Virus record (IMG/VR): IMGVR_UViG_3300013212_000088
Location: 160,001-224,000 of that record
Length of the DNA stretch: 64,000 nt
Strand: one strand, 5' to 3'
Source: a virus
Taxonomy: Duplodnaviria > Caudoviricetes
Shown here: one piece after another, positions 1 through 64,000 of the stretch
Layout of the letters: every line of letters begins with the position of its first letter
Position numbering within the stretch: the first letter of the stretch is position 1
Program-made: the position numbers and the translations under genes
The notes under the pieces: generated by a model
What the model saw: only the letters and a program-made list of their open reading frames with translations
Databases searched by the model: none
Told to the model about the DNA's origin: nothing

Positions 1-4
1 AACA

Positions 5-250
5 ATGAAGTTGCACGATATTCTCAAAGAAGAGGATGATGATTATTTTTTCTATAGAGAAGATAATATTGATAAGTTCTATTACAAAACTAAAAAGCTT
101 ATTTATTCTATTCCACAAAAAAGTTATATAAGAGGTATAGAACAAAAGGTTGATCCCAATGGTCTTGAAGATGTTTTTATAAGTTTTCTTTACGATTCTA
201 TATTTAGTTTTGAAGAAGCAATTTCAGACCTTTGGATTAAGGTTAAATAG
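5..250 (+). CDS. Hypothetical protein (81 aa)
   Basis: ORF whose stop abuts the next start; no recognised motif. Confidence 0.55.
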   Translation: MKLHDILKEEDDDYFFYREDNIDKFYYKTKKLIYSIPQKSYIRGIEQKVDPNGLEDVFISFLYDSIFSFEEAISDLWIKVK

Positions 251-825
251 TGAAACATTACTATCAAAATATACATGGCTGGTTTGATTATGAGAAATTA
301 TTTGAAACAGCAATACAAAATTGTCCAGAAAATGGAAAAATTGTAGAATTAGGTTGTTGGAAAGGTAAAAGTTCTTCTTACCTTATTGTTGAAGCATATA
401 ATTCCAATAAAAACATAGATATCAATTTTGTTGATACATGGGCTGGATCTCCTGAGCATTTAGATCCATCATTAGGCACATACGAAGAAGGGCTTGCTTC
501 AGATCCAGATTTTGTATATAAAGTTTTTCTAAATAATATTAATAAAACTTCTTATCCAAAAAACATACATAGGATGCACACATTTCAAGCATCCAAATTA
601 TTTGAAGATAATTCTATAGATTTTTTGTATATTGACACAGCGCATGAGTTTAAACATGTAGAAAAAGAAATTTCCATGTGGTATCCAAAAGTTAAGTCAG
701 GTGGAAGAATAGCTGGACATGATATATTTTATCCAGGTGTAATGAGAGCTGTTAAAGATTTTTCTAGAAAGTATGACGTCGAAATAAAAAAAATCAATTC
801 AAGTTGGATTGGGGTAAAATCATAA
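250..825 (+). CDS. Class I SAM-dependent methyltransferase (Methyltransf_24-like)
   Basis: Motif I VELGCWKGKSS, FVDTWAGS, FLYIDTAHE, WYPKVKSGGRIAGHD. Confidence 0.85.
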   Translation: MKHYYQNIHGWFDYEKLFETAIQNCPENGKIVELGCWKGKSSSYLIVEAYNSNKNIDINFVDTWAGSPEHLDPSLGTYEEGLASDPDFVYKVFLNNINKTSYPKNIHRMHTFQASKLFEDNSIDFLYIDTAHEFKHVEKEISMWYPKVKSGGRIAGHDIFYPGVMRAVKDFSRKYDVEIKKINSSWIGVKS

Positions 826-1403
826 TGGAACATTTTTATGAAGAAATTCAAGGTTGGTTTGATTACCAAAATGTTTATGACATTGCAATTAAAACATCAC
901 CAGAAAATTCTATATTAGTTGAAATCGGATGCTGGAAGGGTAAGAGTTCTTGCTATCTTTTGACACAAGCTTACAATTCTGGGAAAATGCTAAATCTGTC
1001 TTTTATTGATACATGGGCAGGCTCTATTGAGCATTTAGACCCTGAATGCGAATTTCATGAACCAGATCTCTTAACTAATAAAGATCATGTTTGGGATGTA
1101 TTCAACAAAAATATTGCAAGAGTTAATTACCCTAAATCTTTATTCAGAAGGGATACATTTGACGCTGTGAACTATTTTGAAGATAATTCAATTGCGTTTT
1201 TATATATAGATACAGCACATGAGTATGAACATGTAATAAAGGAAATAGATGCCTGGTACCCTAAGGTTAAATTAGGTGGTATTATAGCTGGTCACGATTA
1301 TTTTACCCCGACAGTCAACAAGGCAGTAAATGAGTTCTTTGAAATAAGACCTCATCCGCTAATTTCTTTAAATGCCAGCTGGATTGCCTTTAAAAATTAT
1401 TAA
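825..1403 (+). CDS. Class I SAM-dependent methyltransferase, tandem paralog of 250-825
   Basis: EIGCWKGKSS, DTWAGS, YIDTAHE, GGIIAGHD. Start moved to the ATG at 825 (TAATG overlap; MEHFYEEIQGWFDY aligns with the paralog N-terminus). Confidence 0.85.
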   Translation: MEHFYEEIQGWFDYQNVYDIAIKTSPENSILVEIGCWKGKSSCYLLTQAYNSGKMLNLSFIDTWAGSIEHLDPECEFHEPDLLTNKDHVWDVFNKNIARVNYPKSLFRRDTFDAVNYFEDNSIAFLYIDTAHEYEHVIKEIDAWYPKVKLGGIIAGHDYFTPTVNKAVNEFFEIRPHPLISLNASWIAFKNY

Positions 1404-1631
1404 ATGATTACACAATTATGCTGCGCTAAAGATGGAAACATATGTGAAATACTTAGCGTAGCAGGTAAAAATAGATCTAGGTTTGCAGAGCTTGGTTTTA
1501 ACAAAGGTGTGAGTGTAGAAGTTATATCACACATAGAAGATTCTCTAAGATTAAATATAAGAAATTACTGTATTGCCTTGCGAAAGTCAGAAGCAGAAGA
1601 TATAACAGTAAGAATCATAGAAAGTAAGTAA
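1404..1631 (+). CDS. feoA: FeoA-family SH3-like ferrous iron transport protein
   Basis: RFAELGFNKGVSVEV and IALRKSEAEDITV match the FeoA consensus (RL.xMGx.PG ... LALRxxEA). Confidence 0.75.
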   Translation: MITQLCCAKDGNICEILSVAGKNRSRFAELGFNKGVSVEVISHIEDSLRLNIRNYCIALRKSEAEDITVRIIESK

Positions 1632-1823
1632 ATGCATCAAAAACATACCATAACTCTAGTAGATAACAATTTTAAAGAAAAGTCAATTACACTAACTCAT
1701 CAACAATTAGTATCTCTTAATGAATGGCTGAATGTATATTTAAAGAATTCTGTTCCTTTAAAATATCAACAAGTAAAAACTCATTATCTGACTTCAAAAG
1801 AAATATACAATTTAGAACTCTAG
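1632..1823 (+). CDS. Hypothetical protein (63 aa)
   Basis: ORF abutting feoA; no motif. Confidence 0.5.
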   Translation: MHQKHTITLVDNNFKEKSITLTHQQLVSLNEWLNVYLKNSVPLKYQQVKTHYLTSKEIYNLEL

Positions 1824-1847
1824 TATAATATCTAACGGAGCAAAACA

Positions 1848-2411
1848 ATGACCTGGAAAGATATTAGAGATAGAAAAGAAGATTCAATTAGAGAAAGCAC
1901 AGGTAATCCAATGAGTAAATCATTTGAAGTAAACGGCAAAATTTATAATTCATACACTGAATATTCAAATTCAGATGAACATAAAGAATTATTAAAAATT
2001 CAAGAAGAAGCTTTGGAACAATATGAGCAAAAAGCCAAAGAATATTATGATTCTTTGGGAATAGATAATCAGCTTTTATTATTCTTTCATATCACAAATG
2101 TAATTTTTAAAAACTATTTTAAAGATAACAGCTCATATAGAGGCTTACTTTATGATAAGTTTGGTTTTGGTCCTGAAGCTTACAGTTTAGGTATGGATAG
2201 CGGTATGTTTTCTCTTCATAATGCTATATCCACTCCTGAAGATTCAGAAGAAAGATTTAATGCTTTAGTCAAATTTTTAAAGCTTGAATTATCACAAAAA
2301 GAATTAAATTCTTTGAGAAATATTTTTCTTTATGGATTTGATAGCACTAAATCTTTAGATAACATCAATACTGGTCAACAGAAGTTTGATTTTACAAAAG
2401 ACCCTGAATAA
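1848..2411 (+). CDS. Hypothetical protein (187 aa)
   Basis: Preceded by TATAAT (1824-1829) and a GGAG Shine-Dalgarno; no family recognised. Confidence 0.7.
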   Translation: MTWKDIRDRKEDSIRESTGNPMSKSFEVNGKIYNSYTEYSNSDEHKELLKIQEEALEQYEQKAKEYYDSLGIDNQLLLFFHITNVIFKNYFKDNSSYRGLLYDKFGFGPEAYSLGMDSGMFSLHNAISTPEDSEERFNALVKFLKLELSQKELNSLRNIFLYGFDSTKSLDNINTGQQKFDFTKDPE

Positions 2412-2422
2412 GGGTCTTTGCT

Positions 2423-2527
2423 TTACGAACCACTAGCAAGCCAAAAAACAAAAGATATAAAAGCTGCAATTGTTAAAAAAGCAACTCCGCAAATTAAATA
2501 CTCTAGAAACGAAAGCCCCTTCTTCAT
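2423..2527 (-). CDS. 34-aa microprotein with a prepilin-like (class III) signal peptide, not in the ORF track
   Basis: Translated by hand: MKKGLSFLEYLICGVAFLTIAAFISFVFWLASGS*. GGAGGA SD lies 7 nt upstream of the ATG; G|LSFLE resembles G|FTLxE; the remainder is one hydrophobic helix. Confidence 0.7.
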   Translation of the reverse strand: MKKGLSFLEYLICGVAFLTIAAFISFVFWLASGS

Positions 2528-2576
2528 TGAAAAATCCTCCTAAAGATTTTTTCTCAACAAAGAAGGGGTTTACTTG

Positions 2577-3386
2577 TTAAATTACAAAACTAAATGTATT
2601 TAAATGGTTGTTTCTAATCTTGTCTGCATGTTCTGTTCTGTCCCATTGATGATAAATGTAGAAAGTTTCATTATTCTTAGTTTGAACTTTTTTACCATCA
2701 AAATTACATGGAACAAAACCCCATTTAATTCCTTCACCAGTAGCACAAAATGAATCAGTGAATGGGGAACAAACCATAATTTTAGGATTAGACATTAAGT
2801 ATGGATAAAGATAATTTAAAGTTGCCTGATCAGTGTTAGATTTACTTATTCTATTACTGTTAATCCAAAGCAATAAAAACAATTGACTTACAGCAAAAGG
2901 CTTTCCGCCAATTGTTCCACCATTAACAACATAATATTCCATAAAATCATCTTTATGTGCAGATAAAAATGAATGATAATATTTCATGTCATAAAAGTTC
3001 CATTCATTTGTTTTGATTTGAATACCCTCATTAACAACAAAAACATCTTTATCTGGGTGTTGCTTCATAAACTCGAATGGGTCTTTTTGAATGATTACGT
3101 CTCTAAAGTCAACATGCATAACATATTCATAATTATCAAAGTTCTCGACTAACCATTGATAATAAGACATGAATCTATCTCTTGGCCCATTTAAAATAGG
3201 GTTTTTAACTTCAACTACTGCTGTAAAGTATTTCTTAAATGTGTCAATTTGTTGTTGAGTTAAGTCTTTTACAAAACAGATTTTATCAAATGTGTTAAAC
3301 TTTGATAATGTAGTTAAAAATATATCAGCATCTACAGATTCAGCAAAATCTTTTCCCTGAACAAACGTTAGTAATGCATTTTTCAT
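2577..3386 (-). CDS. Putative GT-A fold glycosyltransferase
   Basis: HVDFRDVIIQKDPF (DxD-type), DQATLNYL, HQWDR. Start placed at the ATG at 3386 (MKNALL). Confidence 0.7.
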   Translation of the reverse strand: MKNALLTFVQGKDFAESVDADIFLTTLSKFNTFDKICFVKDLTQQQIDTFKKYFTAVVEVKNPILNGPRDRFMSYYQWLVENFDNYEYVMHVDFRDVIIQKDPFEFMKQHPDKDVFVVNEGIQIKTNEWNFYDMKYYHSFLSAHKDDFMEYYVVNGGTIGGKPFAVSQLFLLLWINSNRISKSNTDQATLNYLYPYLMSNPKIMVCSPFTDSFCATGEGIKWGFVPCNFDGKKVQTKNNETFYIYHQWDRTEHADKIRNNHLNTFSFVI

Positions 3387-3392
3387 ATAGGT

Positions 3393-3402
3393 ATTGTACA
3401 AT
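3393..3402. promoter_or_regulatory. Palindromic bidirectional -10 element ATTGTACAAT between divergent genes
   Basis: Gives TG-TACAAT on both strands, 6 nt before the ATG at 3386 (-) and 9 nt before the ATG at 3412 (+). Confidence 0.55.
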
Positions 3403-3411
3403 CTAAGTGTC

Positions 3412-4389
3412 ATGATAGTAAGTAAAACTCCATATAGAATAAGTTTTTTTGGTGGTGGTTCAGACTTACCATCCTATTATATGCAAGAAGAAGGATGCGT
3501 AATTTCTACTTCTATTGATAAATATCTTTACATAACTACTAGTAAAAAGTTTGATCAATCTATTAGACTTAGCTATTCTGTTACTGAAAATGTATCTGAA
3601 ACTAAACATCTTCAACATGATATTGTAAGAAATATCCTCGAAGTGTTTAAAGTAAAAACAGGAATTGAAATTACTTCTGTTTCTGATTTGCCTTCCAGCG
3701 GTACAGGCATGGGATCTTCTAGTGCTTTTGCTGTTGGTTTGATAAATGCACTCTTTAAATATACAAATGGCGCCAAACCTAATCCAGAAGCCTTAGCTCT
3801 TATGGCTTGCGCAGTTGAAATAGATATGTGCGAAAAAACAATTGGAAAACAAGACCAATTTGCTTGCGCTTATGGTGGATTCAATGAGTTTATTTTTAAG
3901 AAGAATAGTGTCATAGCTAATCCAATACAAATATCTCAAGATGTTAAAAAAGAATTAGAAGATAATATGCTTCTTCTTTACACTAACACTTCAAGACTAG
4001 CTAACGAAATTTTGAAAGAACAAAGCCAGAATACAGAATCTAATTTGACAACAATGAACAACCTTAAAGAAATGGTCAAATTGGCTCATATTTTCAAAGA
4101 TAATGTAATTAATCATAAATTAGAAAATGTAGGCGAAATGTTAGATTATTCATGGCAATTAAAGAAGAATCTAACATTAAACATATCTAACCCTGAATTA
4201 GATGAGCTTTATGAATATTGCAAAAAGCTTGGGGCAAAAGGTGGAAAGATTTTAGGAGCTGGTGGTGGAGGATTTATGCTTATATATGCTGACCCAAAAT
4301 CACAAGAAAAAATCAAAAAGGAATTGAGAAGATACAAACCTTTCAATGTAAAAATTGCTACTGAGGGTTCTAAATCTCAAGAGGTATAA
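3412..4389 (+). CDS. hddA: GHMP-family sugar-phosphate kinase, HddA-like (heptose-7-phosphate kinase)
   Basis: SKTPYRISFFGGGSD, PSSGTGMGSSSAF, GKQDQ, KILGAGGGGF. Start at the ATG at 3412. Confidence 0.8.
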   Translation: MIVSKTPYRISFFGGGSDLPSYYMQEEGCVISTSIDKYLYITTSKKFDQSIRLSYSVTENVSETKHLQHDIVRNILEVFKVKTGIEITSVSDLPSSGTGMGSSSAFAVGLINALFKYTNGAKPNPEALALMACAVEIDMCEKTIGKQDQFACAYGGFNEFIFKKNSVIANPIQISQDVKKELEDNMLLLYTNTSRLANEILKEQSQNTESNLTTMNNLKEMVKLAHIFKDNVINHKLENVGEMLDYSWQLKKNLTLNISNPELDELYEYCKKLGAKGGKILGAGGGGFMLIYADPKSQEKIKKELRRYKPFNVKIATEGSKSQEV

Positions 4390-4396
4390 TAAAATT

Positions 4397-4951
4397 ATGT
4401 ATGTTAATAAAGATTTACCACCACATTTAGGCGGACATGACAACGAAACGCATCTTGATAATGGTGTTTTAGATTATATGATTTCTAAGTACAAAGTAGA
4501 ATCATATTTGGACGTAGGATGCGGACCAGGAGGAATGGTTGAATTAGCTGCCTCTAAAGGTTTAAGTGTTCTTGGAATTGATGGTGACTTTACTTTAAAC
4601 CACAAAGAAAAAACATTAATTCATGACTACACAAAAGGTTCAGCTGATATTATTAAAAAGTTTGATATGGCTTGGAGCTGTGAGTTTCTTGAACATGTTG
4701 AAGAAAAATATATGCCTTATTACATGGATTCATTCAAAAAAGCAAAGTATGTAGTATGCACTTATGCTGTGCCAGGACAATGGGGACATCATCATGTTAA
4801 TTGCCAAACCATGGATTATTGGAAGCAAAAGTTTTCTGATTATGGATTTAAGTTTTCAGCAACAGAAACATTAAAACTTAGAGAAGCTTCTACAATGCCA
4901 GCAATTCATTTTAAAAGATCTGGAATGTTTTTCTTTAATCTAAACCCATAG
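4397..4951 (+). CDS. Class I SAM-dependent methyltransferase
   Basis: YLDVGCGPG, FDMAWSCEFLEHV, GHHHVN. Start likely the ATG at 4397. Confidence 0.8.
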   Translation: MYVNKDLPPHLGGHDNETHLDNGVLDYMISKYKVESYLDVGCGPGGMVELAASKGLSVLGIDGDFTLNHKEKTLIHDYTKGSADIIKKFDMAWSCEFLEHVEEKYMPYYMDSFKKAKYVVCTYAVPGQWGHHHVNCQTMDYWKQKFSDYGFKFSATETLKLREASTMPAIHFKRSGMFFFNLNP

Positions 4952-5384
4952 TTTTGTATCTTCCTATTACATCAGAGCATATACCATAACACATAGAAAT
5001 ATCAGAATAAGAATGGTTTTCTGGCATTACACATATAGAGCCTTGAATTAAATCTTCTCCAGTGTAAGTCCAAATGCGCCCTTTAGAAGTTAAAGTGTAA
5101 TTGTCATTCTGGTGCCAAAAGTATTCACTCTTCATATCAGCTTTACTCATAAAAAGTAAGGCTTCTTTATTTTTACAGTGAACAAATAGCTTGTCATTAT
5201 TTAAGAAGTCTAATTCAATTTTATAAACAGGTTTGTCATGACCTAAAAATAAATTATCTTCAATTACATAAAGATCTATTTCTACGTGATAACCCAAACC
5301 AATAGCCCTAATTATATAATCAGGGCTATTTTCATTTTGCTCATTTATAGAAGTGACGTTACCTCTATGAGAAATTAAAACCAT
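4935..5384 (-). CDS. GDPD/PLC-like phosphodiesterase-fold protein
   Basis: ISHRGN...EN, VEIDL, LGHD, HCKN motifs. Confidence 0.65.
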   Translation of the reverse strand: MVLISHRGNVTSINEQNENSPDYIIRAIGLGYHVEIDLYVIEDNLFLGHDKPVYKIELDFLNNDKLFVHCKNKEALLFMSKADMKSEYFWHQNDNYTLTSKGRIWTYTGEDLIQGSICVMPENHSYSDISMCYGICSDVIGRYKTMGLD

Positions 5385-6043
5385 TATCTTTTCTTTGCTA
5401 GTGTATCAAATTGGGTAATTACCAACTTGTATCCTAATAATTGTAGTCTTTTAGTTAGCAAAGCTACATCTGCCTTATCTGAATGAGAATTAGATTCAAA
5501 ATAAATCTGATCTGGGCACTTATCATACTCAACAAAGTAATCTAAAGCTGCATTTACTAATTTACAATCATATCCCTCAACATCAACCTTTAAATACTTA
5601 ATATAACCAATTTCATATTCATCAACTAAGTTTTTAAAGGTAAGACATTTAACTGTGTCTACATTTACCATGCCCAATTCCAAAAGGTTGTAGGTAGTAA
5701 ACTTAGACTTGTCTTCAGCTAGATGCCATTCGTAAGGATTGTAGTAGTAAGCCACATGAAAATCATGAGGTTTATTCACAGTATTACAGCCAGCCAACCA
5801 ACCCCCTAAATTATGTTTATTAATTACATCTTCATGTACATAATAGAAAACAATTGTTCCATCACCCAAATCTTCATCTGACACCAAAGCTGCATTAACT
5901 TTGACTACATTTGGCTTATCTGGCAATTTATCTTGATACATTTTAATTGGCTCAACAGACAATCCAACAGTATTATCATCAGCCTTTTCAATCAAGGTAT
6001 CAAAAAAACAAGTCCCAACCTCTACAAAGTCGTAAGTTTTCAT
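5384..6043 (-). CDS. FkbM-like methyltransferase
   Basis: DFVEVG, LSVEP, KYLKVDVEGYD, IYFESN. Confidence 0.7.
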   Translation of the reverse strand: MKTYDFVEVGTCFFDTLIEKADDNTVGLSVEPIKMYQDKLPDKPNVVKVNAALVSDEDLGDGTIVFYYVHEDVINKHNLGGWLAGCNTVNKPHDFHVAYYYNPYEWHLAEDKSKFTTYNLLELGMVNVDTVKCLTFKNLVDEYEIGYIKYLKVDVEGYDCKLVNAALDYFVEYDKCPDQIYFESNSHSDKADVALLTKRLQLLGYKLVITQFDTLAKKR

Positions 6044-7215
6044 TCAACTAGGCCCCACTTGTTAATTGCTTGAAGATATTCATTTTCAAAAGTTTTATCG
6101 ATAGCCTGTCTCATAGCTTTAGCTCCTGCAACTGTTCCTGAAGGATGACCATGTAGCGCTCCACCACAATTTGCAAGGTAATTGATTCCAAACTTTTCAG
6201 TGATAGTATTGACAATTCCAGGGTGCATTCCACAAGACAATGCTGGAACTACATTTCTAGAGTGCAAAATACCCATAGTGTTTTTAAGATCGTTTTCATC
6301 ATCACTTGCGTAGCCGCCCCACATTCCAGTATGAATAAAGTCAACGCCCATTAAACCTGCTAAGTAGCAAATTACACTCCAATCAATATGAAAAGCATGC
6401 TTCTTGTTTGTAAGGATCTTATCGCCACTCTTTTGGAAGTGCATAAACAATGGAAGGTCTAATTCTCTTACAGACTTGTAAACACCCATTCCTGACCAGA
6501 AATTGATGTGAATACCGTTCCCGCCCTCTTGATGAATAAACTTAACTCTATCAAGTATGTGAGCTGGATCTGCATTGACACAGAAACAGTAAACTACATT
6601 CTTATCTCTAATGTATTCCGAGATAATAGGAACTCTTTCTTCTAATCTACATACTTCAGGGTTGGACATGATTTCATCTTCCTTGATGAAATTAACTCCA
6701 CCCTCAACCATTTCTTTTACCATATCGAGAAGAATACCAGGGCTCATTCCAGTTTTAGGCTTGCAGATACCGCCTAATAATGGTCTATTATGTGACTTGG
6801 TAAATTCTCTTGCACCAGTAATACCAAACTTAGGTAATTTAAAATATTTATCAATTACCCAATTAGGAATAATAAGATTTTCGAGCCAACATGTTTCAAT
6901 AGTGTCAATGTCTAACTGTCCACCCATCAAAAAACATAGAAGTTGAGAAATACCATCCGTAGAAAAGTCAATATTTGTTACAGGAAATCCAATTTCAACA
7001 CGACCAGAGTTAAGCTCAAGGTCTGAACAATTTTTTACAACACAAGAATGATTGTAAAATAACTCATCTGTTTCTCTTTCAAGTCTTACTAAAGGATTGC
7101 CAACGCTCTGGCCAATTGCAAGATTCCATGCAGCATCCCTTACGCCTTTTGAAGATTCTAAAAAATAAAATCCTTTGATATATCTTTCAGAATCAATTTC
7201 ATCTACAAAAATCAT
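6040..7215 (-). CDS. RuBisCO-like protein (form IV RLP)
   Basis: GGICKPKTG (K175/K177), NFIKEDE (K201-x-D203-E204), FMHFQ (H294), DFIHTG (H327), LSCG (S379), GGALHGHP (G403/404). The E60, N123 and K334 equivalents appear substituted. Confidence 0.88.
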   Translation of the reverse strand: MIFVDEIDSERYIKGFYFLESSKGVRDAAWNLAIGQSVGNPLVRLERETDELFYNHSCVVKNCSDLELNSGRVEIGFPVTNIDFSTDGISQLLCFLMGGQLDIDTIETCWLENLIIPNWVIDKYFKLPKFGITGAREFTKSHNRPLLGGICKPKTGMSPGILLDMVKEMVEGGVNFIKEDEIMSNPEVCRLEERVPIISEYIRDKNVVYCFCVNADPAHILDRVKFIHQEGGNGIHINFWSGMGVYKSVRELDLPLFMHFQKSGDKILTNKKHAFHIDWSVICYLAGLMGVDFIHTGMWGGYASDDENDLKNTMGILHSRNVVPALSCGMHPGIVNTITEKFGINYLANCGGALHGHPSGTVAGAKAMRQAIDKTFENEYLQAINKWGLVE

Positions 7216-7538
7216 TCTTTCACCTCATATTTATCCCCAGGAACAGATGGAGACTTTACACATACAATTGTACAGTCTTCAAGAAATTCTGGTTGTGCAA
7301 TTTCATTTTTTTCAATTAAAAATATACTACCTGGGCTTAAACTTTTACCATTAATAATCATTTTACCCGATATCAAAACATTGACTTCAACTGCTTCTTT
7401 GTGATAATGCTTGGGCCACTCTTCACCTTTTGGATGAAATAAAACACCAACCTCAAACTTATCAGTCTTGTAAATGGATGGGTCAAAGTTTCCTATAAAC
7501 CAACCCCTAAACATATTTTCTAAGTTATCAATTATCAT
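7212..7538 (-). CDS. Cupin-domain protein
   Basis: GWFIGNF, HYHKEAVEVNVLISG cupin metal motif. Start likely the ATG at 7538, overlapping the upstream TGA. Confidence 0.75.
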   Translation of the reverse strand: MIIDNLENMFRGWFIGNFDPSIYKTDKFEVGVLFHPKGEEWPKHYHKEAVEVNVLISGKMIINGKSLSPGSIFLIEKNEIAQPEFLEDCTIVCVKSPSVPGDKYEVKE

Positions 7539-8143
7539 CTTTTTGTAATAAAAGTCATTCCCCAATCAGTTTTTTCAACACATCTTTTGGAAATTTCATA
7601 TTTATCATTTTTTAAATTATTCACTAAATTTGTAGGTCCAGGATGAAAATTGGTGTCATGAAAAGCAATTATTCCATCTTTAGAAAGTAATTCAATATAT
7701 CGCCAGTCATTTAAAACTTGATTAATACTTGCCCAGCTATCAATAAAAATAAAATCAAATTCTTCAACACTGTGAGACTTAGCAAAACTTAAAACTTCCT
7801 CAATATTAGATGAATCAGTGGTTATGGTAAAAACATTATTTTTGATGTCATTCAAATCTGACTTATCTTTTATGTCTACTCCAAAATATTTAGTAGATGT
7901 GAGTTTGCTGTCAAGTAAAAGCTTAGTAAATGATCTGTCTGACCTATTACCAACACCTATTTCTAAAATTGAATTACAGTTATTCCTTATCGTCCCGAAA
8001 TAATGTATCAAAATACTTATATTTGCATCTGATACTTCTTTAGGAGGCTCAAATGTAGTAGGCCAATCAGAATCATCATGGTCAGTATATGTTCTAATTT
8101 CTTTATATAAATCTCTTTTAATTAATTCATCAATAGTTATCAT
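7535..8143 (-). CDS. Class I SAM-dependent methyltransferase (Methyltransf_24-like)
   Basis: ILEIGV, YFGVDI, FDFIFIDS, GIIAFHD. Confidence 0.75.
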   Translation of the reverse strand: MITIDELIKRDLYKEIRTYTDHDDSDWPTTFEPPKEVSDANISILIHYFGTIRNNCNSILEIGVGNRSDRSFTKLLLDSKLTSTKYFGVDIKDKSDLNDIKNNVFTITTDSSNIEEVLSFAKSHSVEEFDFIFIDSWASINQVLNDWRYIELLSKDGIIAFHDTNFHPGPTNLVNNLKNDKYEISKRCVEKTDWGMTFITKR

Positions 8144-8852
8144 TTGGGTTTTCCTTTAAAAACAAATCCAAATCTTCTTCAGTGCCTATAGCCCAATGCT
8201 GGCAATTAGGAATATGATAGATACCAACTTTATATCCACCTTCTACTAATTTATTATACGAAGGACCAATGTAAAACTCACCATTCGGAGCTCTTTCATT
8301 AGAAGCAATCATAGAATTAGCACTTTCTACAAAATATCTTCCTGATTTCCAAAAGTGTATTCCATTCAAAGAAATGTTACTTATTATTTGCTTCTCTTGG
8401 ATTTCTGTTACATTGCCTGATTTATCTAATTTAGCGTAACTGTTTTTATTCGTGTCTGCAAAATAAGTAACAACAAAACCATCTTTAGGATAGTTGTTAC
8501 AAAAAGATTGAAATGTTTTTTTATCCCAATGCATTATTTGATCGCAGTTGGTTATAATTAAAGGTTCTGAATTATTGATTAAATCTTTAGCTAATAAAGC
8601 AGTACAAGCTGGGCCTTCTGTCAAATGATCAACAGAAATAACAGTGCAATTACAAATCGAATGCAGTATTTCATCAACCTTATAATCTCTAATATGCTCT
8701 TCTTTAACAATAAATATATAATTACCATCAATTCCTAAAGATTTGATTACAGCCTCAATCATATACTCGTTGTTGAATTTTATAAGGGGTTTGGGTACTT
8801 TACTATTTGGAAATCTACTTCCTAGACCAGCCATAGGAATTAAAATATTCAT
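8130..8852 (-). CDS. Sugar/polyol-phosphate nucleotidyltransferase (NTP_transferase, GT-A fold)
   Basis: ILIPMAGLGSRF...PKPLI, EGPACT, ITNCDQ, EFYIGP. Confidence 0.85.
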   Translation of the reverse strand: MNILIPMAGLGSRFPNSKVPKPLIKFNNEYMIEAVIKSLGIDGNYIFIVKEEHIRDYKVDEILHSICNCTVISVDHLTEGPACTALLAKDLINNSEPLIITNCDQIMHWDKKTFQSFCNNYPKDGFVVTYFADTNKNSYAKLDKSGNVTEIQEKQIISNISLNGIHFWKSGRYFVESANSMIASNERAPNGEFYIGPSYNKLVEGGYKVGIYHIPNCQHWAIGTEEDLDLFLKENPNDNY

Positions 8853-8886
8853 AATTATATTTTACCACTTATAAAAAGACACAAAA

Positions 8887-8956
8887 AAACAGGGGAAGAA
8901 AAATCTTCCCCTGTTTAATATTAATAATAGGGGAAGAATAAATCTTACCCTATTAT
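8887..8956 (-). terminator. Two tandem related hairpins downstream of MCP (double terminator)
   Basis: AAACAGGGGAAGA-AAAA-TCTTCCCCTGTTT (8887-8916, U-tract on the minus strand) and ATAATAGGGGAAGA...TCTTACCCTATTAT (8924-8956). Confidence 0.75.
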
Positions 8957-8975
8957 AGTTAACCATGCTATGGTT

Positions 8976-9830
8976 TTAACTGACTGTAATTTTACTCACA
9001 GCAAAATCGTTGATGAGAGCAAATCCGAGCTCTTCGTAAACAACCCATCCGAGACGAAGTCTCTTTGGATCGTCAGCTGGAAGAACGGTAATGTCTTGGC
9101 GAACTGGCATTGCACCAACGAATTGGGCAGGTGCTAGGACGTAGACAGCGTTCTTAGGAACCATGGTGCTGACGTGGATGTCTGCAGAGTAGATATGGCC
9201 GTAGAGACCGGTCATAAGGATGTCTCTTTGAGTTGCCTCATCGAAGAATTCCTTACCCCAGTTTCTGATATCCTTGTATCTTTGTGGGTGAAGAACAACC
9301 TTAGCACCGATGAGTTCGTGCTCTTCAATGAGAGTCAACGCAAGGTTGATGTTCTCTGGTTGAAGAGTACCGGAAACACTGATGGATTGGTCGGTTGGAA
9401 CACCGGCATTGATGACCTTGAAGACTTCAGTATCTTCTTGTCTTTGGAGGGAGTCCTTAGCACGGACTTGAGCTCTATCGACAATGTAGAATCTTCTTTG
9501 GCGAATCTCATTGAGTCTGATTTGTGGGTGAGCAGCAAGTTCAATTGTTGGAACGAGGAGCTCTTCAGCTTCGACTTCTGCGGATGGAACACCACCACGC
9601 TTAGGAATGACGTAGGACTTTACAGCAACGTCTCTTTCGTAGCGAGCAAGTGCGCCTTGTGGAAGCTCATCGACCATCAATAACTTACGACCAATTGCTT
9701 GGTACATAAGGGAGGTCTTGATTGGCTCGACCATAGCTTGTGCAAGAGCTGTACGACCTTCAGCGGTCTCGAGCGCCATTGCAATAATGGCCTCTCTTTG
9801 CTCGTTTGAGTTTCTCTTAATCATTGACAT
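8976..9830 (-). CDS. Major capsid protein, HK97 fold (284 aa)
   Basis: HK97-like pattern (E-loop LPQGALARYERD, spine helix RAKDSLQRQEDTEVF, GHIYSADIHVS, WVVYEELGFAL). Strong AAGGAG SD, optimised codon usage, and position at the end of the portal-protease-scaffold operon. Confidence 0.82.
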   Translation of the reverse strand: MSMIKRNSNEQREAIIAMALETAEGRTALAQAMVEPIKTSLMYQAIGRKLLMVDELPQGALARYERDVAVKSYVIPKRGGVPSAEVEAEELLVPTIELAAHPQIRLNEIRQRRFYIVDRAQVRAKDSLQRQEDTEVFKVINAGVPTDQSISVSGTLQPENINLALTLIEEHELIGAKVVLHPQRYKDIRNWGKEFFDEATQRDILMTGLYGHIYSADIHVSTMVPKNAVYVLAPAQFVGAMPVRQDITVLPADDPKRLRLGWVVYEELGFALINDFAVSKITVS

Positions 9831-9858
9831 TTTATTTTCTCCTTTTAAGTCCTAACTA

Positions 9859-10494
9859 TTAGATGGCTCTCTCGAAGTAAGCTTGGGTGAAGTAGAGTAA
9901 GCCAGCAGCTGAGTCATACTTGTCAACAATACCTACAACTGGGCCATGCGCCTTGTTTGCTAATTCAACCATCTTGCCACTGTCATCAACAGCAACAGTA
10001 AGGTAAGCACCTGGAGCATATGTAGCGGTAGAACCGTCTGTACCAGCAGCTGAAGTAGCTGCAGAGGTAAATTGGTCGGTAACGAATTGTCCACCTGGGG
10101 TGTTAAATACGCCAACGCCTCTTCTTGGACCTTCGTAGCCTGAAGATTGTGCAGAAAGATTGGTAACGCCATTAACGTTTTCAGCTTGGAAATCGCCAAT
10201 TGCTCTCTTTGCAGCAACGTAGAAGCCGTTGTTGTTTGATTGGAAGACACCGGAACCATCGATGTAGTTGGAACCAACTGGATCAGCAAGGATCATGGTG
10301 TTGTCGGTTCTTGCAGTATCATCTGCGGAGAAACCAACGAAGCCGCCAACGATAGCGCCAGAAGCTCTATCAGCTAAAACTACTCTACCAACATTGGATG
10401 TATCACGAGCTAAACAAGCTCCAGCATGCCATGAAGCATTAGCTGCTGTATCGTAATTTGCAACGATGACTGAATTTAATGCACGAATTGCCAT
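9859..10494 (-). CDS. Putative head decoration/cement protein
   Basis: Gly/Ala-rich beta protein directly upstream of MCP, with a strong SD and the same high-expression codon bias. Assignment is by synteny. Confidence 0.55.
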   Translation of the reverse strand: MAIRALNSVIVANYDTAANASWHAGACLARDTSNVGRVVLADRASGAIVGGFVGFSADDTARTDNTMILADPVGSNYIDGSGVFQSNNNGFYVAAKRAIGDFQAENVNGVTNLSAQSSGYEGPRRGVGVFNTPGGQFVTDQFTSAATSAAGTDGSTATYAPGAYLTVAVDDSGKMVELANKAHGPVVGIVDKYDSAAGLLYFTQAYFERAI

Positions 10495-10526
10495 TTTTTT
10501 ATTCTCCTAAAATTAATTTGTGAGGA

Positions 10527-12128
10527 CTAATCCTCGATTTGTGGCATTGACCAAGTACCCTTAAGGGCAGCTTGGATGTCAAGAGCTGCACTATTGGACG
10601 AACCATAAAGTGCAGGGGAAGTAGAAATACCCATCGTGGAGGCAGTTCTAACATTGAGTCTTTCTGCAGATGCTGCAGCAACACGCTCTGCGGATGCTTG
10701 GGCTGATCTGAGAAGTAATTGGGTGTTTTTGATCATAACGTCTGCTCTGATACCATCTTCGAGAAGTTGGCCAGCATAGTCGTCTGTTTCATTGGAATTG
10801 ATAATTCCAGCTAATGCTAATTTGGTTGCACAGGAATAAGCTGCCTTAATTCTTGCTGTATCAACTGAAACGCTTGCTTTGATACCATCAGGCATCATTT
10901 CTTTAACTTCAGTTGCAGTATTGTTTTGTTCAACTAAGCCATCAACTAATGTTTTGGTTGTTTCACCATCGGCTGCTGATTCAACTTTCTTACCAGAACA
11001 TGTTTCACACTCAGCCATTTCAGCTTCAGCTTCAGTCATGCTTTTTCTTGTTCCACATTTTTCACACTTGTAAGCATGTTTCATGCCTGCTTCATGTTCA
11101 TCTTTTTGTGCAACAGTTGTTTTACGTGCTTGAAGATCCATTTCAGATGGAATCTCAAAACCCTTTAATTTAGCTTCGCCTGTAGTAGGAACTACACGGT
11201 CCATTTGCTTCCAATCTACTTCGTACTCAAAGTCTGAACTCTCTCCAGAACCTTCGAATCCAACAGCATCCATGGAATCCTTGAATTGAAGATTTTTAGG
11301 GTTCTTAGTAGGAACCTTTGTCTTAGCGAAATCTGGGTTTTCACCCTTCATTGAGTTTTCGCCATCTAACTTCATGGTTGGATACTTCATTTCACCTGGA
11401 TACTGATTCATTTCGTCACTGTATTTAAAACTGCCTGACGCCTCAACATGCTCCTCTTCAGAAGCAAATTTGCGAAGGATCTCTTCTCTCTCCGCACGGC
11501 GAGCAGCTAATGATTGTCTATTCATTTTGTTGTCTCTCCTGCTATTTTTATGCATTTGGCTCTCATCGGAATTAACTTCCATATCATCATCATCTGAGTC
11601 CATGTCCATTTCTTCTGACATATCGTCGTCTTCCATGTCCATATCTTCATCAGAATCATTTCCGCCTAATACCCTGTCAAGCGCCTCTTGCACTGCCTTT
11701 TGTGCGGCGTCAACCATATCAGCGGGAACTTCAATTTCAAAAGTTGCGATATCGTTATCTTCTACTTCGCTTGCTTCTTCATCATCTTCATCAATATTTA
11801 AATCATTAGCACCATCTAATGGCATGTCTTCTTCGTCATCGTTAGTCATTTCTTTTGCGAAGTCTGCAGTCTCTTCATGGCTGTCATCAAGGTTTAAAAA
11901 TCCACCAGATGTCTCTTTTGTAAAGCCTGCCTCTCTTGCAAGATTTGGAAGATACTTTGCTCTGATAGCTTTAGCCACTGCAATTGCTTCACTTTCATTA
12001 AGTGATGCAGTGCGTTGCATGTCTGCTACACATGTTTGGAAATCTTCCTTATCGGTTGCTTTCAATTCGGCTAAACGAAGAGCGACAAATTTATCTTGAA
12101 TACCAGCTGTCTTCGTACTATTTTTCAT
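10527..12128 (-). CDS. Putative scaffold/core protein with acidic tract and Zn ribbon
   Basis: Long D/E tracts, CEKC...CETC, KxA motifs, position between protease and MCP. Confidence 0.55.
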   Translation of the reverse strand: MKNSTKTAGIQDKFVALRLAELKATDKEDFQTCVADMQRTASLNESEAIAVAKAIRAKYLPNLAREAGFTKETSGGFLNLDDSHEETADFAKEMTNDDEEDMPLDGANDLNIDEDDEEASEVEDNDIATFEIEVPADMVDAAQKAVQEALDRVLGGNDSDEDMDMEDDDMSEEMDMDSDDDDMEVNSDESQMHKNSRRDNKMNRQSLAARRAEREEILRKFASEEEHVEASGSFKYSDEMNQYPGEMKYPTMKLDGENSMKGENPDFAKTKVPTKNPKNLQFKDSMDAVGFEGSGESSDFEYEVDWKQMDRVVPTTGEAKLKGFEIPSEMDLQARKTTVAQKDEHEAGMKHAYKCEKCGTRKSMTEAEAEMAECETCSGKKVESAADGETTKTLVDGLVEQNNTATEVKEMMPDGIKASVSVDTARIKAAYSCATKLALAGIINSNETDDYAGQLLEDGIRADVMIKNTQLLLRSAQASAERVAAASAERLNVRTASTMGISTSPALYGSSNSAALDIQAALKGTWSMPQIED

Positions 12129-12198
12129 TTGTTTGTGCTGCTTCCCTCATTTATTCACGCTCAACTACTCGGCAAAGTAGTTGATATTAGTAAATACT

Positions 12199-12223
12199 TT
12201 CTTTAATAAAGTATTTTTTTCCT
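12199..12223 (-). promoter_or_regulatory. sigmaH-like promoter AGGA-N18-GAA for the scaffold/decoration/MCP operon
   Basis: Minus strand reads GAAGGAAAAAAATACTTTATTAAAGAAAG. Confidence 0.55.
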
Positions 12224-12246
12224 TCTTTAGTTTTAACTTTTACAAT

Positions 12247-12283
12247 AAAATAGGGAACTATTTATTGGATAATTCCCTATTTT
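12247..12283 (-). terminator. Intrinsic terminator after the 1408-aa protein
   Basis: AAAATAGGGAA...TTCCCTATTTT inverted repeat. Confidence 0.65.
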
Positions 12284-12299
12284 TACTATATTTTAAGTA

Positions 12300-15200
12300 T
12301 TAGTCAATCCAAGTAATTGTAACGTCAAGTTTGCTTGGATTTTTCTTGTTTTGAGCAACGGTGGTTTTGGAAATATTTCCGCAAGAATGGCAGAAAGAAG
12401 TATCCTTAACCTTGTTAGCTTCTCTATTACCGCACTTAGGGCAGACCATACCAATTGGCAATCTTCTAGATGCTGTTCTGGTAAATCCTTCCTTTGCAGT
12501 TTCAAGATAAACATCTGCATCAACTGTAGCTGCCAATCTAAATAAGCCCTTAACAGAAGCTGTAGCTGGTAAACCAGGCATACCTGGTGCAGGCGCTCCA
12601 GGAGCTGCAGGTGCAGGTGCACCCATAGGACCGCCAACTGGCGCTCCAGCAGCAGGATCTAAATCTCCCATACCACGCATTTCTCCCATATCTGCCTCTG
12701 GTTCTTCATCCTTCTCGCCTTGTCCGCCTGTTCCATCAGAAATAAGCTTTAAGGACATTTGAATCTCATAAGTAGATCCACATGAATTACAGGAACCCTT
12801 TGATTCAGCAACATCTACATCATCAGAACCACAAACTGGGCAAACAGTACCCCATGGTTTCTTGTCACCAGGTTCCGACATTGCATCCATGTCTTCACCA
12901 ATAGGGGCATCTGCTGCCATTGGGTCTGTGGTCATAGCAGAAATGCCTGCTCCATTAAATGCTCCAGCGTTCATACCCATGTCAGGTGCTGCAGGAGCGG
13001 CCATTCCACCACCCATACCTTGTCCTGGAGCAGCCATTTGAGCATATCTATTTAAGATTCTGCTTCTTCTTTCATTTCTTGCCATTCTAGCTTCTTCAGT
13101 CATGAGAACTTGTGGTTCACCCATTTCTTCTTCAGGGCCAATTTCTCCACCAACCATAGGAACTTCAGAAACACTTTGTGCAGAGAATGATTTTGATGTT
13201 CTGGAAGATACGGTTGCAGTAATGTCACCATAAGCAGAAACGTTCAAATCTGTGAATGAGAATGTGTTAGGATCTACTGTAAATCCATTGCCTTGAAGAA
13301 CTTCCATTGCTTTTTGTCTAAAAGCATCTTCAAATCCCTCATCATTTGGCTTAAGACCATCTAAATCTTCAGTTCTACAAACAAATCTAATTGAATCAGA
13401 TGTTTCATGAGTAACTTGCATTGCTGCTGTTCTTTCAGCATTTTGCTTTGTTTCAATAGCTTTAACAATTAACTTTTCAGCTAATTCACCATCAGATACA
13501 AGCTTCTTAGCAGCTGTTACAATTGATTTAGTTGAAAGGTTGAAATTAGTAGCATAATCTGCCAACCATCCAATAACATTTGTTGAAAGATCAGTTTTAG
13601 AAGCAACTCTTTCGCCCCAGAATTCTCTTCTAGCTCTTGATTTCAATCTTGCACTAGTAGCAGAAGCTGTTCTTGCTTTGTTAACCTCAGCAACCATGGC
13701 TTCTTCATCCATTTCTTCAACTTCTTCAGCAACTTCTTCTGCAGTCGCTCCTGCTTCTTCTGCAGACATTGCCATAGCAGAGATAACTGACTTTAAATCG
13801 TTCTTAGAAATTAAAGCATCTCCAGTAACATTGCCTCTAAGTGCAGTTCTGAGTTCTTCTGATTTGGAAACCTTAGCTTTTGCTTCAGATGTAGAACCTT
13901 TAGCATTTGACATTTTTAATTCAGCAAGTTTTGTTACAGATTCCATTGTAAAATCAACTTCACTGGCTGCAACTCTAAGTGCTTCAGCAAGATCACCAGC
14001 AGTTACTGTCTTAGAAACTTTATTTCCTAAGGATGCAAGTACAGCTGTTAAAGGTGAAGTTGAAACTCTTTCACTCTTAAAGAAATCTGCTTTAGATGCA
14101 AGTTTTGCACGAACACTTGTACCAGCTGATGCTGTTGCAATCATTTCAGGTAAAAGTTCTTCATTTGCAAGTTTTGTTGAAGCTTCTACAACTTCAGATG
14201 GTGTGGAGTATGATTCAACTACAGCTTCGCCTAATGCTTCAACTGTATGAACCATAACTTCATGAGCTGGAGCAGAACCTTCTACTCTACAGCATTCCAA
14301 TCTTTCGTTAAGTCCTTCTTCAGAAACACCCTTATTAGCTTGTGCAACTAATTCAGATAAAGCTTCTTTGACATCAGCATCATTTACTTTATGACCATAA
14401 AGGCCAGCTGAGGTTAATGCTTCTTCACCATACTCTGCATTATCTTTTCTTAAAGATTCTAAAGATTCTTCTCTAGTCTTATCAGCATTAGGATCTGCAT
14501 GCATTGTTGCAACTCCGTCAGCTAAAGTCTTATAAGGAACGCCTTTTCTTTCGCCCTTAAGTTCTAATTCTTTGACATCTTTATCCATGTGAGGGGCCTT
14601 GATTGCAGTTTTAACAAAATCTTTAAGAAGATCTGCTGCAACTCTAGCACCTTGACCACTTTCCATGGCAGAAAGTTGTTGTTCAGAAAGAATTGGTTCC
14701 CAGTTTGATCTATTACCATTAGTGAATCCGGTAATAGAACCATCTGTTGAAAGAACTAAACGATTACCAGCCCCATCCTCAACCTTAAAATCGATTGTAA
14801 CGGCGGCTGCTAATTTTTTGCGTTGTTCAGACGCTATCTTAGCAAAATGATCCATTTGATTATTTCCCTCCGCCCTAAGAGAATGGGGCGTATTGTTTCT
14901 AATATTTTTATTTCGTTCATTAGCAACTCTAATAACGTTTTGAGTAACAGAAGCAATAGATGTATTATCTGACAATGCTTCTTTGAATTGAATCAATCCC
15001 TTAGTTAGTTTTATAAATGAACTATCTTTGGGTTGAGTTGATGTGCTGGCAAAGACTTCTCTTCTGCCATCTTTAGATGCCCATACAAGATTATGTGATG
15101 AAGAAGCTAATGCAACAGCTCCTCCAACGCCTTGCTGTCCACTTGTAAATAATGCAGGCTCTATCATTCTGCCTACATTTCCTGCTGGCATATAATTGGC

Positions 15201-16526
15201 AGGAGCAACATTACCTTGTTGAGGTTGTTGTGGTTGTTGTTGTGGTTGTTGAGGTTGTTGTTGTAATTGCTGTTGGTTTAGAGGTTGTCGTTCTTGACCT
15301 CCTCCAGTGTCAATTCCATCATCAATCATGTCTTGCATTGTTGATTGAAGATCTGCCATTGATTTAGTAATTTTGCCTACGTGCACTAAATCAACATTGT
15401 CTTTACGTGCAAACATATTCATCACAGCTACTTCTAAAAAGTTAAGTGATAAATTGATAAGATCTAAAATATTTAAACCAGCCCTAGGGTCAATTCCCAA
15501 AGCTCCTAAAACTGCTTGGACTGTTGAGTTTTGGTTTGCCCCTTCTCCAGCCATCAATTGTCCGCCTACTAAAGTACCGGCAGATTGAGCTAATTTAATT
15601 GAAGTTCTAGCGGTATTTTCTGCTACTCTTAAACATTCTTCATATTCGTGTCTTACAGTTGGGTCTGATGGAGCGCCTTGTTGAGCAACCACAATATTTG
15701 CAATTAATTCAGAAGCTTTCTTTTCAGCATCAGTGGCAGCATTAAGAATATCGTCAACATCGTAGATTTCTTTAATTTCACAAGTATCAAAGGCACCATC
15801 ACCTACACAAGAAAGCTCAATGAATTTTAAATCATAGTTTTCTTCATAAATGGATTTACCTGAACCGTTTTCTTTTTTGCCTTTCCATTTTTTGAGACAA
15901 GAACAATATTCTTTTTCTGTGTATGCTTTATTTCCGCACTTAGAACATATTCCATAGGCAACCGAACAGCCCATTGATACATCATGAATTACACCAGTGC
16001 GGATATTTCTAGCAATATCAGGATAAGCTTCTTCATCTACGAAAAAAGTACAATAAACACAATTTTCAGATTCTTCCCATTCAGCATAAACGACCATGCC
16101 TTTAGCTTGCTCAATATCATCATTCTTATGGTTAGTGTAAATTGGTACACCTTCGAATGTTTTATAAGCTGGGATTTTCTCGCCCTTAACTTCAACTTCT
16201 TTTAATAATTCAGCTTTAGAAAAATAGTCTCCATTATGATTGACTGTATCTGCATCAATGGATCTAGCTCTTACCCAAAGAAGTTTAGCGTCCTTACGAG
16301 CTTTCATTTCTTTGACAATATCGAAATCTTTATATTTTTCTAAAACTTCTGAAGGATCTGCATACAAAGATTGCAAACCAATCTTAGCAGCCTCTCTCAT
16401 TTGTTTGGAAGCAGTTTTAAGCATATGTTCTCTTGCAGTATTTCTGTCATGTTCGGTGAGAAAACTATTAATTGTTATAGGCCCACCTATTGCTACTCTG
16501 TACATAAATAAATTTTTCTCCTGCAA
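12300..16526 (-). CDS. Prohead protease (HK97/assemblin-type serine protease) fused to a large scaffold/core region (1408 aa)
   Basis: N-terminal NHNGDYF...YTNH...DVSMGC...FIELSCV protease motifs with a CSKC...CSC insert; Q-rich linker; Ala/Glu helical repeats; two C-terminal CxxC-CxxC ribbons. Confidence 0.75.
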   Translation of the reverse strand: MQEKNLFMYRVAIGGPITINSFLTEHDRNTAREHMLKTASKQMREAAKIGLQSLYADPSEVLEKYKDFDIVKEMKARKDAKLLWVRARSIDADTVNHNGDYFSKAELLKEVEVKGEKIPAYKTFEGVPIYTNHKNDDIEQAKGMVVYAEWEESENCVYCTFFVDEEAYPDIARNIRTGVIHDVSMGCSVAYGICSKCGNKAYTEKEYCSCLKKWKGKKENGSGKSIYEENYDLKFIELSCVGDGAFDTCEIKEIYDVDDILNAATDAEKKASELIANIVVAQQGAPSDPTVRHEYEECLRVAENTARTSIKLAQSAGTLVGGQLMAGEGANQNSTVQAVLGALGIDPRAGLNILDLINLSLNFLEVAVMNMFARKDNVDLVHVGKITKSMADLQSTMQDMIDDGIDTGGGQERQPLNQQQLQQQPQQPQQQPQQPQQGNVAPANYMPAGNVGRMIEPALFTSGQQGVGGAVALASSSHNLVWASKDGRREVFASTSTQPKDSSFIKLTKGLIQFKEALSDNTSIASVTQNVIRVANERNKNIRNNTPHSLRAEGNNQMDHFAKIASEQRKKLAAAVTIDFKVEDGAGNRLVLSTDGSITGFTNGNRSNWEPILSEQQLSAMESGQGARVAADLLKDFVKTAIKAPHMDKDVKELELKGERKGVPYKTLADGVATMHADPNADKTREESLESLRKDNAEYGEEALTSAGLYGHKVNDADVKEALSELVAQANKGVSEEGLNERLECCRVEGSAPAHEVMVHTVEALGEAVVESYSTPSEVVEASTKLANEELLPEMIATASAGTSVRAKLASKADFFKSERVSTSPLTAVLASLGNKVSKTVTAGDLAEALRVAASEVDFTMESVTKLAELKMSNAKGSTSEAKAKVSKSEELRTALRGNVTGDALISKNDLKSVISAMAMSAEEAGATAEEVAEEVEEMDEEAMVAEVNKARTASATSARLKSRARREFWGERVASKTDLSTNVIGWLADYATNFNLSTKSIVTAAKKLVSDGELAEKLIVKAIETKQNAERTAAMQVTHETSDSIRFVCRTEDLDGLKPNDEGFEDAFRQKAMEVLQGNGFTVDPNTFSFTDLNVSAYGDITATVSSRTSKSFSAQSVSEVPMVGGEIGPEEEMGEPQVLMTEEARMARNERRSRILNRYAQMAAPGQGMGGGMAAPAAPDMGMNAGAFNGAGISAMTTDPMAADAPIGEDMDAMSEPGDKKPWGTVCPVCGSDDVDVAESKGSCNSCGSTYEIQMSLKLISDGTGGQGEKDEEPEADMGEMRGMGDLDPAAGAPVGGPMGAPAPAAPGAPAPGMPGLPATASVKGLFRLAATVDADVYLETAKEGFTRTASRRLPIGMVCPKCGNREANKVKDTSFCHSCGNISKTTVAQNKKNPSKLDVTITWID

Positions 16527-16570
16527 TTGTTTAATGCTGAAACAATTTTAGACATTTACTCTAATTTCTC

Positions 16571-16595
16571 TTCTCAGTTTTTCTCTAAAAATCCT
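16571..16595 (-). promoter_or_regulatory. sigmaH-like promoter AGGA-N18-GAA upstream of the protease gene
   Basis: Minus strand reads ACAGGATTTTTAGAGAAAAACTGAGAAG. Confidence 0.55.
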
Positions 16596-16606
16596 GTTCA
16601 AACAAT

Positions 16607-16632
16607 AAAACCTATCGAAATCGATAGGTTTT
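16607..16632. terminator. Symmetric intrinsic terminator after portal
   Basis: AAAACCTATCG-AAAT-CGATAGGTTTT. Confidence 0.8.
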
Positions 16633-16652
16633 TTGTACACATTCAAGAAGAA

Positions 16653-19031
16653 TTAAATCTTTATTTCATCTGGATCTTGTGCTTGAGATTTTCCACTTTT
16701 CTTTCGTATTGCTTGCATAACAACATTCAATACATCTTGTGGATGATCATTTAATTCTTTATCTGTAAATCTCAACATAACCCATCCATTAGAAGCAAGT
16801 TCAATATCTCTTCTTTTATCTTTTGCAATTTTTTCAGGATTGTTATGCCAAATTTCGCCATCTGCTTCAACTCCAATCTTAAGTGTTGGAATTGCTGCAT
16901 CTAATTGATAATCCATAGTAGGACCGGCTGAATATTGGGCATACAATGGATACGGTAGGTTAATAGAAAGTAAAAGACCATAAAGCTTCTTTTCTATTGA
17001 AGTAAACATTTGAGTTGTTGGTTTTTCCATTTTCTTTGCAGCATATACATTTCTTGTATCTTCACTATTTGCAAAGCTGTATTGTTCATATTCTGCGGCA
17101 TAATTTAATGCTTTTGAATAAGGACCACCAAAAGGTAATGGACTTATAACACCACCAAAACCATCATAAGTTTCAGGTACAGATCCAAGCCTACCACGTC
17201 CAGAAACAGGTGATAAACTTCTAAGAAAGCCTTCATGCGCTGCTGATTTAAATCTTCTTCCAGCAACCCTTACATTAATCAAACTTGAATTACTTTCCAA
17301 GTTTTCATAGTAAAGTTCATTCATAATAGAAGAAGCTAGTCTATAGTTTTGAATTGAGTTATTAGCCATAGGCATACCTGGCATTCCACCACCCATGCCT
17401 CCCATACCACCAGGAGGAGGAGGTGTCATTCCCATACCAGGAGCACCCATACCCATGTCCCCTCCACCAGCAGCTCCGAATCCTTGTCCAGTTACATCAC
17501 CAGATTGAAAACCATTATTAGTATCTAAATTGCCAAATGCTGGGTTTTGAACAAAGTTAGACCCTTGTTCAAATCTAAGTCTTTCAATTTCTTGATCAGG
17601 GTCTAGTCCAAATTGCTCAATAAGAGTCATGTTTGAAATAACACCATTTGAGTTAGCAGTGACAAGCATCTGCAACTTACCAGTGTCATCTCTTAATTGA
17701 AGATCATCAAACTTAATTGTAGGAAAGATAATTTCTTCTTGTCCTCTAACGCCTTCAATTGTAAAACCATTCCATTCAGCAACAGGTTTGAATACACATT
17801 GTTCAACCCATCTTGCCACTTCTCTTCTAAATGTCTCTAATCTCTGAGCCATTGCAAGGAGACCAACTTGAGCATTGCCATATGTTGGACCTTCACCATT
17901 GAGGAGAGCTTTGTTGAGCATTACACCATCTAGGATTTCTTGATCAATTAATTCATATTCATTAGTTAACTGGAGTACCTTTCCAGAAGCGCCAACATAA
18001 TCAAAGTCAAAAGCATGGTGAGTAACTAATGTAAGGTTAGGGTCGTTAGCAATTGCAGCCAACTCATCTTGAACTGAATCGAGGTCTTCTTGTGACGCTG
18101 GTCTTTGATCATTTCCTACCTTTACAACTTTAACTGGAAGGATATGTCTTTCTGCAACAATCCATTGAGATTGTCTTAATTTATCTTTATATGCTAATGT
18201 TGGAAATAATGGTCTGATAAGTGGGGTACCATAATCTTCCCAAGGGTTTGATCCATGTTTGAAATGGTGAATAGAAATAGGAGATAGTGGAATAGGATCT
18301 CCTTTCAATATAAGTTTTTTTACATTGTCAGGAATAGCATCATAATATTCTCTTGGTTGTCTCTCATTTACAATTTTGATTTCTTCAGGAGATGGTCTGT
18401 AAGTGTACATTCCAGGCTGATCAATCATACTAGGGGATTTAAGAACACTATCAGGATTTAATAAACATACAGATTTCCATGTTGCTCCATCATGTTTACA
18501 AGCTTCATTCTTTTCTTCGTCCCAGTTAGATCCTTGGCAATGCTCACAATCCAATGAAAGAAGAACAAATGCATCTCCAAGTAAGTGATAAACCTTTGAG
18601 ATTTCAGGAAGCCATTTTTGAAAGTTAATTTTTTCGATTAACTTTTCAAAATAATCTTTTACATATGATGAAGAACATTCCAATTTCCAACCAGAGAAAG
18701 GATAATTGGAATAAAAGTTAATAGCTGCAGCAATTTTTGGCTCGTTGTTTCTCCACCAGTTTGCCCAAAGATAAACTTCACGTCTAGCATTTGGAATCGA
18801 AAAAGACGTAGGAGTTAAAAATGGAGAATAGAAGTTTGGTGCGGTGGTCATTGTATTATTACCACCGGACATTTGTGCAGTTTTAGAATTAACAGAAGGG
18901 CCTAATCCACTTGTAATTCTAGAATAAGCATATTGACCTGAATATTCTGCCGATGAAACTTTCTCTCCCGATACATTTTGTGCTGCTGTTTTTAAAACGT
19001 TTGCTAATGTAGGCGCATTCTTGGAAATCAT
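16653..19031 (-). CDS. Portal protein with C-terminal DUF559 (Vsr-like) endonuclease domain
   Basis: Portal-like N-terminal part (EPKIAAAINFY, IHHFKH, WEDYGTPL, FPTIKFDDLQLRD); G/M/P linker; then TSIEKKLY...QLDAAI...VEADGEIWH...DKRRDIEL...GWVMLRF (DUF559 consensus). Confidence 0.78.
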   Translation of the reverse strand: MISKNAPTLANVLKTAAQNVSGEKVSSAEYSGQYAYSRITSGLGPSVNSKTAQMSGGNNTMTTAPNFYSPFLTPTSFSIPNARREVYLWANWWRNNEPKIAAAINFYSNYPFSGWKLECSSSYVKDYFEKLIEKINFQKWLPEISKVYHLLGDAFVLLSLDCEHCQGSNWDEEKNEACKHDGATWKSVCLLNPDSVLKSPSMIDQPGMYTYRPSPEEIKIVNERQPREYYDAIPDNVKKLILKGDPIPLSPISIHHFKHGSNPWEDYGTPLIRPLFPTLAYKDKLRQSQWIVAERHILPVKVVKVGNDQRPASQEDLDSVQDELAAIANDPNLTLVTHHAFDFDYVGASGKVLQLTNEYELIDQEILDGVMLNKALLNGEGPTYGNAQVGLLAMAQRLETFRREVARWVEQCVFKPVAEWNGFTIEGVRGQEEIIFPTIKFDDLQLRDDTGKLQMLVTANSNGVISNMTLIEQFGLDPDQEIERLRFEQGSNFVQNPAFGNLDTNNGFQSGDVTGQGFGAAGGGDMGMGAPGMGMTPPPPGGMGGMGGGMPGMPMANNSIQNYRLASSIMNELYYENLESNSSLINVRVAGRRFKSAAHEGFLRSLSPVSGRGRLGSVPETYDGFGGVISPLPFGGPYSKALNYAAEYEQYSFANSEDTRNVYAAKKMEKPTTQMFTSIEKKLYGLLLSINLPYPLYAQYSAGPTMDYQLDAAIPTLKIGVEADGEIWHNNPEKIAKDKRRDIELASNGWVMLRFTDKELNDHPQDVLNVVMQAIRKKSGKSQAQDPDEIKI

Positions 19032-19063
19032 ATTTTATTTATACCCACATTGAGATTTTATTA

Positions 19064-19576
19064 TTATATAAGTGTTCTTGCTGAAGGCAAATCACCAGTA
19101 AAAAGAGGATTTGATTTTGAAGATGCAAAGAACGATGGTGAACCAATGCCTGTTTGAAGTATGTTGCCATTTCCAGCTTCAGAAGATTGTTTATTGATTG
19201 GATCTACATTGATAGCTGAATCTCTGGAAGCTTCTAAAGCAGTTTCAATAGTGATAAAAGCATCATGATAAGGTGATTTTAATCTATTTCTTTTTGAAGC
19301 TTCTTGGTCAACAACTTGATGAGGTCTTTTTATTAAAAGATCCCAAAGTTCTTTTTGCTGCTCCATAGACATTTCATAATATTCTTCTAAAGTTTGTCCC
19401 ATTTCTTCAAGAATTGTTAGTAAATCTTCATTTAATTCATCATAATTCTTGAATTCAGGAGAATCTTTTAATTTTTCTTGAGGTTCTTGTTCAATTTTTT
19501 GATTTGAAACAGGCAAAAGAGGAGTGGATTTTACAACCCCTCCTCCAAACTGTGCCTTTTTAATTCTGTACCACAT
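19064..19576 (-). CDS. Hypothetical head-module protein
   Basis: N-terminus MWYRIKKAQF (KxAQ motif); lies in the head operon. Confidence 0.6.
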   Translation of the reverse strand: MWYRIKKAQFGGGVVKSTPLLPVSNQKIEQEPQEKLKDSPEFKNYDELNEDLLTILEEMGQTLEEYYEMSMEQQKELWDLLIKRPHQVVDQEASKRNRLKSPYHDAFITIETALEASRDSAINVDPINKQSSEAGNGNILQTGIGSPSFFASSKSNPLFTGDLPSARTLI

Positions 19577-21144
19577 TAGTCTTCTTCTCTTGATTCTTCT
19601 AAAATATAATCTAATCCTAATTGTTTTGCAAAATCTTTCAAATCATCAGCAGAAAATTGGTGTCCCCAATTCTCTGAATCATCTTCAAGCATTTCTTCAA
19701 TTGTTTTATCTAATTTTTTGTTAGTTCTTTTATCTTCTAGCATAGAATCAAAAGACTTTTCATCCTTAGATGCAGTTTTATTTAAATGATCTGATAAACT
19801 TTTTTCGTCACCGTCACCAGCATCTTCATTAATTTCTTCAGATACATTTACAGGATTTTCTTTCATTTCATTAATTTTTTCAATAGTGGATTTATCTTCT
19901 TCGCCTTTTCTGTCGTAAAGTCCAGCATTGTCTTCTAAATTAACTTCAATCTTTTCATCTAAATTAACTTTTGTATTATATTTATCTACAAGAAGATCAA
20001 ATAAAGATTTCTTTTGCTCACCCTTGCGTGGTAATTGATCTTCTATAGTTTTAGAATGATCTGATTGAGCAGTTCTTTTATTAAGTTTCTTGTCATCAAC
20101 AGTGTGACCATAACCAACTGCAGGTAAATCAGCTAATTGTTTTTCCATGCTGTCATCTGTATTAGGTTTTTCTTTTCTGAGTTTGGCTGCTTTAAGATCA
20201 CTGTCTTCAAACATCTTTTCATAGCCAACTTCATCTTCATGAGTTTTTCTTTCGCCATCTTTGATATTTAATAAATTGGCTTCATTATCAGGATGTCTTG
20301 TTGTGTCTAATCTTCCCATAACAACATCATGGGATTGGAATGATTGTTTCATCCAAGCTTCATAATTACATCTAACATTTCCGTCAGCATCTAATCTTGA
20401 ATCAATACAATTCCATCTACACTTTGATGATTCCATTGGAACGGCAGAACCAAACTCTACCTTACCTTTAGGACACATTAAAATTGGTTCACCGTCTGTA
20501 GTTGCTAATGTAGTGTAAGCAACTCTGGTATTTCTTGGAGTTGAAATTGCATCATACATATTTTTAGCAATCTTTGATGCGTTAGCTATATGAGCATAAC
20601 CACCATTGCTTAGCATTTTATCAATTTCGACAAGGGCATCATATTCTTTAATATTTGCAACTTTCATCAATTTTTCAACTGTTGCAATAGATTCTGCTTG
20701 CCATAAACCAGTGGATTTCTTTGGTAAATTACTTGCAATTCTTTCCATTGTAAATGCATCGTTTTCATTACCTAATGCACAGTTAATGGAGGCAAATAAA
20801 TGTCTTAGTTCTTTTCTAATATAAGCATTTCTTGTTTCAGAAAGGGTGTTTGCTAAATGCTTCATAGCGTGATGCATATCTTCTGGTGATTGCATTCTGA
20901 AGATTTTGACAACATGCTTAGGACCGCCCATATTTAAAAGTTTTGCGCCTACTGGGTCTGAAGCATCAATATCACCATCTTCTAAATCATTGAATGGTGT
21001 TTCTGGCATAGAGTGCATAGGAGAGAGATTGCCCATAATTTTCTGGAGCATATCTAAAATCCCTGTACCCCCAATTAATTTTCCAACTGTTTTAGGGTTA
21101 TGTGATTGAAGTTTCATTTTTATTGTGTAATTTTTCTTTTCCAT
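19576..21144 (-). CDS. Hypothetical head-module protein with Cys cluster and C-terminal peptide repeats
   Basis: CPKG...CRWNCID...CNY; repeated [ST]xExxL units. Confidence 0.6.
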   Translation of the reverse strand: MEKKNYTIKMKLQSHNPKTVGKLIGGTGILDMLQKIMGNLSPMHSMPETPFNDLEDGDIDASDPVGAKLLNMGGPKHVVKIFRMQSPEDMHHAMKHLANTLSETRNAYIRKELRHLFASINCALGNENDAFTMERIASNLPKKSTGLWQAESIATVEKLMKVANIKEYDALVEIDKMLSNGGYAHIANASKIAKNMYDAISTPRNTRVAYTTLATTDGEPILMCPKGKVEFGSAVPMESSKCRWNCIDSRLDADGNVRCNYEAWMKQSFQSHDVVMGRLDTTRHPDNEANLLNIKDGERKTHEDEVGYEKMFEDSDLKAAKLRKEKPNTDDSMEKQLADLPAVGYGHTVDDKKLNKRTAQSDHSKTIEDQLPRKGEQKKSLFDLLVDKYNTKVNLDEKIEVNLEDNAGLYDRKGEEDKSTIEKINEMKENPVNVSEEINEDAGDGDEKSLSDHLNKTASKDEKSFDSMLEDKRTNKKLDKTIEEMLEDDSENWGHQFSADDLKDFAKQLGLDYILEESREED

Positions 21145-21150
21145 TTTTCC

Positions 21151-22080
21151 TTACCCTAAATCTAAGTTTTTAAGATCCATTCCTCTATTTTTAAGTTCAG
21201 TTTTAACTTTAGCAAGCTCTTCTTTAGCGCCTTCTTTACTAGCTGCTTCTTTAAAATCACCTTGAGGAGTGTCTTTGTTATAAGCTAGCAAATCATCTAA
21301 ATAGTATGCTCTTGAAATTAATTCTGGTGTTGATCTCTTTCCAAAATCTGGTTTAGTATCATAATCGTAAGCTGCAACTTTGACATTTAATTCTTGGGAT
21401 GCTTTTTTTGGCTTTTCGTCCTTTTCATCCTTGGAGTCTTTTTTAATCTTCTTGTTGTAGTCTCTTACAATGTCAACAGCACGTTCAATTGTTTCACCAT
21501 TCCAGTATTTTTGCTTACTTAAATATCTAACAATGTCTTTCTTTTCAAGTCCATGATCCAAAAGCTTCCCTACTTTCCCCATTAAAACACGGAAAGGATT
21601 GCCTCTAGTTTTTTTCTTTTTCTTTAATTGTGCTTGTCTACTATTGAAAGCCATAATTGTGCTACCTACTTTTTCAGATTGCTGTGAATTAACATCTTTA
21701 ATATGATTTAACTTATGCTTCATTCTGCTGGCTAATTCTTGAGGGGTTGGGTCATATTTACCAGTTGAAGGATTCTTAGTTCTCTTCTTTGGATCGTTAG
21801 CATAATCAATTGAATTCATAAGCTGAGAAACCATCTTTCGATATTCTTCTCTTGTAATTTGAGGAAATATTTCTTCTAAATCAGTTTTGATATCATTTAT
21901 ATTTTGGCTATTTGAATTTTCAAACTTATCCAAAATTACAAGCATATCTTTAATAGAAATGCCTTCAGAACTTTCTGGATTTCCTTGAGAACCATCAGCT
22001 CCTACTACATTTAGATCAAGATTACTAATTCCCATTGCAGGGTTAGAAGCAAGACCAGATAAAGAATATTTCCTTTCCAT
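21151..22080 (-). CDS. Hypothetical head-module protein
   Basis: Long ORF in the operon; KKKKKTRGNPFRVLMGKVGKLLDHG block. Confidence 0.6.
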   Translation of the reverse strand: MERKYSLSGLASNPAMGISNLDLNVVGADGSQGNPESSEGISIKDMLVILDKFENSNSQNINDIKTDLEEIFPQITREEYRKMVSQLMNSIDYANDPKKRTKNPSTGKYDPTPQELASRMKHKLNHIKDVNSQQSEKVGSTIMAFNSRQAQLKKKKKTRGNPFRVLMGKVGKLLDHGLEKKDIVRYLSKQKYWNGETIERAVDIVRDYNKKIKKDSKDEKDEKPKKASQELNVKVAAYDYDTKPDFGKRSTPELISRAYYLDDLLAYNKDTPQGDFKEAASKEGAKEELAKVKTELKNRGMDLKNLDLG

Positions 22081-22081
22081 A

Positions 22082-22894
22082 TTAAATTTTGTCTATATCT
22101 AAATTGATACTCACATTATTGTAAATGTCATGAATTGTTTGAGCTCTATTTACTGCTCTATTTTCAAGATCTTCTGTATGACTCTTCTTTAATCCAAGTC
22201 TTTGCTCTCTTGATTTCTCGTGCATAGCAACTCTTTGTGTTTCTCTATTATCCAAAGCATCTGTGTCAACCATGCCAAATTGTGAACTATGTTGGCCTTC
22301 GTTAGCAGTTCTTAAGACAGAGTGTGCTCTGTTTGTTACGACACTAGATTTTCTAATTTGATTGAGTTGTCTTTCTTCCCATGAAGCATGCTTTGTAGCT
22401 TGTGCTTCTCTTCTTTGAGCATGATTAACCATAGCTTGTTGGCTTGTGCTTTCTTGGCTATTTAAAAACTCTTCGGAAAGGGCAATCATATCTGGGTTAA
22501 AAATAGAAGCGCTTTTGCTGAGCATTGCATTCATGTATTCATCTGCAGAGTAAGCCTGCAAACCTGATGTAATGGTTCTGGCGTTCATGCCTTCATCGTA
22601 ATCAGATCCTGCTCTTCTGATAGTATTAGTGCCAAAAAGATCTTCATTGTTGAAGTTGTATTTTGGTTCTTCGTATACAGATGGGCCTTGAATCTTTTCC
22701 CATGACTTTGTGAAGTTTTCTGCTGTTTTTTGATTACCAATTGTTTGCTTAGAAATCTTGATTCTATTTTCTGTAGAATTTTGCTTCAATTCAGCATATG
22801 GATCATCAAAAGCTTCATAACTAGCGCCAACGAATTTCTTTTCCATGTATGATGGAATGTTTTCTGTTTCTGAAACTTTTCTGAATTTGCTCAT
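22082..22894 (-). CDS. Hypothetical head-module protein
   Basis: AGGA SD, long ORF, no family recognised. Confidence 0.6.
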   Translation of the reverse strand: MSKFRKVSETENIPSYMEKKFVGASYEAFDDPYAELKQNSTENRIKISKQTIGNQKTAENFTKSWEKIQGPSVYEEPKYNFNNEDLFGTNTIRRAGSDYDEGMNARTITSGLQAYSADEYMNAMLSKSASIFNPDMIALSEEFLNSQESTSQQAMVNHAQRREAQATKHASWEERQLNQIRKSSVVTNRAHSVLRTANEGQHSSQFGMVDTDALDNRETQRVAMHEKSREQRLGLKKSHTEDLENRAVNRAQTIHDIYNNVSINLDIDKI

Positions 22895-22923
22895 TTTTGC
22901 ATCCTATTCTTTCCCAAGTCTTA

Positions 22924-22947
22924 ATCCCAGAGCTTTCGCTCTGGGAT
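22924..22947 (-). other. 10-bp stem-loop with GAAA tetraloop (minus strand); weak terminator or mRNA processing/stabilising hairpin
   Basis: ATCCCAGAGC-TTTC-GCTCTGGGAT; poor U-tract on the sense strand. Confidence 0.6.
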
Positions 22948-22969
22948 ATTTTAAACTTGAGGATTTTAA

Positions 22970-24025
22970 TTAACTATTTTTAAATAACTCGTCTACCCAT
23001 TCTGGGTCGCCATAACCGAGCTCATTCTTCCAATAATCTTTGCATCTGTTAATATTTGCTGAATCTAATTCAGATTCTTTAATCATATTAGCTACAACTG
23101 TCTTCTTTACATTTGTATTCAAATTAGAAGCCATAACTTGCTTAATTTCTACAACAGCTGGCTTTTCTGCAACAGTGGTGTTAAGCATAGCTTCTACATA
23201 TTCAACTGGGAAGCCAGATGCAATTGCTTTAGCAGCAAATGCTTTCTTAGCGTTATTGTTGAGTTGTGATGCTTTTGCAAATGAATCATTTGTGTTTGCT
23301 GTCTTAACAGTCTTCTTTTGAGTGTCTGCAGCAGTCTTTACAAGATTCTCTCTGTAAGCTCTTCTTTGTGCAAGCTTAAGATCGTTTGCTTGTGCAGTTT
23401 TGATGTTAGTTTCAATTTGACTTGCTAATCTTAATCTTCTTTCATGTCTTGCAGCAAGAATTGTTTTTGCCAATCTTACATCACCATTTGCTACAGCAGC
23501 TTCTACTGCTTCTGCAGAAAGTTGAGAAGGATTTGTAAAAACGATTTTAGATGCAGTCTTCATTTTGGAAGCATATCCACAAGTACAAGGCATTTTGCTA
23601 CATTTGCATTGTTTTGCAGTCTTCATTTTGTCTGACTTTTCATCTTCATCATCTTCATCATCTTCATCATCTTCATCAGTGTCAACATCGAAATCTTCAT
23701 CTTCTTCAGATTCTTCGTCTTCATCTTCTTCAGACTCATCTTCGTCAGATTCTTTGTCATCTTCCTCCACTGAAGCCCACTTAGCCATGACCATTGCTTC
23801 ATCGTGGCCTTCATCAGAGCCTTCAGCAATGTTGTCAAAAGTGCTTTCATATTTCTCATGAAGTGCCTTCATAAGCTCATCTGGGACTTCCTTTTTGCCT
23901 TCGTCCTCACCTTCTTCCATAGCGGCAAGTCTTTGACCAAATGCATCCCAATTGATGCCCGTAAAAACAAGCTCAGAATCCAATCCAGATTCTTGATACT
24001 TGTTTGGGAAAATTCTATCTGCCAT
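22970..24025 (-). CDS. Acidic internal head/scaffold-like protein
   Basis: Poly-D/E tract, CKCSKMPCTC, five KTA motifs, GAGGAG SD. Confidence 0.6.
   Translation of the reverse strand: MADRIFPNKYQESGLDSELVFTGINWDAFGQRLAAMEEGEDEGKKEVPDELMKALHEKYESTFDNIAEGSDEGHDEAMVMAKWASVEEDDKESDEDESEEDEDEESEEDEDFDVDTDEDDEDDEDDEDEKSDKMKTAKQCKCSKMPCTCGYASKMKTASKIVFTNPSQLSAEAVEAAVANGDVRLAKTILAARHERRLRLASQIETNIKTAQANDLKLAQRRAYRENLVKTAADTQKKTVKTANTNDSFAKASQLNNNAKKAFAAKAIASGFPVEYVEAMLNTTVAEKPAVVEIKQVMASNLNTNVKKTVVANMIKESELDSANINRCKDYWKNELGYGDPEWVDELFKNS
23638..23678. repeat. Coding 9-bp tandem repeat (TCATCTTCA)n encoding DEDDEDDED
   Basis: catcttcatcatcttcatcatcttcatcatcttcatca. Confidence 0.8.
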
Positions 24026-24107
24026 TGTTTAATTTCTCCTCAAGTTCAATCCTTTTAATCTTTTTAAAGATTGTGATTAAGTAAGCAATTGATACTTAAT
24101 AAAAACC

Positions 24108-24132
24108 TTCTATAAAAAATACTTTTAACCCT
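24108..24132 (-). promoter_or_regulatory. sigmaH-like promoter AGGG-N18-GAA upstream of the 351-aa head protein
   Basis: Minus strand reads GCAGGGTTAAAAGTATTTTTTATAGAAG. Confidence 0.55.
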
Positions 24133-24147
24133 GCTTTTTAGGCATTA

Positions 24148-24525
24148 TTAATTACTTTTACGGAAAACTATTTTGTTATCCTTGTATTCTAATTTATCTC
24201 CAACTTCAATACCCAGTTTTTCAAATGTATCTTTATTAGCTTCAACTACATATTTTATAAAATTACTGTCTGGAGAAACACTTTTAGTTTGTTCAGCTTC
24301 CAAATCTTTAAAGTCAACAATCTCATGATCTGAGTTTAAAAATGCTAATGTTAATGGATATGAAACATTCTTATTCCAAAATGAATGCTTGCCTTTTGTT
24401 GGAAAGATAAAATAAGCAACTTCGAAATCTTCTAAAGGTTCAGAATGCATAAGACCCTTTTGTAATAATTTTTCATTATCTGCAAGGAGTCTTAATTTAA
24501 ACTCATCTTCAAAATCTTCTGTCAG
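24148..24525 (-). CDS. DUF192-family protein; start ambiguous
   Basis: FWNKNVSYPLTLAFLN...YVVEAN...GIEVGDKL. The frame is open upstream of the called ATG (ADNEKLLQKGLM, the DUF192 N-terminal motif) up to the TGA at 24526-24528. Confidence 0.7.
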   Translation of the reverse strand: MTEDFEDEFKLRLLADNEKLLQKGLMHSEPLEDFEVAYFIFPTKGKHSFWNKNVSYPLTLAFLNSDHEIVDFKDLEAEQTKSVSPDSNFIKYVVEANKDTFEKLGIEVGDKLEYKDNKIVFRKSN

Positions 24526-25002
24526 TCATATTTTCTTGAATGTTGACTTTTTGGAAGCAACTTTAACATTTTTAGCTTCTATTAAATCAAACTTTTCTTT
24601 CTTTCTAGCTTTCTTAAACTCATTAACTGGATCTTTCAAGTAAGCATCTCTAAGAGCAACTCTGCCTTTAGAAGTAAGTGCAACAGTTCTGCCACTTCCT
24701 GTTAATAATCCAGCTGTTTTAAGAGCAAGAAGATCATTGTCATTAATTGTTTTGGGAACATTGCAAACCTTAGCATCCTTGAGGTTATTAATCATATTTG
24801 CAGCTGTAACTACATCATTTTGATTCTTCTCAATTTCTTTAAGTAAATCAATGTGCTTTTGGCTTACAATTACTTTTGCTTCTCTAACAGGACTGGAAAA
24901 ACCTAAAAGTTGAATTTGCATATCTGAAAGACCTAAAGAAGACATTTGTACATTGTCATTATCTTCAGGAAAGTTGTTTAAAGATTGAATCGGTAAGGGC
25001 AT
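24526..25002 (-). CDS. Hypothetical protein with a winged-helix-like segment
   Basis: LLALKTAGLLTGSGRTVALTSKGRVAL resembles a wHTH wing; AGGAG SD. Confidence 0.55.
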   Translation of the reverse strand: MPLPIQSLNNFPEDNDNVQMSSLGLSDMQIQLLGFSSPVREAKVIVSQKHIDLLKEIEKNQNDVVTAANMINNLKDAKVCNVPKTINDNDLLALKTAGLLTGSGRTVALTSKGRVALRDAYLKDPVNEFKKARKKEKFDLIEAKNVKVASKKSTFKKI

Positions 25003-25011
25003 AATTTTCTC

Positions 25012-25470
25012 CTATCTTGGGTTTCTGTTCAAATGACCATTGCCATCTGAAACATTTTGTTCATAAGTATTTTCGAATAAAAATTCACTCAAATCACCAC
25101 GGCTTACATTGTCACTTAACCCAATATTTTTTGACTCTGGAGCTGGATCTTCATAAGTAATTCCATATCCAGAAGCACCATGAAGTTTCGCTTCTGTATT
25201 GAATAATTCTGGATTAGAAGCTTCGTCGTCTTTAGACTCAGGAACTCTAAATCTGTCTTGCTTATCTAGTCTTTTTTGATCAATTTCAACATCTTCTGCT
25301 GTATCATCGAAAGGCACAACTCTGTTTTCTGTGCTGGTAGTCATGAAGTTGCCATAATATTGAGCAATTTTAGTAAGTTTAAAAGTTATTTTGTCAGACT
25401 CACGAAGTTTCCCCCGCTTGTCTAATGAGTGTGCAAGTTTTAATAATCTAACAATTTCACTTCTATGCAT
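25012..25470 (-). CDS. Hypothetical virion-associated protein
   Basis: N-terminus LLKLAHSLDKRG...TKIAQ (helical leader ending in KxAQ). Confidence 0.55.
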   Translation of the reverse strand: MHRSEIVRLLKLAHSLDKRGKLRESDKITFKLTKIAQYYGNFMTTSTENRVVPFDDTAEDVEIDQKRLDKQDRFRVPESKDDEASNPELFNTEAKLHGASGYGITYEDPAPESKNIGLSDNVSRGDLSEFLFENTYEQNVSDGNGHLNRNPR

Positions 25471-25489
25471 AATTTGTGTTTTATAATTT

Positions 25490-26614
25490 TTAAACTGAAA
25501 TTCCTGCTAATTCTCTTTTACATACGTTCAATGCATTCGCAATAGTCATATCCATATCGTAATATCTGTAATTCCCCAAGCGTCCACCAATAATTAAGTT
25601 ATTAGTAAACTTTTGGTAATATTGTTTATATCTCTCATAAATTAGATTGTTCGTTTCGTCATTAACTGCATAATATGGTTGACTATTCAAATCTTTAGAA
25701 TCATATTTTTTTGAATATTCATAAGTAATTAAGTCGTATTTAGATTTACCTTTTGTGAAATGTTTGTGTTGGATTATTCTATTCCAGGATGTATTTTCAT
25801 TAGGATAATTCATTTGTGAACATCCTTGAAAATCAGTCATAACTTCATAATTTTTGAAATCTAAAGATCTATATTCTAAATCTCCATACATATAATCAAA
25901 ATATCTTTGAATTTGACCGGTATACACTATTTTATGAGCTTTAGATTCCCAATATGATCTGTCACTAAAGAAATCAACATTTAATTCAATATCAATACCC
26001 TTAAGCATTTTTTCAAATATTGGTGTATATCCGCTTACTGGTATGCCTTGATAAATATCTTGGTCTGGATAATAACTATCGTCATATGTATATCTAATTG
26101 GTAATCTTTTTATGATTGAGGATGGTAAATATTTAGGTTCTTTACCCCATTGTTTTTTCGTGTACCCATATATTAAAGTTTCGTAAATAGTGGGTCCAAC
26201 AAATGATAAAATATGTTCTTCTAAGTTTTTAGGATTTTCGCAAGGAACAATTTCAGATTGTATTTTTGCTATGGCTTTATCAGGTGTATTCACTTCTGGC
26301 CATATTTGATTAATTGTTGATAGGTTTACAGGCAAAGAATATGTTTTGCCTTTGTTTATAGCTTTAACCCTATGAGAATAATTATTGAATTCTGTAAACT
26401 CATTCAAATAGTCCCAAATATATTTTTTGGATGTATGAAATATGTGTGGGCCATATTTGTGAATATGATAATCTTCATACGGCTCTGTGTAGCAGTTTCC
26501 GCCGATATGATTTCTTTGATCAATAACTAAAACTTTCTTTCCTGTTTTATTTGCTTCATATGCAAAAATGGAGCCGAATAATCCGGCTCCAATAATCAAA
26601 TAGTCATATTTCAT
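25490..26614 (-). CDS. glf: UDP-galactopyranose mutase
   Basis: YDYLIIGAGLFG, HIGGNCY, HKYGPHIFHT, GRLGNYRYYDMD. Confidence 0.93.
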   Translation of the reverse strand: MKYDYLIIGAGLFGSIFAYEANKTGKKVLVIDQRNHIGGNCYTEPYEDYHIHKYGPHIFHTSKKYIWDYLNEFTEFNNYSHRVKAINKGKTYSLPVNLSTINQIWPEVNTPDKAIAKIQSEIVPCENPKNLEEHILSFVGPTIYETLIYGYTKKQWGKEPKYLPSSIIKRLPIRYTYDDSYYPDQDIYQGIPVSGYTPIFEKMLKGIDIELNVDFFSDRSYWESKAHKIVYTGQIQRYFDYMYGDLEYRSLDFKNYEVMTDFQGCSQMNYPNENTSWNRIIQHKHFTKGKSKYDLITYEYSKKYDSKDLNSQPYYAVNDETNNLIYERYKQYYQKFTNNLIIGGRLGNYRYYDMDMTIANALNVCKRELAGISV

Positions 26615-26623
26615 ACATATATT

Positions 26624-35856: not shown

Positions 35857-36924
35857 TTACTCTTTAGAAGCAACCAAATCAATAATTCTCAAGATTCCTG
35901 TTTGAACTATTAAATCTTCAGAAACGTTTTGCCGTATATTCTTTACAATTAATAAAAAACCGTCCACCGTTTCTAGCATTATTGATGGTTTATGTTGCAT
36001 TAAAAACTCTATATCCTCTGCTCTGTCTTCTTGACTAACTTTGAGCAAACGATAAGAAATGCTTTCCATCAACAACCTGGCCATTTCATCTAAAATTGCA
36101 GTTAGATCTCTACCTTCTAAATGACATGACTCTAGAATCGAATAAGACTTTCCTCTATTCTTACTATATATATTTTTTAGTAATTCAACAGAAAGTTGCC
36201 TTGGACTTCTACCTAATATATTTCGAACATTCTCCTCACTAACACCTATTGTGCTAATCTGTTCTAAAATACTCAAAGCAGTTCTAACGCTACCATTAGA
36301 CTCTTTGACAATTAAATCTAAAGCTTTACTTTCTGAATCAATTAATTCTACTTTTACAATTTTTTCTAATATTTGTTTGCAGTTATTGACACTAAGCTTC
36401 TTTAATTGAAAGTGTTGGCATCTTGTTTTGATAGCTGGAAGAACTTTATTAGGGTCTGTAGTGCAAAAAAAGAAAATGATATGAGCAGGTGGCTCTTCGA
36501 CAATTTTTAAAAGAGAGTTCTGCGCCTGTGTTGAAAGCATATGGCATTCATCTAAAATAAAGATGCGATATTTACCATAAGCTGGCATTAATCTCATCTT
36601 TTCTGCAATGTTTTCTCTTACATTGTCAACACCATTATTAACTGCGCAATTAACTTCAATCAAATCTCTATGTTTATCAGCCAATATCATCTTTGAAGAA
36701 TTACTGTCAACATTAGGCTCAGAAGTTCCATCTTCTCTATTTTCGCATAGAAGAGACATTGCCATCAAACGTGCTAATGATGTCTTGCCTGTACCTGGAG
36801 GGCCTGAAAATAAGTAAGCATGTTGTACTTGATTCTTTTCAATTTGTGCTTTTAAAACTTGGACTGTAAAATCACCAGAAAAGTCAGAAAATTGCTTTGG
36901 CCGATATTTATTATAGAAACTCAT
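35857..36924 (-). CDS. dnaX: DNA polymerase III gamma/tau clamp loader ATPase
   Basis: YNKYRP, HAYLFSGPPGTGKT, ILDECHML, EEPP, KTRC. Confidence 0.92.
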   Translation of the reverse strand: MSFYNKYRPKQFSDFSGDFTVQVLKAQIEKNQVQHAYLFSGPPGTGKTSLARLMAMSLLCENREDGTSEPNVDSNSSKMILADKHRDLIEVNCAVNNGVDNVRENIAEKMRLMPAYGKYRIFILDECHMLSTQAQNSLLKIVEEPPAHIIFFFCTTDPNKVLPAIKTRCQHFQLKKLSVNNCKQILEKIVKVELIDSESKALDLIVKESNGSVRTALSILEQISTIGVSEENVRNILGRSPRQLSVELLKNIYSKNRGKSYSILESCHLEGRDLTAILDEMARLLMESISYRLLKVSQEDRAEDIEFLMQHKPSIMLETVDGFLLIVKNIRQNVSEDLIVQTGILRIIDLVASKE

Positions 36925-37412
36925 TAATTGTCCTCTGGGTCTGGTGGTAACGGAATGGCTAGTGGATCTTTACTATCCAACAATGAAGGCAGTATACTAT
37001 GATTCATGTAGTTTGCGCCATAATTGTTTTTGATAAAGTATTCTAAAATAAATGCATAATCCTGAACTTCAAATTGTCTTATTGAGCCATCGTTTTGTGG
37101 ACTAATTGAATACAAAGCAGCAAATAAAGCCCATTCTTTATGAGCCTTTGTTAGTTCAGCCCATTTTTCTTCATAAACCCCTAAACAATAAATCTTCTTG
37201 TCTTGAATATCTCCCAGTAGTAAATCTCTAACCCATTTTTGAGCAAGACCATTAACAACAATTGGCTTTGCTTTTCTGGGAGTATGACCAACCATTTCAG
37301 CAAAATATATCTGTTCTAAATCTACGTAACCAATATATACGTAGTATCTATCCTTAAGCTTTTCAGCAATTGATTTAATTTCTGGAGCTTCTAAAAACAC
37401 AACATTATTCAT
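36924..37412 (-). CDS. Putative phage metallopeptidase-family protein lacking HExxH
   Basis: FLEAPEI...IYF...W; ALFAALYSI sits where HELxH is expected. Start at ATG 37412 with a GAGG SD. Confidence 0.55.
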   Translation of the reverse strand: MNNVVFLEAPEIKSIAEKLKDRYYVYIGYVDLEQIYFAEMVGHTPRKAKPIVVNGLAQKWVRDLLLGDIQDKKIYCLGVYEEKWAELTKAHKEWALFAALYSISPQNDGSIRQFEVQDYAFILEYFIKNNYGANYMNHSILPSLLDSKDPLAIPLPPDPEDN

Positions 37413-37446
37413 AGCTTTACCCTCTCTTGTAAAGTATAATAGTTTC

Positions 37447-38037
37447 ATGAAAAACTTTTTAGCAATAGATCTAGAGCTAAATAATAATGAAGAAAATAAT
37501 CTTACTGAAAGAAAAATCATTCAAGTAGGAGTAGCAATTGGTAATGTACATCAAAAGCAATCTGAATACTATCTTGCTAAATGGTATATAGACCCACATG
37601 AACCAATTTATCCATTCATTACTAATTTAACTGGAATTACCGATGAAGACATTTTAACTTTAGCTGTATCTCATCAACAAGTGGCAAATGAAATTTCCTA
37701 TTTGATAGATGAATATAGTTGCTACGTCAATCCTGTAACTTGGGGTGGCGGAGATGTTGAAGAACTTAAAAAAGAGTTTAGCTACAGACATGTTGAGTTC
37801 AAGAAGTTTGGCAGAAGAGAAATTGATGTCAAAACATTGAATACATTTCTAATGCTTGCTCAAAATAAATCTACTACATCTAGCTTAAAATCAGCTATGG
37901 GCAGATTCAAAATGCAATTCCAAGGCACTCCACATAGAGCTGACGTTGATGCTTCTAATACATTAGCTTTGTTTTTTGGACTCTTAAGAAGGCAAAGTAA
38001 ATTAGAAGAGTTTGTTGAAAATGTAAGGCTAGTATAG
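37447..38037 (+). CDS. DEDDh 3'-5' exonuclease (ERI-1/KapD-like)
   Basis: AIDLE, LTGI, TWGGGD, IDV, HRADVDA. It is the only plus-strand gene after 5 kb. Confidence 0.85.
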   Translation: MKNFLAIDLELNNNEENNLTERKIIQVGVAIGNVHQKQSEYYLAKWYIDPHEPIYPFITNLTGITDEDILTLAVSHQQVANEISYLIDEYSCYVNPVTWGGGDVEELKKEFSYRHVEFKKFGRREIDVKTLNTFLMLAQNKSTTSSLKSAMGRFKMQFQGTPHRADVDASNTLALFFGLLRRQSKLEEFVENVRLV

Positions 38038-38039
38038 AA

Positions 38040-38065
38040 AAAACCCATCGATTTCGATGGGTTTT
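38040..38065. terminator. Bidirectional terminator between convergent genes
   Basis: AAAACCCATCG-ATTT-CGATGGGTTTT. Confidence 0.85.
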
Positions 38066-38070
38066 AACTT

Positions 38071-38403
38071 TTATAAAGTGAGCTGTGTTACGGCAGCTAC
38101 ATGTCCACTTTGATCTCTAATTGCAGAAGGGCCTGTATCTACACAAAATACATCTTCACGATCAAATGGAACAAAATCCATTACCACTCTGCTTACAATG
38201 TAATAAACACCGTCTTCAGGATCTGGAAGGTTTGCAATTTTTTCAAAGTAAGTTTCTGCAATTGGAATACCTGCAACCTTACCTATGATTCTTTGCTTTG
38301 TTTCAACACGGCAAGGAAGTTCAGACCTGAATAAAGTTCCATAGCCTGAAATTGTAATGTCGTGTCCAATTAAGTTGACAAACTTTTTAAATTCTGGATA
38401 CAT
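38071..38403 (-). CDS. Conserved small protein (NLxxH...YIVS...RD.xG family); candidate Crn4-like ring nuclease
   Basis: FVNLIGHDITI, NLPDPEDGVYYIVSRVV, AIRDQSG. Confidence 0.5.
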   Translation of the reverse strand: MYPEFKKFVNLIGHDITISGYGTLFRSELPCRVETKQRIIGKVAGIPIAETYFEKIANLPDPEDGVYYIVSRVVMDFVPFDREDVFCVDTGPSAIRDQSGHVAAVTQLTL

Positions 38404-38879
38404 TACTTTCCTGTGCTACCAAGTCCACCCTTGCGAGTTTTGTTAGCAGTTTGTCCAAACTCACTTACTTCTACTAGTTCATGAGCGGCTAACTTTGCTA
38501 CGACCATTTGTGCAATTCGATCACCATCATTAATTGTGAAAGGAATCTTGTTATGGTTGAAAAGGATAACCTTAAGTTCGAAATCCTCTCCATCACCAGA
38601 ATAATCACAATCAATAGTTCCAGGTGTATTTAAAACAGTTACACCATGTTTTGCAGCTAGCCCAGAACGTGGACGAATTTGAATTTCATATCCTTCAGGA
38701 ATATTTACATTCAATCCAGTTGGAACAATTAAGCTATTATGAGGGTGAATCATCATCCCGCTTTTAAAATCTGGAATACAAGCACACAAATCATAACCTG
38801 CTGCTCCTTCAGTTGCCTTCTTAGGGATTACAGCCCCTTCACGAAATGCTTTAATCTCAACCTTTGCGACAATATCCAT
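38403..38879 (-). CDS. dut: dUTPase (trimeric)
   Basis: AAGYDL, RPRSGLA, GTIDCDY, GDRIAQ, RKGGLGSTG. Confidence 0.95.
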   Translation of the reverse strand: MDIVAKVEIKAFREGAVIPKKATEGAAGYDLCACIPDFKSGMMIHPHNSLIVPTGLNVNIPEGYEIQIRPRSGLAAKHGVTVLNTPGTIDCDYSGDGEDFELKVILFNHNKIPFTINDGDRIAQMVVAKLAAHELVEVSEFGQTANKTRKGGLGSTGK

Positions 38880-39205
38880 TAGATAGATTCCTTCATAATT
38901 TGTTCTGGAGATACTTCAGCTTGATTCAAATCAACAATTAATTTAATTGGATCAACTCTAGCTCTCAAGTTAGTAGCAAAATTATATAACTCTCTTCCTT
39001 GAAGAATTCTTGACATTCCAGTAATTTCTTTTATGTCTTCTAAACTTAAAGGAGATTGAAATATAGCTTGTGTTTCAACATCTTGCAATACTAGCCAAAG
39101 AGTTTTCTTAACCACAGGAACTTCTTCAGTCCCTTCGTCTTCTTTAACAACTGCATCGATAATTTTTACCATTCTCTCTTGCAGATTTTGATTTTCTTTA
39201 GCCAT
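38879..39205 (-). CDS. Hypothetical protein
   Basis: GGAG SD and its own promoter. Confidence 0.65.
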   Translation of the reverse strand: MAKENQNLQERMVKIIDAVVKEDEGTEEVPVVKKTLWLVLQDVETQAIFQSPLSLEDIKEITGMSRILQGRELYNFATNLRARVDPIKLIVDLNQAEVSPEQIMKESI

Positions 39206-39220
39206 TTATTTCTCCAATTA

Positions 39221-39249
39221 ATTATGCCACAAAACAACCTACTTGTAAA
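39221..39249 (-). promoter_or_regulatory. Housekeeping sigma70/sigmaA-type promoter
   Basis: TTTACA-N17-CATAAT with TG extended -10. Confidence 0.65.
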
Positions 39250-39257
39250 GAAAAAAT

Positions 39258-39273
39258 AGAGGATTTCTCCTCT
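39258..39273 (-). terminator. Short terminator after nrdA
   Basis: AGAGGA-GAAA-TCCTCT followed by ATTTTTT on the minus strand. Confidence 0.6.
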
Positions 39274-39281
39274 CTTTTTAT

Positions 39282-41738
39282 TTAACTACCACATGCTTCA
39301 CAGTCCGGATTATCCAACGAGCATACTGCAGAATTAAAATCATCGGGATTAAAATCTGGATTTATTTCAGGCTTGGGTGTCTCTAAAACTGGAACTTTAT
39401 CTAGTGACTGTATTCCAGAAGTATCAATTCCAAGACCCTTAATTGCAGATGCCTTTGGCTTTGTTCGAAGATAATACATACCTGTCTTCAAGCCTAACTT
39501 CCACCCATAGAAGTGTGCAGAAGATAATTTAGACATGGTGGGTTCAGCCATAAACATGTTCAAGGATTGGGACTGATCGATAAAGTAATTACGATCACGA
39601 GCCATTTCAAGAATAGTTTTGCCCTTCATTTCCCATACTGTCTTATAAACTTCACGAATCTCTGATGGGATTTCTTCAATTTCTTGAACAGAACCATTGT
39701 TAATAAATAATTTCATTCTGATATTGTCAGTCCAAAGACCATTGTTGACTAAATCTTCCACTAAATGTTTATTTACAATTGCATACTCACCTGAAAGAGT
39801 ATTTCTCTTATATAGGTTTGAAGTAAAAGGCTCAAAACACTCGTTATTACCAAGGATTTGTGCAGTAGAAGCTGTAGGCATAGGTGCAACAAGTAAAGAG
39901 TTTCTCAATCCAAATTGCTTGATTTCTTCCTTTAAAGCTAAAAAATCCCACATGCCAGATAAATTATTTGCAGTAATTCCCCATAAGTCATATTGTAATA
40001 AACCTTGAGATGCTGGAGATCCTTGGAATGAAGAATATGAACCCTCTTTAGCAGCCAAATCCTTTGATGCAGTAAGAGCAGCAAAATAAATTGTTTCAAA
40101 AATATCTTGGTTAAGCTTTCGTGCTTCATCAGATTCAAAAGCAATTCCCAACATAGCAAACGTATCTGCTAACCCTTGAACTCCCAAGCCAATAGGTCGA
40201 TGCTTAAAGTTTGAATTTTGAGTTTCTTCTGTTGGATAGAAGTTTACATCAATAACTTGATTTAAATTTACTGTTGCTTGATAAACAACTTCATACAAGA
40301 ATTTGAAATCATATCTACGTAATTTCTTATCCTTCTCACGAACTTTGCCAGATGGAATAATTACGTATTTGGGCAAAGCAATAGAAGCAAGATTACATAC
40401 AGCAGTTTCGTTTTTGTTGCTTACTTGCAAGATTTCTGTACATAAATTACTGCTATAAATCGTGCCAAGATTCTTCTGATTACTCTTATAATTACATGCA
40501 TCCTTGTAAAGCATATAAGGTGTACCAGTTTCAATTTGGGATGTAAGAACCTTTTCCCACAACTCACGAGCCTTAACAGTCTTTAACCCCTTACCTTCTG
40601 ATTCATACTTCTCATAGAGCTCGGTAAAAGCTTTATTTTCAGGTGTATCGTAAGCATCAATAAGGCCAGGAACAGTGTCAGGAGAGAAAAGCGTCCAAAC
40701 TCCATCTTCTTCAACTCGCTTCATAAACAAATCGGGAATCCAAAGAGCCAAGAATAAATCCCTTGCTCTCATTTCTTCCTTACCATGATTCTTACGAAGG
40801 TCTATGAAATCAAAGACATCTCCATGCCAAGGCTCAAGATAAACAGCAATTGAACCTTTGCGCTTTCCACCACCCTGATCTACATATCTTGCAGTCTCAT
40901 TAAAGACACGTAACATAGGAACAATACCATTTGACCAGCCATTAGTTCCCTTGATATATGCACCCTTGGCACGAATTTTATGAATATTTATTCCAATACC
41001 ACCCGCTGACTGTGAAATCTTAGCACAATCAGAAAGAGTCTTGTAAATACCTGGAATCGAGTCATCATCAATATCTAATAAGAAACAAGAAGACATTTGT
41101 GGTCTTTTTGTACCTGAATTAAACAAAGTTGGGGTTGCATGAGTGAAAAGGCCTTGAGAAAGCAAATCATATGTCTTTTGAACCATTTCTAGATTGTCAC
41201 GCCATATACCAACAGATACTCTCATATACATTTGCTGAGGAGTTTCTGCAGGCTTTCCATGGCGTTGTAGAAGATAAGATTTTTCAAGAGTCTTATATCC
41301 AAAGTAATCGAAATTAAAATCACGATCATGGACAATCATTGCATTGAGTGCTGTGGCATTCTTTTCAATAATTTCATAGACTTCATCAGAAATCAATCCA
41401 GCTGGTTCGTTATTAACTGGGTTGATGTATTCATAAAGTTCTTTTGCAACTGTTGAAAACTCTTTTGCAACATCTTTGTAAAGGGATGTAATCGTAATTC
41501 TAGCAGCCAACTTACCATAATCAGGGTGAGTTGTGATCATTGATGCTGCTGTCTCAGCACTGAGTTTATCAAGTTCACTGCTTGTTACACCATCATAAAG
41601 ACCAGATATAACCTTTTGAGCAACCTGGAAATAATCTACATAATCTTCGTTTAATCCGTATGTTTGCTTACGGATTCTAGAAGAAATCTTGTCAAACTTT
41701 ACTTGTTCAACTGTCCCGTCTCTTTTTACAACATTCAT
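39282..41738 (-). CDS. nrdA: Ribonucleotide reductase class Ia alpha subunit with ATP cone
   Basis: VVKRDG ATP cone, [31 protein letters not shown]-terminal CxxxxxxCxxC. Confidence 0.97.
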
Positions 41739-41749
41739 ATTTGCTTACC

Positions 41750-42712
41750 TTAAAAATCTTCTTCAGTGGAGAATTGAATTGTGTCTGGCTTTGTGCCTAC
41801 ACCTTGCTTTGAATATTCACCAACACGCTTCTCAAAGAAGTTTGTTTTGTTTTCCATTGCAATATTCTTCATGAAATCAAATGGGTTTTCAGAATTATAG
41901 ATTTTTCCTACGCCCAAGTCAATCAAAAGACGGTCAGAAACATACTCTAAATATTGCTTCATCAAATCAGAATTCATTCCAATTAAAGATACAGGCAAAG
42001 CTTCAGTAATAAATTCTTTTTCAATTGTAAGAGCAGAATCAATAATTTCAATCAAACGTTCACGAGAAAGCTTGTTCTCAATGTGATGATTATAAAGATG
42101 AACTGCAAAATCTGTATGCAATCCCTCATCACGAGAAATTAACTCATTTGAGAAGGATAAACCTGGCATTAAACCACGCTTCTTTAACCAGAAAATTGAA
42201 CAGAAAGATCCAGAGAAGAAAATTCCCTCAACAGCAGCAAAAGCAATTAGACGCTCAACAAATGATTCAGAGCTGATCCACTTAAGAGCCCATTCAGCCT
42301 TCTTTTGAACTGCAGGAACAGTATCAATAGCGTTAAATAAATAGTCTTGCTCTGCTTTGTCTTTGATGTATGTATCAATAAGCAAAGAATAAGTTTCTGA
42401 ATGGATATTCTCCATCATAATTTGGAAGCCATAGAAAAACTTTGCTTCTGTATATTGAACTTCAGAGACAAAGTTTTCTGCAAGGTTTTCATTTACAATT
42501 CCATCAGATGCAGCAAAGAATGCTAGTACATGCTTTACGAAGTGTTGTTCTCCTGCATTAAGCTTCTCCCAGTCTGCCAAATCTGAAGATAAATCAATTT
42601 CTTCAGCAGTCCAAAATGATGCTTGGGACTTCTTATAAAACTCCCAGATATCATGGTACTGAAGTGGAAACAAAACAAACCTATTCTTATTCTCTTCTAA
42701 AATCTTTTCCAT
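41750..42712 (-). CDS. nrdB: Ribonucleotide reductase class Ia beta subunit
   Basis: [40 protein letters not shown]. Confidence 0.97.
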
Positions 42713-42727
42713 TTTTGTCTTACTCTC

Positions 42728-43153
42728 TTAATTAAATAGTTCTTCGTGATCTAAGTCTCTTAATAATTTGATAATAGCTTTTACTTCTTTTCCGCTCATT
42801 CCATTATCAGAAAAATAGTTTTTAATTGCTTCATAAATCTCGTGATAATCCCTTTCGGTTTCTTCACTTATCATGTATGTAGCTTTCTTAACGGCACAAC
42901 TGAGTATGGCGTTTGCTTGATCATTATCTGTGCTAAATATATCATGATTATGATAATTGTCACGCACGAAAACACGAGAATTCACCAGTGATGAATCTCT
43001 GATCAACGTTGTCCATGGAGTACCAGCAGCATATTTTTTATTCTGGCTTTCATTGCTGTCAACCTTAAAAAAATCACTTGTAGAAATATCATCTGTGGTA
43101 AAATAATCTTCTAAAAATTGCCTTTTCTTTTTATTCCAATCAGAGCTTTGCAT
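42728..43153 (-). CDS. Hypothetical protein
   Basis: ORF; start likely the ATG at 43153 to minimise overlap. Confidence 0.55.
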   Translation of the reverse strand: MQSSDWNKKKRQFLEDYFTTDDISTSDFFKVDSNESQNKKYAAGTPWTTLIRDSSLVNSRVFVRDNYHNHDIFSTDNDQANAILSCAVKKATYMISEETERDYHEIYEAIKNYFSDNGMSGKEVKAIIKLLRDLDHEELFN

Positions 43154-43607
43154 ACTTATAATTAATACTTTCTTTGTCGTTTGAGAGAGTAAGTTTATTA
43201 CTTCCATCATCACAAGTAATTGACCACCAGACGTTATAATACCCTAAAATATCCAACACCTTTTGGCAATGAGGACATGGTTTTGCTAATCTAAACTCAC
43301 CATTTCTGTTAATTCTTACGCTAATAATTTCAATATCTGCTTGCGGGTATTTATCTTTAATCTGATATATAGCATCACACTCAGCATGAATATATGGGTA
43401 TTCTTTCCATTTTGCTATATTTAAAGATCTTCCAATTTGTAATGCTGTTCTAGATCCATCAGAAATATTATTTTTACCAATTGCAACAACTTTAGATTTT
43501 TTAATTGCAAACGCATAATGAAAAGAAGCCCTAGATTTATCCTGTTTCCATTCCTGGGACATTAATCTAAGGGCTCTTTTTACTGCTAATTCTTCCATAT
43601 TATTCAT
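43140..43607 (-). CDS. Cytidine/dCMP deaminase-family Zn protein
   Basis: IHAECDA and KPCPHC zinc motifs. Confidence 0.85.
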   Translation of the reverse strand: MNNMEELAVKRALRLMSQEWKQDKSRASFHYAFAIKKSKVVAIGKNNISDGSRTALQIGRSLNIAKWKEYPYIHAECDAIYQIKDKYPQADIEIISVRINRNGEFRLAKPCPHCQKVLDILGYYNVWWSITCDDGSNKLTLSNDKESINYKYAKL

Positions 43608-43652
43608 TTGTAATTTAAGTTAACTTAAATTACAGAGTCGTTCTATGTTTGA

Positions 43653-44027
43653 TTATAGCGCAAATTTGATGTTGATTGCAAATATTCTTGTGGAAATCCC
43701 TTTTGCTTTCTTACCACCAATTTCAGCAGTGTATTCTGATTGACGGCAAACTAAAACAGAACCATTTGTCAGACTTTCAACTTCTCTTGAAGCTAATCTA
43801 AATGCACTCATTACAGCGTTTAAGGCTGTTGGGCCTACTGACAAAACTCTTACATATTCATTTTCTTTAAGAACATGCAAGATACTTCGAGAAAGGCCTA
43901 CTGGATCTGTAGGACGCTTGTGAGGATCAGGATCGTTTGAATCTCCTCCCCTTGCACGTAAAGTTCTAACATCATTGAAACCTACTTTCTTTACTTCTGC
44001 GTCTTCAACTTTTGAAAAATCTTCCAT
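43653..44027 (-). CDS. spoVS: SpoVS-family (Alba-fold) protein
   Basis: DPVGLSRSILHVLKE, VLSVGPTALNAVMSAFRLA, VLVC pattern matches SpoVS (P.SVAGAI...IQAIGAGALNQAVKAIAIA). Confidence 0.7.
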   Translation of the reverse strand: MEDFSKVEDAEVKKVGFNDVRTLRARGGDSNDPDPHKRPTDPVGLSRSILHVLKENEYVRVLSVGPTALNAVMSAFRLASREVESLTNGSVLVCRQSEYTAEIGGKKAKGISTRIFAINIKFAL

Positions 44028-44041
44028 TTTAATTCCTTTGA

Positions 44042-45049
44042 TTATTCCAATCCAGCAAGTGACATTTTATCTTTTAAACCATCAATTGCATCATTAAACT
44101 CTTCGATAGAACAATTATACAAAGCTGCATCAAATTTTAATGTTGTAGACCCATTTAATATGTTTGAAAGAATTTTATTTTCAATTTCATTAAGATCCAT
44201 GGACATAAGATTATTTAAATTATTTCTTTCTTGAACTTTATCATAATAACAGCCTTCGTCCCCATCTTCGTCTTCACCAGTGTAAATACTTAAAGCTCTT
44301 GGAGATACTGTTTGGTACCCTGGATAAGTTTCATTGAATCTTTGAAATAGAAGTGTTGAGTGCTTAGACAACATATGCTTTCTAATTGCATTATTAATCC
44401 CTACACGTTTACATTCAGCGCAATCTCCCGCACCGAAACATATCTCTTCTGGGTTAATTAAACAATTATATTGTCTGGGTAGTTTATGAGATTTGCATAG
44501 TGGACAATTAGTAAGAGTTTCAATATTATGTCCATTTATTTTTAATTGAGTCCATAATAAATCAATATGGCTTCCTCTTAAATGTGTTGATAAAGGATTG
44601 ACCCATTTTTCGCATATAGGGCATTTGCATGATGGGTTACGTTTTCCAGCATTGTCAGCTTTAACTAAATTAATATAATTGTGCTGCAGTGCTCCAATAA
44701 AATAATTCTTAAACTCACCTGTGCCATCATATCTAGATATTTTTCTGGCATTTCTTGGCTTCCATGCTGATAAAACATTACAAAATATTCTTATATAATC
44801 TTGTTGAAAATCTTCCAATGCATCATATAAATAATGGTATTGGGTGTACCATTCTTGCAAGTGCATCATTGGCGGGTACAGCTTTATAACTTTTTTGTAA
44901 GCATTATCTATAATTCTTACATGACCGCTTGCTAAAGCTTTCTGATAATTAAGAATAGCAAATTCTAGCTTTTCTTGATGACCTGTGTAACTCTTAACAT
45001 TCTTGTTTGGTTGAACTTCAGTTTCTTGCATAATAGACCTATAAGCCAC
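44042..45049 (-). CDS. Divergent sigma-70-like factor with inserted zinc fingers
   Basis: Region 2-like EDFQQDYIRIF...WKP...FKNYFIGALQHNYINL; CPICE...THLRGSH; further CxxC pairs ending HMLSKH; region 4-like LNEIENKIL... Confidence 0.55.
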   Translation of the reverse strand: MAYRSIMQETEVQPNKNVKSYTGHQEKLEFAILNYQKALASGHVRIIDNAYKKVIKLYPPMMHLQEWYTQYHYLYDALEDFQQDYIRIFCNVLSAWKPRNARKISRYDGTGEFKNYFIGALQHNYINLVKADNAGKRNPSCKCPICEKWVNPLSTHLRGSHIDLLWTQLKINGHNIETLTNCPLCKSHKLPRQYNCLINPEEICFGAGDCAECKRVGINNAIRKHMLSKHSTLLFQRFNETYPGYQTVSPRALSIYTGEDEDGDEGCYYDKVQERNNLNNLMSMDLNEIENKILSNILNGSTTLKFDAALYNCSIEEFNDAIDGLKDKMSLAGLE

Positions 45050-45108
45050 ATTAAATAAACTTAATGTGACTATATTATAGTTTGCAACAATTAGAATGTA
45101 AATATAGT

Positions 45109-46908
45109 TTATTTTACATGAGGTTTAATATCAACAGTTGTCAACGTTAAACTCTTTCTACCTTGCCAATCATCAATTGACATAGTGAATGCTAAATCAA
45201 TTAAGGATCCCTCTTTTAAGTGTTCAGCTAAATAGCCTTTTCTCCAAGCATTTACATTGATCCACTGTTTTGAGTCTGGATCAGAAACTTTTAATTTAAG
45301 ATGCTTGCCACTTGTCAGAGTTTTAGTTTCTACAATTTTAAGTTTAGTACAAACAAAAATTGGAGTTTCATTTCCTGATCCAAATGGTGAGAGCCTAGTT
45401 AATTGACCAAAAACCTTTTCATTAATATCACCAGGTTCTATTCTTGAATCAAAATCAATGACTTTTACTCCTGATAACTGTCCAATAATGTCTGAAGCAT
45501 ATTCGTTCAAAGCTTCTCTCATTGCAGGAATATTATCAATTGCAAGTTCAAAACCAGCAGCAAAAGCATGACCACCACACACAGTAGAACCATCTGATCT
45601 CTTCTTAAATAATGCCCAAGCCTTCTCAGACTTTAAAGCATTCAAAATATTGAAATCTCTTAATGATCTACAAGAACCTTTAGCATATCCATCATCTTTA
45701 AATGAACATACAAGAGTTGGCTTATTAAACTTTTCAACCAACTTGCCAGCAATCAACCCTATCAATCCTGGGTGCCATTCTTTTTGACCAACAACAAGGA
45801 TATAAGTGTTAGGCAGATCAAAGTTTTGTTCTACATAAGCAATAGCATCTTCGACAGCTTTTTCTTGCTCTAATTGTCTTTTTCTATTTGCGTTATCCAG
45901 CTCTTTTGCCAACTTTTCTGCTCTTATTTGACTTGTTTCTAATAAGAGATCTAAAGCTGTTCCTGCATCAGCTAAACGTCCAATAGCATTAATTCTTGGG
46001 CCTAACTGAAAACCAATACTAAACGTATCAACTTCTTTTACACCAGCAATTTTAAGTAACTGTTGGATGCCAGGTTTCGATGTATTGGATAGCCTTTGAC
46101 AACCATAAGCAACCATAGCCTTGTTTTCATCAAGCATAGGAGCAACGTCAGCAACAGTTCCTAGGGCTACGTATTCAATCAATTCATCAATCATCTCTCT
46201 AACATCATAACCACGTTCTTTTGCTAGAGCTAACATGACTTTAAACGCAATTCCAACACCAGCAAGAGCATCAAAAGGATATCTTACAAAATCTTTATTG
46301 GAATCATTGGTAAATAAATGTCCTGGATAATTTGGATCATCTCTATTAGGATTTACTACACCTATACAATCAGGAATCTTGCCATCTTCTGAAGGGTGGT
46401 GGTGATCTGTAATAATCAAATCAAGTCCGCATGTTTTAGCATATGCAGCAGTTTCAAAAGCAACAATTCCACAGTCAACAGAAAATAATAATTGTGCTTC
46501 TGCCTTAATTGCTTCATCAACAGAATGTACTTTTATGTCATAACCGTCTTCCATTCTGTGAGGGACTTTATAAACTAGATTAGCTTTCATTTTGCGAAGA
46601 GCAGTAACTACCACTGATGTTGCAGTAATTCCGTCAACATCATAATCTCCCCAGACAAATATCTTCTCATTGTTATCTATAGCTTTATTCAAACGTGCTA
46701 AAACTGGTCGAATATCAGGGAGTAAGAATGGGTTTCGTAAAGCACTTATATCAGTCTTACAAAACTTCTCAACTTCTTTTACATCTTTCAAGCCTCTACC
46801 AGCAAGAATATTAGATATAGGTGTGGCTATTGATAAGTCTTCTGCCAATTGAGCTGAGACTTGTCTATCAAACTTTTTTAACTTCCAAACATTTTCAAAT
46901 TCTTGCAT
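45109..46908 (-). CDS. recJ: RecJ ssDNA exonuclease (DHH/DHHA1)
   Basis: WGDYDVDG, SVDCG, TDHH, GTVADV, GPRINAIGRL, KGSCRS, GGHAFAAG. Confidence 0.95.
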   Translation of the reverse strand: MQEFENVWKLKKFDRQVSAQLAEDLSIATPISNILAGRGLKDVKEVEKFCKTDISALRNPFLLPDIRPVLARLNKAIDNNEKIFVWGDYDVDGITATSVVVTALRKMKANLVYKVPHRMEDGYDIKVHSVDEAIKAEAQLLFSVDCGIVAFETAAYAKTCGLDLIITDHHHPSEDGKIPDCIGVVNPNRDDPNYPGHLFTNDSNKDFVRYPFDALAGVGIAFKVMLALAKERGYDVREMIDELIEYVALGTVADVAPMLDENKAMVAYGCQRLSNTSKPGIQQLLKIAGVKEVDTFSIGFQLGPRINAIGRLADAGTALDLLLETSQIRAEKLAKELDNANRKRQLEQEKAVEDAIAYVEQNFDLPNTYILVVGQKEWHPGLIGLIAGKLVEKFNKPTLVCSFKDDGYAKGSCRSLRDFNILNALKSEKAWALFKKRSDGSTVCGGHAFAAGFELAIDNIPAMREALNEYASDIIGQLSGVKVIDFDSRIEPGDINEKVFGQLTRLSPFGSGNETPIFVCTKLKIVETKTLTSGKHLKLKVSDPDSKQWINVNAWRKGYLAEHLKEGSLIDLAFTMSIDDWQGRKSLTLTTVDIKPHVK

Positions 46909-46909
46909 T

Positions 46910-47689
46910 TTAACTCGCTAATATATTCAAATAAGGTGAATCACTGTTAAGCAATTCTTTGGTGGCATTTATTAGATTTTCTGGGCCGTATTCTATCACA
47001 AAATCATCTGGGTCACACTTTTCAGGTAGATATAAACTCTTCCCAATAAAATTGTTTTCTGAAAGTTTTTGAAATATCTTGTCAGTGGCTAATTTACCAG
47101 CGATATCTCCATCTAATAACAAAACAATTCTGTTGCAATATCTATAAAGTAAAGCTAAATGAAAATCAGATAAAGCTGTTCCACATAAGGCAACAACATT
47201 ATTTATGCCATTTTGTCTAAGAACCAAAACATCAAAATAACCTTCAACAATATAAACAAAATTACTTTCACGGATATATTCTTTTGCTTTATCTAAATTA
47301 AATAAATGCTTAGACTTTTGATAGGGTTCATTTATCCACTTACCTTTCATCCATTTAGAAATCCTATCATCTGCTTTTGAAGGTTCGTAGCTATAAGTGT
47401 CCCAGAAAGATTTTATAGTTAGTTCAATATAATCAGGTAATTGCCTTCCTGCTAAAGCTATCAATCTTCCATGAACATCTCTAATAGGAACAATTACTCT
47501 GCCTCTGAGCAATGGAAAAACATATCTAGAATATGGAGGGCAAAAACCCAAATCATTAGTTTCTAAATGACAGAGATTAAGGTTTCTAGATTTAATATAT
47601 TTTTTAACAGTTTCATTTTCAATCAATTCCCTTGCAAATTGATTGAAAATAGTAGATCTAGATAAATCTTCCATAGTTAATTTTACCAT
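46910..47689 (-). CDS. dnaG: DnaG primase catalytic core (TOPRIM) without a Zn-binding domain
   Basis: RGRVIVPI, LAGR, WINEP, LFNL, VEGYFD, ALCGT, LDGDIAG, KCDPDD. Confidence 0.88.
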   Translation of the reverse strand: MVKLTMEDLSRSTIFNQFARELIENETVKKYIKSRNLNLCHLETNDLGFCPPYSRYVFPLLRGRVIVPIRDVHGRLIALAGRQLPDYIELTIKSFWDTYSYEPSKADDRISKWMKGKWINEPYQKSKHLFNLDKAKEYIRESNFVYIVEGYFDVLVLRQNGINNVVALCGTALSDFHLALLYRYCNRIVLLLDGDIAGKLATDKIFQKLSENNFIGKSLYLPEKCDPDDFVIEYGPENLINATKELLNSDSPYLNILAS

Positions 47690-47693
47690 TCAA

Positions 47694-47726
47694 AAAAGAA
47701 GGTGCAGATTTCTCTACACCTCTTTT
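47694..47726 (-). terminator. Terminator after recA
   Basis: Imperfect stem AGGTG...CACCT with a GAAA loop on the minus strand and a U-tract. Confidence 0.55.
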
Positions 47727-47727
47727 A

Positions 47728-48966
47728 TTAAACTAGCTTTGCAATATCTTCTAAACTTAGTCCAACATCATCATCATCGTCATCATCATCTTCATTAAGA
47801 TCAGGATTAGATTCATCTGCTGGTGGCCCTTTAATAATTGCAGCTGTTAGATCTGCAAGAGGCTTGCCTACTACTTTAATTCTTCCACAGATGTATTCAA
47901 AAGCTGTGGCTGAATTATCTCCACGAGTTTTCTTTTCAGGAGCTGGTTGTTTTTGAAGAAGTTTGCAGAACTCATATGGATCTTTAGTTTCTAATACTTC
48001 ACCAGTGTTAGGGCAGACATAGCTGAACTTCTTTCGAATTTCCTTGATGTATTCAAAACCCTTAGCCTTAGCCTTAAATAAAAACTCGTCTACTAGATTT
48101 GTTGTTTCATCATTAGTAAACATAATTTTAAACTCGCCTATTTGACCAGGCTGTCCATATCGAGTTTTCATAACAACAATTTTGGATTTACCACCAATGA
48201 TAACATCTTTGCCTTCAGCATCCTTTTTGGTTACTTGGCCAGCTGCACCATTAATTTTGTTAATCCACAGCCTCATATGGGTAAAGTAATTCATTGCATT
48301 ACCACCTGTAGCTGTCTTTGCCATTGTTCCAGGCATAGCTCCAGCACCCATATATAGTTGGTTAATTAAAACAACAATCGTTCCAGTTGATGCTGTTTTT
48401 GCAGTTAGATCTTTAGCTAACCTCTTGACAAATCTTGCATGAAGACCAATTGTCTGAACTTGTTCAAGAGTTTTAGCAAGTTCATCCTGAGGAATCATTG
48501 CCGAAATGGAGTCAACTACAATTAATCCATATTCTCCACTCTCAACAAAAAACTTTATCAACTCACCATACTTTTCAGCAGAGCCAACATTTTCAACAAG
48601 TAATAACTTGGAAATATCAACTCCACAAGAAATTGCCCTTGGTGGATAATAGCTGTTCTCAATGTTAAAGAAAGCACAAGCCTTTCCTTTTTCCTGGGCT
48701 TGAGCAATTAGCTTATAAGCAAGCCAAGTCTTTCCTGATTGAGATTCACCACAGAACTCTACCAAGGTTCCAGTAGGAATACCCATACCTTCGCCCAAGA
48801 TGGCATCAACCTCAAAAACACCAGTAGAAATAAATTCAGCTGGTTCTTGTTCCCCGTTTGTAACGGCTTTTTCATCAATTCCTAATGACTTAAGCTTTTG
48901 TTTTAAAAGCTTTTGATGCTCATTAGAAATCATGCTCAAATTGTCTGATTCGCTTTTTCTTGCCAT
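47728..48966 (-). CDS. recA: RecA/UvsX-family recombinase
   Basis: GESQSGKT, VVDSI, LINQL, ATGGNA, K..KTRYG. Confidence 0.9.
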   Translation of the reverse strand: MARKSESDNLSMISNEHQKLLKQKLKSLGIDEKAVTNGEQEPAEFISTGVFEVDAILGEGMGIPTGTLVEFCGESQSGKTWLAYKLIAQAQEKGKACAFFNIENSYYPPRAISCGVDISKLLLVENVGSAEKYGELIKFFVESGEYGLIVVDSISAMIPQDELAKTLEQVQTIGLHARFVKRLAKDLTAKTASTGTIVVLINQLYMGAGAMPGTMAKTATGGNAMNYFTHMRLWINKINGAAGQVTKKDAEGKDVIIGGKSKIVVMKTRYGQPGQIGEFKIMFTNDETTNLVDEFLFKAKAKGFEYIKEIRKKFSYVCPNTGEVLETKDPYEFCKLLQKQPAPEKKTRGDNSATAFEYICGRIKVVGKPLADLTAAIIKGPPADESNPDLNEDDDDDDDDVGLSLEDIAKLV

Positions 48967-48979
48967 TTTATTCCTTAAA

Positions 48980-49007
48980 AATCAGGATGGCCTGAGCCAT
49001 CCTGATT
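48980..49007 (-). terminator. Strong terminator between ssb and recA
   Basis: AATCAGGATGGC-CTGA-GCCATCCTGATT, perfect 12-bp stem. Confidence 0.8.
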
Positions 49008-49014
49008 GATTAAA

Positions 49015-49983
49015 TTAAGACCAGCTATCGATGTCATCTTCAGCATCAGCGTCTTCTTCAAAGACTGGTGCTGGCTTAGGAGCAGCAGCCTTCTTCACAG
49101 GCTTTACTGGCTCTTCTACATCTTCATCATTAAAGGTCTCAACCTTAGGAGGCTTAACCACAAATGTAGTGGTCTCAGGCTCTGAACGTGAGTAGTCATT
49201 TGAATTAGCTGTTCTAATTGGCGTATGCTTGAAGATCTTTGAGAGATCGAAGCCATATGCAAAGTAGTCTTCCCATGGTGGCATAGATGGATCACTCTTG
49301 GCTTCCTTTTCGTACTTAAAACGCTCAGTCTTAAGTTCGTCAGCAGATGGCTCTCCAGCCTTGCGAAGCATTTCAAGCATTTCATCTGTAATTTTGATAG
49401 TCTTAACAGATGAAACATTTACTTCATATTCAACTGACTTAGGAGCTGGTTGACCAGTGGCATTTGCTGTAATTCTAACTGGGAAAGAATTACGAGTTCC
49501 AAGGTGGAAAATGAAAGCATTGCGCTCATCTTCATCGAGGTCTTCCATATCCTTAAGGCGACCATTCTGCCACTTTGCCAATTCCTGGAAAATAGACTTA
49601 CCCTTCTTGAGGACCTTAGGCACCCAAGTACCATCTTCTTGCTGCTCAAGACAATTTTGAGCAAACTGAAGCGAAGAGATATAACCCATCTTCTTCCAAG
49701 GGCATTGATCAGGATCATCATGACCAATTCGGGTCATAGACTTATTGATTTCTGCATCAGGAAAAGGAAGCTTCTGAGTCTTGCCCTTCTGACCTGGAAC
49801 ATAGACCTTGTCTTGATACTCAAGAAAAACTACAGGGTCACCAACGAGACGGAGCTTGCGCTCTACTTTAGGGCTGTCTCTGACAGACAGATTAACGAGG
49901 ATTTCTCCAAGCTTCGGGAATGACGATGAAGAAGTTAGTGGCTTCATATTCATCATCTGGGCAGTTGACATTCGTCTAAGCAT
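49015..49983 (-). CDS. Putative phage ssDNA-binding protein (gp32-like)
   Basis: RKLRLVG, QCP, KVLKKGKSIF, acidic tail EEDADAEDDIDSWS; next to recA; high-expression codons. Start at ATG 49983 after a GGAG SD. Confidence 0.7.
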   Translation of the reverse strand: MLRRMSTAQMMNMKPLTSSSSFPKLGEILVNLSVRDSPKVERKLRLVGDPVVFLEYQDKVYVPGQKGKTQKLPFPDAEINKSMTRIGHDDPDQCPWKKMGYISSLQFAQNCLEQQEDGTWVPKVLKKGKSIFQELAKWQNGRLKDMEDLDEDERNAFIFHLGTRNSFPVRITANATGQPAPKSVEYEVNVSSVKTIKITDEMLEMLRKAGEPSADELKTERFKYEKEAKSDPSMPPWEDYFAYGFDLSKIFKHTPIRTANSNDYSRSEPETTTFVVKPPKVETFNDEDVEEPVKPVKKAAAPKPAPVFEEDADAEDDIDSWS

Positions 49984-50073
49984 TTTAATTTTCTCCAAGA
50001 GGGAGTACTATTGACTCCACTGTTTTAAGTTTATTGTATTTTTTGATATTTCGCAAGGACTAATTGAAATAAT

Positions 50074-50799
50074 TTATAATCTATTATTTCGGGTTTTAAT
50101 CCCTACTTGATCGGCTTTTCTGATCATACCTTTTGGGCCATCAGATTCAACAGCAGAGTTATAAAAATTACTCATACCTTCACTGTTGAAGTTTTGATTA
50201 ATACGAGCAAGATTTTGTCTTTCACGCATTAATCTTTCCAATTGAACAGCACCGAAGTCAATGTTCTTTTGGACATTTTCAAGATACGTTAAGCATCTTT
50301 TAGCTACAGTTACCTTGTGTAAAAATGGTTGAACAGTAAAAGTAGCAATTGCATCTTTATCATGTTTTGGACCATTTGCCAACTTTACAGCCATTTCTTT
50401 TAATGATTTGTGAGCATTGGACAGTAATTCATGATGCGCATTTACTACATCAATCCACTGAACTAAATATGATCTATATTGTATCATTCTTGCATAAGAT
50501 GTTGACAACATATCAAAACTAAAATTATCATGTTTTGGAATTGAAAAATCCCAAGCATTCATTTCATTTTTTAATTTAGATTCAGTGAAAGGAGGAAGGC
50601 TGCCAATTACTTGCTGCCACATTTCTACTTCTTCTTTAAACTTTTCTTCGTCAATTCCGCTTAAACGATTGACAATATTATGCGAAAAGCTATCTGCACT
50701 TATATCAAAAGGATCGTTTTGTGGAGCCCATTTAATATCAGCTAGAAGTAAATGTGAGTCATTATTCTCTTCTATTTCATCATCAAAAAAATCGCTCAT
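50074..50799 (-). CDS. Helical hypothetical protein (possible UvsY-like recombination mediator)
   Basis: Coiled-coil C-terminal half; position beside ssb and recA. Confidence 0.4.
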   Translation of the reverse strand: MSDFFDDEIEENNDSHLLLADIKWAPQNDPFDISADSFSHNIVNRLSGIDEEKFKEEVEMWQQVIGSLPPFTESKLKNEMNAWDFSIPKHDNFSFDMLSTSYARMIQYRSYLVQWIDVVNAHHELLSNAHKSLKEMAVKLANGPKHDKDAIATFTVQPFLHKVTVAKRCLTYLENVQKNIDFGAVQLERLMRERQNLARINQNFNSEGMSNFYNSAVESDGPKGMIRKADQVGIKTRNNRL

Positions 50800-50807
50800 A
50801 ATATTCC

Positions 50808-53800
50808 TCAATCAAATAAGTCATCAGAAATTAAACTTTTGATATTGCCTCTAAGTTTGATTGGTTGACGAACTTTATTTGTTCTATTTCTCTCAATTAT
50901 AACATCACTTTCATCAATTTGAAATGCTTCTGTTAAAGAAATAGCTGGCTTGAATTTCTTTTTAGCCTCTCTTGCAATTCTTTTATCTTCTTCACTTCTT
51001 TCTGCTACAAGAGAGTCGTAGTATTCCATAAAGTCTTCAACTAATTCATATCCATGAGAGTCTGGAAGGCAATACAGTGCTCCTGAAAAAGCTAAAGCAT
51101 CTACCATACCTCTGTTAGGTCTAGCTCTCATACAAAGGTCTTTACAGTCAACATACGGCTGATGGATAATTATATCTTCTGCTCTTGCTCCTACTCCCTT
51201 AATTGAAGACAAAGGAAGCATGATCTCATTATTACTATTAACAAGAGTTATCAATCCAGATTCATTTACATTTGCATTTTTGATAACAATTCTTTCCATA
51301 GAGCATTCTTTTTTAAGCATAGCAACTTTATCTTCATCATCTTTTGCCAGATGAATACAAGTAGCTAACCACTCATGAGGATAGTAATAACGAAGCCAAG
51401 CAGTCCAGAAAGACAGAATTGCATATGAACAAGCATGGGATCTATTAAAAGCATAACCTACGAACTTAGACATCAAGCTTAAAACAGAATCTACTGCCTT
51501 TTCATCAACGCCCCTGGCTAAAGACTTTTGTTTAAATAAATCAGTTACTTCAGCAAACAATTTGTCATTTTTTTTAGAAATAGCCTTACGGAGTTTATCT
51601 ACCTCATTATGATCAAATCCAGCCATATCACGAGCTAATTGCATTCCTTGTTCTTGATAAACCATAATGCTATATGTAACTTCGAGATGTTTTTTAACAA
51701 TTGGGTCTACATAATGAACTGCAGATGGATTCATTTTGCCTTCAGCATATGTGTCAATGTATTCTAACGGTCCTGGTCTATACAAAGAAACAACAGCAAT
51801 TAAGTCTTCCATGCTTGATGCGTTTACTTTTCTAAGCGCTTCTTGCATACCTCTTGAAGCAAATTGAAAGACAGAAGCAGTTTTCCCCTTAGCATATATA
51901 TTTTTGTAAATCTTTGGATCTTCTAAATCGATATCCTTTCTTACATCAATATCAACGCCTCTGCGCTCTTTGATCATTTTTATAGTGTTGGCAATTTGAG
52001 TGAAAGTGTTAAGTCCAAGGTAGTCATATTTTACTAAACCTACCCTTTCAACATTGAACATATCAAAGCCAGAACACAAGTTGCCTTTTGAGTTTTCAAT
52101 TGGAGCATGTTGACTTACAGGGTCTCCACAAATAATTACACCAGCAGCATGAACAGAGAAGTTAGAGATAGTGCCAACAAGTTGTTTAGCAATGTCAATT
52201 TCTTCTTTCCAGAATCTATAGTGGTTAGCAAATTCAGAACTATCTTTAAGCGCAGTATCAATTGTAATATCAGGAACCTTAGGAATAGAGCCAGACACTT
52301 TTAAAGCTTCATGATGTACTTGTGATCCATATTTTTCAATAAATCTTTCAGATGTCTTCAAAGCCCCAACAACTGCTGCTTTTGCACCATATGTACCCCA
52401 AGCACCAATTTGAGCAACATGATCAGCTCCAAATCTTCCCACAGCCCAATCGATAACTTCAGATCTACGTGATGCATCAATATCTGTATCAACGTCAGGA
52501 AGAGTTGCTACCTTAGATATAATTAACTCACCTTCTGGCTCTTTTTCGCAAATGCCTAGTATATGAGCAGTCCAAAGGTTACTGTCATTATGTTTTGATT
52601 TAATACCCTTATTAGCCAAGTCACAAACATATGATGCAAGACCTTGATTTTCTAAAACCCAAATCTCTTTTAATATATCTGGCTCATGTTTTGCATATTC
52701 AAGATTTTCACCAAGCCAAGTCTTGCATGCTTTTGTGATTGCTTTTGAATATGCAACTTGATCTTGCTTACCTTTATCAGCCAGCCACATTTTTGATGGA
52801 TAGTCATAGATGTCAATTTGGTATTGAGTTCCACGACCAGGATTCAAAAAGCGCTCAAACATCAAGTTCCATCGAATTGGATCAACAGAAGAAACATCTA
52901 AACAATAATTTACAAGTGAACCAACTCCAGATCCACGAATCCCATAGTAAATATTTTGGGACTTCATAAAAGCGACCATTTCGTTTTGGATAAGGAAGTA
53001 GTCAGTTACACCCATGTACCAGATCTGAGATAATTCAGACCTAAGCCTTTTCATATATTCTTTGTTTTTATCAAGACCAAGATTCTTTAATCCAGAAAAT
53101 GCACGGTAAGCTAAATATGCTTCATTTGCACTGTTATATGCCAAATTACTCTTCCAAAATGTCTTAAACTCTGGGTCATTTATTGGAATGTTTGCTTTAG
53201 GAAGAATGTGTTCTACATCTATCTTGAAGAAATCATCTACCATTTCTGAAATGAGAACACTATTTTTAAGTGCTGCAGGAACGGTGGAAAAAATCTTATT
53301 CATTTCCTCATAAGATTTTAGCCAGAATTGGTGTGTGCCATAAGCTTCTTTCTTGCCATTCTTTTTTGCAACACCGGAAGAAGCTTCTCTCTGATCTCTC
53401 ATTTGAATTAAGACATCATGTAATCTCCAGTCAAGCTTATCTAAATAGTGAACGTCATTGGAAGCACATAAAGGGATATCATATTTATTAGCTATATTAA
53501 TTAAATGGTTGAGGTTATTCTTTTGCTCATCAATTCCATGATATTGAAGCTCCATAAAGTATCTATCACCAAAGACATTTTTAAATCTTTGCGCAACAGT
53601 TTCAGCATGTTCTATATCTTGCTTCATTAATGCTTGATTTACTTCAGAAGCTAAACAACCTGAAAGGGCTATAACTCCTTCTGAATGCTCTTGAATGCAG
53701 CCCCAATCAATACGAGGAGAATAGTAGAATGCGTTTGGATCATTGCCAAGAGCTGACAGTGCAAGAAGATTTCTATAGCCAGTTTCATTCTGTGCTAAAA

Positions 53801-54104
53801 GTGTAAGATGGTTTAATTTTCGTCTCTTTCCATCTTCAGTTTTAGACTTATCAAATCTATCTTCACAGGTATAGACTTCAATTCCAATGATAGGCTTAAT
53901 TGCAGCTACATTATCAATAGGATTTCTGCAGCCATTGACAAACTCTACTGTTCCAGACATTTTTCCATGGTCAGTAATAGCAGTAGCACGAAAACCCATT
54001 TCTCTTGCTTTTTTGGCATAATTTGTAGGGGATGGCAAAGCATCTTGAACCGAGAAATGGGTGTGGGCATGTAAATGCACAAAGTCTTTATTTGAACTAC
54101 ACAT
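50808..54104 (-). CDS. dnaE: DNA polymerase III alpha subunit (C family)
   Basis: PHP HLHAHT, TDHG, NDVH; RGSG; FERFLNP; PDVDTD; HAAG; KYDYLGL; YQEQ; YAFNRSHA. Confidence 0.96.
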   Translation of the reverse strand: MCSSNKDFVHLHAHTHFSVQDALPSPTNYAKKAREMGFRATAITDHGKMSGTVEFVNGCRNPIDNVAAIKPIIGIEVYTCEDRFDKSKTEDGKRRKLNHLTLLAQNETGYRNLLALSALGNDPNAFYYSPRIDWGCIQEHSEGVIALSGCLASEVNQALMKQDIEHAETVAQRFKNVFGDRYFMELQYHGIDEQKNNLNHLINIANKYDIPLCASNDVHYLDKLDWRLHDVLIQMRDQREASSGVAKKNGKKEAYGTHQFWLKSYEEMNKIFSTVPAALKNSVLISEMVDDFFKIDVEHILPKANIPINDPEFKTFWKSNLAYNSANEAYLAYRAFSGLKNLGLDKNKEYMKRLRSELSQIWYMGVTDYFLIQNEMVAFMKSQNIYYGIRGSGVGSLVNYCLDVSSVDPIRWNLMFERFLNPGRGTQYQIDIYDYPSKMWLADKGKQDQVAYSKAITKACKTWLGENLEYAKHEPDILKEIWVLENQGLASYVCDLANKGIKSKHNDSNLWTAHILGICEKEPEGELIISKVATLPDVDTDIDASRRSEVIDWAVGRFGADHVAQIGAWGTYGAKAAVVGALKTSERFIEKYGSQVHHEALKVSGSIPKVPDITIDTALKDSSEFANHYRFWKEEIDIAKQLVGTISNFSVHAAGVIICGDPVSQHAPIENSKGNLCSGFDMFNVERVGLVKYDYLGLNTFTQIANTIKMIKERRGVDIDVRKDIDLEDPKIYKNIYAKGKTASVFQFASRGMQEALRKVNASSMEDLIAVVSLYRPGPLEYIDTYAEGKMNPSAVHYVDPIVKKHLEVTYSIMVYQEQGMQLARDMAGFDHNEVDKLRKAISKKNDKLFAEVTDLFKQKSLARGVDEKAVDSVLSLMSKFVGYAFNRSHACSYAILSFWTAWLRYYYPHEWLATCIHLAKDDEDKVAMLKKECSMERIVIKNANVNESGLITLVNSNNEIMLPLSSIKGVGARAEDIIIHQPYVDCKDLCMRARPNRGMVDALAFSGALYCLPDSHGYELVEDFMEYYDSLVAERSEEDKRIAREAKKKFKPAISLTEAFQIDESDVIIERNRTNKVRQPIKLRGNIKSLISDDLFD

Positions 54105-54151
54105 TTTAACTCCTTACTAGCGCCATCAAAGATAGTCATTCACTAGTTGTT

Positions 54152-54988
54152 TTAAATGGTTCTTAATTTTATTAAGTTTTTAGAATCTGAAGTTTTCCAT
54201 TCAGTATTCTTGTGTTTATGATACCTTGCCGGAAGTAATAGTTCAAAGTTCTTCTGAACTGTTTTACTCAAAATATCAGGACGGCATTTAAGCGGTAATC
54301 TATCAAAATCTTTAATTATATAAGAATTAGGCAGTTGCTTAATCATAAAATAATTGTTGTCAATCTTTTTAATTTTGTATGCAGCTGAATTATCTTGAAT
54401 TGATTTTGATGCCATAACCCCAAGAATGTTTTTAGAAACGGAAACTTTTTCAGTGTTAGTTTTATATTCTAAAAATGCACACTCTTTGATTGCATTTCTT
54501 ACTGTATTTTCACTTTGACCTATATTTTCTTGAATTGAGGCTAAGCTGATTGGTCTATGATCTACATACCGACCTGCAACACAACCAATTAGAAGATTTT
54601 TGATATTTTTGCTATTCTTATATCCATTTGCATTAAAGTAAGTGAATGGAATAACAACAGGTTCAGAACGAGCAATTTTTGGAGAAAGCCTTAGTACTAT
54701 CTGCTTAAAACTGAATAAACCAACAGTTTTACAGCCATTTTTACCTTTAGGCTCTCTCCAGTATTTTCCAATGCCCTTATTAATTTTTGAATAGGCGAAA
54801 GTGCTTTTCAATCCTAATACTTTTTCACAAAGCTTTAAGATATCACCCATCCATATAATTCCAGAGCCAGAAGAATCTATTTTTTTAAGAATACTCCAGA
54901 TAATAAAAATATCTGATTCATTATTCTTTAAAGCTTCTGCAGCAAGTTCTGGATAAAGTATTAAACAATTACAAGTCTGAATTCTCAT
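54152..54988 (-). CDS. Hypothetical protein with HTH (possible replication initiator/regulator)
   Basis: ISLASIQENIGQSENTVRNAIKE is HTH-like. Confidence 0.5.
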   Translation of the reverse strand: MRIQTCNCLILYPELAAEALKNNESDIFIIWSILKKIDSSGSGIIWMGDILKLCEKVLGLKSTFAYSKINKGIGKYWREPKGKNGCKTVGLFSFKQIVLRLSPKIARSEPVVIPFTYFNANGYKNSKNIKNLLIGCVAGRYVDHRPISLASIQENIGQSENTVRNAIKECAFLEYKTNTEKVSVSKNILGVMASKSIQDNSAAYKIKKIDNNYFMIKQLPNSYIIKDFDRLPLKCRPDILSKTVQKNFELLLPARYHKHKNTEWKTSDSKNLIKLRTI

Positions 54989-55250
54989 TTTGCACTAAGT
55001 TCCAAACGTAAGCCAAGCGTTCAATCTCTCGTTCCGCTCCAGCTCTTACTAGGAACTTAACTATATCAGATTCACTTAAATTAGGGTAGGCATTAGAAAG
55101 TAAAGATTTTGCAAAGTAAAATCTCTTAGCACCTTTACCAGTTAAAATTACATTGACAGCCACTTCTTTGGGGCAGTTTTTCATTGCCTTACTTAACTGT
55201 TCTGTTATCTCTGAAACTGGCGGCTTTTCCCAAATATCTTTTTCATCCAT
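54969..55250 (-). CDS. Small DNA-binding protein (ribbon-helix-helix-like)
   Basis: VNVILT strand followed by two helices (SESDIVKFLV). Confidence 0.4.
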   Translation of the reverse strand: MDEKDIWEKPPVSEITEQLSKAMKNCPKEVAVNVILTGKGAKRFYFAKSLLSNAYPNLSESDIVKFLVRAGAEREIERLAYVWNLVQNENSDL

Positions 55251-55896
55251 TTTGTAATCTTTCTTTTATCTTTCTATTTAGATTTTTCCAAATGATGTTT
55301 AATTTCTTATCATCATTTACTAGTATTGCATCATCCACAGCTTTATAAATAGATTCTGACCATTTTAATTGCTTTGGGTCATATTCCACATTATTCTCAA
55401 AGTTTTTAATTCTTTGAGCAATTGAAAATAAAAACCTTACTTCACTCATACCACCAGGCAAATTAGTTTCTAAAGATCTATTCAAAAACTCATCAATGGA
55501 AAGATTGATTTCCTTGAGTGCTTGCTTCATTCCTAATTCTGAAGTTTCTGTTTCTATTCCAGAGTAAACACATAACTTTTGAATAGTCTCGTAAAAGTTT
55601 AAGCCCTCTACATTTTGAATTAGGTTGACTATATTTCCACTAGCACCACAAGCAAAACAATTATAAAAATTACCCTCAATATTTATTCCAAAAGAAGGGC
55701 TTGAATCATTGTGGTTAGGCATTAAACAATTTGTCTTTACCCATCCATTACCAGATGGATACAACATAAGATCATATTCATCCTCAACAAACTCAGCCAT
55801 ATTTACTTCTTCGATAAGCTGATTAATAAGGGCTTTGGAAAATTTCTTCCTAAGCCCTGTTTCTTCTTTAAAGTGTGATGAATATACTTTCTTCAC
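55243..55896 (-). CDS. CHC2 zinc-finger protein (stand-alone DnaG Zn-binding domain)
   Basis: CLMPNHNDSSPSF...YNCFACGASGN. Confidence 0.85.
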   Translation of the reverse strand: MKKVYSSHFKEETGLRKKFSKALINQLIEEVNMAEFVEDEYDLMLYPSGNGWVKTNCLMPNHNDSSPSFGINIEGNFYNCFACGASGNIVNLIQNVEGLNFYETIQKLCVYSGIETETSELGMKQALKEINLSIDEFLNRSLETNLPGGMSEVRFLFSIAQRIKNFENNVEYDPKQLKWSESIYKAVDDAILVNDDKKLNIIWKNLNRKIKERLQNG

Positions 55897-57464
55897 TAAA
55901 GACTCCAGCTAGAAAGATCAAGCTCCATATCTATACTGGTATCAATTTGAGGTATTTCTTCATCTTCTTCAATTGATGTTGGTAATTCTCCTACAGGTAC
56001 AGAAGGCATTGCATTTTTCTTGGGAGGAGTGCTGTCTTTTGTAGAACTTACTGGAAGACCATTAGACATAGCATGCATAGCCAAAATCTGCAGTTGTTCT
56101 TCTTCTGCAAGCTCTCTTACCTTATTGTACTCTGGTTCCATTCTTACAGGAAACGGAGTAAAATAAGCGTCTCTCATTTTGACAGGGTGAAAAATACAAT
56201 ATCCTTGCTCTTTGTTAGGTTCCATAGCAATTGCATAAGTACAAAGGTGCATCAATACTTGTCCACCTGAAACTGCTGCTTGATCGTAAGACATAAACTT
56301 ATTAGCTTCTTTCGCCTTACGTGCATCTCTGATTGTTTCACGATTAATCTGCTGCGCTGTAATAATTGGAATATTATATCTTTTGGCCATTTTAAATAAC
56401 TCTTGAACAGCTTTAGATTGTAATTCATAATCTTTAGCATTTTGAGGAGCATTACGAATGGTCATGTTTCCAATATAGTCAACTACAAGAAGATCTGGCT
56501 TACCTTTTGTAGCAATTAAATCTCTTATTCTAGAATCAATATAATCTGGAGTAGGATCTTCCATATTGACATCATATTCAAAATATGGTCCATCCTTTTT
56601 AGATTGCATCTTTTCTATAAGTTTATTTAATTCTTGCTTACTCAATTCAACATTTTTAAGTTGGTTGTAAGGTATTTCGTATTGCAGAGAAATATGCCTC
56701 AACATACAAAGCCAAGAGTTCATTTCAAAAGACATGTAAAGCACATTCTTCTTTGCCACTGTGTTAGCATGTACAGCAGCATTCAGAAGCATTACAGACT
56801 TACCACCAGAAGAAGGGGCTAAGAATACAATAATTTGGCCTGGTAAGAATCCAAAAGTTCTATTATCGATATTCTCTAAACCACAAGGTATCCCATGAAA
56901 TAATTCTGGTTGTTGTACTCTTTTTGTGTATTCTTCCCTAAAATATTCAGCAGATTCAGATACATCAATGTTGTGAATGTCTGAAGCAAACTCATTCATC
57001 TGTTCATTGATTTTTTCTAATTTGTCTTGAATGATATTAACAGCACCAGAAACTCCAGTGGTTTCTAATTCGTTGAGACCATCAGCAAACATATCTTTTA
57101 ATATTCTCAAACAATGTCTATTTTTGATTTGATGTATGACTTCATGTAAATTGTTTGGGTCTGTGTCAACACTTTCAATATCTGCCCATAAAGTCATCAA
57201 TCTACCTCTACCTTTGTCTGGGATTGCTTCTTCTACAATCTTAGACTCAAGGACAAATGAGGTAAATAAAGACCCACCACTTACTTTGTAATAATCTTTG
57301 ATATAAGTGAAAATCTTTTTAGTCATGGAGTTTTTGTAATTGCCTTCAACAAATACAAAATGTTCTTCACTTACTCCAGATGTTAAGGATTTTTCTATAG
57401 CCTTTGCATCACTTACAAGATGGGCTAATAAAGTAATTTCAAAATCTTCCTGATTGTTTTTCAT
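55896..57464 (-). CDS. dnaB: DnaB-like replicative helicase
   Basis: LAPSSGGKS, YMSFEM, VVDYI, AQQINR. Start likely ATG 57464. Confidence 0.88.
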   Translation of the reverse strand: MKNNQEDFEITLLAHLVSDAKAIEKSLTSGVSEEHFVFVEGNYKNSMTKKIFTYIKDYYKVSGGSLFTSFVLESKIVEEAIPDKGRGRLMTLWADIESVDTDPNNLHEVIHQIKNRHCLRILKDMFADGLNELETTGVSGAVNIIQDKLEKINEQMNEFASDIHNIDVSESAEYFREEYTKRVQQPELFHGIPCGLENIDNRTFGFLPGQIIVFLAPSSGGKSVMLLNAAVHANTVAKKNVLYMSFEMNSWLCMLRHISLQYEIPYNQLKNVELSKQELNKLIEKMQSKKDGPYFEYDVNMEDPTPDYIDSRIRDLIATKGKPDLLVVDYIGNMTIRNAPQNAKDYELQSKAVQELFKMAKRYNIPIITAQQINRETIRDARKAKEANKFMSYDQAAVSGGQVLMHLCTYAIAMEPNKEQGYCIFHPVKMRDAYFTPFPVRMEPEYNKVRELAEEEQLQILAMHAMSNGLPVSSTKDSTPPKKNAMPSVPVGELPTSIEEDEEIPQIDTSIDMELDLSSWSL

Positions 57465-57469
57465 GTCAA

Positions 57470-58282
57470 TTACCTTATAGTTTGCGGGAGACGAATTATC
57501 AAGCAATGTCTCAGCAAAGATTGCCAACCCGATCCTGCTTTTATGTTAAATTGAGAGCCATTAGAAAATAGCATAAATGGTTTGCCAGAGTTTATTCTTG
57601 CCTTACATAATCTATCTAATTGCATATAAAAATAAGGAGCAAAATATGGGTAATCTTCTATTCCATCAATTACCACAAAATCAAAAGTTTTGAATTTTTC
57701 TACTATAGATTCCGTTTGCTCTTTGTTATTAAAATCGCCTAGTGTTTGACAAAGTTCAGACCAATCAAAGTATTTAGCATTCATATTTAATTTTATTGCT
57801 TCTTTAACCATAACAGAGGCAATAAAAGTTTTTCCTGAACCAACACCACCTTCAAATAGTAAAGAGTGTAATTTGGTTGATTCTCTTTCTGAATGCTTTA
57901 AATTAGGAAGATGTCCATTTACTATATTTGAAAACTGTTTAACATAGTATGATAAAAGGACATTTACCTTTTCACTGGCTTTCTTTTGTGGCCCTAAATC
58001 ATTACCTAAAGAATCTGCGTTCGTATTCCAATCTAACAATTCTTTAGATATGTAAGCTTGGGGTATGTCAGCTATAGCGTACATTGATTCCCAAAATCTT
58101 TTCTTAGTGCATGAACAGAGCGTAGCCTTGCCAAATGAGTTAATTACATGGCCTAAATAATCACAAGACTCGCACCCTTCACCTGACTGTTTTCTAACTC
58201 TCTTTGCTGATTCTTTTAAATCCTTGACAGTGATATTCATAGATTTTAGAAAATCGTCTTCGCTTGTTTGTTTCTCTGTCAT
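57470..58282 (-). CDS. DnaC/DnaI/IstB-like helicase loader
   Basis: CESC...CSC Zn motif, FEGGVGSGKT, VVIDG. Confidence 0.8.
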   Translation of the reverse strand: MTEKQTSEDDFLKSMNITVKDLKESAKRVRKQSGEGCESCDYLGHVINSFGKATLCSCTKKRFWESMYAIADIPQAYISKELLDWNTNADSLGNDLGPQKKASEKVNVLLSYYVKQFSNIVNGHLPNLKHSERESTKLHSLLFEGGVGSGKTFIASVMVKEAIKLNMNAKYFDWSELCQTLGDFNNKEQTESIVEKFKTFDFVVIDGIEDYPYFAPYFYMQLDRLCKARINSGKPFMLFSNGSQFNIKAGSGWQSLLRHCLIIRLPQTIR

Positions 58283-59931
58283 AAATCTTCTTCTTCTTTC
58301 GGAATCCTTGATATCATGTATTTCTTAAGTTTACCAGAATTTGATGCATTCCTGGCTCTTTCAGAAGCCCATAATTTCAACGAATCTATCTCTTCTTTCA
58401 TTGTAACAGCCAAGGGTACAATTTCATTTAGAGATTCCACTATATCATCTGTATTGAACTCTCTGCTTTCATTAAAAGCTTCATACATAGCGGATACAAT
58501 AGCAGCTTCAATCTCAGCACCAGTAAAGTTGTGAGATTCTTCTGCCAATGTTAAAAGATCGAATTTGTTTATGTCTCTTTTTCTTTTATTTAAGTGAATA
58601 TTAAAAATTACTTCACGTTCTGCGGAGCTTGGAAGATCAACAAAAAATATTTCATCAAATCTTCCCTTTCTCATTAATTCAGGTGGTAAATTGGATATAT
58701 CATTTGCTGTTGCGACAATGAAAACAGGAGATTGATTTTCCTGCATCCAAGTTAGCCAGGATCCCAAAACTCTAGATGTAGTACCACCATCAGATACAGA
58801 ACTAGATCTAGAACCTGACATACCCTTATCAATTTCATCTAACCATAAAATACAAGGGGCAACAGATTCAGCAACTTTAAAAACCTGTCTCATATTATTT
58901 TCAGAACTACCAACAATTCCTGAAAACACTTTGCCCATATCAAGTTTAAGAAGAGGGAAGTTCCAAAAGCTGCTAACACCTCTGGCAAATAAAGATTTAC
59001 CAGCACCTTGAATACCAACAAGAAGAATGCCTTTAGGATTAGGAGGTAAACCATAATCAACTGCTTCTTTTGTGAATGCTTTGGTTCTTTTATATAACCA
59101 ATCTTTTAATTCGTTTAGACCACCAATGTTTTCAAGGTTTTCATTCACTTCAATCCAATCTAAAAGACCAGATTTTCGAATGATATCTCTCTTTTGGTGA
59201 GATATTGCTTCAGGATCTAAAGACGTGTGTTTTATCATGCAATAGGTACATACTTGCTCACATTCATTTAAAGTCAAACCTCTGAATGAATTGACAATAT
59301 GTTCTAATTCATCTTTAGAATATTTTGTCTTAAACTTCTCTGCTAAATCTTTTCTTTGTGAAGCTTTGTCTAATAAATCTTTAATTTTAGATTCGATATG
59401 TTCTTTTTCAGGTAGGGGAATATCGATAACACTAATATATTTATCTAGCTCATTAGGAAGATCAAAACTCTGAGAAATAATTATAAGAGCTTTGTTTTTA
59501 GTAACACATTTTTGAGCTATATTCTTAATGTTTCTAATCAATCTATACTCTATTTGACCTTGAGTATGCTGATTTCCAAAATACTTAGAAAAATCTTTAA
59601 GAACTAATAGTAAAAAATTGTCTTTTGGTATTTCTAGATTATCAAACCAAGTCAATACCTCTAGTTGATCCATAATGCGGTCATTCTCTTTTACAGGCAA
59701 GAATGCGCTATTTGTTGATTGTAAACCTGATATTAAATCCCAAGTAATAAGATCCCATTTATGATCAGGTTTAGAACAAATTTGTTTTATGCCATCTTCA
59801 ATTCTTTGCTCTTCAGGCGTGGTTAAGTAAAGGATGGGACGTTTTGACCTCAAGAACCAGTCAATTTCACGTAAAGTTTTTCTAAACGTGGATATTTCTA
59901 GTTGTTGATTCTTGAGGTCATTTTCTATCAT
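58279..59931 (-). CDS. AAA+ ATPase, Ycf46-like
   Basis: Inactive N-terminal AAA-like domain, IGGLNELKDW, GIQGAGKS, LDEIDK, ATAN, PPELMRKGRFDE. Confidence 0.85.
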   Translation of the reverse strand: MIENDLKNQQLEISTFRKTLREIDWFLRSKRPILYLTTPEEQRIEDGIKQICSKPDHKWDLITWDLISGLQSTNSAFLPVKENDRIMDQLEVLTWFDNLEIPKDNFLLLVLKDFSKYFGNQHTQGQIEYRLIRNIKNIAQKCVTKNKALIIISQSFDLPNELDKYISVIDIPLPEKEHIESKIKDLLDKASQRKDLAEKFKTKYSKDELEHIVNSFRGLTLNECEQVCTYCMIKHTSLDPEAISHQKRDIIRKSGLLDWIEVNENLENIGGLNELKDWLYKRTKAFTKEAVDYGLPPNPKGILLVGIQGAGKSLFARGVSSFWNFPLLKLDMGKVFSGIVGSSENNMRQVFKVAESVAPCILWLDEIDKGMSGSRSSSVSDGGTTSRVLGSWLTWMQENQSPVFIVATANDISNLPPELMRKGRFDEIFFVDLPSSAEREVIFNIHLNKRKRDINKFDLLTLAEESHNFTGAEIEAAIVSAMYEAFNESREFNTDDIVESLNEIVPLAVTMKEEIDSLKLWASERARNASNSGKLKKYMISRIPKEEEDL

Positions 59932-60816
59932 TTAGTCCCTTTTGATTAATCTTTGATATTCTGATAATGGTTTGCCAGAATAGTCCTTTTCTCTCCACCA
60001 ATTCTCTTTAGCATACGACTTTGTAAACTTTTCAAATTTCAATCGCCAATCTAAAAAACTAAACTCTTCTGGATAAGGGGACTTCATTACAGACTTTTGA
60101 AGAACCAATCCAATCTTTTCTTTAGATGAGAGGTCTCCTTGAGCAAGCTTGTTTAAAAAGTTTTCAATACCTTTTTGAACAACTTCAGGGCTAAAACCTC
60201 TTATTTGAATAAAGTAAGTTGAAGCAATTGGAATGCCAAATCTTATGTAGATTTCGCTTGCCTTACCCTCTTCATCTGCAAGTTTAATATCTTCAAGAAT
60301 TGTAGATTCAAAATATGATCTATCAATGCTATTTTCCTCTACCTTAGGTATAACTTCCTCTTGATAAAAGTGATTTAGATAGTTTTTGATAGTAGTTGGC
60401 AAAAAATAACCGCTTTTCTTAATTATTGACTGTGAATTTTCAAAACTCCAATCAATAAAGCGCTTGGTCCATTCTTGCTTTTGAAGTCCGTTAGATGACA
60501 TAAACTTGCCAATTTCATTAAATATGCTATTGTCCGAAGCATAGGTCTTCTTGTAATAACCATTGTTCTGTTTATAGTAACAATCAGCAAAATAGTCAAC
60601 AAAAGATTTAACTGTCCAAAGAGTTACATCGTTAGACAGAGTATTATCTTTTTTATCTTCAGGGTTAAGGACAATTTTCTTCTTTCTCTTATTTGAGTTG
60701 AAAGGATTGGAAAGCTCTGATTGCAAGGGAACAGGAGTTGACATAATCCTATTTACAATTGCATAAGCTTGATCTTCTTCTATTTTACGCCTCATCTTCG
60801 TCCTCGCTAATATCAT
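59932..60816 (-). CDS. Hypothetical protein
   Basis: Long ORF in the replication operon; no motif recognised. Confidence 0.65.
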   Translation of the reverse strand: MILARTKMRRKIEEDQAYAIVNRIMSTPVPLQSELSNPFNSNKRKKKIVLNPEDKKDNTLSNDVTLWTVKSFVDYFADCYYKQNNGYYKKTYASDNSIFNEIGKFMSSNGLQKQEWTKRFIDWSFENSQSIIKKSGYFLPTTIKNYLNHFYQEEVIPKVEENSIDRSYFESTILEDIKLADEEGKASEIYIRFGIPIASTYFIQIRGFSPEVVQKGIENFLNKLAQGDLSSKEKIGLVLQKSVMKSPYPEEFSFLDWRLKFEKFTKSYAKENWWREKDYSGKPLSEYQRLIKRD

Positions 60817-61492
60817 AAGTAGCAGTATAATTTTCTATAATTTCTTGATAGGTAACTTCATTTGCACGAGCTACTCCATCAATTTTGTCTAGCTTTATGA
60901 TCTTATCAGCATATTTACCAAAGATGTCAGCTTTGTGAGTAATAAAAATAGATTGTCTCTTAGTTACTTTCAAATATTCAACTAAAGATTGATTTAGTAA
61001 GTCAATCTTGAAGTCAGATGAAACCATGGAAAATTGTTCATCCATTACTAAAGGTTGTGGGGCATCTTCAAGTTCTAAAGCAGCTAGTCTAATACCAAAG
61101 CCTGCTACTTGTTGTAATCCTCCACCAGTGCCTTTTTTCAAAGAAGATGCAAACTCTTCTCCTTCATATGGGCTAATTATAAGAGGGGTAAGTTTATCAA
61201 AAGTCGCTCCCTCTTCAGCAAAAACAAACTTATGATCAACTCCATAAATCTGCTGAATGAATTTGTTAGTTATATTCTCAATAGATGTGACAATGTTAAC
61301 TCTTCTTTCAGATGAGATTTTTTTGAGTAAATCCATAGAGCTTGAGTTCATTTTACTCATATCAGAAATTTTTTTGAGCTTGTCTTTATAGTCCTCAATA
61401 CTTTTCTGAATAGTGTTTCTAACTCCACGTTTCTCTAGTAATTCATTTTTGCGTAAAACATTCTCACGCTTATTTGAAATGTAATCACTCAT
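60785..61492 (-). CDS. SbcC/Rad50-like ATPase, C-terminal half
   Basis: Coiled coil, then GTGGG signature, PLVMDEQF Walker B/D-loop, IFITH. Confidence 0.85.
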   Translation of the reverse strand: MSDYISNKRENVLRKNELLEKRGVRNTIQKSIEDYKDKLKKISDMSKMNSSSMDLLKKISSERRVNIVTSIENITNKFIQQIYGVDHKFVFAEEGATFDKLTPLIISPYEGEEFASSLKKGTGGGLQQVAGFGIRLAALELEDAPQPLVMDEQFSMVSSDFKIDLLNQSLVEYLKVTKRQSIFITHKADIFGKYADKIIKLDKIDGVARANEVTYQEIIENYTATYDISEDEDEA

Positions 61493-61760
61493 CTTTATTA
61501 TCTAACTTTTCCAAATTGTTTTTAATAATTTCAGCATTCTCATTAAATTCAGTTCTCAAATCTTCGATTTTACTTAGAAGATTTGTTGGATCTAAATTGT
61601 ATTCAGTTTTAAGCTTGTCAGACAATTTTGTGATCTCTTCTCTAATCTTGATTATTTCCTGATTTCTAGTTTCAATAGAACCTTCAGTCTTTGACTTTCG
61701 TTTCTGTAAATTATCAATAAACTTTAAGTTTTCATTATATTGTTCATGAATAGTCATCAT
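61485..61760 (-). CDS. Small coiled-coil protein
   Basis: Heptad pattern; coupled between sbcD and the SbcC C-half. Confidence 0.6.
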   Translation of the reverse strand: MMTIHEQYNENLKFIDNLQKRKSKTEGSIETRNQEIIKIREEITKLSDKLKTEYNLDPTNLLSKIEDLRTEFNENAEIIKNNLEKLDNKDE

Positions 61761-62728
61761 ACTTTCTCCGCATTTAATTTATTTAAAGCCCTACATGCAT
61801 TTTCAACAATGTCGATATCAAGGTTCATTTCTATGCCTGTACTTTTAACTTGATCAATAGGGTCTTGTAAGTATGCCATTTTGTCAAAGTTAAATTCAAC
61901 TAATGATTTGGTAAAAGCTTTAATTTCTTCTTTAATTGCCTTAATTTCTTCTCGTTTTTCCAAATCAAAAATAAGCTCATATGGTTGTGCTGTGTAAACA
62001 TCTTGATATTTCACATCCAAATAAGTTCCATCCAAATCATAATCTACAATAGCTACCTTAACTTTTTTATTAGCATCATCACTTTTGAAGTTTCTTCTGC
62101 TTAAGCTTCCTGGATTAATAAATCTTGTATTGTCATCTCTCATAGAATCCATTTCAAAATGAAAATGTCCAGATGCTATCAATCTTGTTTTTGGGTTGAC
62201 AGCAAAGCTATCAACAAGTATAGCATCGACAACGAAAGGAGTAGGCTCATTAGCAATGTAAGCATGGGCACAAACAATAGGATAATCATAGTCTTTGAAA
62301 ATACCGTCTAAAATAGTTTTCTCAATTCTACCATTCCAGTGTTCAAAAACTAATCCTAATTCAGGCACTTCTTTAACATATTCAACACACCCAGAAACAA
62401 TCAATGTCCAAAATGAAGTTTTGTCTAAATTGGACATTGTATTGTCTATATCGTGATTTCCTAGAAGGGTGTATTTTTTGAAAGGCCAAGGCTCTCCATA
62501 ATCATTTGCATTTAAAGTTTGAATAAGCTTTGATGTAACTTCTGCGTTAACTTGTATTCTGTCAAACATGTCGCCAAGAAAAACAATTGCATCGCATTTG
62601 TTCTCTTCTGCAATCATCAATGTGCATTTTAAATCTGCCAATGATGCTTCCATATAATTATCAAGCCTGCTTCCAGGTTGCTTATTATCTATATGTGGGT
62701 CGCCTACTATGCAAATCTTTTTATGCAT
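61757..62728 (-). CDS. sbcD: SbcD/Mre11-like metallophosphoesterase nuclease
   Basis: GDPH, LGDMFD, GNHD, SGHFH, NPGS. Confidence 0.88.
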   Translation of the reverse strand: MHKKICIVGDPHIDNKQPGSRLDNYMEASLADLKCTLMIAEENKCDAIVFLGDMFDRIQVNAEVTSKLIQTLNANDYGEPWPFKKYTLLGNHDIDNTMSNLDKTSFWTLIVSGCVEYVKEVPELGLVFEHWNGRIEKTILDGIFKDYDYPIVCAHAYIANEPTPFVVDAILVDSFAVNPKTRLIASGHFHFEMDSMRDDNTRFINPGSLSRRNFKSDDANKKVKVAIVDYDLDGTYLDVKYQDVYTAQPYELIFDLEKREEIKAIKEEIKAFTKSLVEFNFDKMAYLQDPIDQVKSTGIEMNLDIDIVENACRALNKLNAEKV

Positions 62729-63914
62729 TATTCTTCCTCTGTCCACATGTATCACAGAACTCTAATTTTTTTGATAATTCTTCGTTTTCACTTTCGTATT
62801 GCTGAATCTCAATTTCTATACTGTCAATTAGAGCTTCATCAGATTCTTGAAGTTGGGTTAAAGAATCAACACCTTCATTCTTATCAATCAAATCTGTGTT
62901 TAAATTATCAAGAGCCTTTATAAATAGAAAAGTTTTTCTTAGTCCATCCCATATACTTAAAAAGTCTGTTGAGATTAAGTACCCATCTTTGTCATTTTCA
63001 AGCTCTAATACATTTATTTTTTCATTGTTAGATTCAATTTGTTTATGTATTTTTAGTAAATCATCAATTGAAGATGTGATTGTGATATAGTCATCTAAGT
63101 TATCAAGTTCATTTAAAAACTTTTGGTCATTATCATTCTCTGTCTTAAGATCTTTGATTCTTTTCTTTAGTGCAATTGCATCTTCTCTGATTTTTGATAA
63201 ATTGGTGATTGTGTTTTCTATATCATCGTTAATTTCAATAAGTTTGTCATTGTCTTCAACAATTTTAATTTGATCATCTAAACCAGAATACTTTTCTAAT
63301 TCTGTTTCAAGCTTTCCAATTTCAGTTTCATTAGATTTGATAGTTGATGAATATGAGCTATTTTCTGACTTTAAGATTTTGACAGCATTGTCATAGTCAG
63401 CAGATTTAATAAGACGAGCAAAAACTTCTGGGATTTTTGTACTTGTTAGCGATATCAAAAATGGTGCTTGGGATTGATCAACAAACGCCAAAGAACCCAA
63501 TTCTTCATCATAAGAAGGGTCGCCTAAAAAGTCAGTAACAAATTGGTCGTATGTTTTATCAGCTTTTAACTTTTCATATATCAATTCATCTTTATCATTG
63601 TAAATATGAATTGAGTTTTTATCACCTTTATGACCGCTTTTTATTCTGACTAATTTTGTTCCATCATAAAAATGAACAGTAATTTTACAGAAAGATGCTT
63701 TATGAGAAACATAGGAAGGATCAAAACTTCCATGCCCCTTTTTACCAAAGTTAAAGATGAAGTCAATTGCTCGCCAGATTGCAGTTTTTCCAGCATTATT
63801 AGTGCCAGTAATTACATTGAAACCTTCTGAAAGATTTAGTTTTAAATATTTATGAGATTGAAAGTTCTCTAACTCTAATGTTTTAATAAACTTGGTAGGT
63901 CTTTTAAGCTTCAT
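62721..63914 (-). CDS. SbcC/Rad50-like ATPase, N-terminal half with CxxC hook
   Basis: LELENFQSH, GTNNAGKT, Q-loop DQ, coiled coil, terminal CDTC. Confidence 0.88.
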   Translation of the reverse strand: MKLKRPTKFIKTLELENFQSHKYLKLNLSEGFNVITGTNNAGKTAIWRAIDFIFNFGKKGHGSFDPSYVSHKASFCKITVHFYDGTKLVRIKSGHKGDKNSIHIYNDKDELIYEKLKADKTYDQFVTDFLGDPSYDEELGSLAFVDQSQAPFLISLTSTKIPEVFARLIKSADYDNAVKILKSENSSYSSTIKSNETEIGKLETELEKYSGLDDQIKIVEDNDKLIEINDDIENTITNLSKIREDAIALKKRIKDLKTENDNDQKFLNELDNLDDYITITSSIDDLLKIHKQIESNNEKINVLELENDKDGYLISTDFLSIWDGLRKTFLFIKALDNLNTDLIDKNEGVDSLTQLQESDEALIDSIEIEIQQYESENEELSKKLEFCDTCGQRKNNA

Positions 63915-64000
63915 ACAGGATCACCTAACATTATTGTATCGATTACAGATCCAAAATGCAAGCTCAGGAAGTCTATTTTAGAATTGTTTTTCTGATGTTC
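63911..64000 (-). CDS. 3' end of a truncated upstream CDS
   Basis: Open frame EHQKNNSKIDFLSLHFGSVIDTIMLGDPV* whose TGA overlaps the ATG at 63914. Confidence 0.5.
   Translation of the reverse strand, partial: EHQKNNSKIDFLSLHFGSVIDTIMLGDPV

What the first reader, a model, noticed from the sequence alone, without database searches (positions are those of the whole stretch)
4935..8852. RuBisCO-like protein inside a phage sugar-nucleotide biosynthetic operon
Seen: a coupled minus-strand operon of nucleotidyltransferase, methyltransferase, cupin, RLP, FkbM-like methyltransferase and GDPD-like protein. The RLP keeps the carbamylation lysine and Mg ligands (KEDE), K175/K177 and H294, but lacks the E60, N123 and K334 equivalents. 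Known: characterised form IV RLPs are enolases, isomerases, decarboxylases or transcarboxylases in methionine salvage or sugar-acid catabolism (for example apiose). Inference: here the RLP works anabolically, making an unusual (possibly branched) sugar or polyol phosphate that is nucleotide-activated, methylated and transferred. That would be a new RLP chemistry carried by a virus.
Basis: partly seen in the sequence, partly recalled or inferred. Interest (0 to 1): 0.82.

Follow-up and report, generated by a model that had tools for sequence, protein, structure and literature searches.

The report
Phage RuBisCO-like protein in glycan-precursor module
A giant freshwater phage carries a RuBisCO-like enzyme that cannot fix CO2 and is locked into a conserved gene module with a sugar nucleotidyltransferase, also found in surface-sugar gene clusters of SAR11, Legionella and tiny archaea, which points to an untested role in building an unusual activated sugar.

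Summary
The operon is real. Six minus-strand genes overlap by 1-14 nt, just downstream of the capsid gene of a 261-kb freshwater jumbo phage. The RLP belongs to the uncharacterised "form IV-like" clade that Jaffe et al. reported in phages in 2018/2019. A fully supported branch separates it from MtnW, OiaX-like and form III sequences.

It keeps K175, K177, K201, D203, E204, H327, S379, G381 and G403/404. It lacks E60, N123, H294 (now Q), R295 (now K) and K334 (now Y).

New here:
- RLP + NTP-transferase + 108-aa metal cupin + 149-aa mini GDPD-like protein (+ sugar O-methyltransferase) recurs in about 80-90% of 53 viral loci.
- It survives gene-order changes and occurs as NTP-RLP and MTase-GDPD fusions.
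- It also sits in cellular glycan loci: the Pelagibacter LPS-core region, Legionella beside LicD, and MAGs labelled DPANN or CPR.

The anabolic reading is therefore well supported by context. The actual chemistry is still unknown, and the module is not virus-specific. This scan had already reached a similar reading on other DNA.

The parts
8130..8852 (-). Sugar/alcohol-phosphate nucleotidyltransferase, first gene of the operon (240 aa).
   Evidence: PF00483 23.8 bits (cut-off 21.2) and PF12804 25.9 bits. phrog_3980 at 1.7e-56. PDB 4evw, an NDP-sugar pyrophosphorylase, at 3e-8. IPMAGLGSRF signature. Next to the RLP in 49 of 53 viral and 44 of 50 cellular loci. Fused to the RLP in 637-aa proteins.
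7535..8143 (-). Methyltransf_24/CmcI-type SAM-dependent (sugar) O-methyltransferase (202 aa).
   Evidence: All 16 homologues match PF13578 (best 2.3e-8) and 5 match RMNT_CmcI. Present in 28 of 53 viral loci at variable positions. Fused to the GDPD-like protein in L013.
7212..7538 (-). Small metal-binding mono-cupin (108 aa from the ATG at 7538). The listed ORF 7212-7565 starts at an upstream TTG.
   Evidence: Invariant H35, H44, H46 and E51 in cupin motif 1. AF2 pLDDT 96. Foldseek hits to cupins including archaeal phosphomannose isomerases 7zvm/7zvy. Profile hits to 7zvm and quercetinase. phrog_24762 at 9e-36. In 48 of 53 viral loci, usually immediately upstream of the RLP.
6040..7215 (-). RuBisCO-like protein of the form IV-like clade (391 aa). 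Mg/carbamate site intact, carboxylase-specific residues lost.
   Evidence: PF00016 at 1e-33. Below every NCBIfam equivalog cut-off. Clade split from all other RLP/RuBisCO by a 100* branch, with reference clades labelled. Residue map.
5384..6043 (-). Divergent FkbM-like methyltransferase candidate (219 aa). Weak assignment.
   Evidence: PF05050 20.6 bits (cut-off 22.7) and TIGR01444 21.9 bits. YLKVDVEG motif shared with a PF05050 protein of L057. Found in only 2 of 53 viral loci.
4935..5384 (-). Mini GDPD-like phosphodiesterase or phosphotransferase (149 aa), last gene of the operon.
   Evidence: Invariant H6, R7, E18, N19, E35, D37, H49 and D50, matching the GDPD catalytic motifs. Profile versus PDB GDPDs 1.5e-5. 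AF2 pLDDT 95. Foldseek: GDPDs, weak. AFDB 152-aa GP-PDE protein A8G604 at 6e-17. Pfam GDPD model negative. In 42 of 53 viral and 21 of 50 cellular loci.
4355..4951 (+). Class I SAM methyltransferase, convergent with the operon and overlapping its end by 17 nt.
   Evidence: PF13489 at 1.4e-6 and PF08241 at 1.2e-5. Overlap shown.
3394..4389 (+). GHMP sugar(-phosphate) anomeric kinase, HddA/WcbL-like (331 aa).
   Evidence: GHMP_kinases_N and _C. NF049969 heptose 7-phosphate kinase at 3.9e-47, but 161 bits against a 600 cut-off. PDB 4usm/4usk/3k85/4n3o at ~1e-36. Found only in the two closest phage relatives, L002 and L003.
2577..3413 (-). Candidate GT-A-fold glycosyltransferase (278 aa). A lead only.
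   Evidence: No Pfam or PHROG hit. Language-model neighbours are viral clusters carrying Nucleotid_trans, GT_PLOD, GT8 or GT6. Conserved in L002 and L003. Not LicD-like.
250..1403 (+). Two tandem TylF/Methyltransf_24 O-methyltransferases (250-825 and 804-1403), at the far end of the glycan island.
   Evidence: PF13578 at 6e-14 and 3.8e-17, with weak PF05711 TylF.
8887..8916 (-). Strong terminator-like hairpin between the capsid gene and the operon. A TATAAT-like box lies just before the NTP-transferase ATG.
   Evidence: 13-bp stem with 6 GC pairs plus a T-run. Intergenic sequence shown.

Best explanation
The operon is an anabolic module. It makes a nucleotide-activated, probably O-methylated, unusual sugar or sugar-alcohol phosphate for a surface glycan, either of the infected cell envelope or of the virion.

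Shown:
- The RLP, an NTP-transferase, a small metal cupin and a mini GDPD-like protein form one inherited unit, plus a sugar O-methyltransferase in about half the loci. The unit is translationally coupled here, fused in some relatives, and embedded in glycan-synthesis islands in phages and cells.
- The RLP keeps the carbamyl-Lys/Mg site, K175/K177 and a phosphate-binding site, and has lost every carboxylase-specific residue.

Inferred, step by step:
1. The RLP uses RuBisCO's first partial reaction, Mg-assisted enolisation, to epimerise a common ketose phosphate or to shift its carbonyl. It may instead act on an NDP-linked ketose, since the lid residues E60, T65, W66 and K334 are replaced by small or aromatic ones.
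2. The cupin acts as a metal-dependent aldose-ketose isomerase, like phosphomannose isomerase.
3. In this phage an HddA-like GHMP kinase adds the anomeric phosphate.
4. The NTP-transferase makes the NDP (or CDP) derivative.
5. The mini-GDPD makes, trims or transfers a phosphodiester. Legionella has LicD beside the module instead.
6. The methyltransferases O-methylate the product, and a GT-A-like protein transfers it.
For: - Co-occurrence: 49, 48 and 42 of 53 viral loci carry the NTP-transferase, cupin and GDPD-like genes. 44 of 50 cellular loci have the NTP-transferase adjacent.
- The trio persists with a different gene order at ~39% RLP identity.
- Fusions: NTP+RLP of 637 aa and MTase+GDPD-like of 386 aa.
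- 1-14 nt overlaps between the genes here.
- 14 active-site positions are fixed in at least 166 of the 167 members.
- Glycan neighbours: WavE, GT11, DegT, epimerase; GT29, GT8, CTP_transf_3, MptE-like; GT2, RmlD, WavE in cells.
- Pelagibacter: in the LPS-core region with heptose genes, a GT9 heptosyltransferase and a KdsB-family (CTP_transf_3) gene.
- Legionella: beside LicD.
- HddA-like kinase and extra methyltransferases in the window.
- The cupin resembles small phosphomannose isomerases.
- The closest catabolic relative pairs its RLP with a cupin sugar-phosphate isomerase, transketolase and an FGGY kinase, which points to ketose-phosphate substrates.
Against: - There is no biochemical evidence of any kind. 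Substrate, nucleotide and acceptor are unknown.
- No kinase or mutase is universal in the module, so the route to the NTP-transferase substrate is unclear.
- The cupin is missing from many cellular versions, including the SAR11 45% clade and DPANN.
- The GDPD-like assignment rests on motifs and a 50-residue profile match. The FkbM-like and GT-A calls are below threshold.
- The complex prediction for NTP-transferase with RLP gave no answer.
- No RNA run holds the locus.
Confidence: 0.6

Rival explanations
1. CDP-alcohol variant. The NTP-transferase is a TarI/IspD/LicC-like cytidylyltransferase acting on a primary phosphate ester that the RLP produces from a pentulose 5-phosphate. The phospho-alcohol is then installed as a phosphodiester substituent by the mini-GDPD, or by LicD in Legionella, with no glycosyl-1-phosphate involved. 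This is a sub-variant of the main model with a different linkage chemistry.
For: - The NTP-transferase also matches NTP_transf_3 and, weakly, inositol-phosphate cytidylyltransferase.
- No universal anomeric kinase or mutase is present.
- LicD phosphotransferase is adjacent in four Legionellaceae, which lack the GDPD-like gene.
- The GDPD catalytic set is intact.
Against: - This window has an HddA-like anomeric kinase, which fits an NDP-sugar route better.
- The best PDB match of the NTP-transferase is an NDP-sugar pyrophosphorylase.
- LicD is found only in Legionellaceae.
Confidence: 0.22
2. The module makes a modified nucleotide or a free small molecule rather than a glycan building block. 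Candidates are a DNA hypermodification precursor, a signalling molecule or an anti-defence compound.
For: - Jumbo phages often modify nucleotides.
- The module combines an NTP-transferase, methyltransferases and a phosphodiesterase-like protein.
- Tad2-like domains and an ART domain lie about 2-11 kb upstream of the window start (L115).
Against: - Cellular copies sit in LPS/O-antigen-type loci with glycosyltransferases and LicD.
- Viral copies sit among GTs and CMP-sugar synthetases.
- No DNA-metabolism genes are coupled to the module.
Confidence: 0.1
3. A catabolic or salvage auxiliary gene. The RLP works as in methionine salvage, the MTA-isoprenoid shunt or sugar-acid (apiose-type) catabolism, to feed host metabolism during infection.
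For: - All characterised RLPs are catabolic or salvage enzymes (established knowledge).
- In the R. rubrum MTA shunt an RLP works with a cupin (from memory: Erb 2012, Warlick 2012).
- The basal clade member P0139 lies in a sugar-catabolic operon.
Against: - The RLP is not in the MtnW, OiaX-like or form III clades.
- No MtnA/B/K/X/D genes, kinases of the DUF1537 type or transporters are nearby.
- The NTP-transferase linkage and fusions make no sense for catabolism.
Confidence: 0.05
4. A true CO2-fixing RuBisCO, or a non-enzymatic relic.
For: RuBisCO_large fold.
Against: - K334, N123, E60, H294 and R295 are all replaced, and there is no small subunit or PRK.
- A relic is excluded by the invariance of 14 active-site positions across 167 sequences down to ~56% identity, most of which also hold in more divergent clade members at 33-54%.
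Confidence: 0.01

Closest known systems
'Form IV-like' RuBisCO-related proteins of phages and Beckwithbacteria (Jaffe et al., bioRxiv 10.1101/386292; Mol Biol Evol 2019, PMC6389311)
   Same: This is the same clade. It consists of IMG/VR phage sequences, many from large phages, with a Beckwithbacteria MAG copy nested inside (L072). It is divergent from all named RLP clades and its key residues differ from known form IV.
   Different: The paper left the function 'unclear'. The preprint text has no hit for nucleotidyl, cupin, glycosyl, methyltransferase or polysaccharide. That distribution covers SAR11, Legionellaceae, Azospirillum and Nonomuraea, plus MAGs labelled Verrucomicrobiota and DPANN. 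It suggests that phages acquired the module from cells.
MtnW/YkrW 2,3-diketo-5-methylthiopentyl-1-phosphate enolase (methionine salvage RLP)
   Same: RuBisCO large-subunit fold. K175, carbamylated K201, D203 and E204 are retained, loop-6 K334 is lost, and the chemistry is enolisation.
   Different: A separate clade. TIGR03332 scores 102 against a 514-bit cut-off and PRK09549 scores 128 against 409. There are no salvage genes nearby. Position 123 is Gly here, not the catalytic Lys of MtnW (the latter from memory).
R. rubrum RLP (5-methylthioribulose-1-P 1,3-isomerase) plus cupin 1-methylthioxylulose-5-P methylsulfurylase (MTA-isoprenoid shunt; recalled from Erb et al. 2012 and Warlick et al. 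2012)
   Same: An RLP paired with a small cupin acting on pentulose phosphates. The product (DXP) feeds a pathway that contains an IspD-type cytidylyltransferase and a GHMP kinase.
   Different: The phage clade is phylogenetically separate. The context is glycan synthesis, not SAM/MTA salvage.
OiaX/OiaT RLPs of D-apiose catabolism (Carter et al. 2018)
   Same: RLPs acting on phosphorylated sugar-acid or ketose intermediates. An OiaX-like clade (P0224) is present in the tree.
   Different: NF042437 scores 129.5 bits against a 700 cut-off. The clade is different. Those enzymes are catabolic with kinases and transporters, not nucleotide-activating.
GDP-D-glycero-alpha-D-manno-heptose pathway (GmhA, HddA, GmhB, HddC) and type II PMI-GMP enzymes
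   Same: An HddA-like GHMP kinase plus an NTP-transferase in the window. The NTP-transferase followed by a PMI-like cupin mirrors the domain order of bifunctional GMP-PMI enzymes. The Pelagibacter copy sits among heptose and LPS-core genes.
   Different: The window has no GmhA (SIS) or GmhB (HAD). The kinase is far below the HddA equivalog cut-off. An RLP has no counterpart in any known NDP-heptose or NDP-hexose route.
CDP-ribitol / CDP-choline systems (TarI/TarJ, LicC/LicD)
   Same: A nucleotidyltransferase activating a phospho-alcohol that a LicD-family enzyme installs as a phosphodiester. LicD sits beside the RLP/NTP pair in Legionella.
   Different: There is no TarJ-type reductase. LicD is absent from the phage and from all non-Legionellaceae loci. 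A mini-GDPD is present instead.

Membership tests
RuBisCO large-subunit superfamily (PF00016) | Catalytic TIM-barrel domain detected above the curated threshold. | tested here: met
   117.3 bits against a cut-off of 30.1, E 1e-33, residues 131-382. 99 PDB RuBisCO/RLP sequences match at E<=1e-5.
Bona fide RuBisCO (forms I-III) | Carboxylase residues E60, N123, H294, R295 and K334, together with K175, K201, D203 and E204. | tested here: not met
   E60 to G, N123 to G, H294 to Q, R295 to K, K334 to Y. rubisco_III scores 162 bits against a 497 cut-off.
MtnW/YkrW enolase (TIGR03332, PRK09549) | Equivalog score above cut-off and placement in the MtnW clade. | tested here: not met
   101.8 against 513.6 and 128.3 against 409 bits. 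The true MtnW representative P0228 (652 bits) lies across a 100* branch.
OiaX 3-oxo-isoapionate-4-P decarboxylase (NF042437) | Equivalog score above cut-off. | tested here: not met
   129.5 against 700 bits. The OiaX-like P0224 clade is separate.
Form IV-like phage/Beckwithbacteria RLP clade (Jaffe et al.) | Groups with IMG/VR phage RLPs and Beckwithbacteria, apart from the six classical RLP clades. | tested here: met
   30-representative clade with 100* support. The Beckwithbacteria MAG L072 and 50 IMG/VR sequences fall in the same clade.
Form IV-like RLP clade | Clade-specific active-site pattern: K-P-K, K-E-D-E, H-x-Q-K-S-G-D, H-x-G-M-x-G-G-Y, S-C-G, G-G. | tested here: met
   These positions hold in at least 158 of 167 members, and most of them in all 167. 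G35, Q36, S37, K152, K154, K178, D180, E181, Q261, Y302, S327, G329 and G351 are invariant in 23 diverse members.
Nucleotidyltransferase (PF00483 / GT-A NTP_transferase clan) | Domain above cut-off and the N-terminal G-x-G-(T/S)-R ... K signature. | tested here: met
   23.8 against 21.2 bits. MAGLGSRF...KVPKPL. G9, G11, R13 and K21 invariant. Substrate and nucleotide specificity are not testable with these tools.
Cupin superfamily | Double-stranded beta-helix fold with motif 1, G-x5-H-x-H-x3,4-E-x6-G. | tested here: met
   Motif invariant. AF2 pLDDT 96.3. 200 PDB cupin hits at E<=1e-3. Motif 2 lacks the usual His.
Glycerophosphodiester phosphodiesterase (PF03009 GDPD) | Full (beta/alpha)8 GDPD domain detected by the family model, with the catalytic H-R, E-N, E-x-D and H-D residues. 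| tested here: inconclusive
   Catalytic motifs are invariant, and the profile hits PDB GDPDs at 1.5e-5 over ~50 residues. The protein is only 149 aa. The Pfam model finds nothing in the genome, and 1 of 21 homologues matches at E 0.038. Foldseek TM by query is 0.4-0.5.
FkbM methyltransferase (PF05050/TIGR01444) | Score above cut-off, with N-terminal SAM motif and C-terminal D-x-E-G motif. | tested here: inconclusive
   20.6 against 22.7 and 21.9 against 37.7 bits. The C-terminal motif is present and the N-terminal motif is degenerate.
HddA heptose 7-phosphate kinase (NF049969) | Equivalog score above cut-off. | tested here: not met
   161 against 600 bits. It is a GHMP kinase whose nearest relatives are HddA/WcbL, but it is not an equivalog.

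The most novel reading that the evidence does not exclude
This would be the first RLP working in nucleotide-sugar biosynthesis. The enzyme would act on a nucleotide-linked ketose, or deliver its product directly to the fused or adjacent nucleotidyltransferase. It would use RuBisCO's enolisation step to create a rare sugar stereochemistry or carbon skeleton. A new minimal GDPD-derived enzyme would then install or edit it as a phosphodiester on surface glycans. The pathway would be shared by the ocean's most abundant bacteria (SAR11), Legionella, DPANN/CPR and their large phages, which would use it to remodel the cell surface or the virion during infection.
Probability: 0.25. Interest if true: 0.85.

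Novelty: new variant of a known kind. Interest (0 to 1): 0.7.

Why it matters
The RuBisCO superfamily is a classic test bed for how new enzyme functions arise from one active site. Every RLP function assigned so far is catabolic or a salvage reaction.

This clade is large. More than 2,700 proteins matched the query at E<=1e-5 in the metagenome database, not all of them from this clade, and the clade itself spans about 30 clusters at 50% identity. It is locked to a nucleotidyltransferase inside glycan-synthesis loci, which would make it the first biosynthetic RLP.

It would also define an unknown sugar or phospho-substituent on the envelopes of SAR11, Legionellaceae and episymbiotic archaea and bacteria. 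Those structures govern phage adsorption and grazing resistance. Phages carrying the same module could rewrite the host surface, for example to exclude superinfection, or decorate their own particles.

The hypothesis is directly testable, because cultured carriers exist: Legionella drozanskii, L. nautarum and L. maceachernii, Nonomuraea rosea and Azospirillum oleiclasticum.

Tried and rejected
- blastn and tblastn of the cassette and the RLP against 50,697 deposited phage genomes found no match. All relatives are uncultured.
- Complex prediction for RLP with NTP-transferase gave no answer (score 0.00). It is not evidence either way.
- The Pfam GDPD model on the phage genome and on 21 x149 homologues was essentially negative.
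- WavE and LicD were searched in the phage genome and are absent. The WavE control also rang nowhere, so that result is uninformative.
- The 278-aa downstream protein shows no similarity to Legionella LicD.
- LicD-versus-GDPD complementarity: LicD was found only in four Legionellaceae loci, too few to test the idea.
- Literature searches for an assigned function of this clade found only Jaffe et al. The terms tried were RLP with phage, cytidylyltransferase, cupin, Pelagibacter/LPS and IV-like. One search was swamped by plant 'RLP' papers.
- RNA evidence: no RNA run holds the stretch. The holders are lake, freshwater and estuary DNA metagenomes from 10 studies.
- An idea considered and dropped: that the module is an MEP-like route (IspD/IspE/IspF analogues fed by an RLP+cupin DXP shunt). 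The GHMP kinase is HddA-like, not IspE-like, it is present only in the two closest relatives, and all contexts are glycan loci.

Full report
**What is there.** The window is bases 160001-224000 of a 261-kb IMG/VR virus record estimated to be 73% complete. Near-identical DNA occurs in lake, freshwater and estuary metagenomes from 10 studies, and no RNA run holds it.

Immediately downstream of an HK97-fold major capsid gene (8976-9830, NF042927 at 6e-56) there is a 123-nt spacer with a strong terminator-like hairpin. Six minus-strand genes follow, and successive reading frames overlap by 14, 4, 4, 4 and 1 nt:
- an NTP-transferase
- a Methyltransf_24/CmcI-type O-methyltransferase
- a 108-aa cupin
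- a 391-aa RuBisCO-like protein (RLP)
- a weak FkbM-like protein
- a 149-aa GDPD-like protein

The island continues on the other strand with a class I methyltransferase, an HddA/WcbL-like GHMP sugar kinase and two TylF-like methyltransferases. There is also a 278-aa protein whose only lead is GT-A-type glycosyltransferase neighbours in a language-model search. G+C content (0.32-0.38) stays within the genome's range.

**The RLP.** PF00016 is matched at 1e-33, but the protein is far below every curated equivalog cut-off: form III, form II, MtnW and OiaX.

I aligned it with form III-like, MtnW, OiaX-like and other representatives and tallied 167 clade members.
- Kept: K175, K177, K201, D203, E204 (as K-E-D-E), H292, H327, S379, G381 and G403/404.
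- Replaced: E60 to G, T65 to N, W66 to P, N123 to G, H294 to Q, R295 to K, H298 to D, K334 to Y.

Nearly all of these positions are invariant across the clade. This argues for an active enzyme with a carbamate/Mg enolisation site and at least one phosphate site. CO2 fixation is not possible.

**Clade placement.** An exhaustive search of 1.8 billion representatives found only 52 clusters at E<=1e-30. In an ML tree of 110 representatives, 30 form a clade containing the query. A branch with 100% SH-aLRT support separates it from all others.

Reference clades were labelled with NCBIfam:
- P0228 is a true MtnW (652 bits).
- P0224 is OiaX-like.
- P0172 and P0169 are form III-like.

The stated refutation condition, placement in the MtnW/YkrW clade, is not met. 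The clade corresponds to the "form IV-like" phage/Beckwithbacteria group that Jaffe et al. described with "functionality unclear". The preprint text has no hit for nucleotidyl, cupin, glycosyl, methyltransferase or polysaccharide. I found no later paper assigning a function.

**Is the cassette conserved?** Yes, strongly. Counts among 53 IMG/VR loci carrying a relative of the RLP:

| Partner gene | Loci | Note |
|---|---|---|
| NTP-transferase | 49 | |
| Cupin | 48 | usually NTP, cupin, RLP in direct succession |
| GDPD-like | 42 | usually right after the RLP |
| Methyltransf_24 MTase | 28 | variable positions |

Most of the loci that lack a partner are cut off by a contig end.

Further evidence of linkage:
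- The trio persists with permuted order (RLP, cupin, NTP) in members only ~39% identical.
- Natural fusions exist. NTP-transferase+RLP proteins of ~637 aa still have the cupin and GDPD-like genes in the same operon. An MTase+GDPD-like protein of 386 aa also exists.
- In a close relative of this phage (L003; capsid 97%, RLP 90%, cupin 82%), the NTP-transferase is only 64% and the MTase 41% identical. The FkbM-like and GDPD-like genes are missing within 8 kb. The module is therefore mosaic even between sister phages.

**Not virus-specific.** A scan of one genome per prokaryotic species found 50 loci. Carriers include:
- a complete Pelagibacter chromosome (58% identity) and many SAR11 single-cell genomes
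- a complete-chromosome MAG labelled Verrucomicrobiae
- Beckwithbacteria and other CPR
- Woese-, Pace-, Nano- and Micrarchaeota
- Legionella drozanskii, L. nautarum and L. maceachernii, and a Francisellaceae genome
- Azospirillum oleiclasticum and Nonomuraea rosea

The NTP-transferase is adjacent in 44 of these loci, the GDPD-like gene in 21 and the cupin in 14.

With outgroup rooting, the deepest branches are cellular and the viral sequences are nested. At least 4-6 virus/cell switches are needed. Some "cellular" MAG contigs are identical to viral contigs and are probably mis-binned phage DNA.

**Context.** Viral neighbourhoods are rich in glycan genes:
- WavE
- GT11, GT8, GT29 and GT2 glycosyltransferases
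- CMP-sugar synthetases (CTP_transf_3)
- MptE-like proteins
- DegT aminotransferases
- NAD-dependent epimerases and dehydratases
- DHQ-synthase-like cyclases
- radical SAM enzymes
- HAD proteins

Cellular neighbourhoods show the same character:
- In Pelagibacter the module lies within the LPS-core region. Its neighbours are GmhA, split HldE, an HldD-like epimerase, a GT9 heptosyltransferase and a KdsB-family (CTP_transf_3) gene.
- In Legionella it lies beside a LicD-family phosphotransferase.
- Other cellular loci have RmlD-like reductases, GT2 and WavE.

The one basal exception (P0139) sits in a sugar-catabolic operon. That operon has a cupin-type sugar-phosphate isomerase (PF06560), split transketolase, an FGGY kinase and an aldolase. 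This suggests the ancestral substrate was a ketose phosphate.

**The small partners.**
- The cupin folds confidently (pLDDT 96). It has an invariant H-x-H...E metal motif and resembles small archaeal phosphomannose isomerases, among many other cupins.
- The 149-aa protein also folds confidently (pLDDT 95). It keeps every GDPD catalytic motif, and its family profile matches solved GDPDs over the first ~50 residues at 1.5e-5. It is about 100 residues shorter than a GDPD barrel and is invisible to the Pfam model. A 152-aa "GP-PDE" protein in AlphaFold DB is 47% identical. I treat it as a minimal, GDPD-derived phosphodiester-handling enzyme.

**Mechanism (inferred).** The evidence fits an anabolic route to a nucleotide-activated rare sugar or sugar-alcohol phosphate.
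- The RLP supplies enolisation-based epimerisation or carbonyl migration of a ketose phosphate, or of an NDP-ketose, given the loss of the bulky lid residues.
- The cupin supplies aldose-ketose isomerisation.
- The NTP-transferase supplies activation.
- The mini-GDPD, or LicD in Legionella, supplies phosphodiester chemistry.
- The methyltransferases O-methylate the product.

In this phage an HddA-like kinase and a GT-A-like protein would complete a heptose-pathway-like scheme. None of these steps is demonstrated. Rivals are weighed in the Rival explanations section: a CDP-alcohol variant, nucleotide or small-molecule synthesis, catabolic salvage, and true RuBisCO.

**Verdict.** The anabolic interpretation is well supported by comparative genomics but remains chemically unresolved. 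Phage RLPs were already known. The conserved module, its fusions and its presence in glycan loci of SAR11, Legionella, DPANN and CPR appear to be unpublished. They make the function experimentally accessible. Other readers and one follow-up agent of this scan reached a similar reading on other DNA.

Noticed in passing
window 16653-19031 (-): The 792-aa Mu-like portal protein (PF06074) carries a C-terminal DUF559/MTES_1575 restriction-endonuclease-like domain at residues ~704-775. This is an unusual fusion for a portal.
   Followed up: no
L115 (genome 148001-160400, just upstream of the window): 7199-8068 and 9936-10649 (+): Two proteins have weak matches to the Thoeris anti-defence Tad2-like domain, at 26.4 bits (just above the 25-bit cut-off) and 22.0 bits (below it). 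They may be anti-defence genes near the glycan island.
   Followed up: no
L115 3410-5827 (-) and 1136-2671 (-): An 805-aa protein has a GH5 cellulase domain and is a possible tail-associated glycan depolymerase. A 511-aa protein has an ART-PolyVal ADP-ribosyltransferase domain.
   Followed up: no
window 1404-1631 (+): A 75-aa FeoA-domain protein (PF04023, 6.7e-12) sits inside the methyltransferase-rich island. This is odd for a phage glycan locus.
   Followed up: no
L003 versus window (IMG/VR contig of 315,852 bp): A sister jumbo phage has a 97% identical capsid and a 90% identical RLP, but its NTP-transferase (64%, 349 aa) and MTase (41%) have been exchanged. No FkbM-like or GDPD-like gene lies within 8 kb. 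Module parts are swapped between near-identical phages.
   Followed up: partly
L044 (viral) and L070 (MAG labelled Crocinitomicaceae); L063 (MAG labelled Methanobacteriota): RLP sequences on some MAG contigs are identical to, or nested within, IMG/VR viral contigs. Several 'cellular' carriers on short contigs are probably mis-binned phage DNA.
   Followed up: partly
L029, L030, L035, L039, L040 (viral sub-clade): In this sub-clade the module is accompanied by a DHQ-synthase-like sugar-phosphate cyclase and a radical SAM enzyme. This hints at a cyclitol or otherwise rearranged C7 product in those phages.
   Followed up: no
window 12300-16526 (-): A 1408-aa ORF near the head genes has no convincing family match. 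A 1377-aa counterpart lies near the module in L057.
   Followed up: no

What the first reader, a model, noticed from the sequence alone, without database searches (positions are those of the whole stretch)
16653..19031. Portal protein fused to a DUF559/Vsr-like endonuclease
Seen: portal core, then a G/M/P linker, RLAS and RVAG motifs, and a complete C-terminal DUF559 domain (about 16700-17010) with D and ExDG.xH residues intact, all in one frame with no intein signature. Twelve nuclease domains on a portal ring, or released by maturation cleavage, could trim or nick DNA during headful packaging, be ejected into the host, or be a domesticated homing endonuclease.
Basis: partly seen in the sequence, partly recalled or inferred. 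Interest (0 to 1): 0.68.

Follow-up and report, generated by a model that had tools for sequence, protein, structure and literature searches.

The report
Giant-phage portal with tethered nuclease
The DNA-entry ring (portal) protein of this uncultivated giant phage ends in an intact-looking DNA-cutting domain on a floppy tether, and a whole clade of giant phages keeps this domain as strictly as the portal itself, so about twelve nucleases should sit inside every capsid for a purpose nobody has tested.

Summary
ORF 16653-19031 (-) encodes one 792-aa protein:
- a portal core (residues 77-495);
- a disordered G/M/P-rich linker (496-554);
- a 26.7-kDa folded module (555-792), whose last ~105 residues are a DUF559 / Vsr-fold nuclease.

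All six active-site residues shared with the EDxHD homing endonuclease I-Bth0305I are present: E680, D711, E722, D724, H729 and D738.

It is not an assembly artefact.
- 114 of the 150 best 50%-identity cluster representatives carry the fusion.
- 70 of 71 IMG/VR loci read it in one frame.
- It is single-copy in each of six related genome records.
- It co-diverges with the portal core.
- Its dN/dS (0.04-0.09) equals that of the portal core.
- In at least nine relatives an intein sits exactly inside its catalytic E-x-D motif.

The large terminase keeps its own nuclease motifs.

My preferred mechanism is inferred, not shown. The portal tethers 12 nuclease modules at the capsid-interior mouth of the DNA channel. 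The prohead protease, encoded immediately downstream, releases them, and they leave ahead of the DNA into the next host. A role in packaging or head completion is a close rival.

I found no paper describing this fusion. This scan has already found it on at least five other genomes.

The parts
16653..19031 (-). Whole portal-nuclease ORF, 792 aa plus stop
   Evidence: 100% self-match in the 261-kb virus record
18804..19031 (-). N-terminal region, residues 1-76; low-confidence, mostly disordered and variable among relatives
   Evidence: AF2 pLDDT 31-63; alignment A1
17547..18803 (-). Portal core, residues 77-495, ending in the crown helix 478-495
   Evidence: Pfam Portal_Mu and PHROG portal families. 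31.6% identity to phage G gp14. The AF2 model matches solved portals (HFTV1, G20c, lambda, T4 gp20) at Foldseek E 1e-9 to 1e-6.
17370..17546 (-). Disordered acidic linker rich in Gly/Met/Pro, residues 496-554, with no Lys or Arg; candidate site of maturation cleavage
   Evidence: AF2 pLDDT ~32; variable in length and sequence except for a G-x-G-F-G patch; composition
17010..17369 (-). 'Mid' sub-domain, residues 555-674, pI 8.9. It carries the RLAS and RVAG motifs and an invariant V-x-G-R-G. It is modelled together with the nuclease domain as one confident module and evolves faster than that domain; its fold is not identified.
   Evidence: AF2 of residues 555-792: pLDDT 83.8, pTM 0.81; dN/dS 0.12-0.38; no clear structural match; no atlas hit
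16692..17009 (-). DUF559 / Vsr-fold (EDxHD-type) endonuclease domain, residues 675-780
   Evidence: Pfam DUF559 above its cut-off. VIA-align: 3hrl Z 10.4, 3r3p (I-Bth0305I) Z 10.1, Vsr 1cw0 Z 8.3. phmmer against PDB: 3r3p E 5.7e-4.
16818..16994 (-). Stretch holding the predicted catalytic residues: E680 (16992-16994), D711 (16899-16901), E722 (16866-16868), D724 (16860-16862), H729 (16845-16847), D738 (16818-16820)
   Evidence: Translation. Mapped onto I-Bth0305I and Vsr residues through the alignment and PMC3239194. Conserved in 73/73 to 79/79 representatives.
12300..16526 (-). Gene immediately downstream: 1408-aa prohead protease-scaffold polyprotein, the candidate enzyme for clipping the linker
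   Evidence: PHROG head maturation protease at residues 93-248. It lies directly downstream of the portal in 57 of 57 eligible related loci.
27604..29730 (-). Large terminase, 708 aa, with its own ATPase and nuclease motifs
   Evidence: PHROG terminase-large-subunit families. G-R-R-S-G-K-S at 235-241, D364-E365, D504, D577 and D673-D674-x-x-D677 are invariant in 4 homologues; I recognised these motifs by eye.

Best explanation
Shown:
- The gene encodes a genuine phage-G-like (Portal_Mu-type) portal.
- Its C-terminus continues through a ~60-residue disordered linker into a 26.7-kDa folded module.
- That module ends in a DUF559 / Vsr-fold endonuclease with a complete E-D-(D)-H-D active site.
- The fusion is ancient and single-copy.
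- It is under purifying selection as strong as that on the portal core.

Follows from established portal architecture (the crown, at the C-terminus, faces the capsid interior): every procapsid is built with 12 nuclease modules tethered around the inner mouth of the DNA channel.

Inferred mechanism, my preferred reading:
1. The fusion is a capsid-targeting and positioning device.
2. The prohead protease, encoded immediately downstream, clips the linker during maturation.
3. The freed modules lie next to the exit and leave the capsid ahead of, or with, the DNA at the next infection.
4. Inside the new host they cut host or competitor DNA before any phage gene is expressed.
5. The phage's own DNA must be spared, by target specificity, by DNA modification, or by inhibition inside the capsid.

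Odds:
- Real, conserved, catalytically competent fusion located inside the capsid: about 0.9.
- The release-and-ejection mechanism specifically: about 0.4.
For: Architecture and fold.

Catalytic residues map onto I-Bth0305I E170/D196/E206/N208/H213/D222. They are kept in 73/73 to 79/79 diverse representatives.

Conservation of the fusion:
- 114 of 150 representatives;
- one continuous frame in 70 of 71 loci;
- Mantel r = 0.70, p = 0.001 between portal-core and DUF559 distances;
- dN/dS 0.036-0.085 for DUF559 against 0.026-0.061 for the core;
- a single DUF559 per genome, always in the portal ORF, in 6 records.

An intein is inserted exactly between E722 and the next residue in at least nine relatives. 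This shows the site is conserved at population level.

Linker and neighbouring gene:
- The linker is disordered.
- The protease-scaffold gene is directly downstream in 57 of 57 loci.

Precedent: PBECR, 2H and InPase enzyme domains fused to portal or MuF are interpreted as packaged, injected effectors (PMC5512222; PMC5576092).

The mid sub-domain evolves 3-6 times faster than the catalytic domain. This is what a target- or host-facing part would be expected to do.
Against: - No proteomic, structural or biochemical data exist. Cleavage of the linker, presence of the module in virions, ejection and nuclease activity are all untested.
- Injected conflict effectors are usually polymorphic and paired with immunity genes. 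This domain is the same across a deep clade, and the next gene is the protease-scaffold.
- Conservation this deep looks more like a housekeeping morphogenetic function.
- A DNase stored beside 350-480 kb of the phage's own DNA is hazardous and needs an unexplained sparing mechanism.
- No cleavage motif could be defined in the linker.
Confidence: 0.42

Rival explanations
1. Morphogenetic or packaging nuclease. The modules stay tethered to the portal crown and act on phage DNA at the inner mouth of the channel during or just after packaging. They might process or hold the leading DNA end, or check incoming DNA. This would be a built-in counterpart of the separate restriction-endonuclease-fold head-completion nuclease gp4 of T4-like phages, or of endonuclease VII docking on the T4 portal.
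For: - Housekeeping-grade conservation, with no polymorphism: dN/dS equal to the portal core and presence in all complete relatives.
- Strict co-divergence with the portal.
- An intein in the active site, as seen in other essential replication and packaging enzymes of this clade, including the portal core and the large terminase.
- Precedent that a PD-(D/E)xK nuclease is needed for T4 head completion and packaging (PMC7824862; PMC1189080).
- No gp4-like (DUF1064 or TnsA-like) gene was detected in these genomes. This last point is weak, because those searches are inconclusive.
Against: - The large terminase keeps a complete nuclease motif set, so the standard cuts are already covered.
- All known packaging cuts and branch resolution happen outside the capsid, whereas a portal C-terminus is inside.
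- No step of packaging is known to need cleavage inside the head.
- Nothing links the DUF559 module to gp4 by homology.
Confidence: 0.3
2. Domesticated homing endonuclease with a residual selfish or competitive role. An EDxHD/Vsr-type homing endonuclease gene fused in frame to the 3' end of the portal gene. The protein, probably as unassembled portal subunits in the cytoplasm, cuts genomes of co-infecting relatives (marker exclusion, gene conversion around the portal gene).
For: - The closest solved relative by sequence is the catalytic domain of the phage homing endonuclease I-Bth0305I.
- Vsr-like homing endonucleases are common in and around phage structural genes (PMC3239194; earlier notes of this scan).
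- The clade is saturated with homing elements. 90 of 114 fused portals carry at least one intein-size insertion, which implies frequent co-infection and gene conversion.
Against: - There is no presence/absence polymorphism and there are no empty sites within the clade.
- The domain is single-copy per genome.
- It co-diverges with the portal.
- Its dN/dS is as low as the portal core.
- No NUMOD or HTH DNA-binding region was detected.
- The E-A-D-G motif is that of bacterial DUF559 (3hrl), not the E-V-N-G of I-Bth0305I.
- A fixed homing endonuclease gene with no targets left should decay, and this one has not.
Confidence: 0.12
3. Non-catalytic structural role. The module is a plug, a headful sensor, a scaffold-docking or portal-incorporation domain, or a DNA-end binder that merely keeps a nuclease fold.
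For: - The position at the crown is where the P22 barrel and other portal extensions act as sensors or plugs (established knowledge).
- The module is compact and confidently folded.
- The linkers resemble the G/M/P-rich linkers of the scaffold polyprotein.
Against: All six active-site residues are kept in 73/73 to 79/79 representatives, despite a mean domain divergence of 61%. This is not expected for a purely structural domain.
Confidence: 0.06
4. Assembly or gene-calling artefact that joins two separate genes.
For: One related locus (L061) has an in-frame TGA inside the linker.
Against: - 70 of 71 independent loci have a continuous frame.
- Hundreds of independent metagenomic proteins share the architecture.
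- Short 'stand-alone' hits all lie on 0.5-4 kb contig fragments.
Confidence: 0.01

Closest known systems
Portal protein gp14 of Bacillus/Lysinibacillus phage G (Donellivirus gee); Pfam Portal_Mu PF06074
   Same: Closest cultured relative of the portal core: 31.6% identity over residues 41-496. It belongs to the same Pfam family and has the same position in the head module.
   Different: gp14 is 648 aa. It has no DUF559 or any other recognised C-terminal domain. The more distant metagenomic portals at 29-37% identity also lack one.
I-Bth0305I, prototype of the EDxHD (Vsr-like) homing endonucleases (PDB 3R3P; PMC3239194)
   Same: Same catalytic fold: Z 10.1, rmsd 2.3 Å over 96 residues. Best PDB sequence hit, E 5.7e-4. 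The E, D, H and D active-site residues and the extra acidic residue are all matched.
   Different: I-Bth0305I is encoded in a group I intron. It has an N-terminal NUMOD/HTH DNA-binding region and is a mobile, sporadically distributed element. Here the domain is the fixed in-frame C-terminus of a structural protein. The 'x' position is Asp (E-A-D-G) rather than Asn.
Bacterial DUF559 proteins (PF04480; NGO0050, PDB 3HRL) and Vsr (PDB 1CW0/1VSR)
   Same: Pfam membership above the cut-off. Best structural match is 3hrl: Z 10.4, rmsd 1.9 Å over 93 of 94 residues. Same V-E-A-D-G..H motif.
   Different: Those are small stand-alone or helicase-associated cellular proteins. Vsr has His at the D724 position, a zinc site and mismatch-intercalating residues, and its Pfam model does not hit this protein.
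Portal- or MuF-fused enzymatic 'cargo' domains (PBECR RNase, 2H phosphoesterase, InPase; MuF polymorphic toxins): Iyer et al. 2017 PMC5512222; Jamet et al. 2017 PMC5576092
   Same: An enzyme domain is appended C-terminally to a portal-vertex head protein, which predicts that it is packaged in the capsid and delivered to the host.
   Different: Those papers do not mention a Vsr/DUF559 DNA endonuclease on a portal. Their effectors are polymorphic, often paired with immunity genes, and mostly from temperate phages. This one is the same across a deep clade of 316-479-kb phages, with no immunity gene next to it.
T4 gp4 head-completion nuclease (PD-(D/E)xK, TnsA/EndoI-like)
   Same: A restriction-endonuclease-superfamily nuclease that works at the head or portal vertex and is needed for morphogenesis.
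   Different: gp4 is a separate 150-aa protein of a different PD-(D/E)xK family. No homology was detected, and the DUF1064 and TnsA models find nothing in these genomes. The comparison is one of function only.

Membership tests
Phage portal protein (Pfam Portal_Mu PF06074, phage-G-like) | Sequence match to the family model above the curated cut-off | tested here: met
   41.6 bits against 23.9; PHROG portal phrog_16240 at E 3.8e-39
Phage portal protein (Pfam Portal_Mu PF06074, phage-G-like) | Portal fold (wing, stem, clip, C-terminal crown helix) | tested here: met
   The AF2 core at residues 77-495 matches solved portals at Foldseek E 1e-9 to 1e-6 over 400-500 columns
Phage portal protein (Pfam Portal_Mu PF06074, phage-G-like) | Position in the head-morphogenesis module | tested here: met
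   Gene order is large terminase, portal, protease-scaffold, major capsid protein. The protease gene is directly downstream in 57 of 57 loci.
Phage portal protein (Pfam Portal_Mu PF06074, phage-G-like) | Dodecameric ring at one capsid vertex | not testable with these tools
   Needs cryo-EM or a multimer prediction
DUF559 (PF04480) | Match above the gathering score | tested here: met
   32.5 bits against 20.6; 37 bits in the genome search
DUF559 (PF04480) | Vsr-like restriction-endonuclease fold with the D...E-x-D-G-x-x-H motif | tested here: met
   3hrl Z 10.4; D711 and E722-A-D724-G-E-I-W-H729
EDxHD homing endonucleases (I-Bth0305I type) | Conserved E, D, x, H, D catalytic residues | tested here: met
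   E680, D711, D724 (x), H729 and D738, plus E722
EDxHD homing endonucleases (I-Bth0305I type) | Encoded in, or next to, an intron or intein as a mobile element, with sporadic distribution | tested here: not met
   It is an in-frame terminal domain, present in all complete clade members, single-copy, and co-diverging with the portal
EDxHD homing endonucleases (I-Bth0305I type) | N-terminal NUMOD/HTH DNA-binding region | tested here: inconclusive
   No Pfam hit in residues 555-674. The fold of that part was not identified.
Vsr mismatch endonuclease (PF03852) | Match to the Vsr family model; His at the Vsr H64 position | tested here: not met
   No Vsr Pfam hit at E <= 0.1. The position is Asp724. 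Only the fold is similar, Z 8.3.
Portal/MuF-fused packaged effectors (polyvalent proteins, MuF polymorphic toxins) | Enzymatic domain C-terminal to a portal or MuF head domain | tested here: met
   definition from PMC5512222
Portal/MuF-fused packaged effectors (polyvalent proteins, MuF polymorphic toxins) | C-terminal domain polymorphic among related phages | tested here: not met
   The same DUF559 is found in all 114 fused representatives. Outgroup portals carry no alternative domain.
Portal/MuF-fused packaged effectors (polyvalent proteins, MuF polymorphic toxins) | Adjacent immunity gene | tested here: not met
   The next gene is the protease-scaffold in 57 of 57 loci
Portal/MuF-fused packaged effectors (polyvalent proteins, MuF polymorphic toxins) | Presence in virions and ejection into the host | not testable with these tools
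   Needs virion proteomics or infection assays
Intein | Hint splicing domain with Cys/Ser at +1 and a terminal H-N | tested here: not met
   None in the window's protein. Present in relatives.

The most novel reading that the evidence does not exclude
The portal-borne nuclease is an obligatory part of head morphogenesis in this clade. It would be a second DNA-cleaving or DNA-end-processing activity that acts from inside the capsid at the portal crown during packaging, completion or ejection. No such step is known in any tailed phage.
Probability: 0.25. Interest if true: 0.85.

Novelty: new variant of a known kind. Interest (0 to 1): 0.62.

Why it matters
Portals are among the most conserved and best-studied parts of tailed viruses, and they are thought to be enzymatically inert. 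The terminase supplies the nuclease from outside.

Here a large, globally sampled clade of 316-479-kb phages builds 12 copies of an apparently active DNA endonuclease onto the capsid-interior end of the portal. It keeps them under the same constraint as the portal itself.

Either answer would be new:
- a nuclease delivered at a fixed number of copies from a fixed position as a 'first out of the gate' weapon, or
- an unknown DNA-processing step inside the head.

The isolated 26.7-kDa module is small and easy to assay. The intein that splits its active site in some relatives offers a natural conditional version of it.

Tried and rejected
I therefore could not inspect the DNA context of the short or apparently unfused representatives (P0126, P0209, P0239, P0245) and used IMG/VR loci instead.
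- The search for free-standing homologues of residues 555-792 (lengths 'shorter') returned only fragments on 0.5-4 kb contigs, plus one 420-aa hit (P0272) on a 22.6-kb contig that I did not inspect. This is no evidence for a stand-alone form.
- Large terminase against PDB, by sequence and by a 4-sequence profile, gave no meaningful hit. The terminase nuclease motifs were therefore read by eye from the alignment.
- The mid sub-domain (555-674) has no Pfam hit, no convincing structural match and no ESM-atlas hit.
- The DUF1064 (gp4-related) and TnsA-like models found nothing in these genomes or in phage G. The TnsA control rang nowhere, so absence is not shown.
- The [ST]-x-E-x-x-L motif that another note proposed as a shared head-protein signal occurs in the C-terminal module only at S678-L683 (the one other match, T356-L361, lies in the portal core). 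That is the canonical T..E..L first helix of DUF559 and includes catalytic E680. I rejected it as a cleavage or docking signal here.
- No prohead-protease cleavage motif could be defined in the linker.
- Literature searches for portal with DUF559, with very short patch repair, or with a C-terminal nuclease domain found no description of this fusion. A search on cleavage of the Mu portal gpH found nothing usable.
Full report
**What is there**

The window is bases 160001-224000 of a 261-kb IMG/VR virus record estimated to be 73% complete. On the minus strand, 16653-19031 is a single 792-aa ORF.
- Pfam finds Portal_Mu at residues 219-463 (41.6 bits, cut-off 23.9).
- Pfam finds DUF559 at residues 704-775 (32.5 bits, cut-off 20.6).
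- PHROGs finds a portal family over residues 46-426 at E 4e-39.
- The nearest cultured relative is the 648-aa portal gp14 of Bacillus phage G. It is 31.6% identical over residues 41-496 only and has no C-terminal domain.

The surrounding genes form a head module on the same strand:
- large terminase, 27604-29730;
- several unannotated ORFs;
- the portal;
- a 1408-aa prohead protease-scaffold polyprotein, 12300-16526;
- the major capsid protein, 8976-9830.

**Anatomy**

AlphaFold2 on a 43-sequence alignment gives four parts:
- a confident portal core, residues 77-495, ending in the crown helix 478-495;
- a stretch with pLDDT about 32 at 494-554;
- a second folded unit at 555-781.

The core matches solved portals (HFTV1, G20c, lambda, T4 gp20) at Foldseek E 1e-9 to 1e-6.

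Residues 555-792 folded on their own give pLDDT 83.8 and pTM 0.81, consistent with one compact 26.7-kDa module. Its last ~105 residues (675-780, nt 16692-17009) superpose on:
- the DUF559 protein NGO0050 (3hrl; Z 10.4, rmsd 1.9 Å over 93 residues);
- the catalytic domain of the homing endonuclease I-Bth0305I (3r3p; Z 10.1);
- Vsr (1cw0; Z 8.3).

By sequence, 3r3p is the best PDB hit at E 5.7e-4. The first ~120 residues of the module have no recognisable relative.

**Active site**

I used the alignment and the residue assignments published for I-Bth0305I and Vsr (PMC3239194). The correspondences are:

| This protein | I-Bth0305I | Vsr |
|---|---|---|
| E680 | E170 | E25 |
| D711 | D196 | D51 |
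| E722 | extra conserved acidic residue | position of F62 |
| D724 | N208 | H64 |
| H729 | H213 | H69 |
| D738 | D222 | D97 |

In 79 representatives the domain differs on average at 61% of positions. Conservation of these residues is 73/73, 79/79, 78/79, 77/79, 79/79 and 77/79 respectively. The domain therefore looks catalytically competent. Activity itself is untested.

**Is the fusion real and conserved?**

Yes.
- The word-indexed search returned more than 120 proteins at 52-99% identity. Nearly all are 760-810 aa with the same two Pfam domains, on contigs up to 389 kb.
- The exhaustive search of 50%-identity representatives gave 3,873 hits. Of the best 150, 114 are complete portal+DUF559 fusions.
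- The unfused complete portals are the most distant ones, at or below about 37% identity. They carry no other recognisable domain.
- Among 78 IMG/VR loci, every locus whose contig reaches far enough has the domain in place.
- 70 of 71 loci read from the portal crown to DUF559 without a stop. The exception, L061, has one TGA in the linker.
- Each of six related records (five of them 316-479 kb, plus the window's own 261-kb fragment) has exactly one DUF559 above the cut-off, always inside the portal ORF.
- Distances in the portal core and in DUF559 are correlated: Mantel r = 0.70, p = 0.001.
- Against five close relatives, dN/dS is 0.036-0.085 for DUF559 and 0.026-0.061 for the portal core. It is 0.08-0.22 for the linker and 0.12-0.38 for the mid sub-domain.

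The nuclease domain is thus as constrained as an essential structural protein. It was inherited vertically from a single fusion event.

**Inteins**

- 90 of the 114 fused representatives carry at least one intein-size insertion, and some reach 3,003 aa.
- Pfam confirms Hint plus LAGLIDADG domains in the five long relatives scanned.
- Insertion sites recur near residues 90-107, 349 and 385.
- In at least nine representatives the insertion is inside DUF559, exactly between E722 and the next residue: '..V-E | C-L ... H-N | C-D-G-x-x-W-H'.
- Terminase homologues in two relatives also carry an intein-size insert near residue 244.

An intein lodged in the E-x-D motif is independent evidence that this site is invariant across co-infecting populations.

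**How it most likely works**

In every solved portal the C-terminal crown faces the capsid interior. This is established knowledge, and it is consistent with the fold match. It follows that twelve modules hang on ~60-residue tethers around the inner mouth of the DNA channel.

An interior location makes sense for two kinds of thing:
- something that handles packaged DNA, or
- cargo to be ejected.

The terminase retains Walker A and B motifs and the three acidic nuclease motifs (D504, D577, D673-D674-x-x-D677), invariant in four homologues. I recognised these motifs by eye. The portal nuclease is therefore not replacing the terminase nuclease, and cuts made inside the head could not release a concatemer.

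I favour, at about 0.4, the reading that the fusion is a targeting and positioning device:
1. The prohead protease, encoded ~120 nt downstream in 57 of 57 loci, clips the disordered linker.
2. The modules leave ahead of the DNA at infection.
3. They attack host or competitor DNA.

This matches how Iyer et al. interpret PBECR, 2H and InPase domains fused to portal or MuF (PMC5512222), and how Jamet et al. interpret the MuF toxins (PMC5576092).

Against this reading:
- the domain is the same throughout the clade;
- it has no adjacent immunity gene;
- its conservation is of housekeeping grade.

These points suit the main rival, at about 0.3: a tethered morphogenetic nuclease analogous to T4 gp4, a PD-(D/E)xK head-completion nuclease.

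The remaining rivals are weaker:
- A still-selfish homing endonuclease, about 0.12, is disfavoured by fixation, single copy, co-divergence and low dN/dS. An origin from such an element remains plausible.
- A purely structural role, about 0.06, is disfavoured by the intact active site.

**Comparison with the known, and novelty**

The portal part is a member of Portal_Mu-type portals. The C-terminal domain is a member of Pfam DUF559 and works like an EDxHD/Vsr-type nuclease. It is not a member of the homing-endonuclease class, because it lacks their mobility and their DNA-binding architecture.

Enzymes fused to portals are a described theme. I found no paper that mentions a DUF559/Vsr nuclease on a portal. 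None of the phage records searched holds the full fusion.

I rate it a new variant of a known kind.

This scan has already reported the same fusion on at least five other genomes, with the same basic verdict. For this window I add:
- the residue-level EDxHD mapping;
- the intein in the catalytic motif;
- the dN/dS and Mantel tests;
- the single-copy census;
- the terminase check.

**Limits**

The mid sub-domain could not be folded alone. Protease specificity is unknown.

Noticed in passing
relatives P0122-P0233 (e.g. P0229, 3003 aa); sites equivalent to window residues ~90-107, ~349, ~385 and 722/723: The portal genes of this clade are extreme intein hot-spots. 90 of 114 fused representatives have at least one intein-size insertion, and some apparently have five or more (Hint + LAGLIDADG). 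The window's copy is one of the intein-free minority.
   Followed up: partly
L083/L086 (G004) and L085/L087 (G005); equivalent to window large terminase 27604-29730, near residue 244: Large-terminase homologues in two complete relatives sit in open frames of 1085 and 1050 aa, against 708 aa here. The match splits at about residue 244, just after the Walker A motif (235-241), as an intein would.
   Followed up: no
L061:7678 (IMG/VR contig of 30 kb): A single in-frame TGA lies inside the G/P-rich linker between the portal core and the nuclease module, with no start codon right after it. It could be a sequencing error, a natural split, or stop read-through that sets the ratio of short to long portal.
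   Followed up: partly
window 12300-16526 (-): A 1408-aa protein has an N-terminal head-maturation protease domain and long low-complexity G/M/P-rich and poly-Q stretches like the portal linker. It lies directly downstream of the portal in 57 of 57 related loci.
   Followed up: partly
window 25490-26614 (-): A UDP-galactopyranose mutase (Pfam GLF, E 7e-62, with a NAD_binding_8 domain) sits between the terminase and portal genes, inside the head module.
   Followed up: no
window 39282-41738 (-) and 45109-46908 (-): A ribonucleotide reductase large subunit (PHROG E 7.5e-215) and a RecJ-like ssDNA exonuclease (E 2.8e-98) lie upstream of the head module.
   Followed up: no
window 17010-17369 (-), residues 555-674: The sub-domain just before the nuclease fold evolves 3-6 times faster (dN/dS 0.12-0.38) than the catalytic domain. 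It keeps an invariant V-x-G-R-G and has no recognisable relative. It may be the substrate- or partner-recognition part.
   Followed up: partly

What the first reader, a model, noticed from the sequence alone, without database searches (positions are those of the whole stretch)
44042..45049. Sigma-70-like protein with zinc fingers replacing the region 2-4 linker
Seen: a region 2-like block (EDFQQDYIRIF...WKP...FKNYFIGALQHNYINLVK), then a C2H2 finger (CPICEKWVNPLSTHLRGSH), further CxxC pairs (CPLC, CAEC...HMLSKH), and a degenerate region 4 (LNEIENKILSNILNG...). I know no described sigma factor with this architecture. The fingers could supply new promoter specificity or metal/redox control. It is the third sigma-type gene in the window.
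Basis: partly seen in the sequence, partly recalled or inferred. Interest (0 to 1): 0.68.

Follow-up and report, generated by a model that had tools for sequence, protein, structure and literature searches.

The report
Zinc-finger sigma factor of giant phages
A giant uncultivated freshwater phage encodes a protein built like a bacterial sigma factor (the RNA polymerase subunit that chooses promoters), but two or three zinc-binding fingers sit where the usual middle domain would be, an architecture I found described nowhere; its function is untested.

Summary
Curated HMM libraries do not detect it. Fold and profile evidence agree it is a very divergent sigma-70-family protein. Residues ~22-135 fold as a sigma-2 domain, with top structural hits almost all sigma factors. 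hhalign to Bacillus phage G gp300, an annotated sigma factor, gives P 5.9e-6. A fingered family member scores 23.9 bits on Pfam Sigma70_r2 (cut-off 24). Residues ~276-335 resemble a sigma-4 HTH, with weaker support. Between them lie two C-x2-C...H-x4-H fingers with eight conserved ligands, a third Cys4 cluster found only in some members, and an acidic disordered linker. The gene has its own near-consensus host-type promoter. It is single-copy, and the phage record has no RNA polymerase. A SpoVS-like gene follows it tightly in all 36 related viral loci. Two canonical sigma genes lie 9-13 kb downstream. The most likely role is an early phage sigma factor that redirects host RNA polymerase, with the fingers occupying the sigma-3 position. 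RNAP binding, zinc binding and promoter specificity are untested. This scan has flagged the same family on four other genomes, and one follow-up there reached the same reading.

The parts
44042..45049 (-). Maximal ORF of the zinc-finger sigma-like protein (335 codons from GTG; probable start ATG at 45031 gives 329 aa; stop codon 44042-44044)
   Evidence: start inferred
45074..45102 (-). Sigma-70-type promoter TTTACA-17-TATAAT (11 of 12 matches) directly upstream of the gene
   Evidence: Only 7 of 76 upstream gaps in the genome score 10/12 or better. Similar elements are visible upstream of the gene in relatives L006, L008, L010, L015, L017, L020 and L022
44645..44986 (-). Sigma-2-like domain (residues ~22-135; regions 1.2-2.4)
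44714..44761 (-). Conserved basic insertion (residues 97-112, KPRN.RK.SRY.G.GE) between regions 2.2 and 2.3, at the position of the -10 specificity loop of ECF sigma factors
   Evidence: about 10-13 extra residues relative to true sigma factors in hhalign alignments; many invariant columns. The link to the specificity loop is my inference
44534..44635 (-). Zinc finger 1 (C143, C146, H156, H161; C-P-x-C-x9-H-x4-H; two short strands then helices in the model)
   Evidence: ligands invariant; secondary structure; zf-Di19 (C2H2-type) matches in 10 of 41 members
44327..44512 (-). Zinc finger 2 (C182, C185 ... H225, H230), sharing the CPxC...H-x4-H-xx-LL[WF] pattern of finger 1, with a variable insert between the Cys pair and the His pair
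   Evidence: model helices 208-229 and 231-241
44411..44464 (-). Third Cys cluster (C196, C204, C210, C213) inside the finger 2 insert; present only in the longer sub-family, with the second Cys replaced by His in some members
   Evidence: alignment columns 201-225
44225..44317 (-). Acidic, predicted-disordered linker (residues ~245-275; pLDDT below 50 over 250-274)
   Evidence: Equating it with the sigma-3.2 / ECF linker is inference from its position
44045..44224 (-). Sigma-4-like helix-turn-helix domain (residues ~276-335; C313 and G333 invariant in the core family)
43653..44027 (-). SpoVS-like gene (124 aa), starting 14 nt after the stop codon; probably co-transcribed
   Evidence: present in all 36 related viral loci, starting -28 to +14 nt from the stop. 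SpoVS support: Pfam E 0.021, PDB 2eh1 E 0.25, 30 of 30 named Atlas neighbours
35117..35845 (-). Canonical SigH-like sigma factor of the same phage
31340..31894 (-). Canonical ECF-type (sigma-2 plus sigma-4) sigma factor of the same phage

Best explanation
The gene encodes a highly divergent sigma-70-family protein of a giant phage. Its sigma-2 domain would bind the beta-prime clamp helices of the host RNA polymerase and open the -10 element. Its C-terminal sigma-4-like HTH would bind the beta flap and a -35-like element. In place of the sigma-3 domain it carries a module of about 110 residues with two Cys2His2 zinc fingers, plus a third Cys4 site in this sub-family. An acidic disordered linker follows, in the position of sigma region 3.2. 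The gene is read early from its own host-type promoter. The protein then redirects the host core enzyme to a class of phage promoters, as one step of a three-sigma cascade. The zinc module most likely gives structural bracing or an extra DNA or RNAP contact near the extended -10 / spacer position. Shown here: homology and fold of sigma-2, the conserved ligand pattern, gene context, the promoter, and the absence of a phage RNAP. Inferred: zinc binding, RNAP binding, promoter specificity and timing.
Confidence: 0.6

Rival explanations
1. It is a sigma-derived RNAP-binding protein that no longer directs initiation. It could be a decoy that occupies the sigma site on host core enzyme for host shut-off, or an appropriator that remodels another holoenzyme.
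For: It is very divergent from working sigma factors and no curated HMM detects it. The phage already has two canonical sigma factors that could cover middle and late genes. I found no cognate promoter class. It is expressed from an early-type promoter, as shut-off factors are.
Against: The sigma-4-like HTH and the aromatic/basic residues of regions 2.3-2.4 (F113, Y116, F117, K130, K136, R137) are invariant or nearly so across the family. That conservation is expected if DNA is still read and is unnecessary for a mere decoy. The full sigma-2 ... sigma-4 order is retained.
Confidence: 0.15
2. It is a sigma factor whose zinc module is an on-board metal or redox switch. [quoted passage not shown]
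For: There are up to 12 Cys in the protein, and the extra Cys4 cluster varies between sub-families. CorE/CorE2 and OrbS show that sigma factors can carry their own metal sensors (PMC8999054, PMC7826278, PMC9023288).
Against: The two invariant sites are Cys2His2, a ligand set that is typically structural (general knowledge, not tested here). The ZAS signature H-x3-C-x2-C is absent from the sequence. The model shows no confident docking of the module on sigma-2 or sigma-4 (pTM 0.41).
Confidence: 0.1
3. It is not an RNAP subunit at all. It would be a zinc-finger DNA-binding regulator or replication accessory protein whose helical N-terminal domain only resembles sigma-2.
Against: Profile-profile links to three independent true sigma references are specific to the matching domain. 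A family member all but reaches the Pfam Sigma70_r2 cut-off. The canonical sigma genes of this phage also sit among replication genes, so the location does not argue against a sigma role.
Confidence: 0.07

Closest known systems
[quoted passage not shown]
   Same: It is the closest sequence relative of the sigma-2 domain (hhalign P 5.9e-6). Both end region 2.4 with a K-R-N/S motif. Both have sigma-2, then a linker, then a sigma-4 HTH. Both come from phages without their own RNAP.
   Different: [quoted passage not shown] They lack the basic insertion of about 10-13 residues in the region 2.2/2.3 loop. gp300 is not followed by a SpoVS-like gene.
Group 3 and group 4 (ECF) sigma-70-family factors such as SigH, SigB, sigma-32, SigW and sigma-E
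   Same: The sigma-2 and sigma-4 folds, their order, and an acidic connecting segment like region 3.2 or the ECF linker.
   Different: Group 3 factors have a three-helix sigma-3 domain, and ECF factors have only a short linker. Here a zinc module of about 110 residues fills that position. Curated sigma HMMs do not detect the protein.
CorE/CorE2 (ECF238) and OrbS, ECF sigma factors with on-board metal-binding cysteines
   Same: Sigma factors that carry their own metal ligands. CorE-type factors even have a CXC motif in the sigma-2/sigma-4 linker (PMC8999054, PMC7826278).
   Different: Those are short Cys motifs and C-terminal extensions of about 20 aa that sense Cu, Cd, Zn or Fe. They are not folded Cys2His2 fingers inserted between the domains.
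Phage sigma cascades: SPO1 gp28 then gp33/gp34, and T4 gp55 with gp33 and the gp45 clamp
   Different: gp55 lacks sigma-4 and uses a clamp-binding tail. The target keeps a sigma-4-like domain, and its C-terminal tail motif does not recur on other proteins of the phage. No sequence similarity to these proteins was detected in PHROGs.
Zinc-binding anti-sigma (ZAS) domains such as RsrA, RslA, ChrR and RsiW
   Same: [quoted passage not shown]
   Different: ZAS domains are separate proteins with an H-x3-C-x2-C signature on a helical bundle. Here the ligands are C-x2-C...H-x4-H on the sigma chain itself.

Membership tests
Sigma-70 family of RNA polymerase sigma factors | Sigma-2 domain (regions 1.2-2.4) fold and homology | tested here: met
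Sigma-70 family of RNA polymerase sigma factors | C-terminal sigma-4 helix-turn-helix domain | tested here: met
Sigma-70 family of RNA polymerase sigma factors | Detection by curated family HMMs (Pfam Sigma70_r2/r4, TIGR02937). This is a practical criterion, not a biological one. | tested here: not met
   No sigma model hits the window protein even at E 10. Family members come close: P0127 23.9 bits against a cut-off of 24, P0154 19.3 bits.
Sigma-70 family of RNA polymerase sigma factors | Binds RNAP core (beta-prime clamp helices, beta flap) | not testable with these tools
   No complex prediction tool was available. The phage record has no RNAP of its own, so the host enzyme would be the partner.
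Sigma-70 family of RNA polymerase sigma factors | Confers promoter-specific initiation | not testable with these tools
   A motif search of 76 upstream regions gave no class assignable to this factor.
C2H2-type zinc fingers (Pfam zf-Di19 as nearest model) | C-x2-4-C ... H-x3-5-H ligand set conserved | tested here: met
   Two sets are present, C143/C146/H156/H161 and C182/C185/H225/H230. They are invariant in 22 sequences and at 90% or more in 41. The Cys-to-His spacing is 9 residues in finger 1, shorter than the classical 12, and about 39 in finger 2.
C2H2-type zinc fingers (Pfam zf-Di19 as nearest model) | Match to a curated zinc-finger model | tested here: inconclusive
   zf-Di19 hits 10 of 41 members at E 0.1 or better. 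The best is P0141 at 27.6 bits against a cut-off of 27.5. The window protein itself scores only E 1.1.
C2H2-type zinc fingers (Pfam zf-Di19 as nearest model) | Beta-beta-alpha fold and bound zinc | tested here: inconclusive
   The model shows two short strands then helices at finger 1. No structural hit was convincing for residues 136-245 (best Foldseek hit HOIP RING2-LDD, E 0.64). Zinc binding itself cannot be tested here.
Zinc-binding anti-sigma (ZAS) domain | H-x3-C-x2-C signature | tested here: not met
   The translated sequence contains no such spacing.
T4 gp55-type late sigma | Sigma-2-only protein of about 185 aa with sequence similarity to gp55 families | tested here: not met
   No PHROG or Pfam hit to gp55 families. 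The protein is 329-335 aa and has a sigma-4-like domain. A structure of the T4 late complex (7d7d chain F) matches only at the level of the shared sigma-2 fold.

The most novel reading that the evidence does not exclude
The zinc-finger module is a third DNA-reading head of the sigma factor. It would recognise a promoter element between -10 and -35, at the extended -10 / spacer position normally contacted by sigma-3, so these giant phages would use tripartite promoters read by sigma-2, the fingers and sigma-4. The factor might act together with the always-adjacent SpoVS-like protein as a two-protein specificity unit.
Probability: 0.2. Interest if true: 0.8.

Novelty: new variant of a known kind. 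Interest (0 to 1): 0.62.

Why it matters
Sigma factors are among the best-studied transcription proteins. Their known domain variations are limited to the loss of sigma-3 or sigma-1.1 and to terminal extensions. A conserved family with folded zinc fingers in the sigma-3 position would be a new way of building promoter specificity or regulation into the sigma chain. It would also show that curated HMMs miss a whole clade of phage sigma factors. The family is restricted to giant phages of roughly 260-480 kb that also carry two or more canonical sigma genes. Working out what it reads would help decode the temporal gene programme of these uncultivated viruses. It could also provide an orthogonal sigma/promoter pair for synthetic biology.

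Tried and rejected
1. Direct HMM scans of the protein (Pfam, PHROGs, NCBIfam) gave nothing useful.
2. A family-profile search against PDB sequences gave only spurious uS7 and RING hits.
3. tblastn and megablast against 50,697 cultured-phage records found no match. Only a profile search found phage G gp300.
4. Foldseek against PDB and BFVD gave no hit at E 0.001 or better, although sigma factors head both lists.
5. A genome-wide search for a promoter class for this factor (dyads and k-mers over 76 upstream regions) was dominated by AT-rich background and gave nothing assignable.
6. I tested the idea that the conserved C-terminal K-M-S-L-x-G-L-E is a sliding-clamp-binding tail, like that of T4 gp55. 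The motif class occurs on 4 protein tails against 4.1 expected by chance, and none of the others is a replication protein. The idea is unsupported but not refuted.
P0154 and P0141 have no kin in the viral-contig collection. So I could not tell whether the finger-less relatives occupy the same RecJ / SpoVS slot.
9. hhalign of the C-terminal domain against the SigH-like family's region 4 was weak and out of register (P 0.04).

Full report
**Observation.** The window is bases 160,001-224,000 of a 261,424-bp IMG/VR virus record that CheckV estimates as 73% complete. The flagged ORF lies on the minus strand at 44042..45049 and has 335 codons counted from a GTG. The ESM Atlas record begins at residue 7, an ATG at 45031, and the closest homologue is 329 aa, so that ATG is the likely start. 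The neighbours on the same strand are replication and nucleotide-metabolism genes. They include RecJ, a DnaG-type primase, RecA, Pol III alpha, the beta clamp, clamp-loader subunits, both ribonucleotide reductase subunits, dUTPase and a dCMP-deaminase-like gene. Two canonical sigma-70-family genes lie at 35117..35845 (SigH-like) and 31340..31894 (ECF-type).

**A real, conserved, narrow family.** More than 100 clusters of unnamed proteins match at 36-93% identity, on contigs of up to 421 kb. An exhaustive profile search of 1.84 billion representatives found only 68 at E 0.001 or better. Thirty-six IMG/VR loci carry the gene, on viral contigs of up to 479 kb. In 22 diverse sequences, eight Cys/His residues are invariant: C143, C146, H156, H161, C182, C185, H225 and H230. 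In 41 sequences reaching down to 15% identity they stay at 90% or more. The exceptions include the finger-less members P0154 and P0162, which have no Cys at these positions. Both fingers share the pattern C-P-x-C ... H-x4-H-x-x-L-L-[W/F], which suggests a tandem duplication. A third cluster (C196, C204, C210, C213) sits in a variable insert inside finger 2 and exists only in the longer sub-family, which includes this protein.

**Is it sigma-like? Curated models.** Curated HMMs find nothing: Pfam, PHROGs and NCBIfam give no sigma hit for the window protein.

**Sequence evidence.** The family profile finds Bacillus phage G gp300 (E 0.009 within that genome). hhalign gives 85% probability and P 5.9e-6 over 78 columns spanning regions 2.1-2.4, up to a shared K-R-N/S motif. 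gp300 carries a sub-threshold Sigma70_r2 hit and an obvious sigma-4 HTH. It matches the window's SigH-like sigma by BLASTP at E 6e-6. A 2025 paper annotates it as a sporulation-type sigma factor (PMC12484599). Domain-matched hhalign against alignments of the window's two true sigma families gives P 3.2e-4 and 9.4e-4 for sigma-2 and 5e-3 for sigma-4. All mismatched controls give 0.13-0.76. The fingered member P0127, recruited at E 2e-29, scores 23.9 bits on Pfam Sigma70_r2 against a cut-off of 24. Protein-language-model neighbours are sigma-factor clusters. I take homology of the N-terminal domain to sigma-2 as established. The sigma-4 assignment is probable.

**The middle.** The fingers start right after the K-R-N motif that closes region 2.4, which is where sigma-3 begins in group 1-3 factors. 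The nearest curated model is the C2H2-type zf-Di19. It hits 10 of 41 members, with the best at 27.6 bits against a cut-off of 27.5, but scores only E 1.1 for this protein. No structural match for residues 136-245 was convincing, and I could not fold the module alone. An acidic segment with pLDDT below 50 follows at residues 250-274. By its position it corresponds to region 3.2 or the ECF linker, which is my inference. The loop between regions 2.2 and 2.3 carries a conserved basic insertion of about 10-13 residues. In ECF factors that loop forms the pocket for the flipped -10 base, which is general knowledge, so an altered -10 specificity is plausible.

**Context and likely mechanism.** The gene is single-copy, and the record holds no RNAP beta or beta-prime. 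Any sigma would therefore act on host core enzyme. A TTTACA-17-TATAAT promoter (11 of 12 matches) sits directly upstream. Only 7 of 76 upstream gaps in the genome score that well, and similar elements precede the gene in relatives. This points to early expression by the host primary holoenzyme. Complete relatives of 315-479 kb keep this gene together with a SigH-like and ECF-type pair about 10-15 kb downstream. The simplest model is therefore a cascade in which this early factor redirects host RNAP. A 124-aa SpoVS-like gene follows within -28 to +14 nt of the stop codon in all 36 viral loci, so it is a candidate partner.

**Comparison with what is known, and novelty.** A jumbo-phage survey describes only minimal HTH-type and RpoD-like phage sigma factors (PMC7824862). 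ECF reviews describe Cys-rich extensions and a CXC linker motif in CorE-type factors, and an iron-sensing extension in OrbS, but no inserted fingers. Full-text searches combining sigma factor, zinc finger / C2H2 and phage terms found nothing relevant. I class this as a new variant of a known kind. The same scan has flagged the family on four other genomes, and one follow-up there reached the same reading. That is not independent evidence.

Noticed in passing
window 43653-44027 (-): A SpoVS-family gene of 124 aa always follows the zinc-finger sigma-like gene. It starts -28 to +14 nt from the stop codon in all 36 related viral loci and is at least as conserved as the target (42-98% against 40-99% identity). 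It may be a cofactor or regulator of the sigma-like protein.
   Followed up: partly
L046 (Armatimonadota MAG SZAS-3, contig JAFDWS010000002.1, 1.36 Mb; target homologue at about 177.8 kb): The whole module (orf327, RecA, primase, RecJ, zinc-finger sigma, SpoVS-like, RNR, with SigH-like and ECF-type sigma genes nearby) lies at 52% GC inside a 1.36 Mb contig. The same contig carries many ordinary bacterial ECF sigma genes farther along. It is either a giant integrated prophage or an assembly chimera. IMG/VR also classes one 347 kb relative as a provirus.
   Followed up: partly
whole phage record; window examples 45074-45102 and upstream of 38879-39205: Only 7 of 76 upstream intergenic gaps carry a sigma-70-type promoter scoring 10 of 12 or better. 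Host-type early promoters therefore look rare and may mark a small early gene set.
   Followed up: partly
window 49999-50073 (upstream of 49015-49998), and four other upstream regions elsewhere in the genome: The 8-mer ATACAATA occurs in 5 upstream regions against 3 of 3,040 control segments, in four cases 11-33 nt before the start codon. It could be a -10-only promoter element.
   Followed up: no
proteins P0124-P0138 and P0156 (distant family members, not in the window): Some distant members carry an extra C-x2-C ... C cluster inside the C-terminal domain. One 587-aa member has a long run of repeated finger-like units after the sigma-2 domain. The number and placement of zinc sites therefore vary across the family.
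   Followed up: no
protein P0100 (197 aa): A short homologue, 59% identical over 47% of the query, is recorded with Pfam Endonuclease_7 (PF02945). This may reflect a homing-endonuclease insertion or a fused gene call at this locus in some relative.
   Followed up: no
window 42728-43213 and 43140-43607 (-): The dCMP-deaminase-like ORF and the next ORF (161 aa, no family hit) overlap by 74 nt as called. The 161-aa ORF is kept but poorly conserved in relatives (24-33% identity in most), and its start may be mis-set.
   Followed up: no
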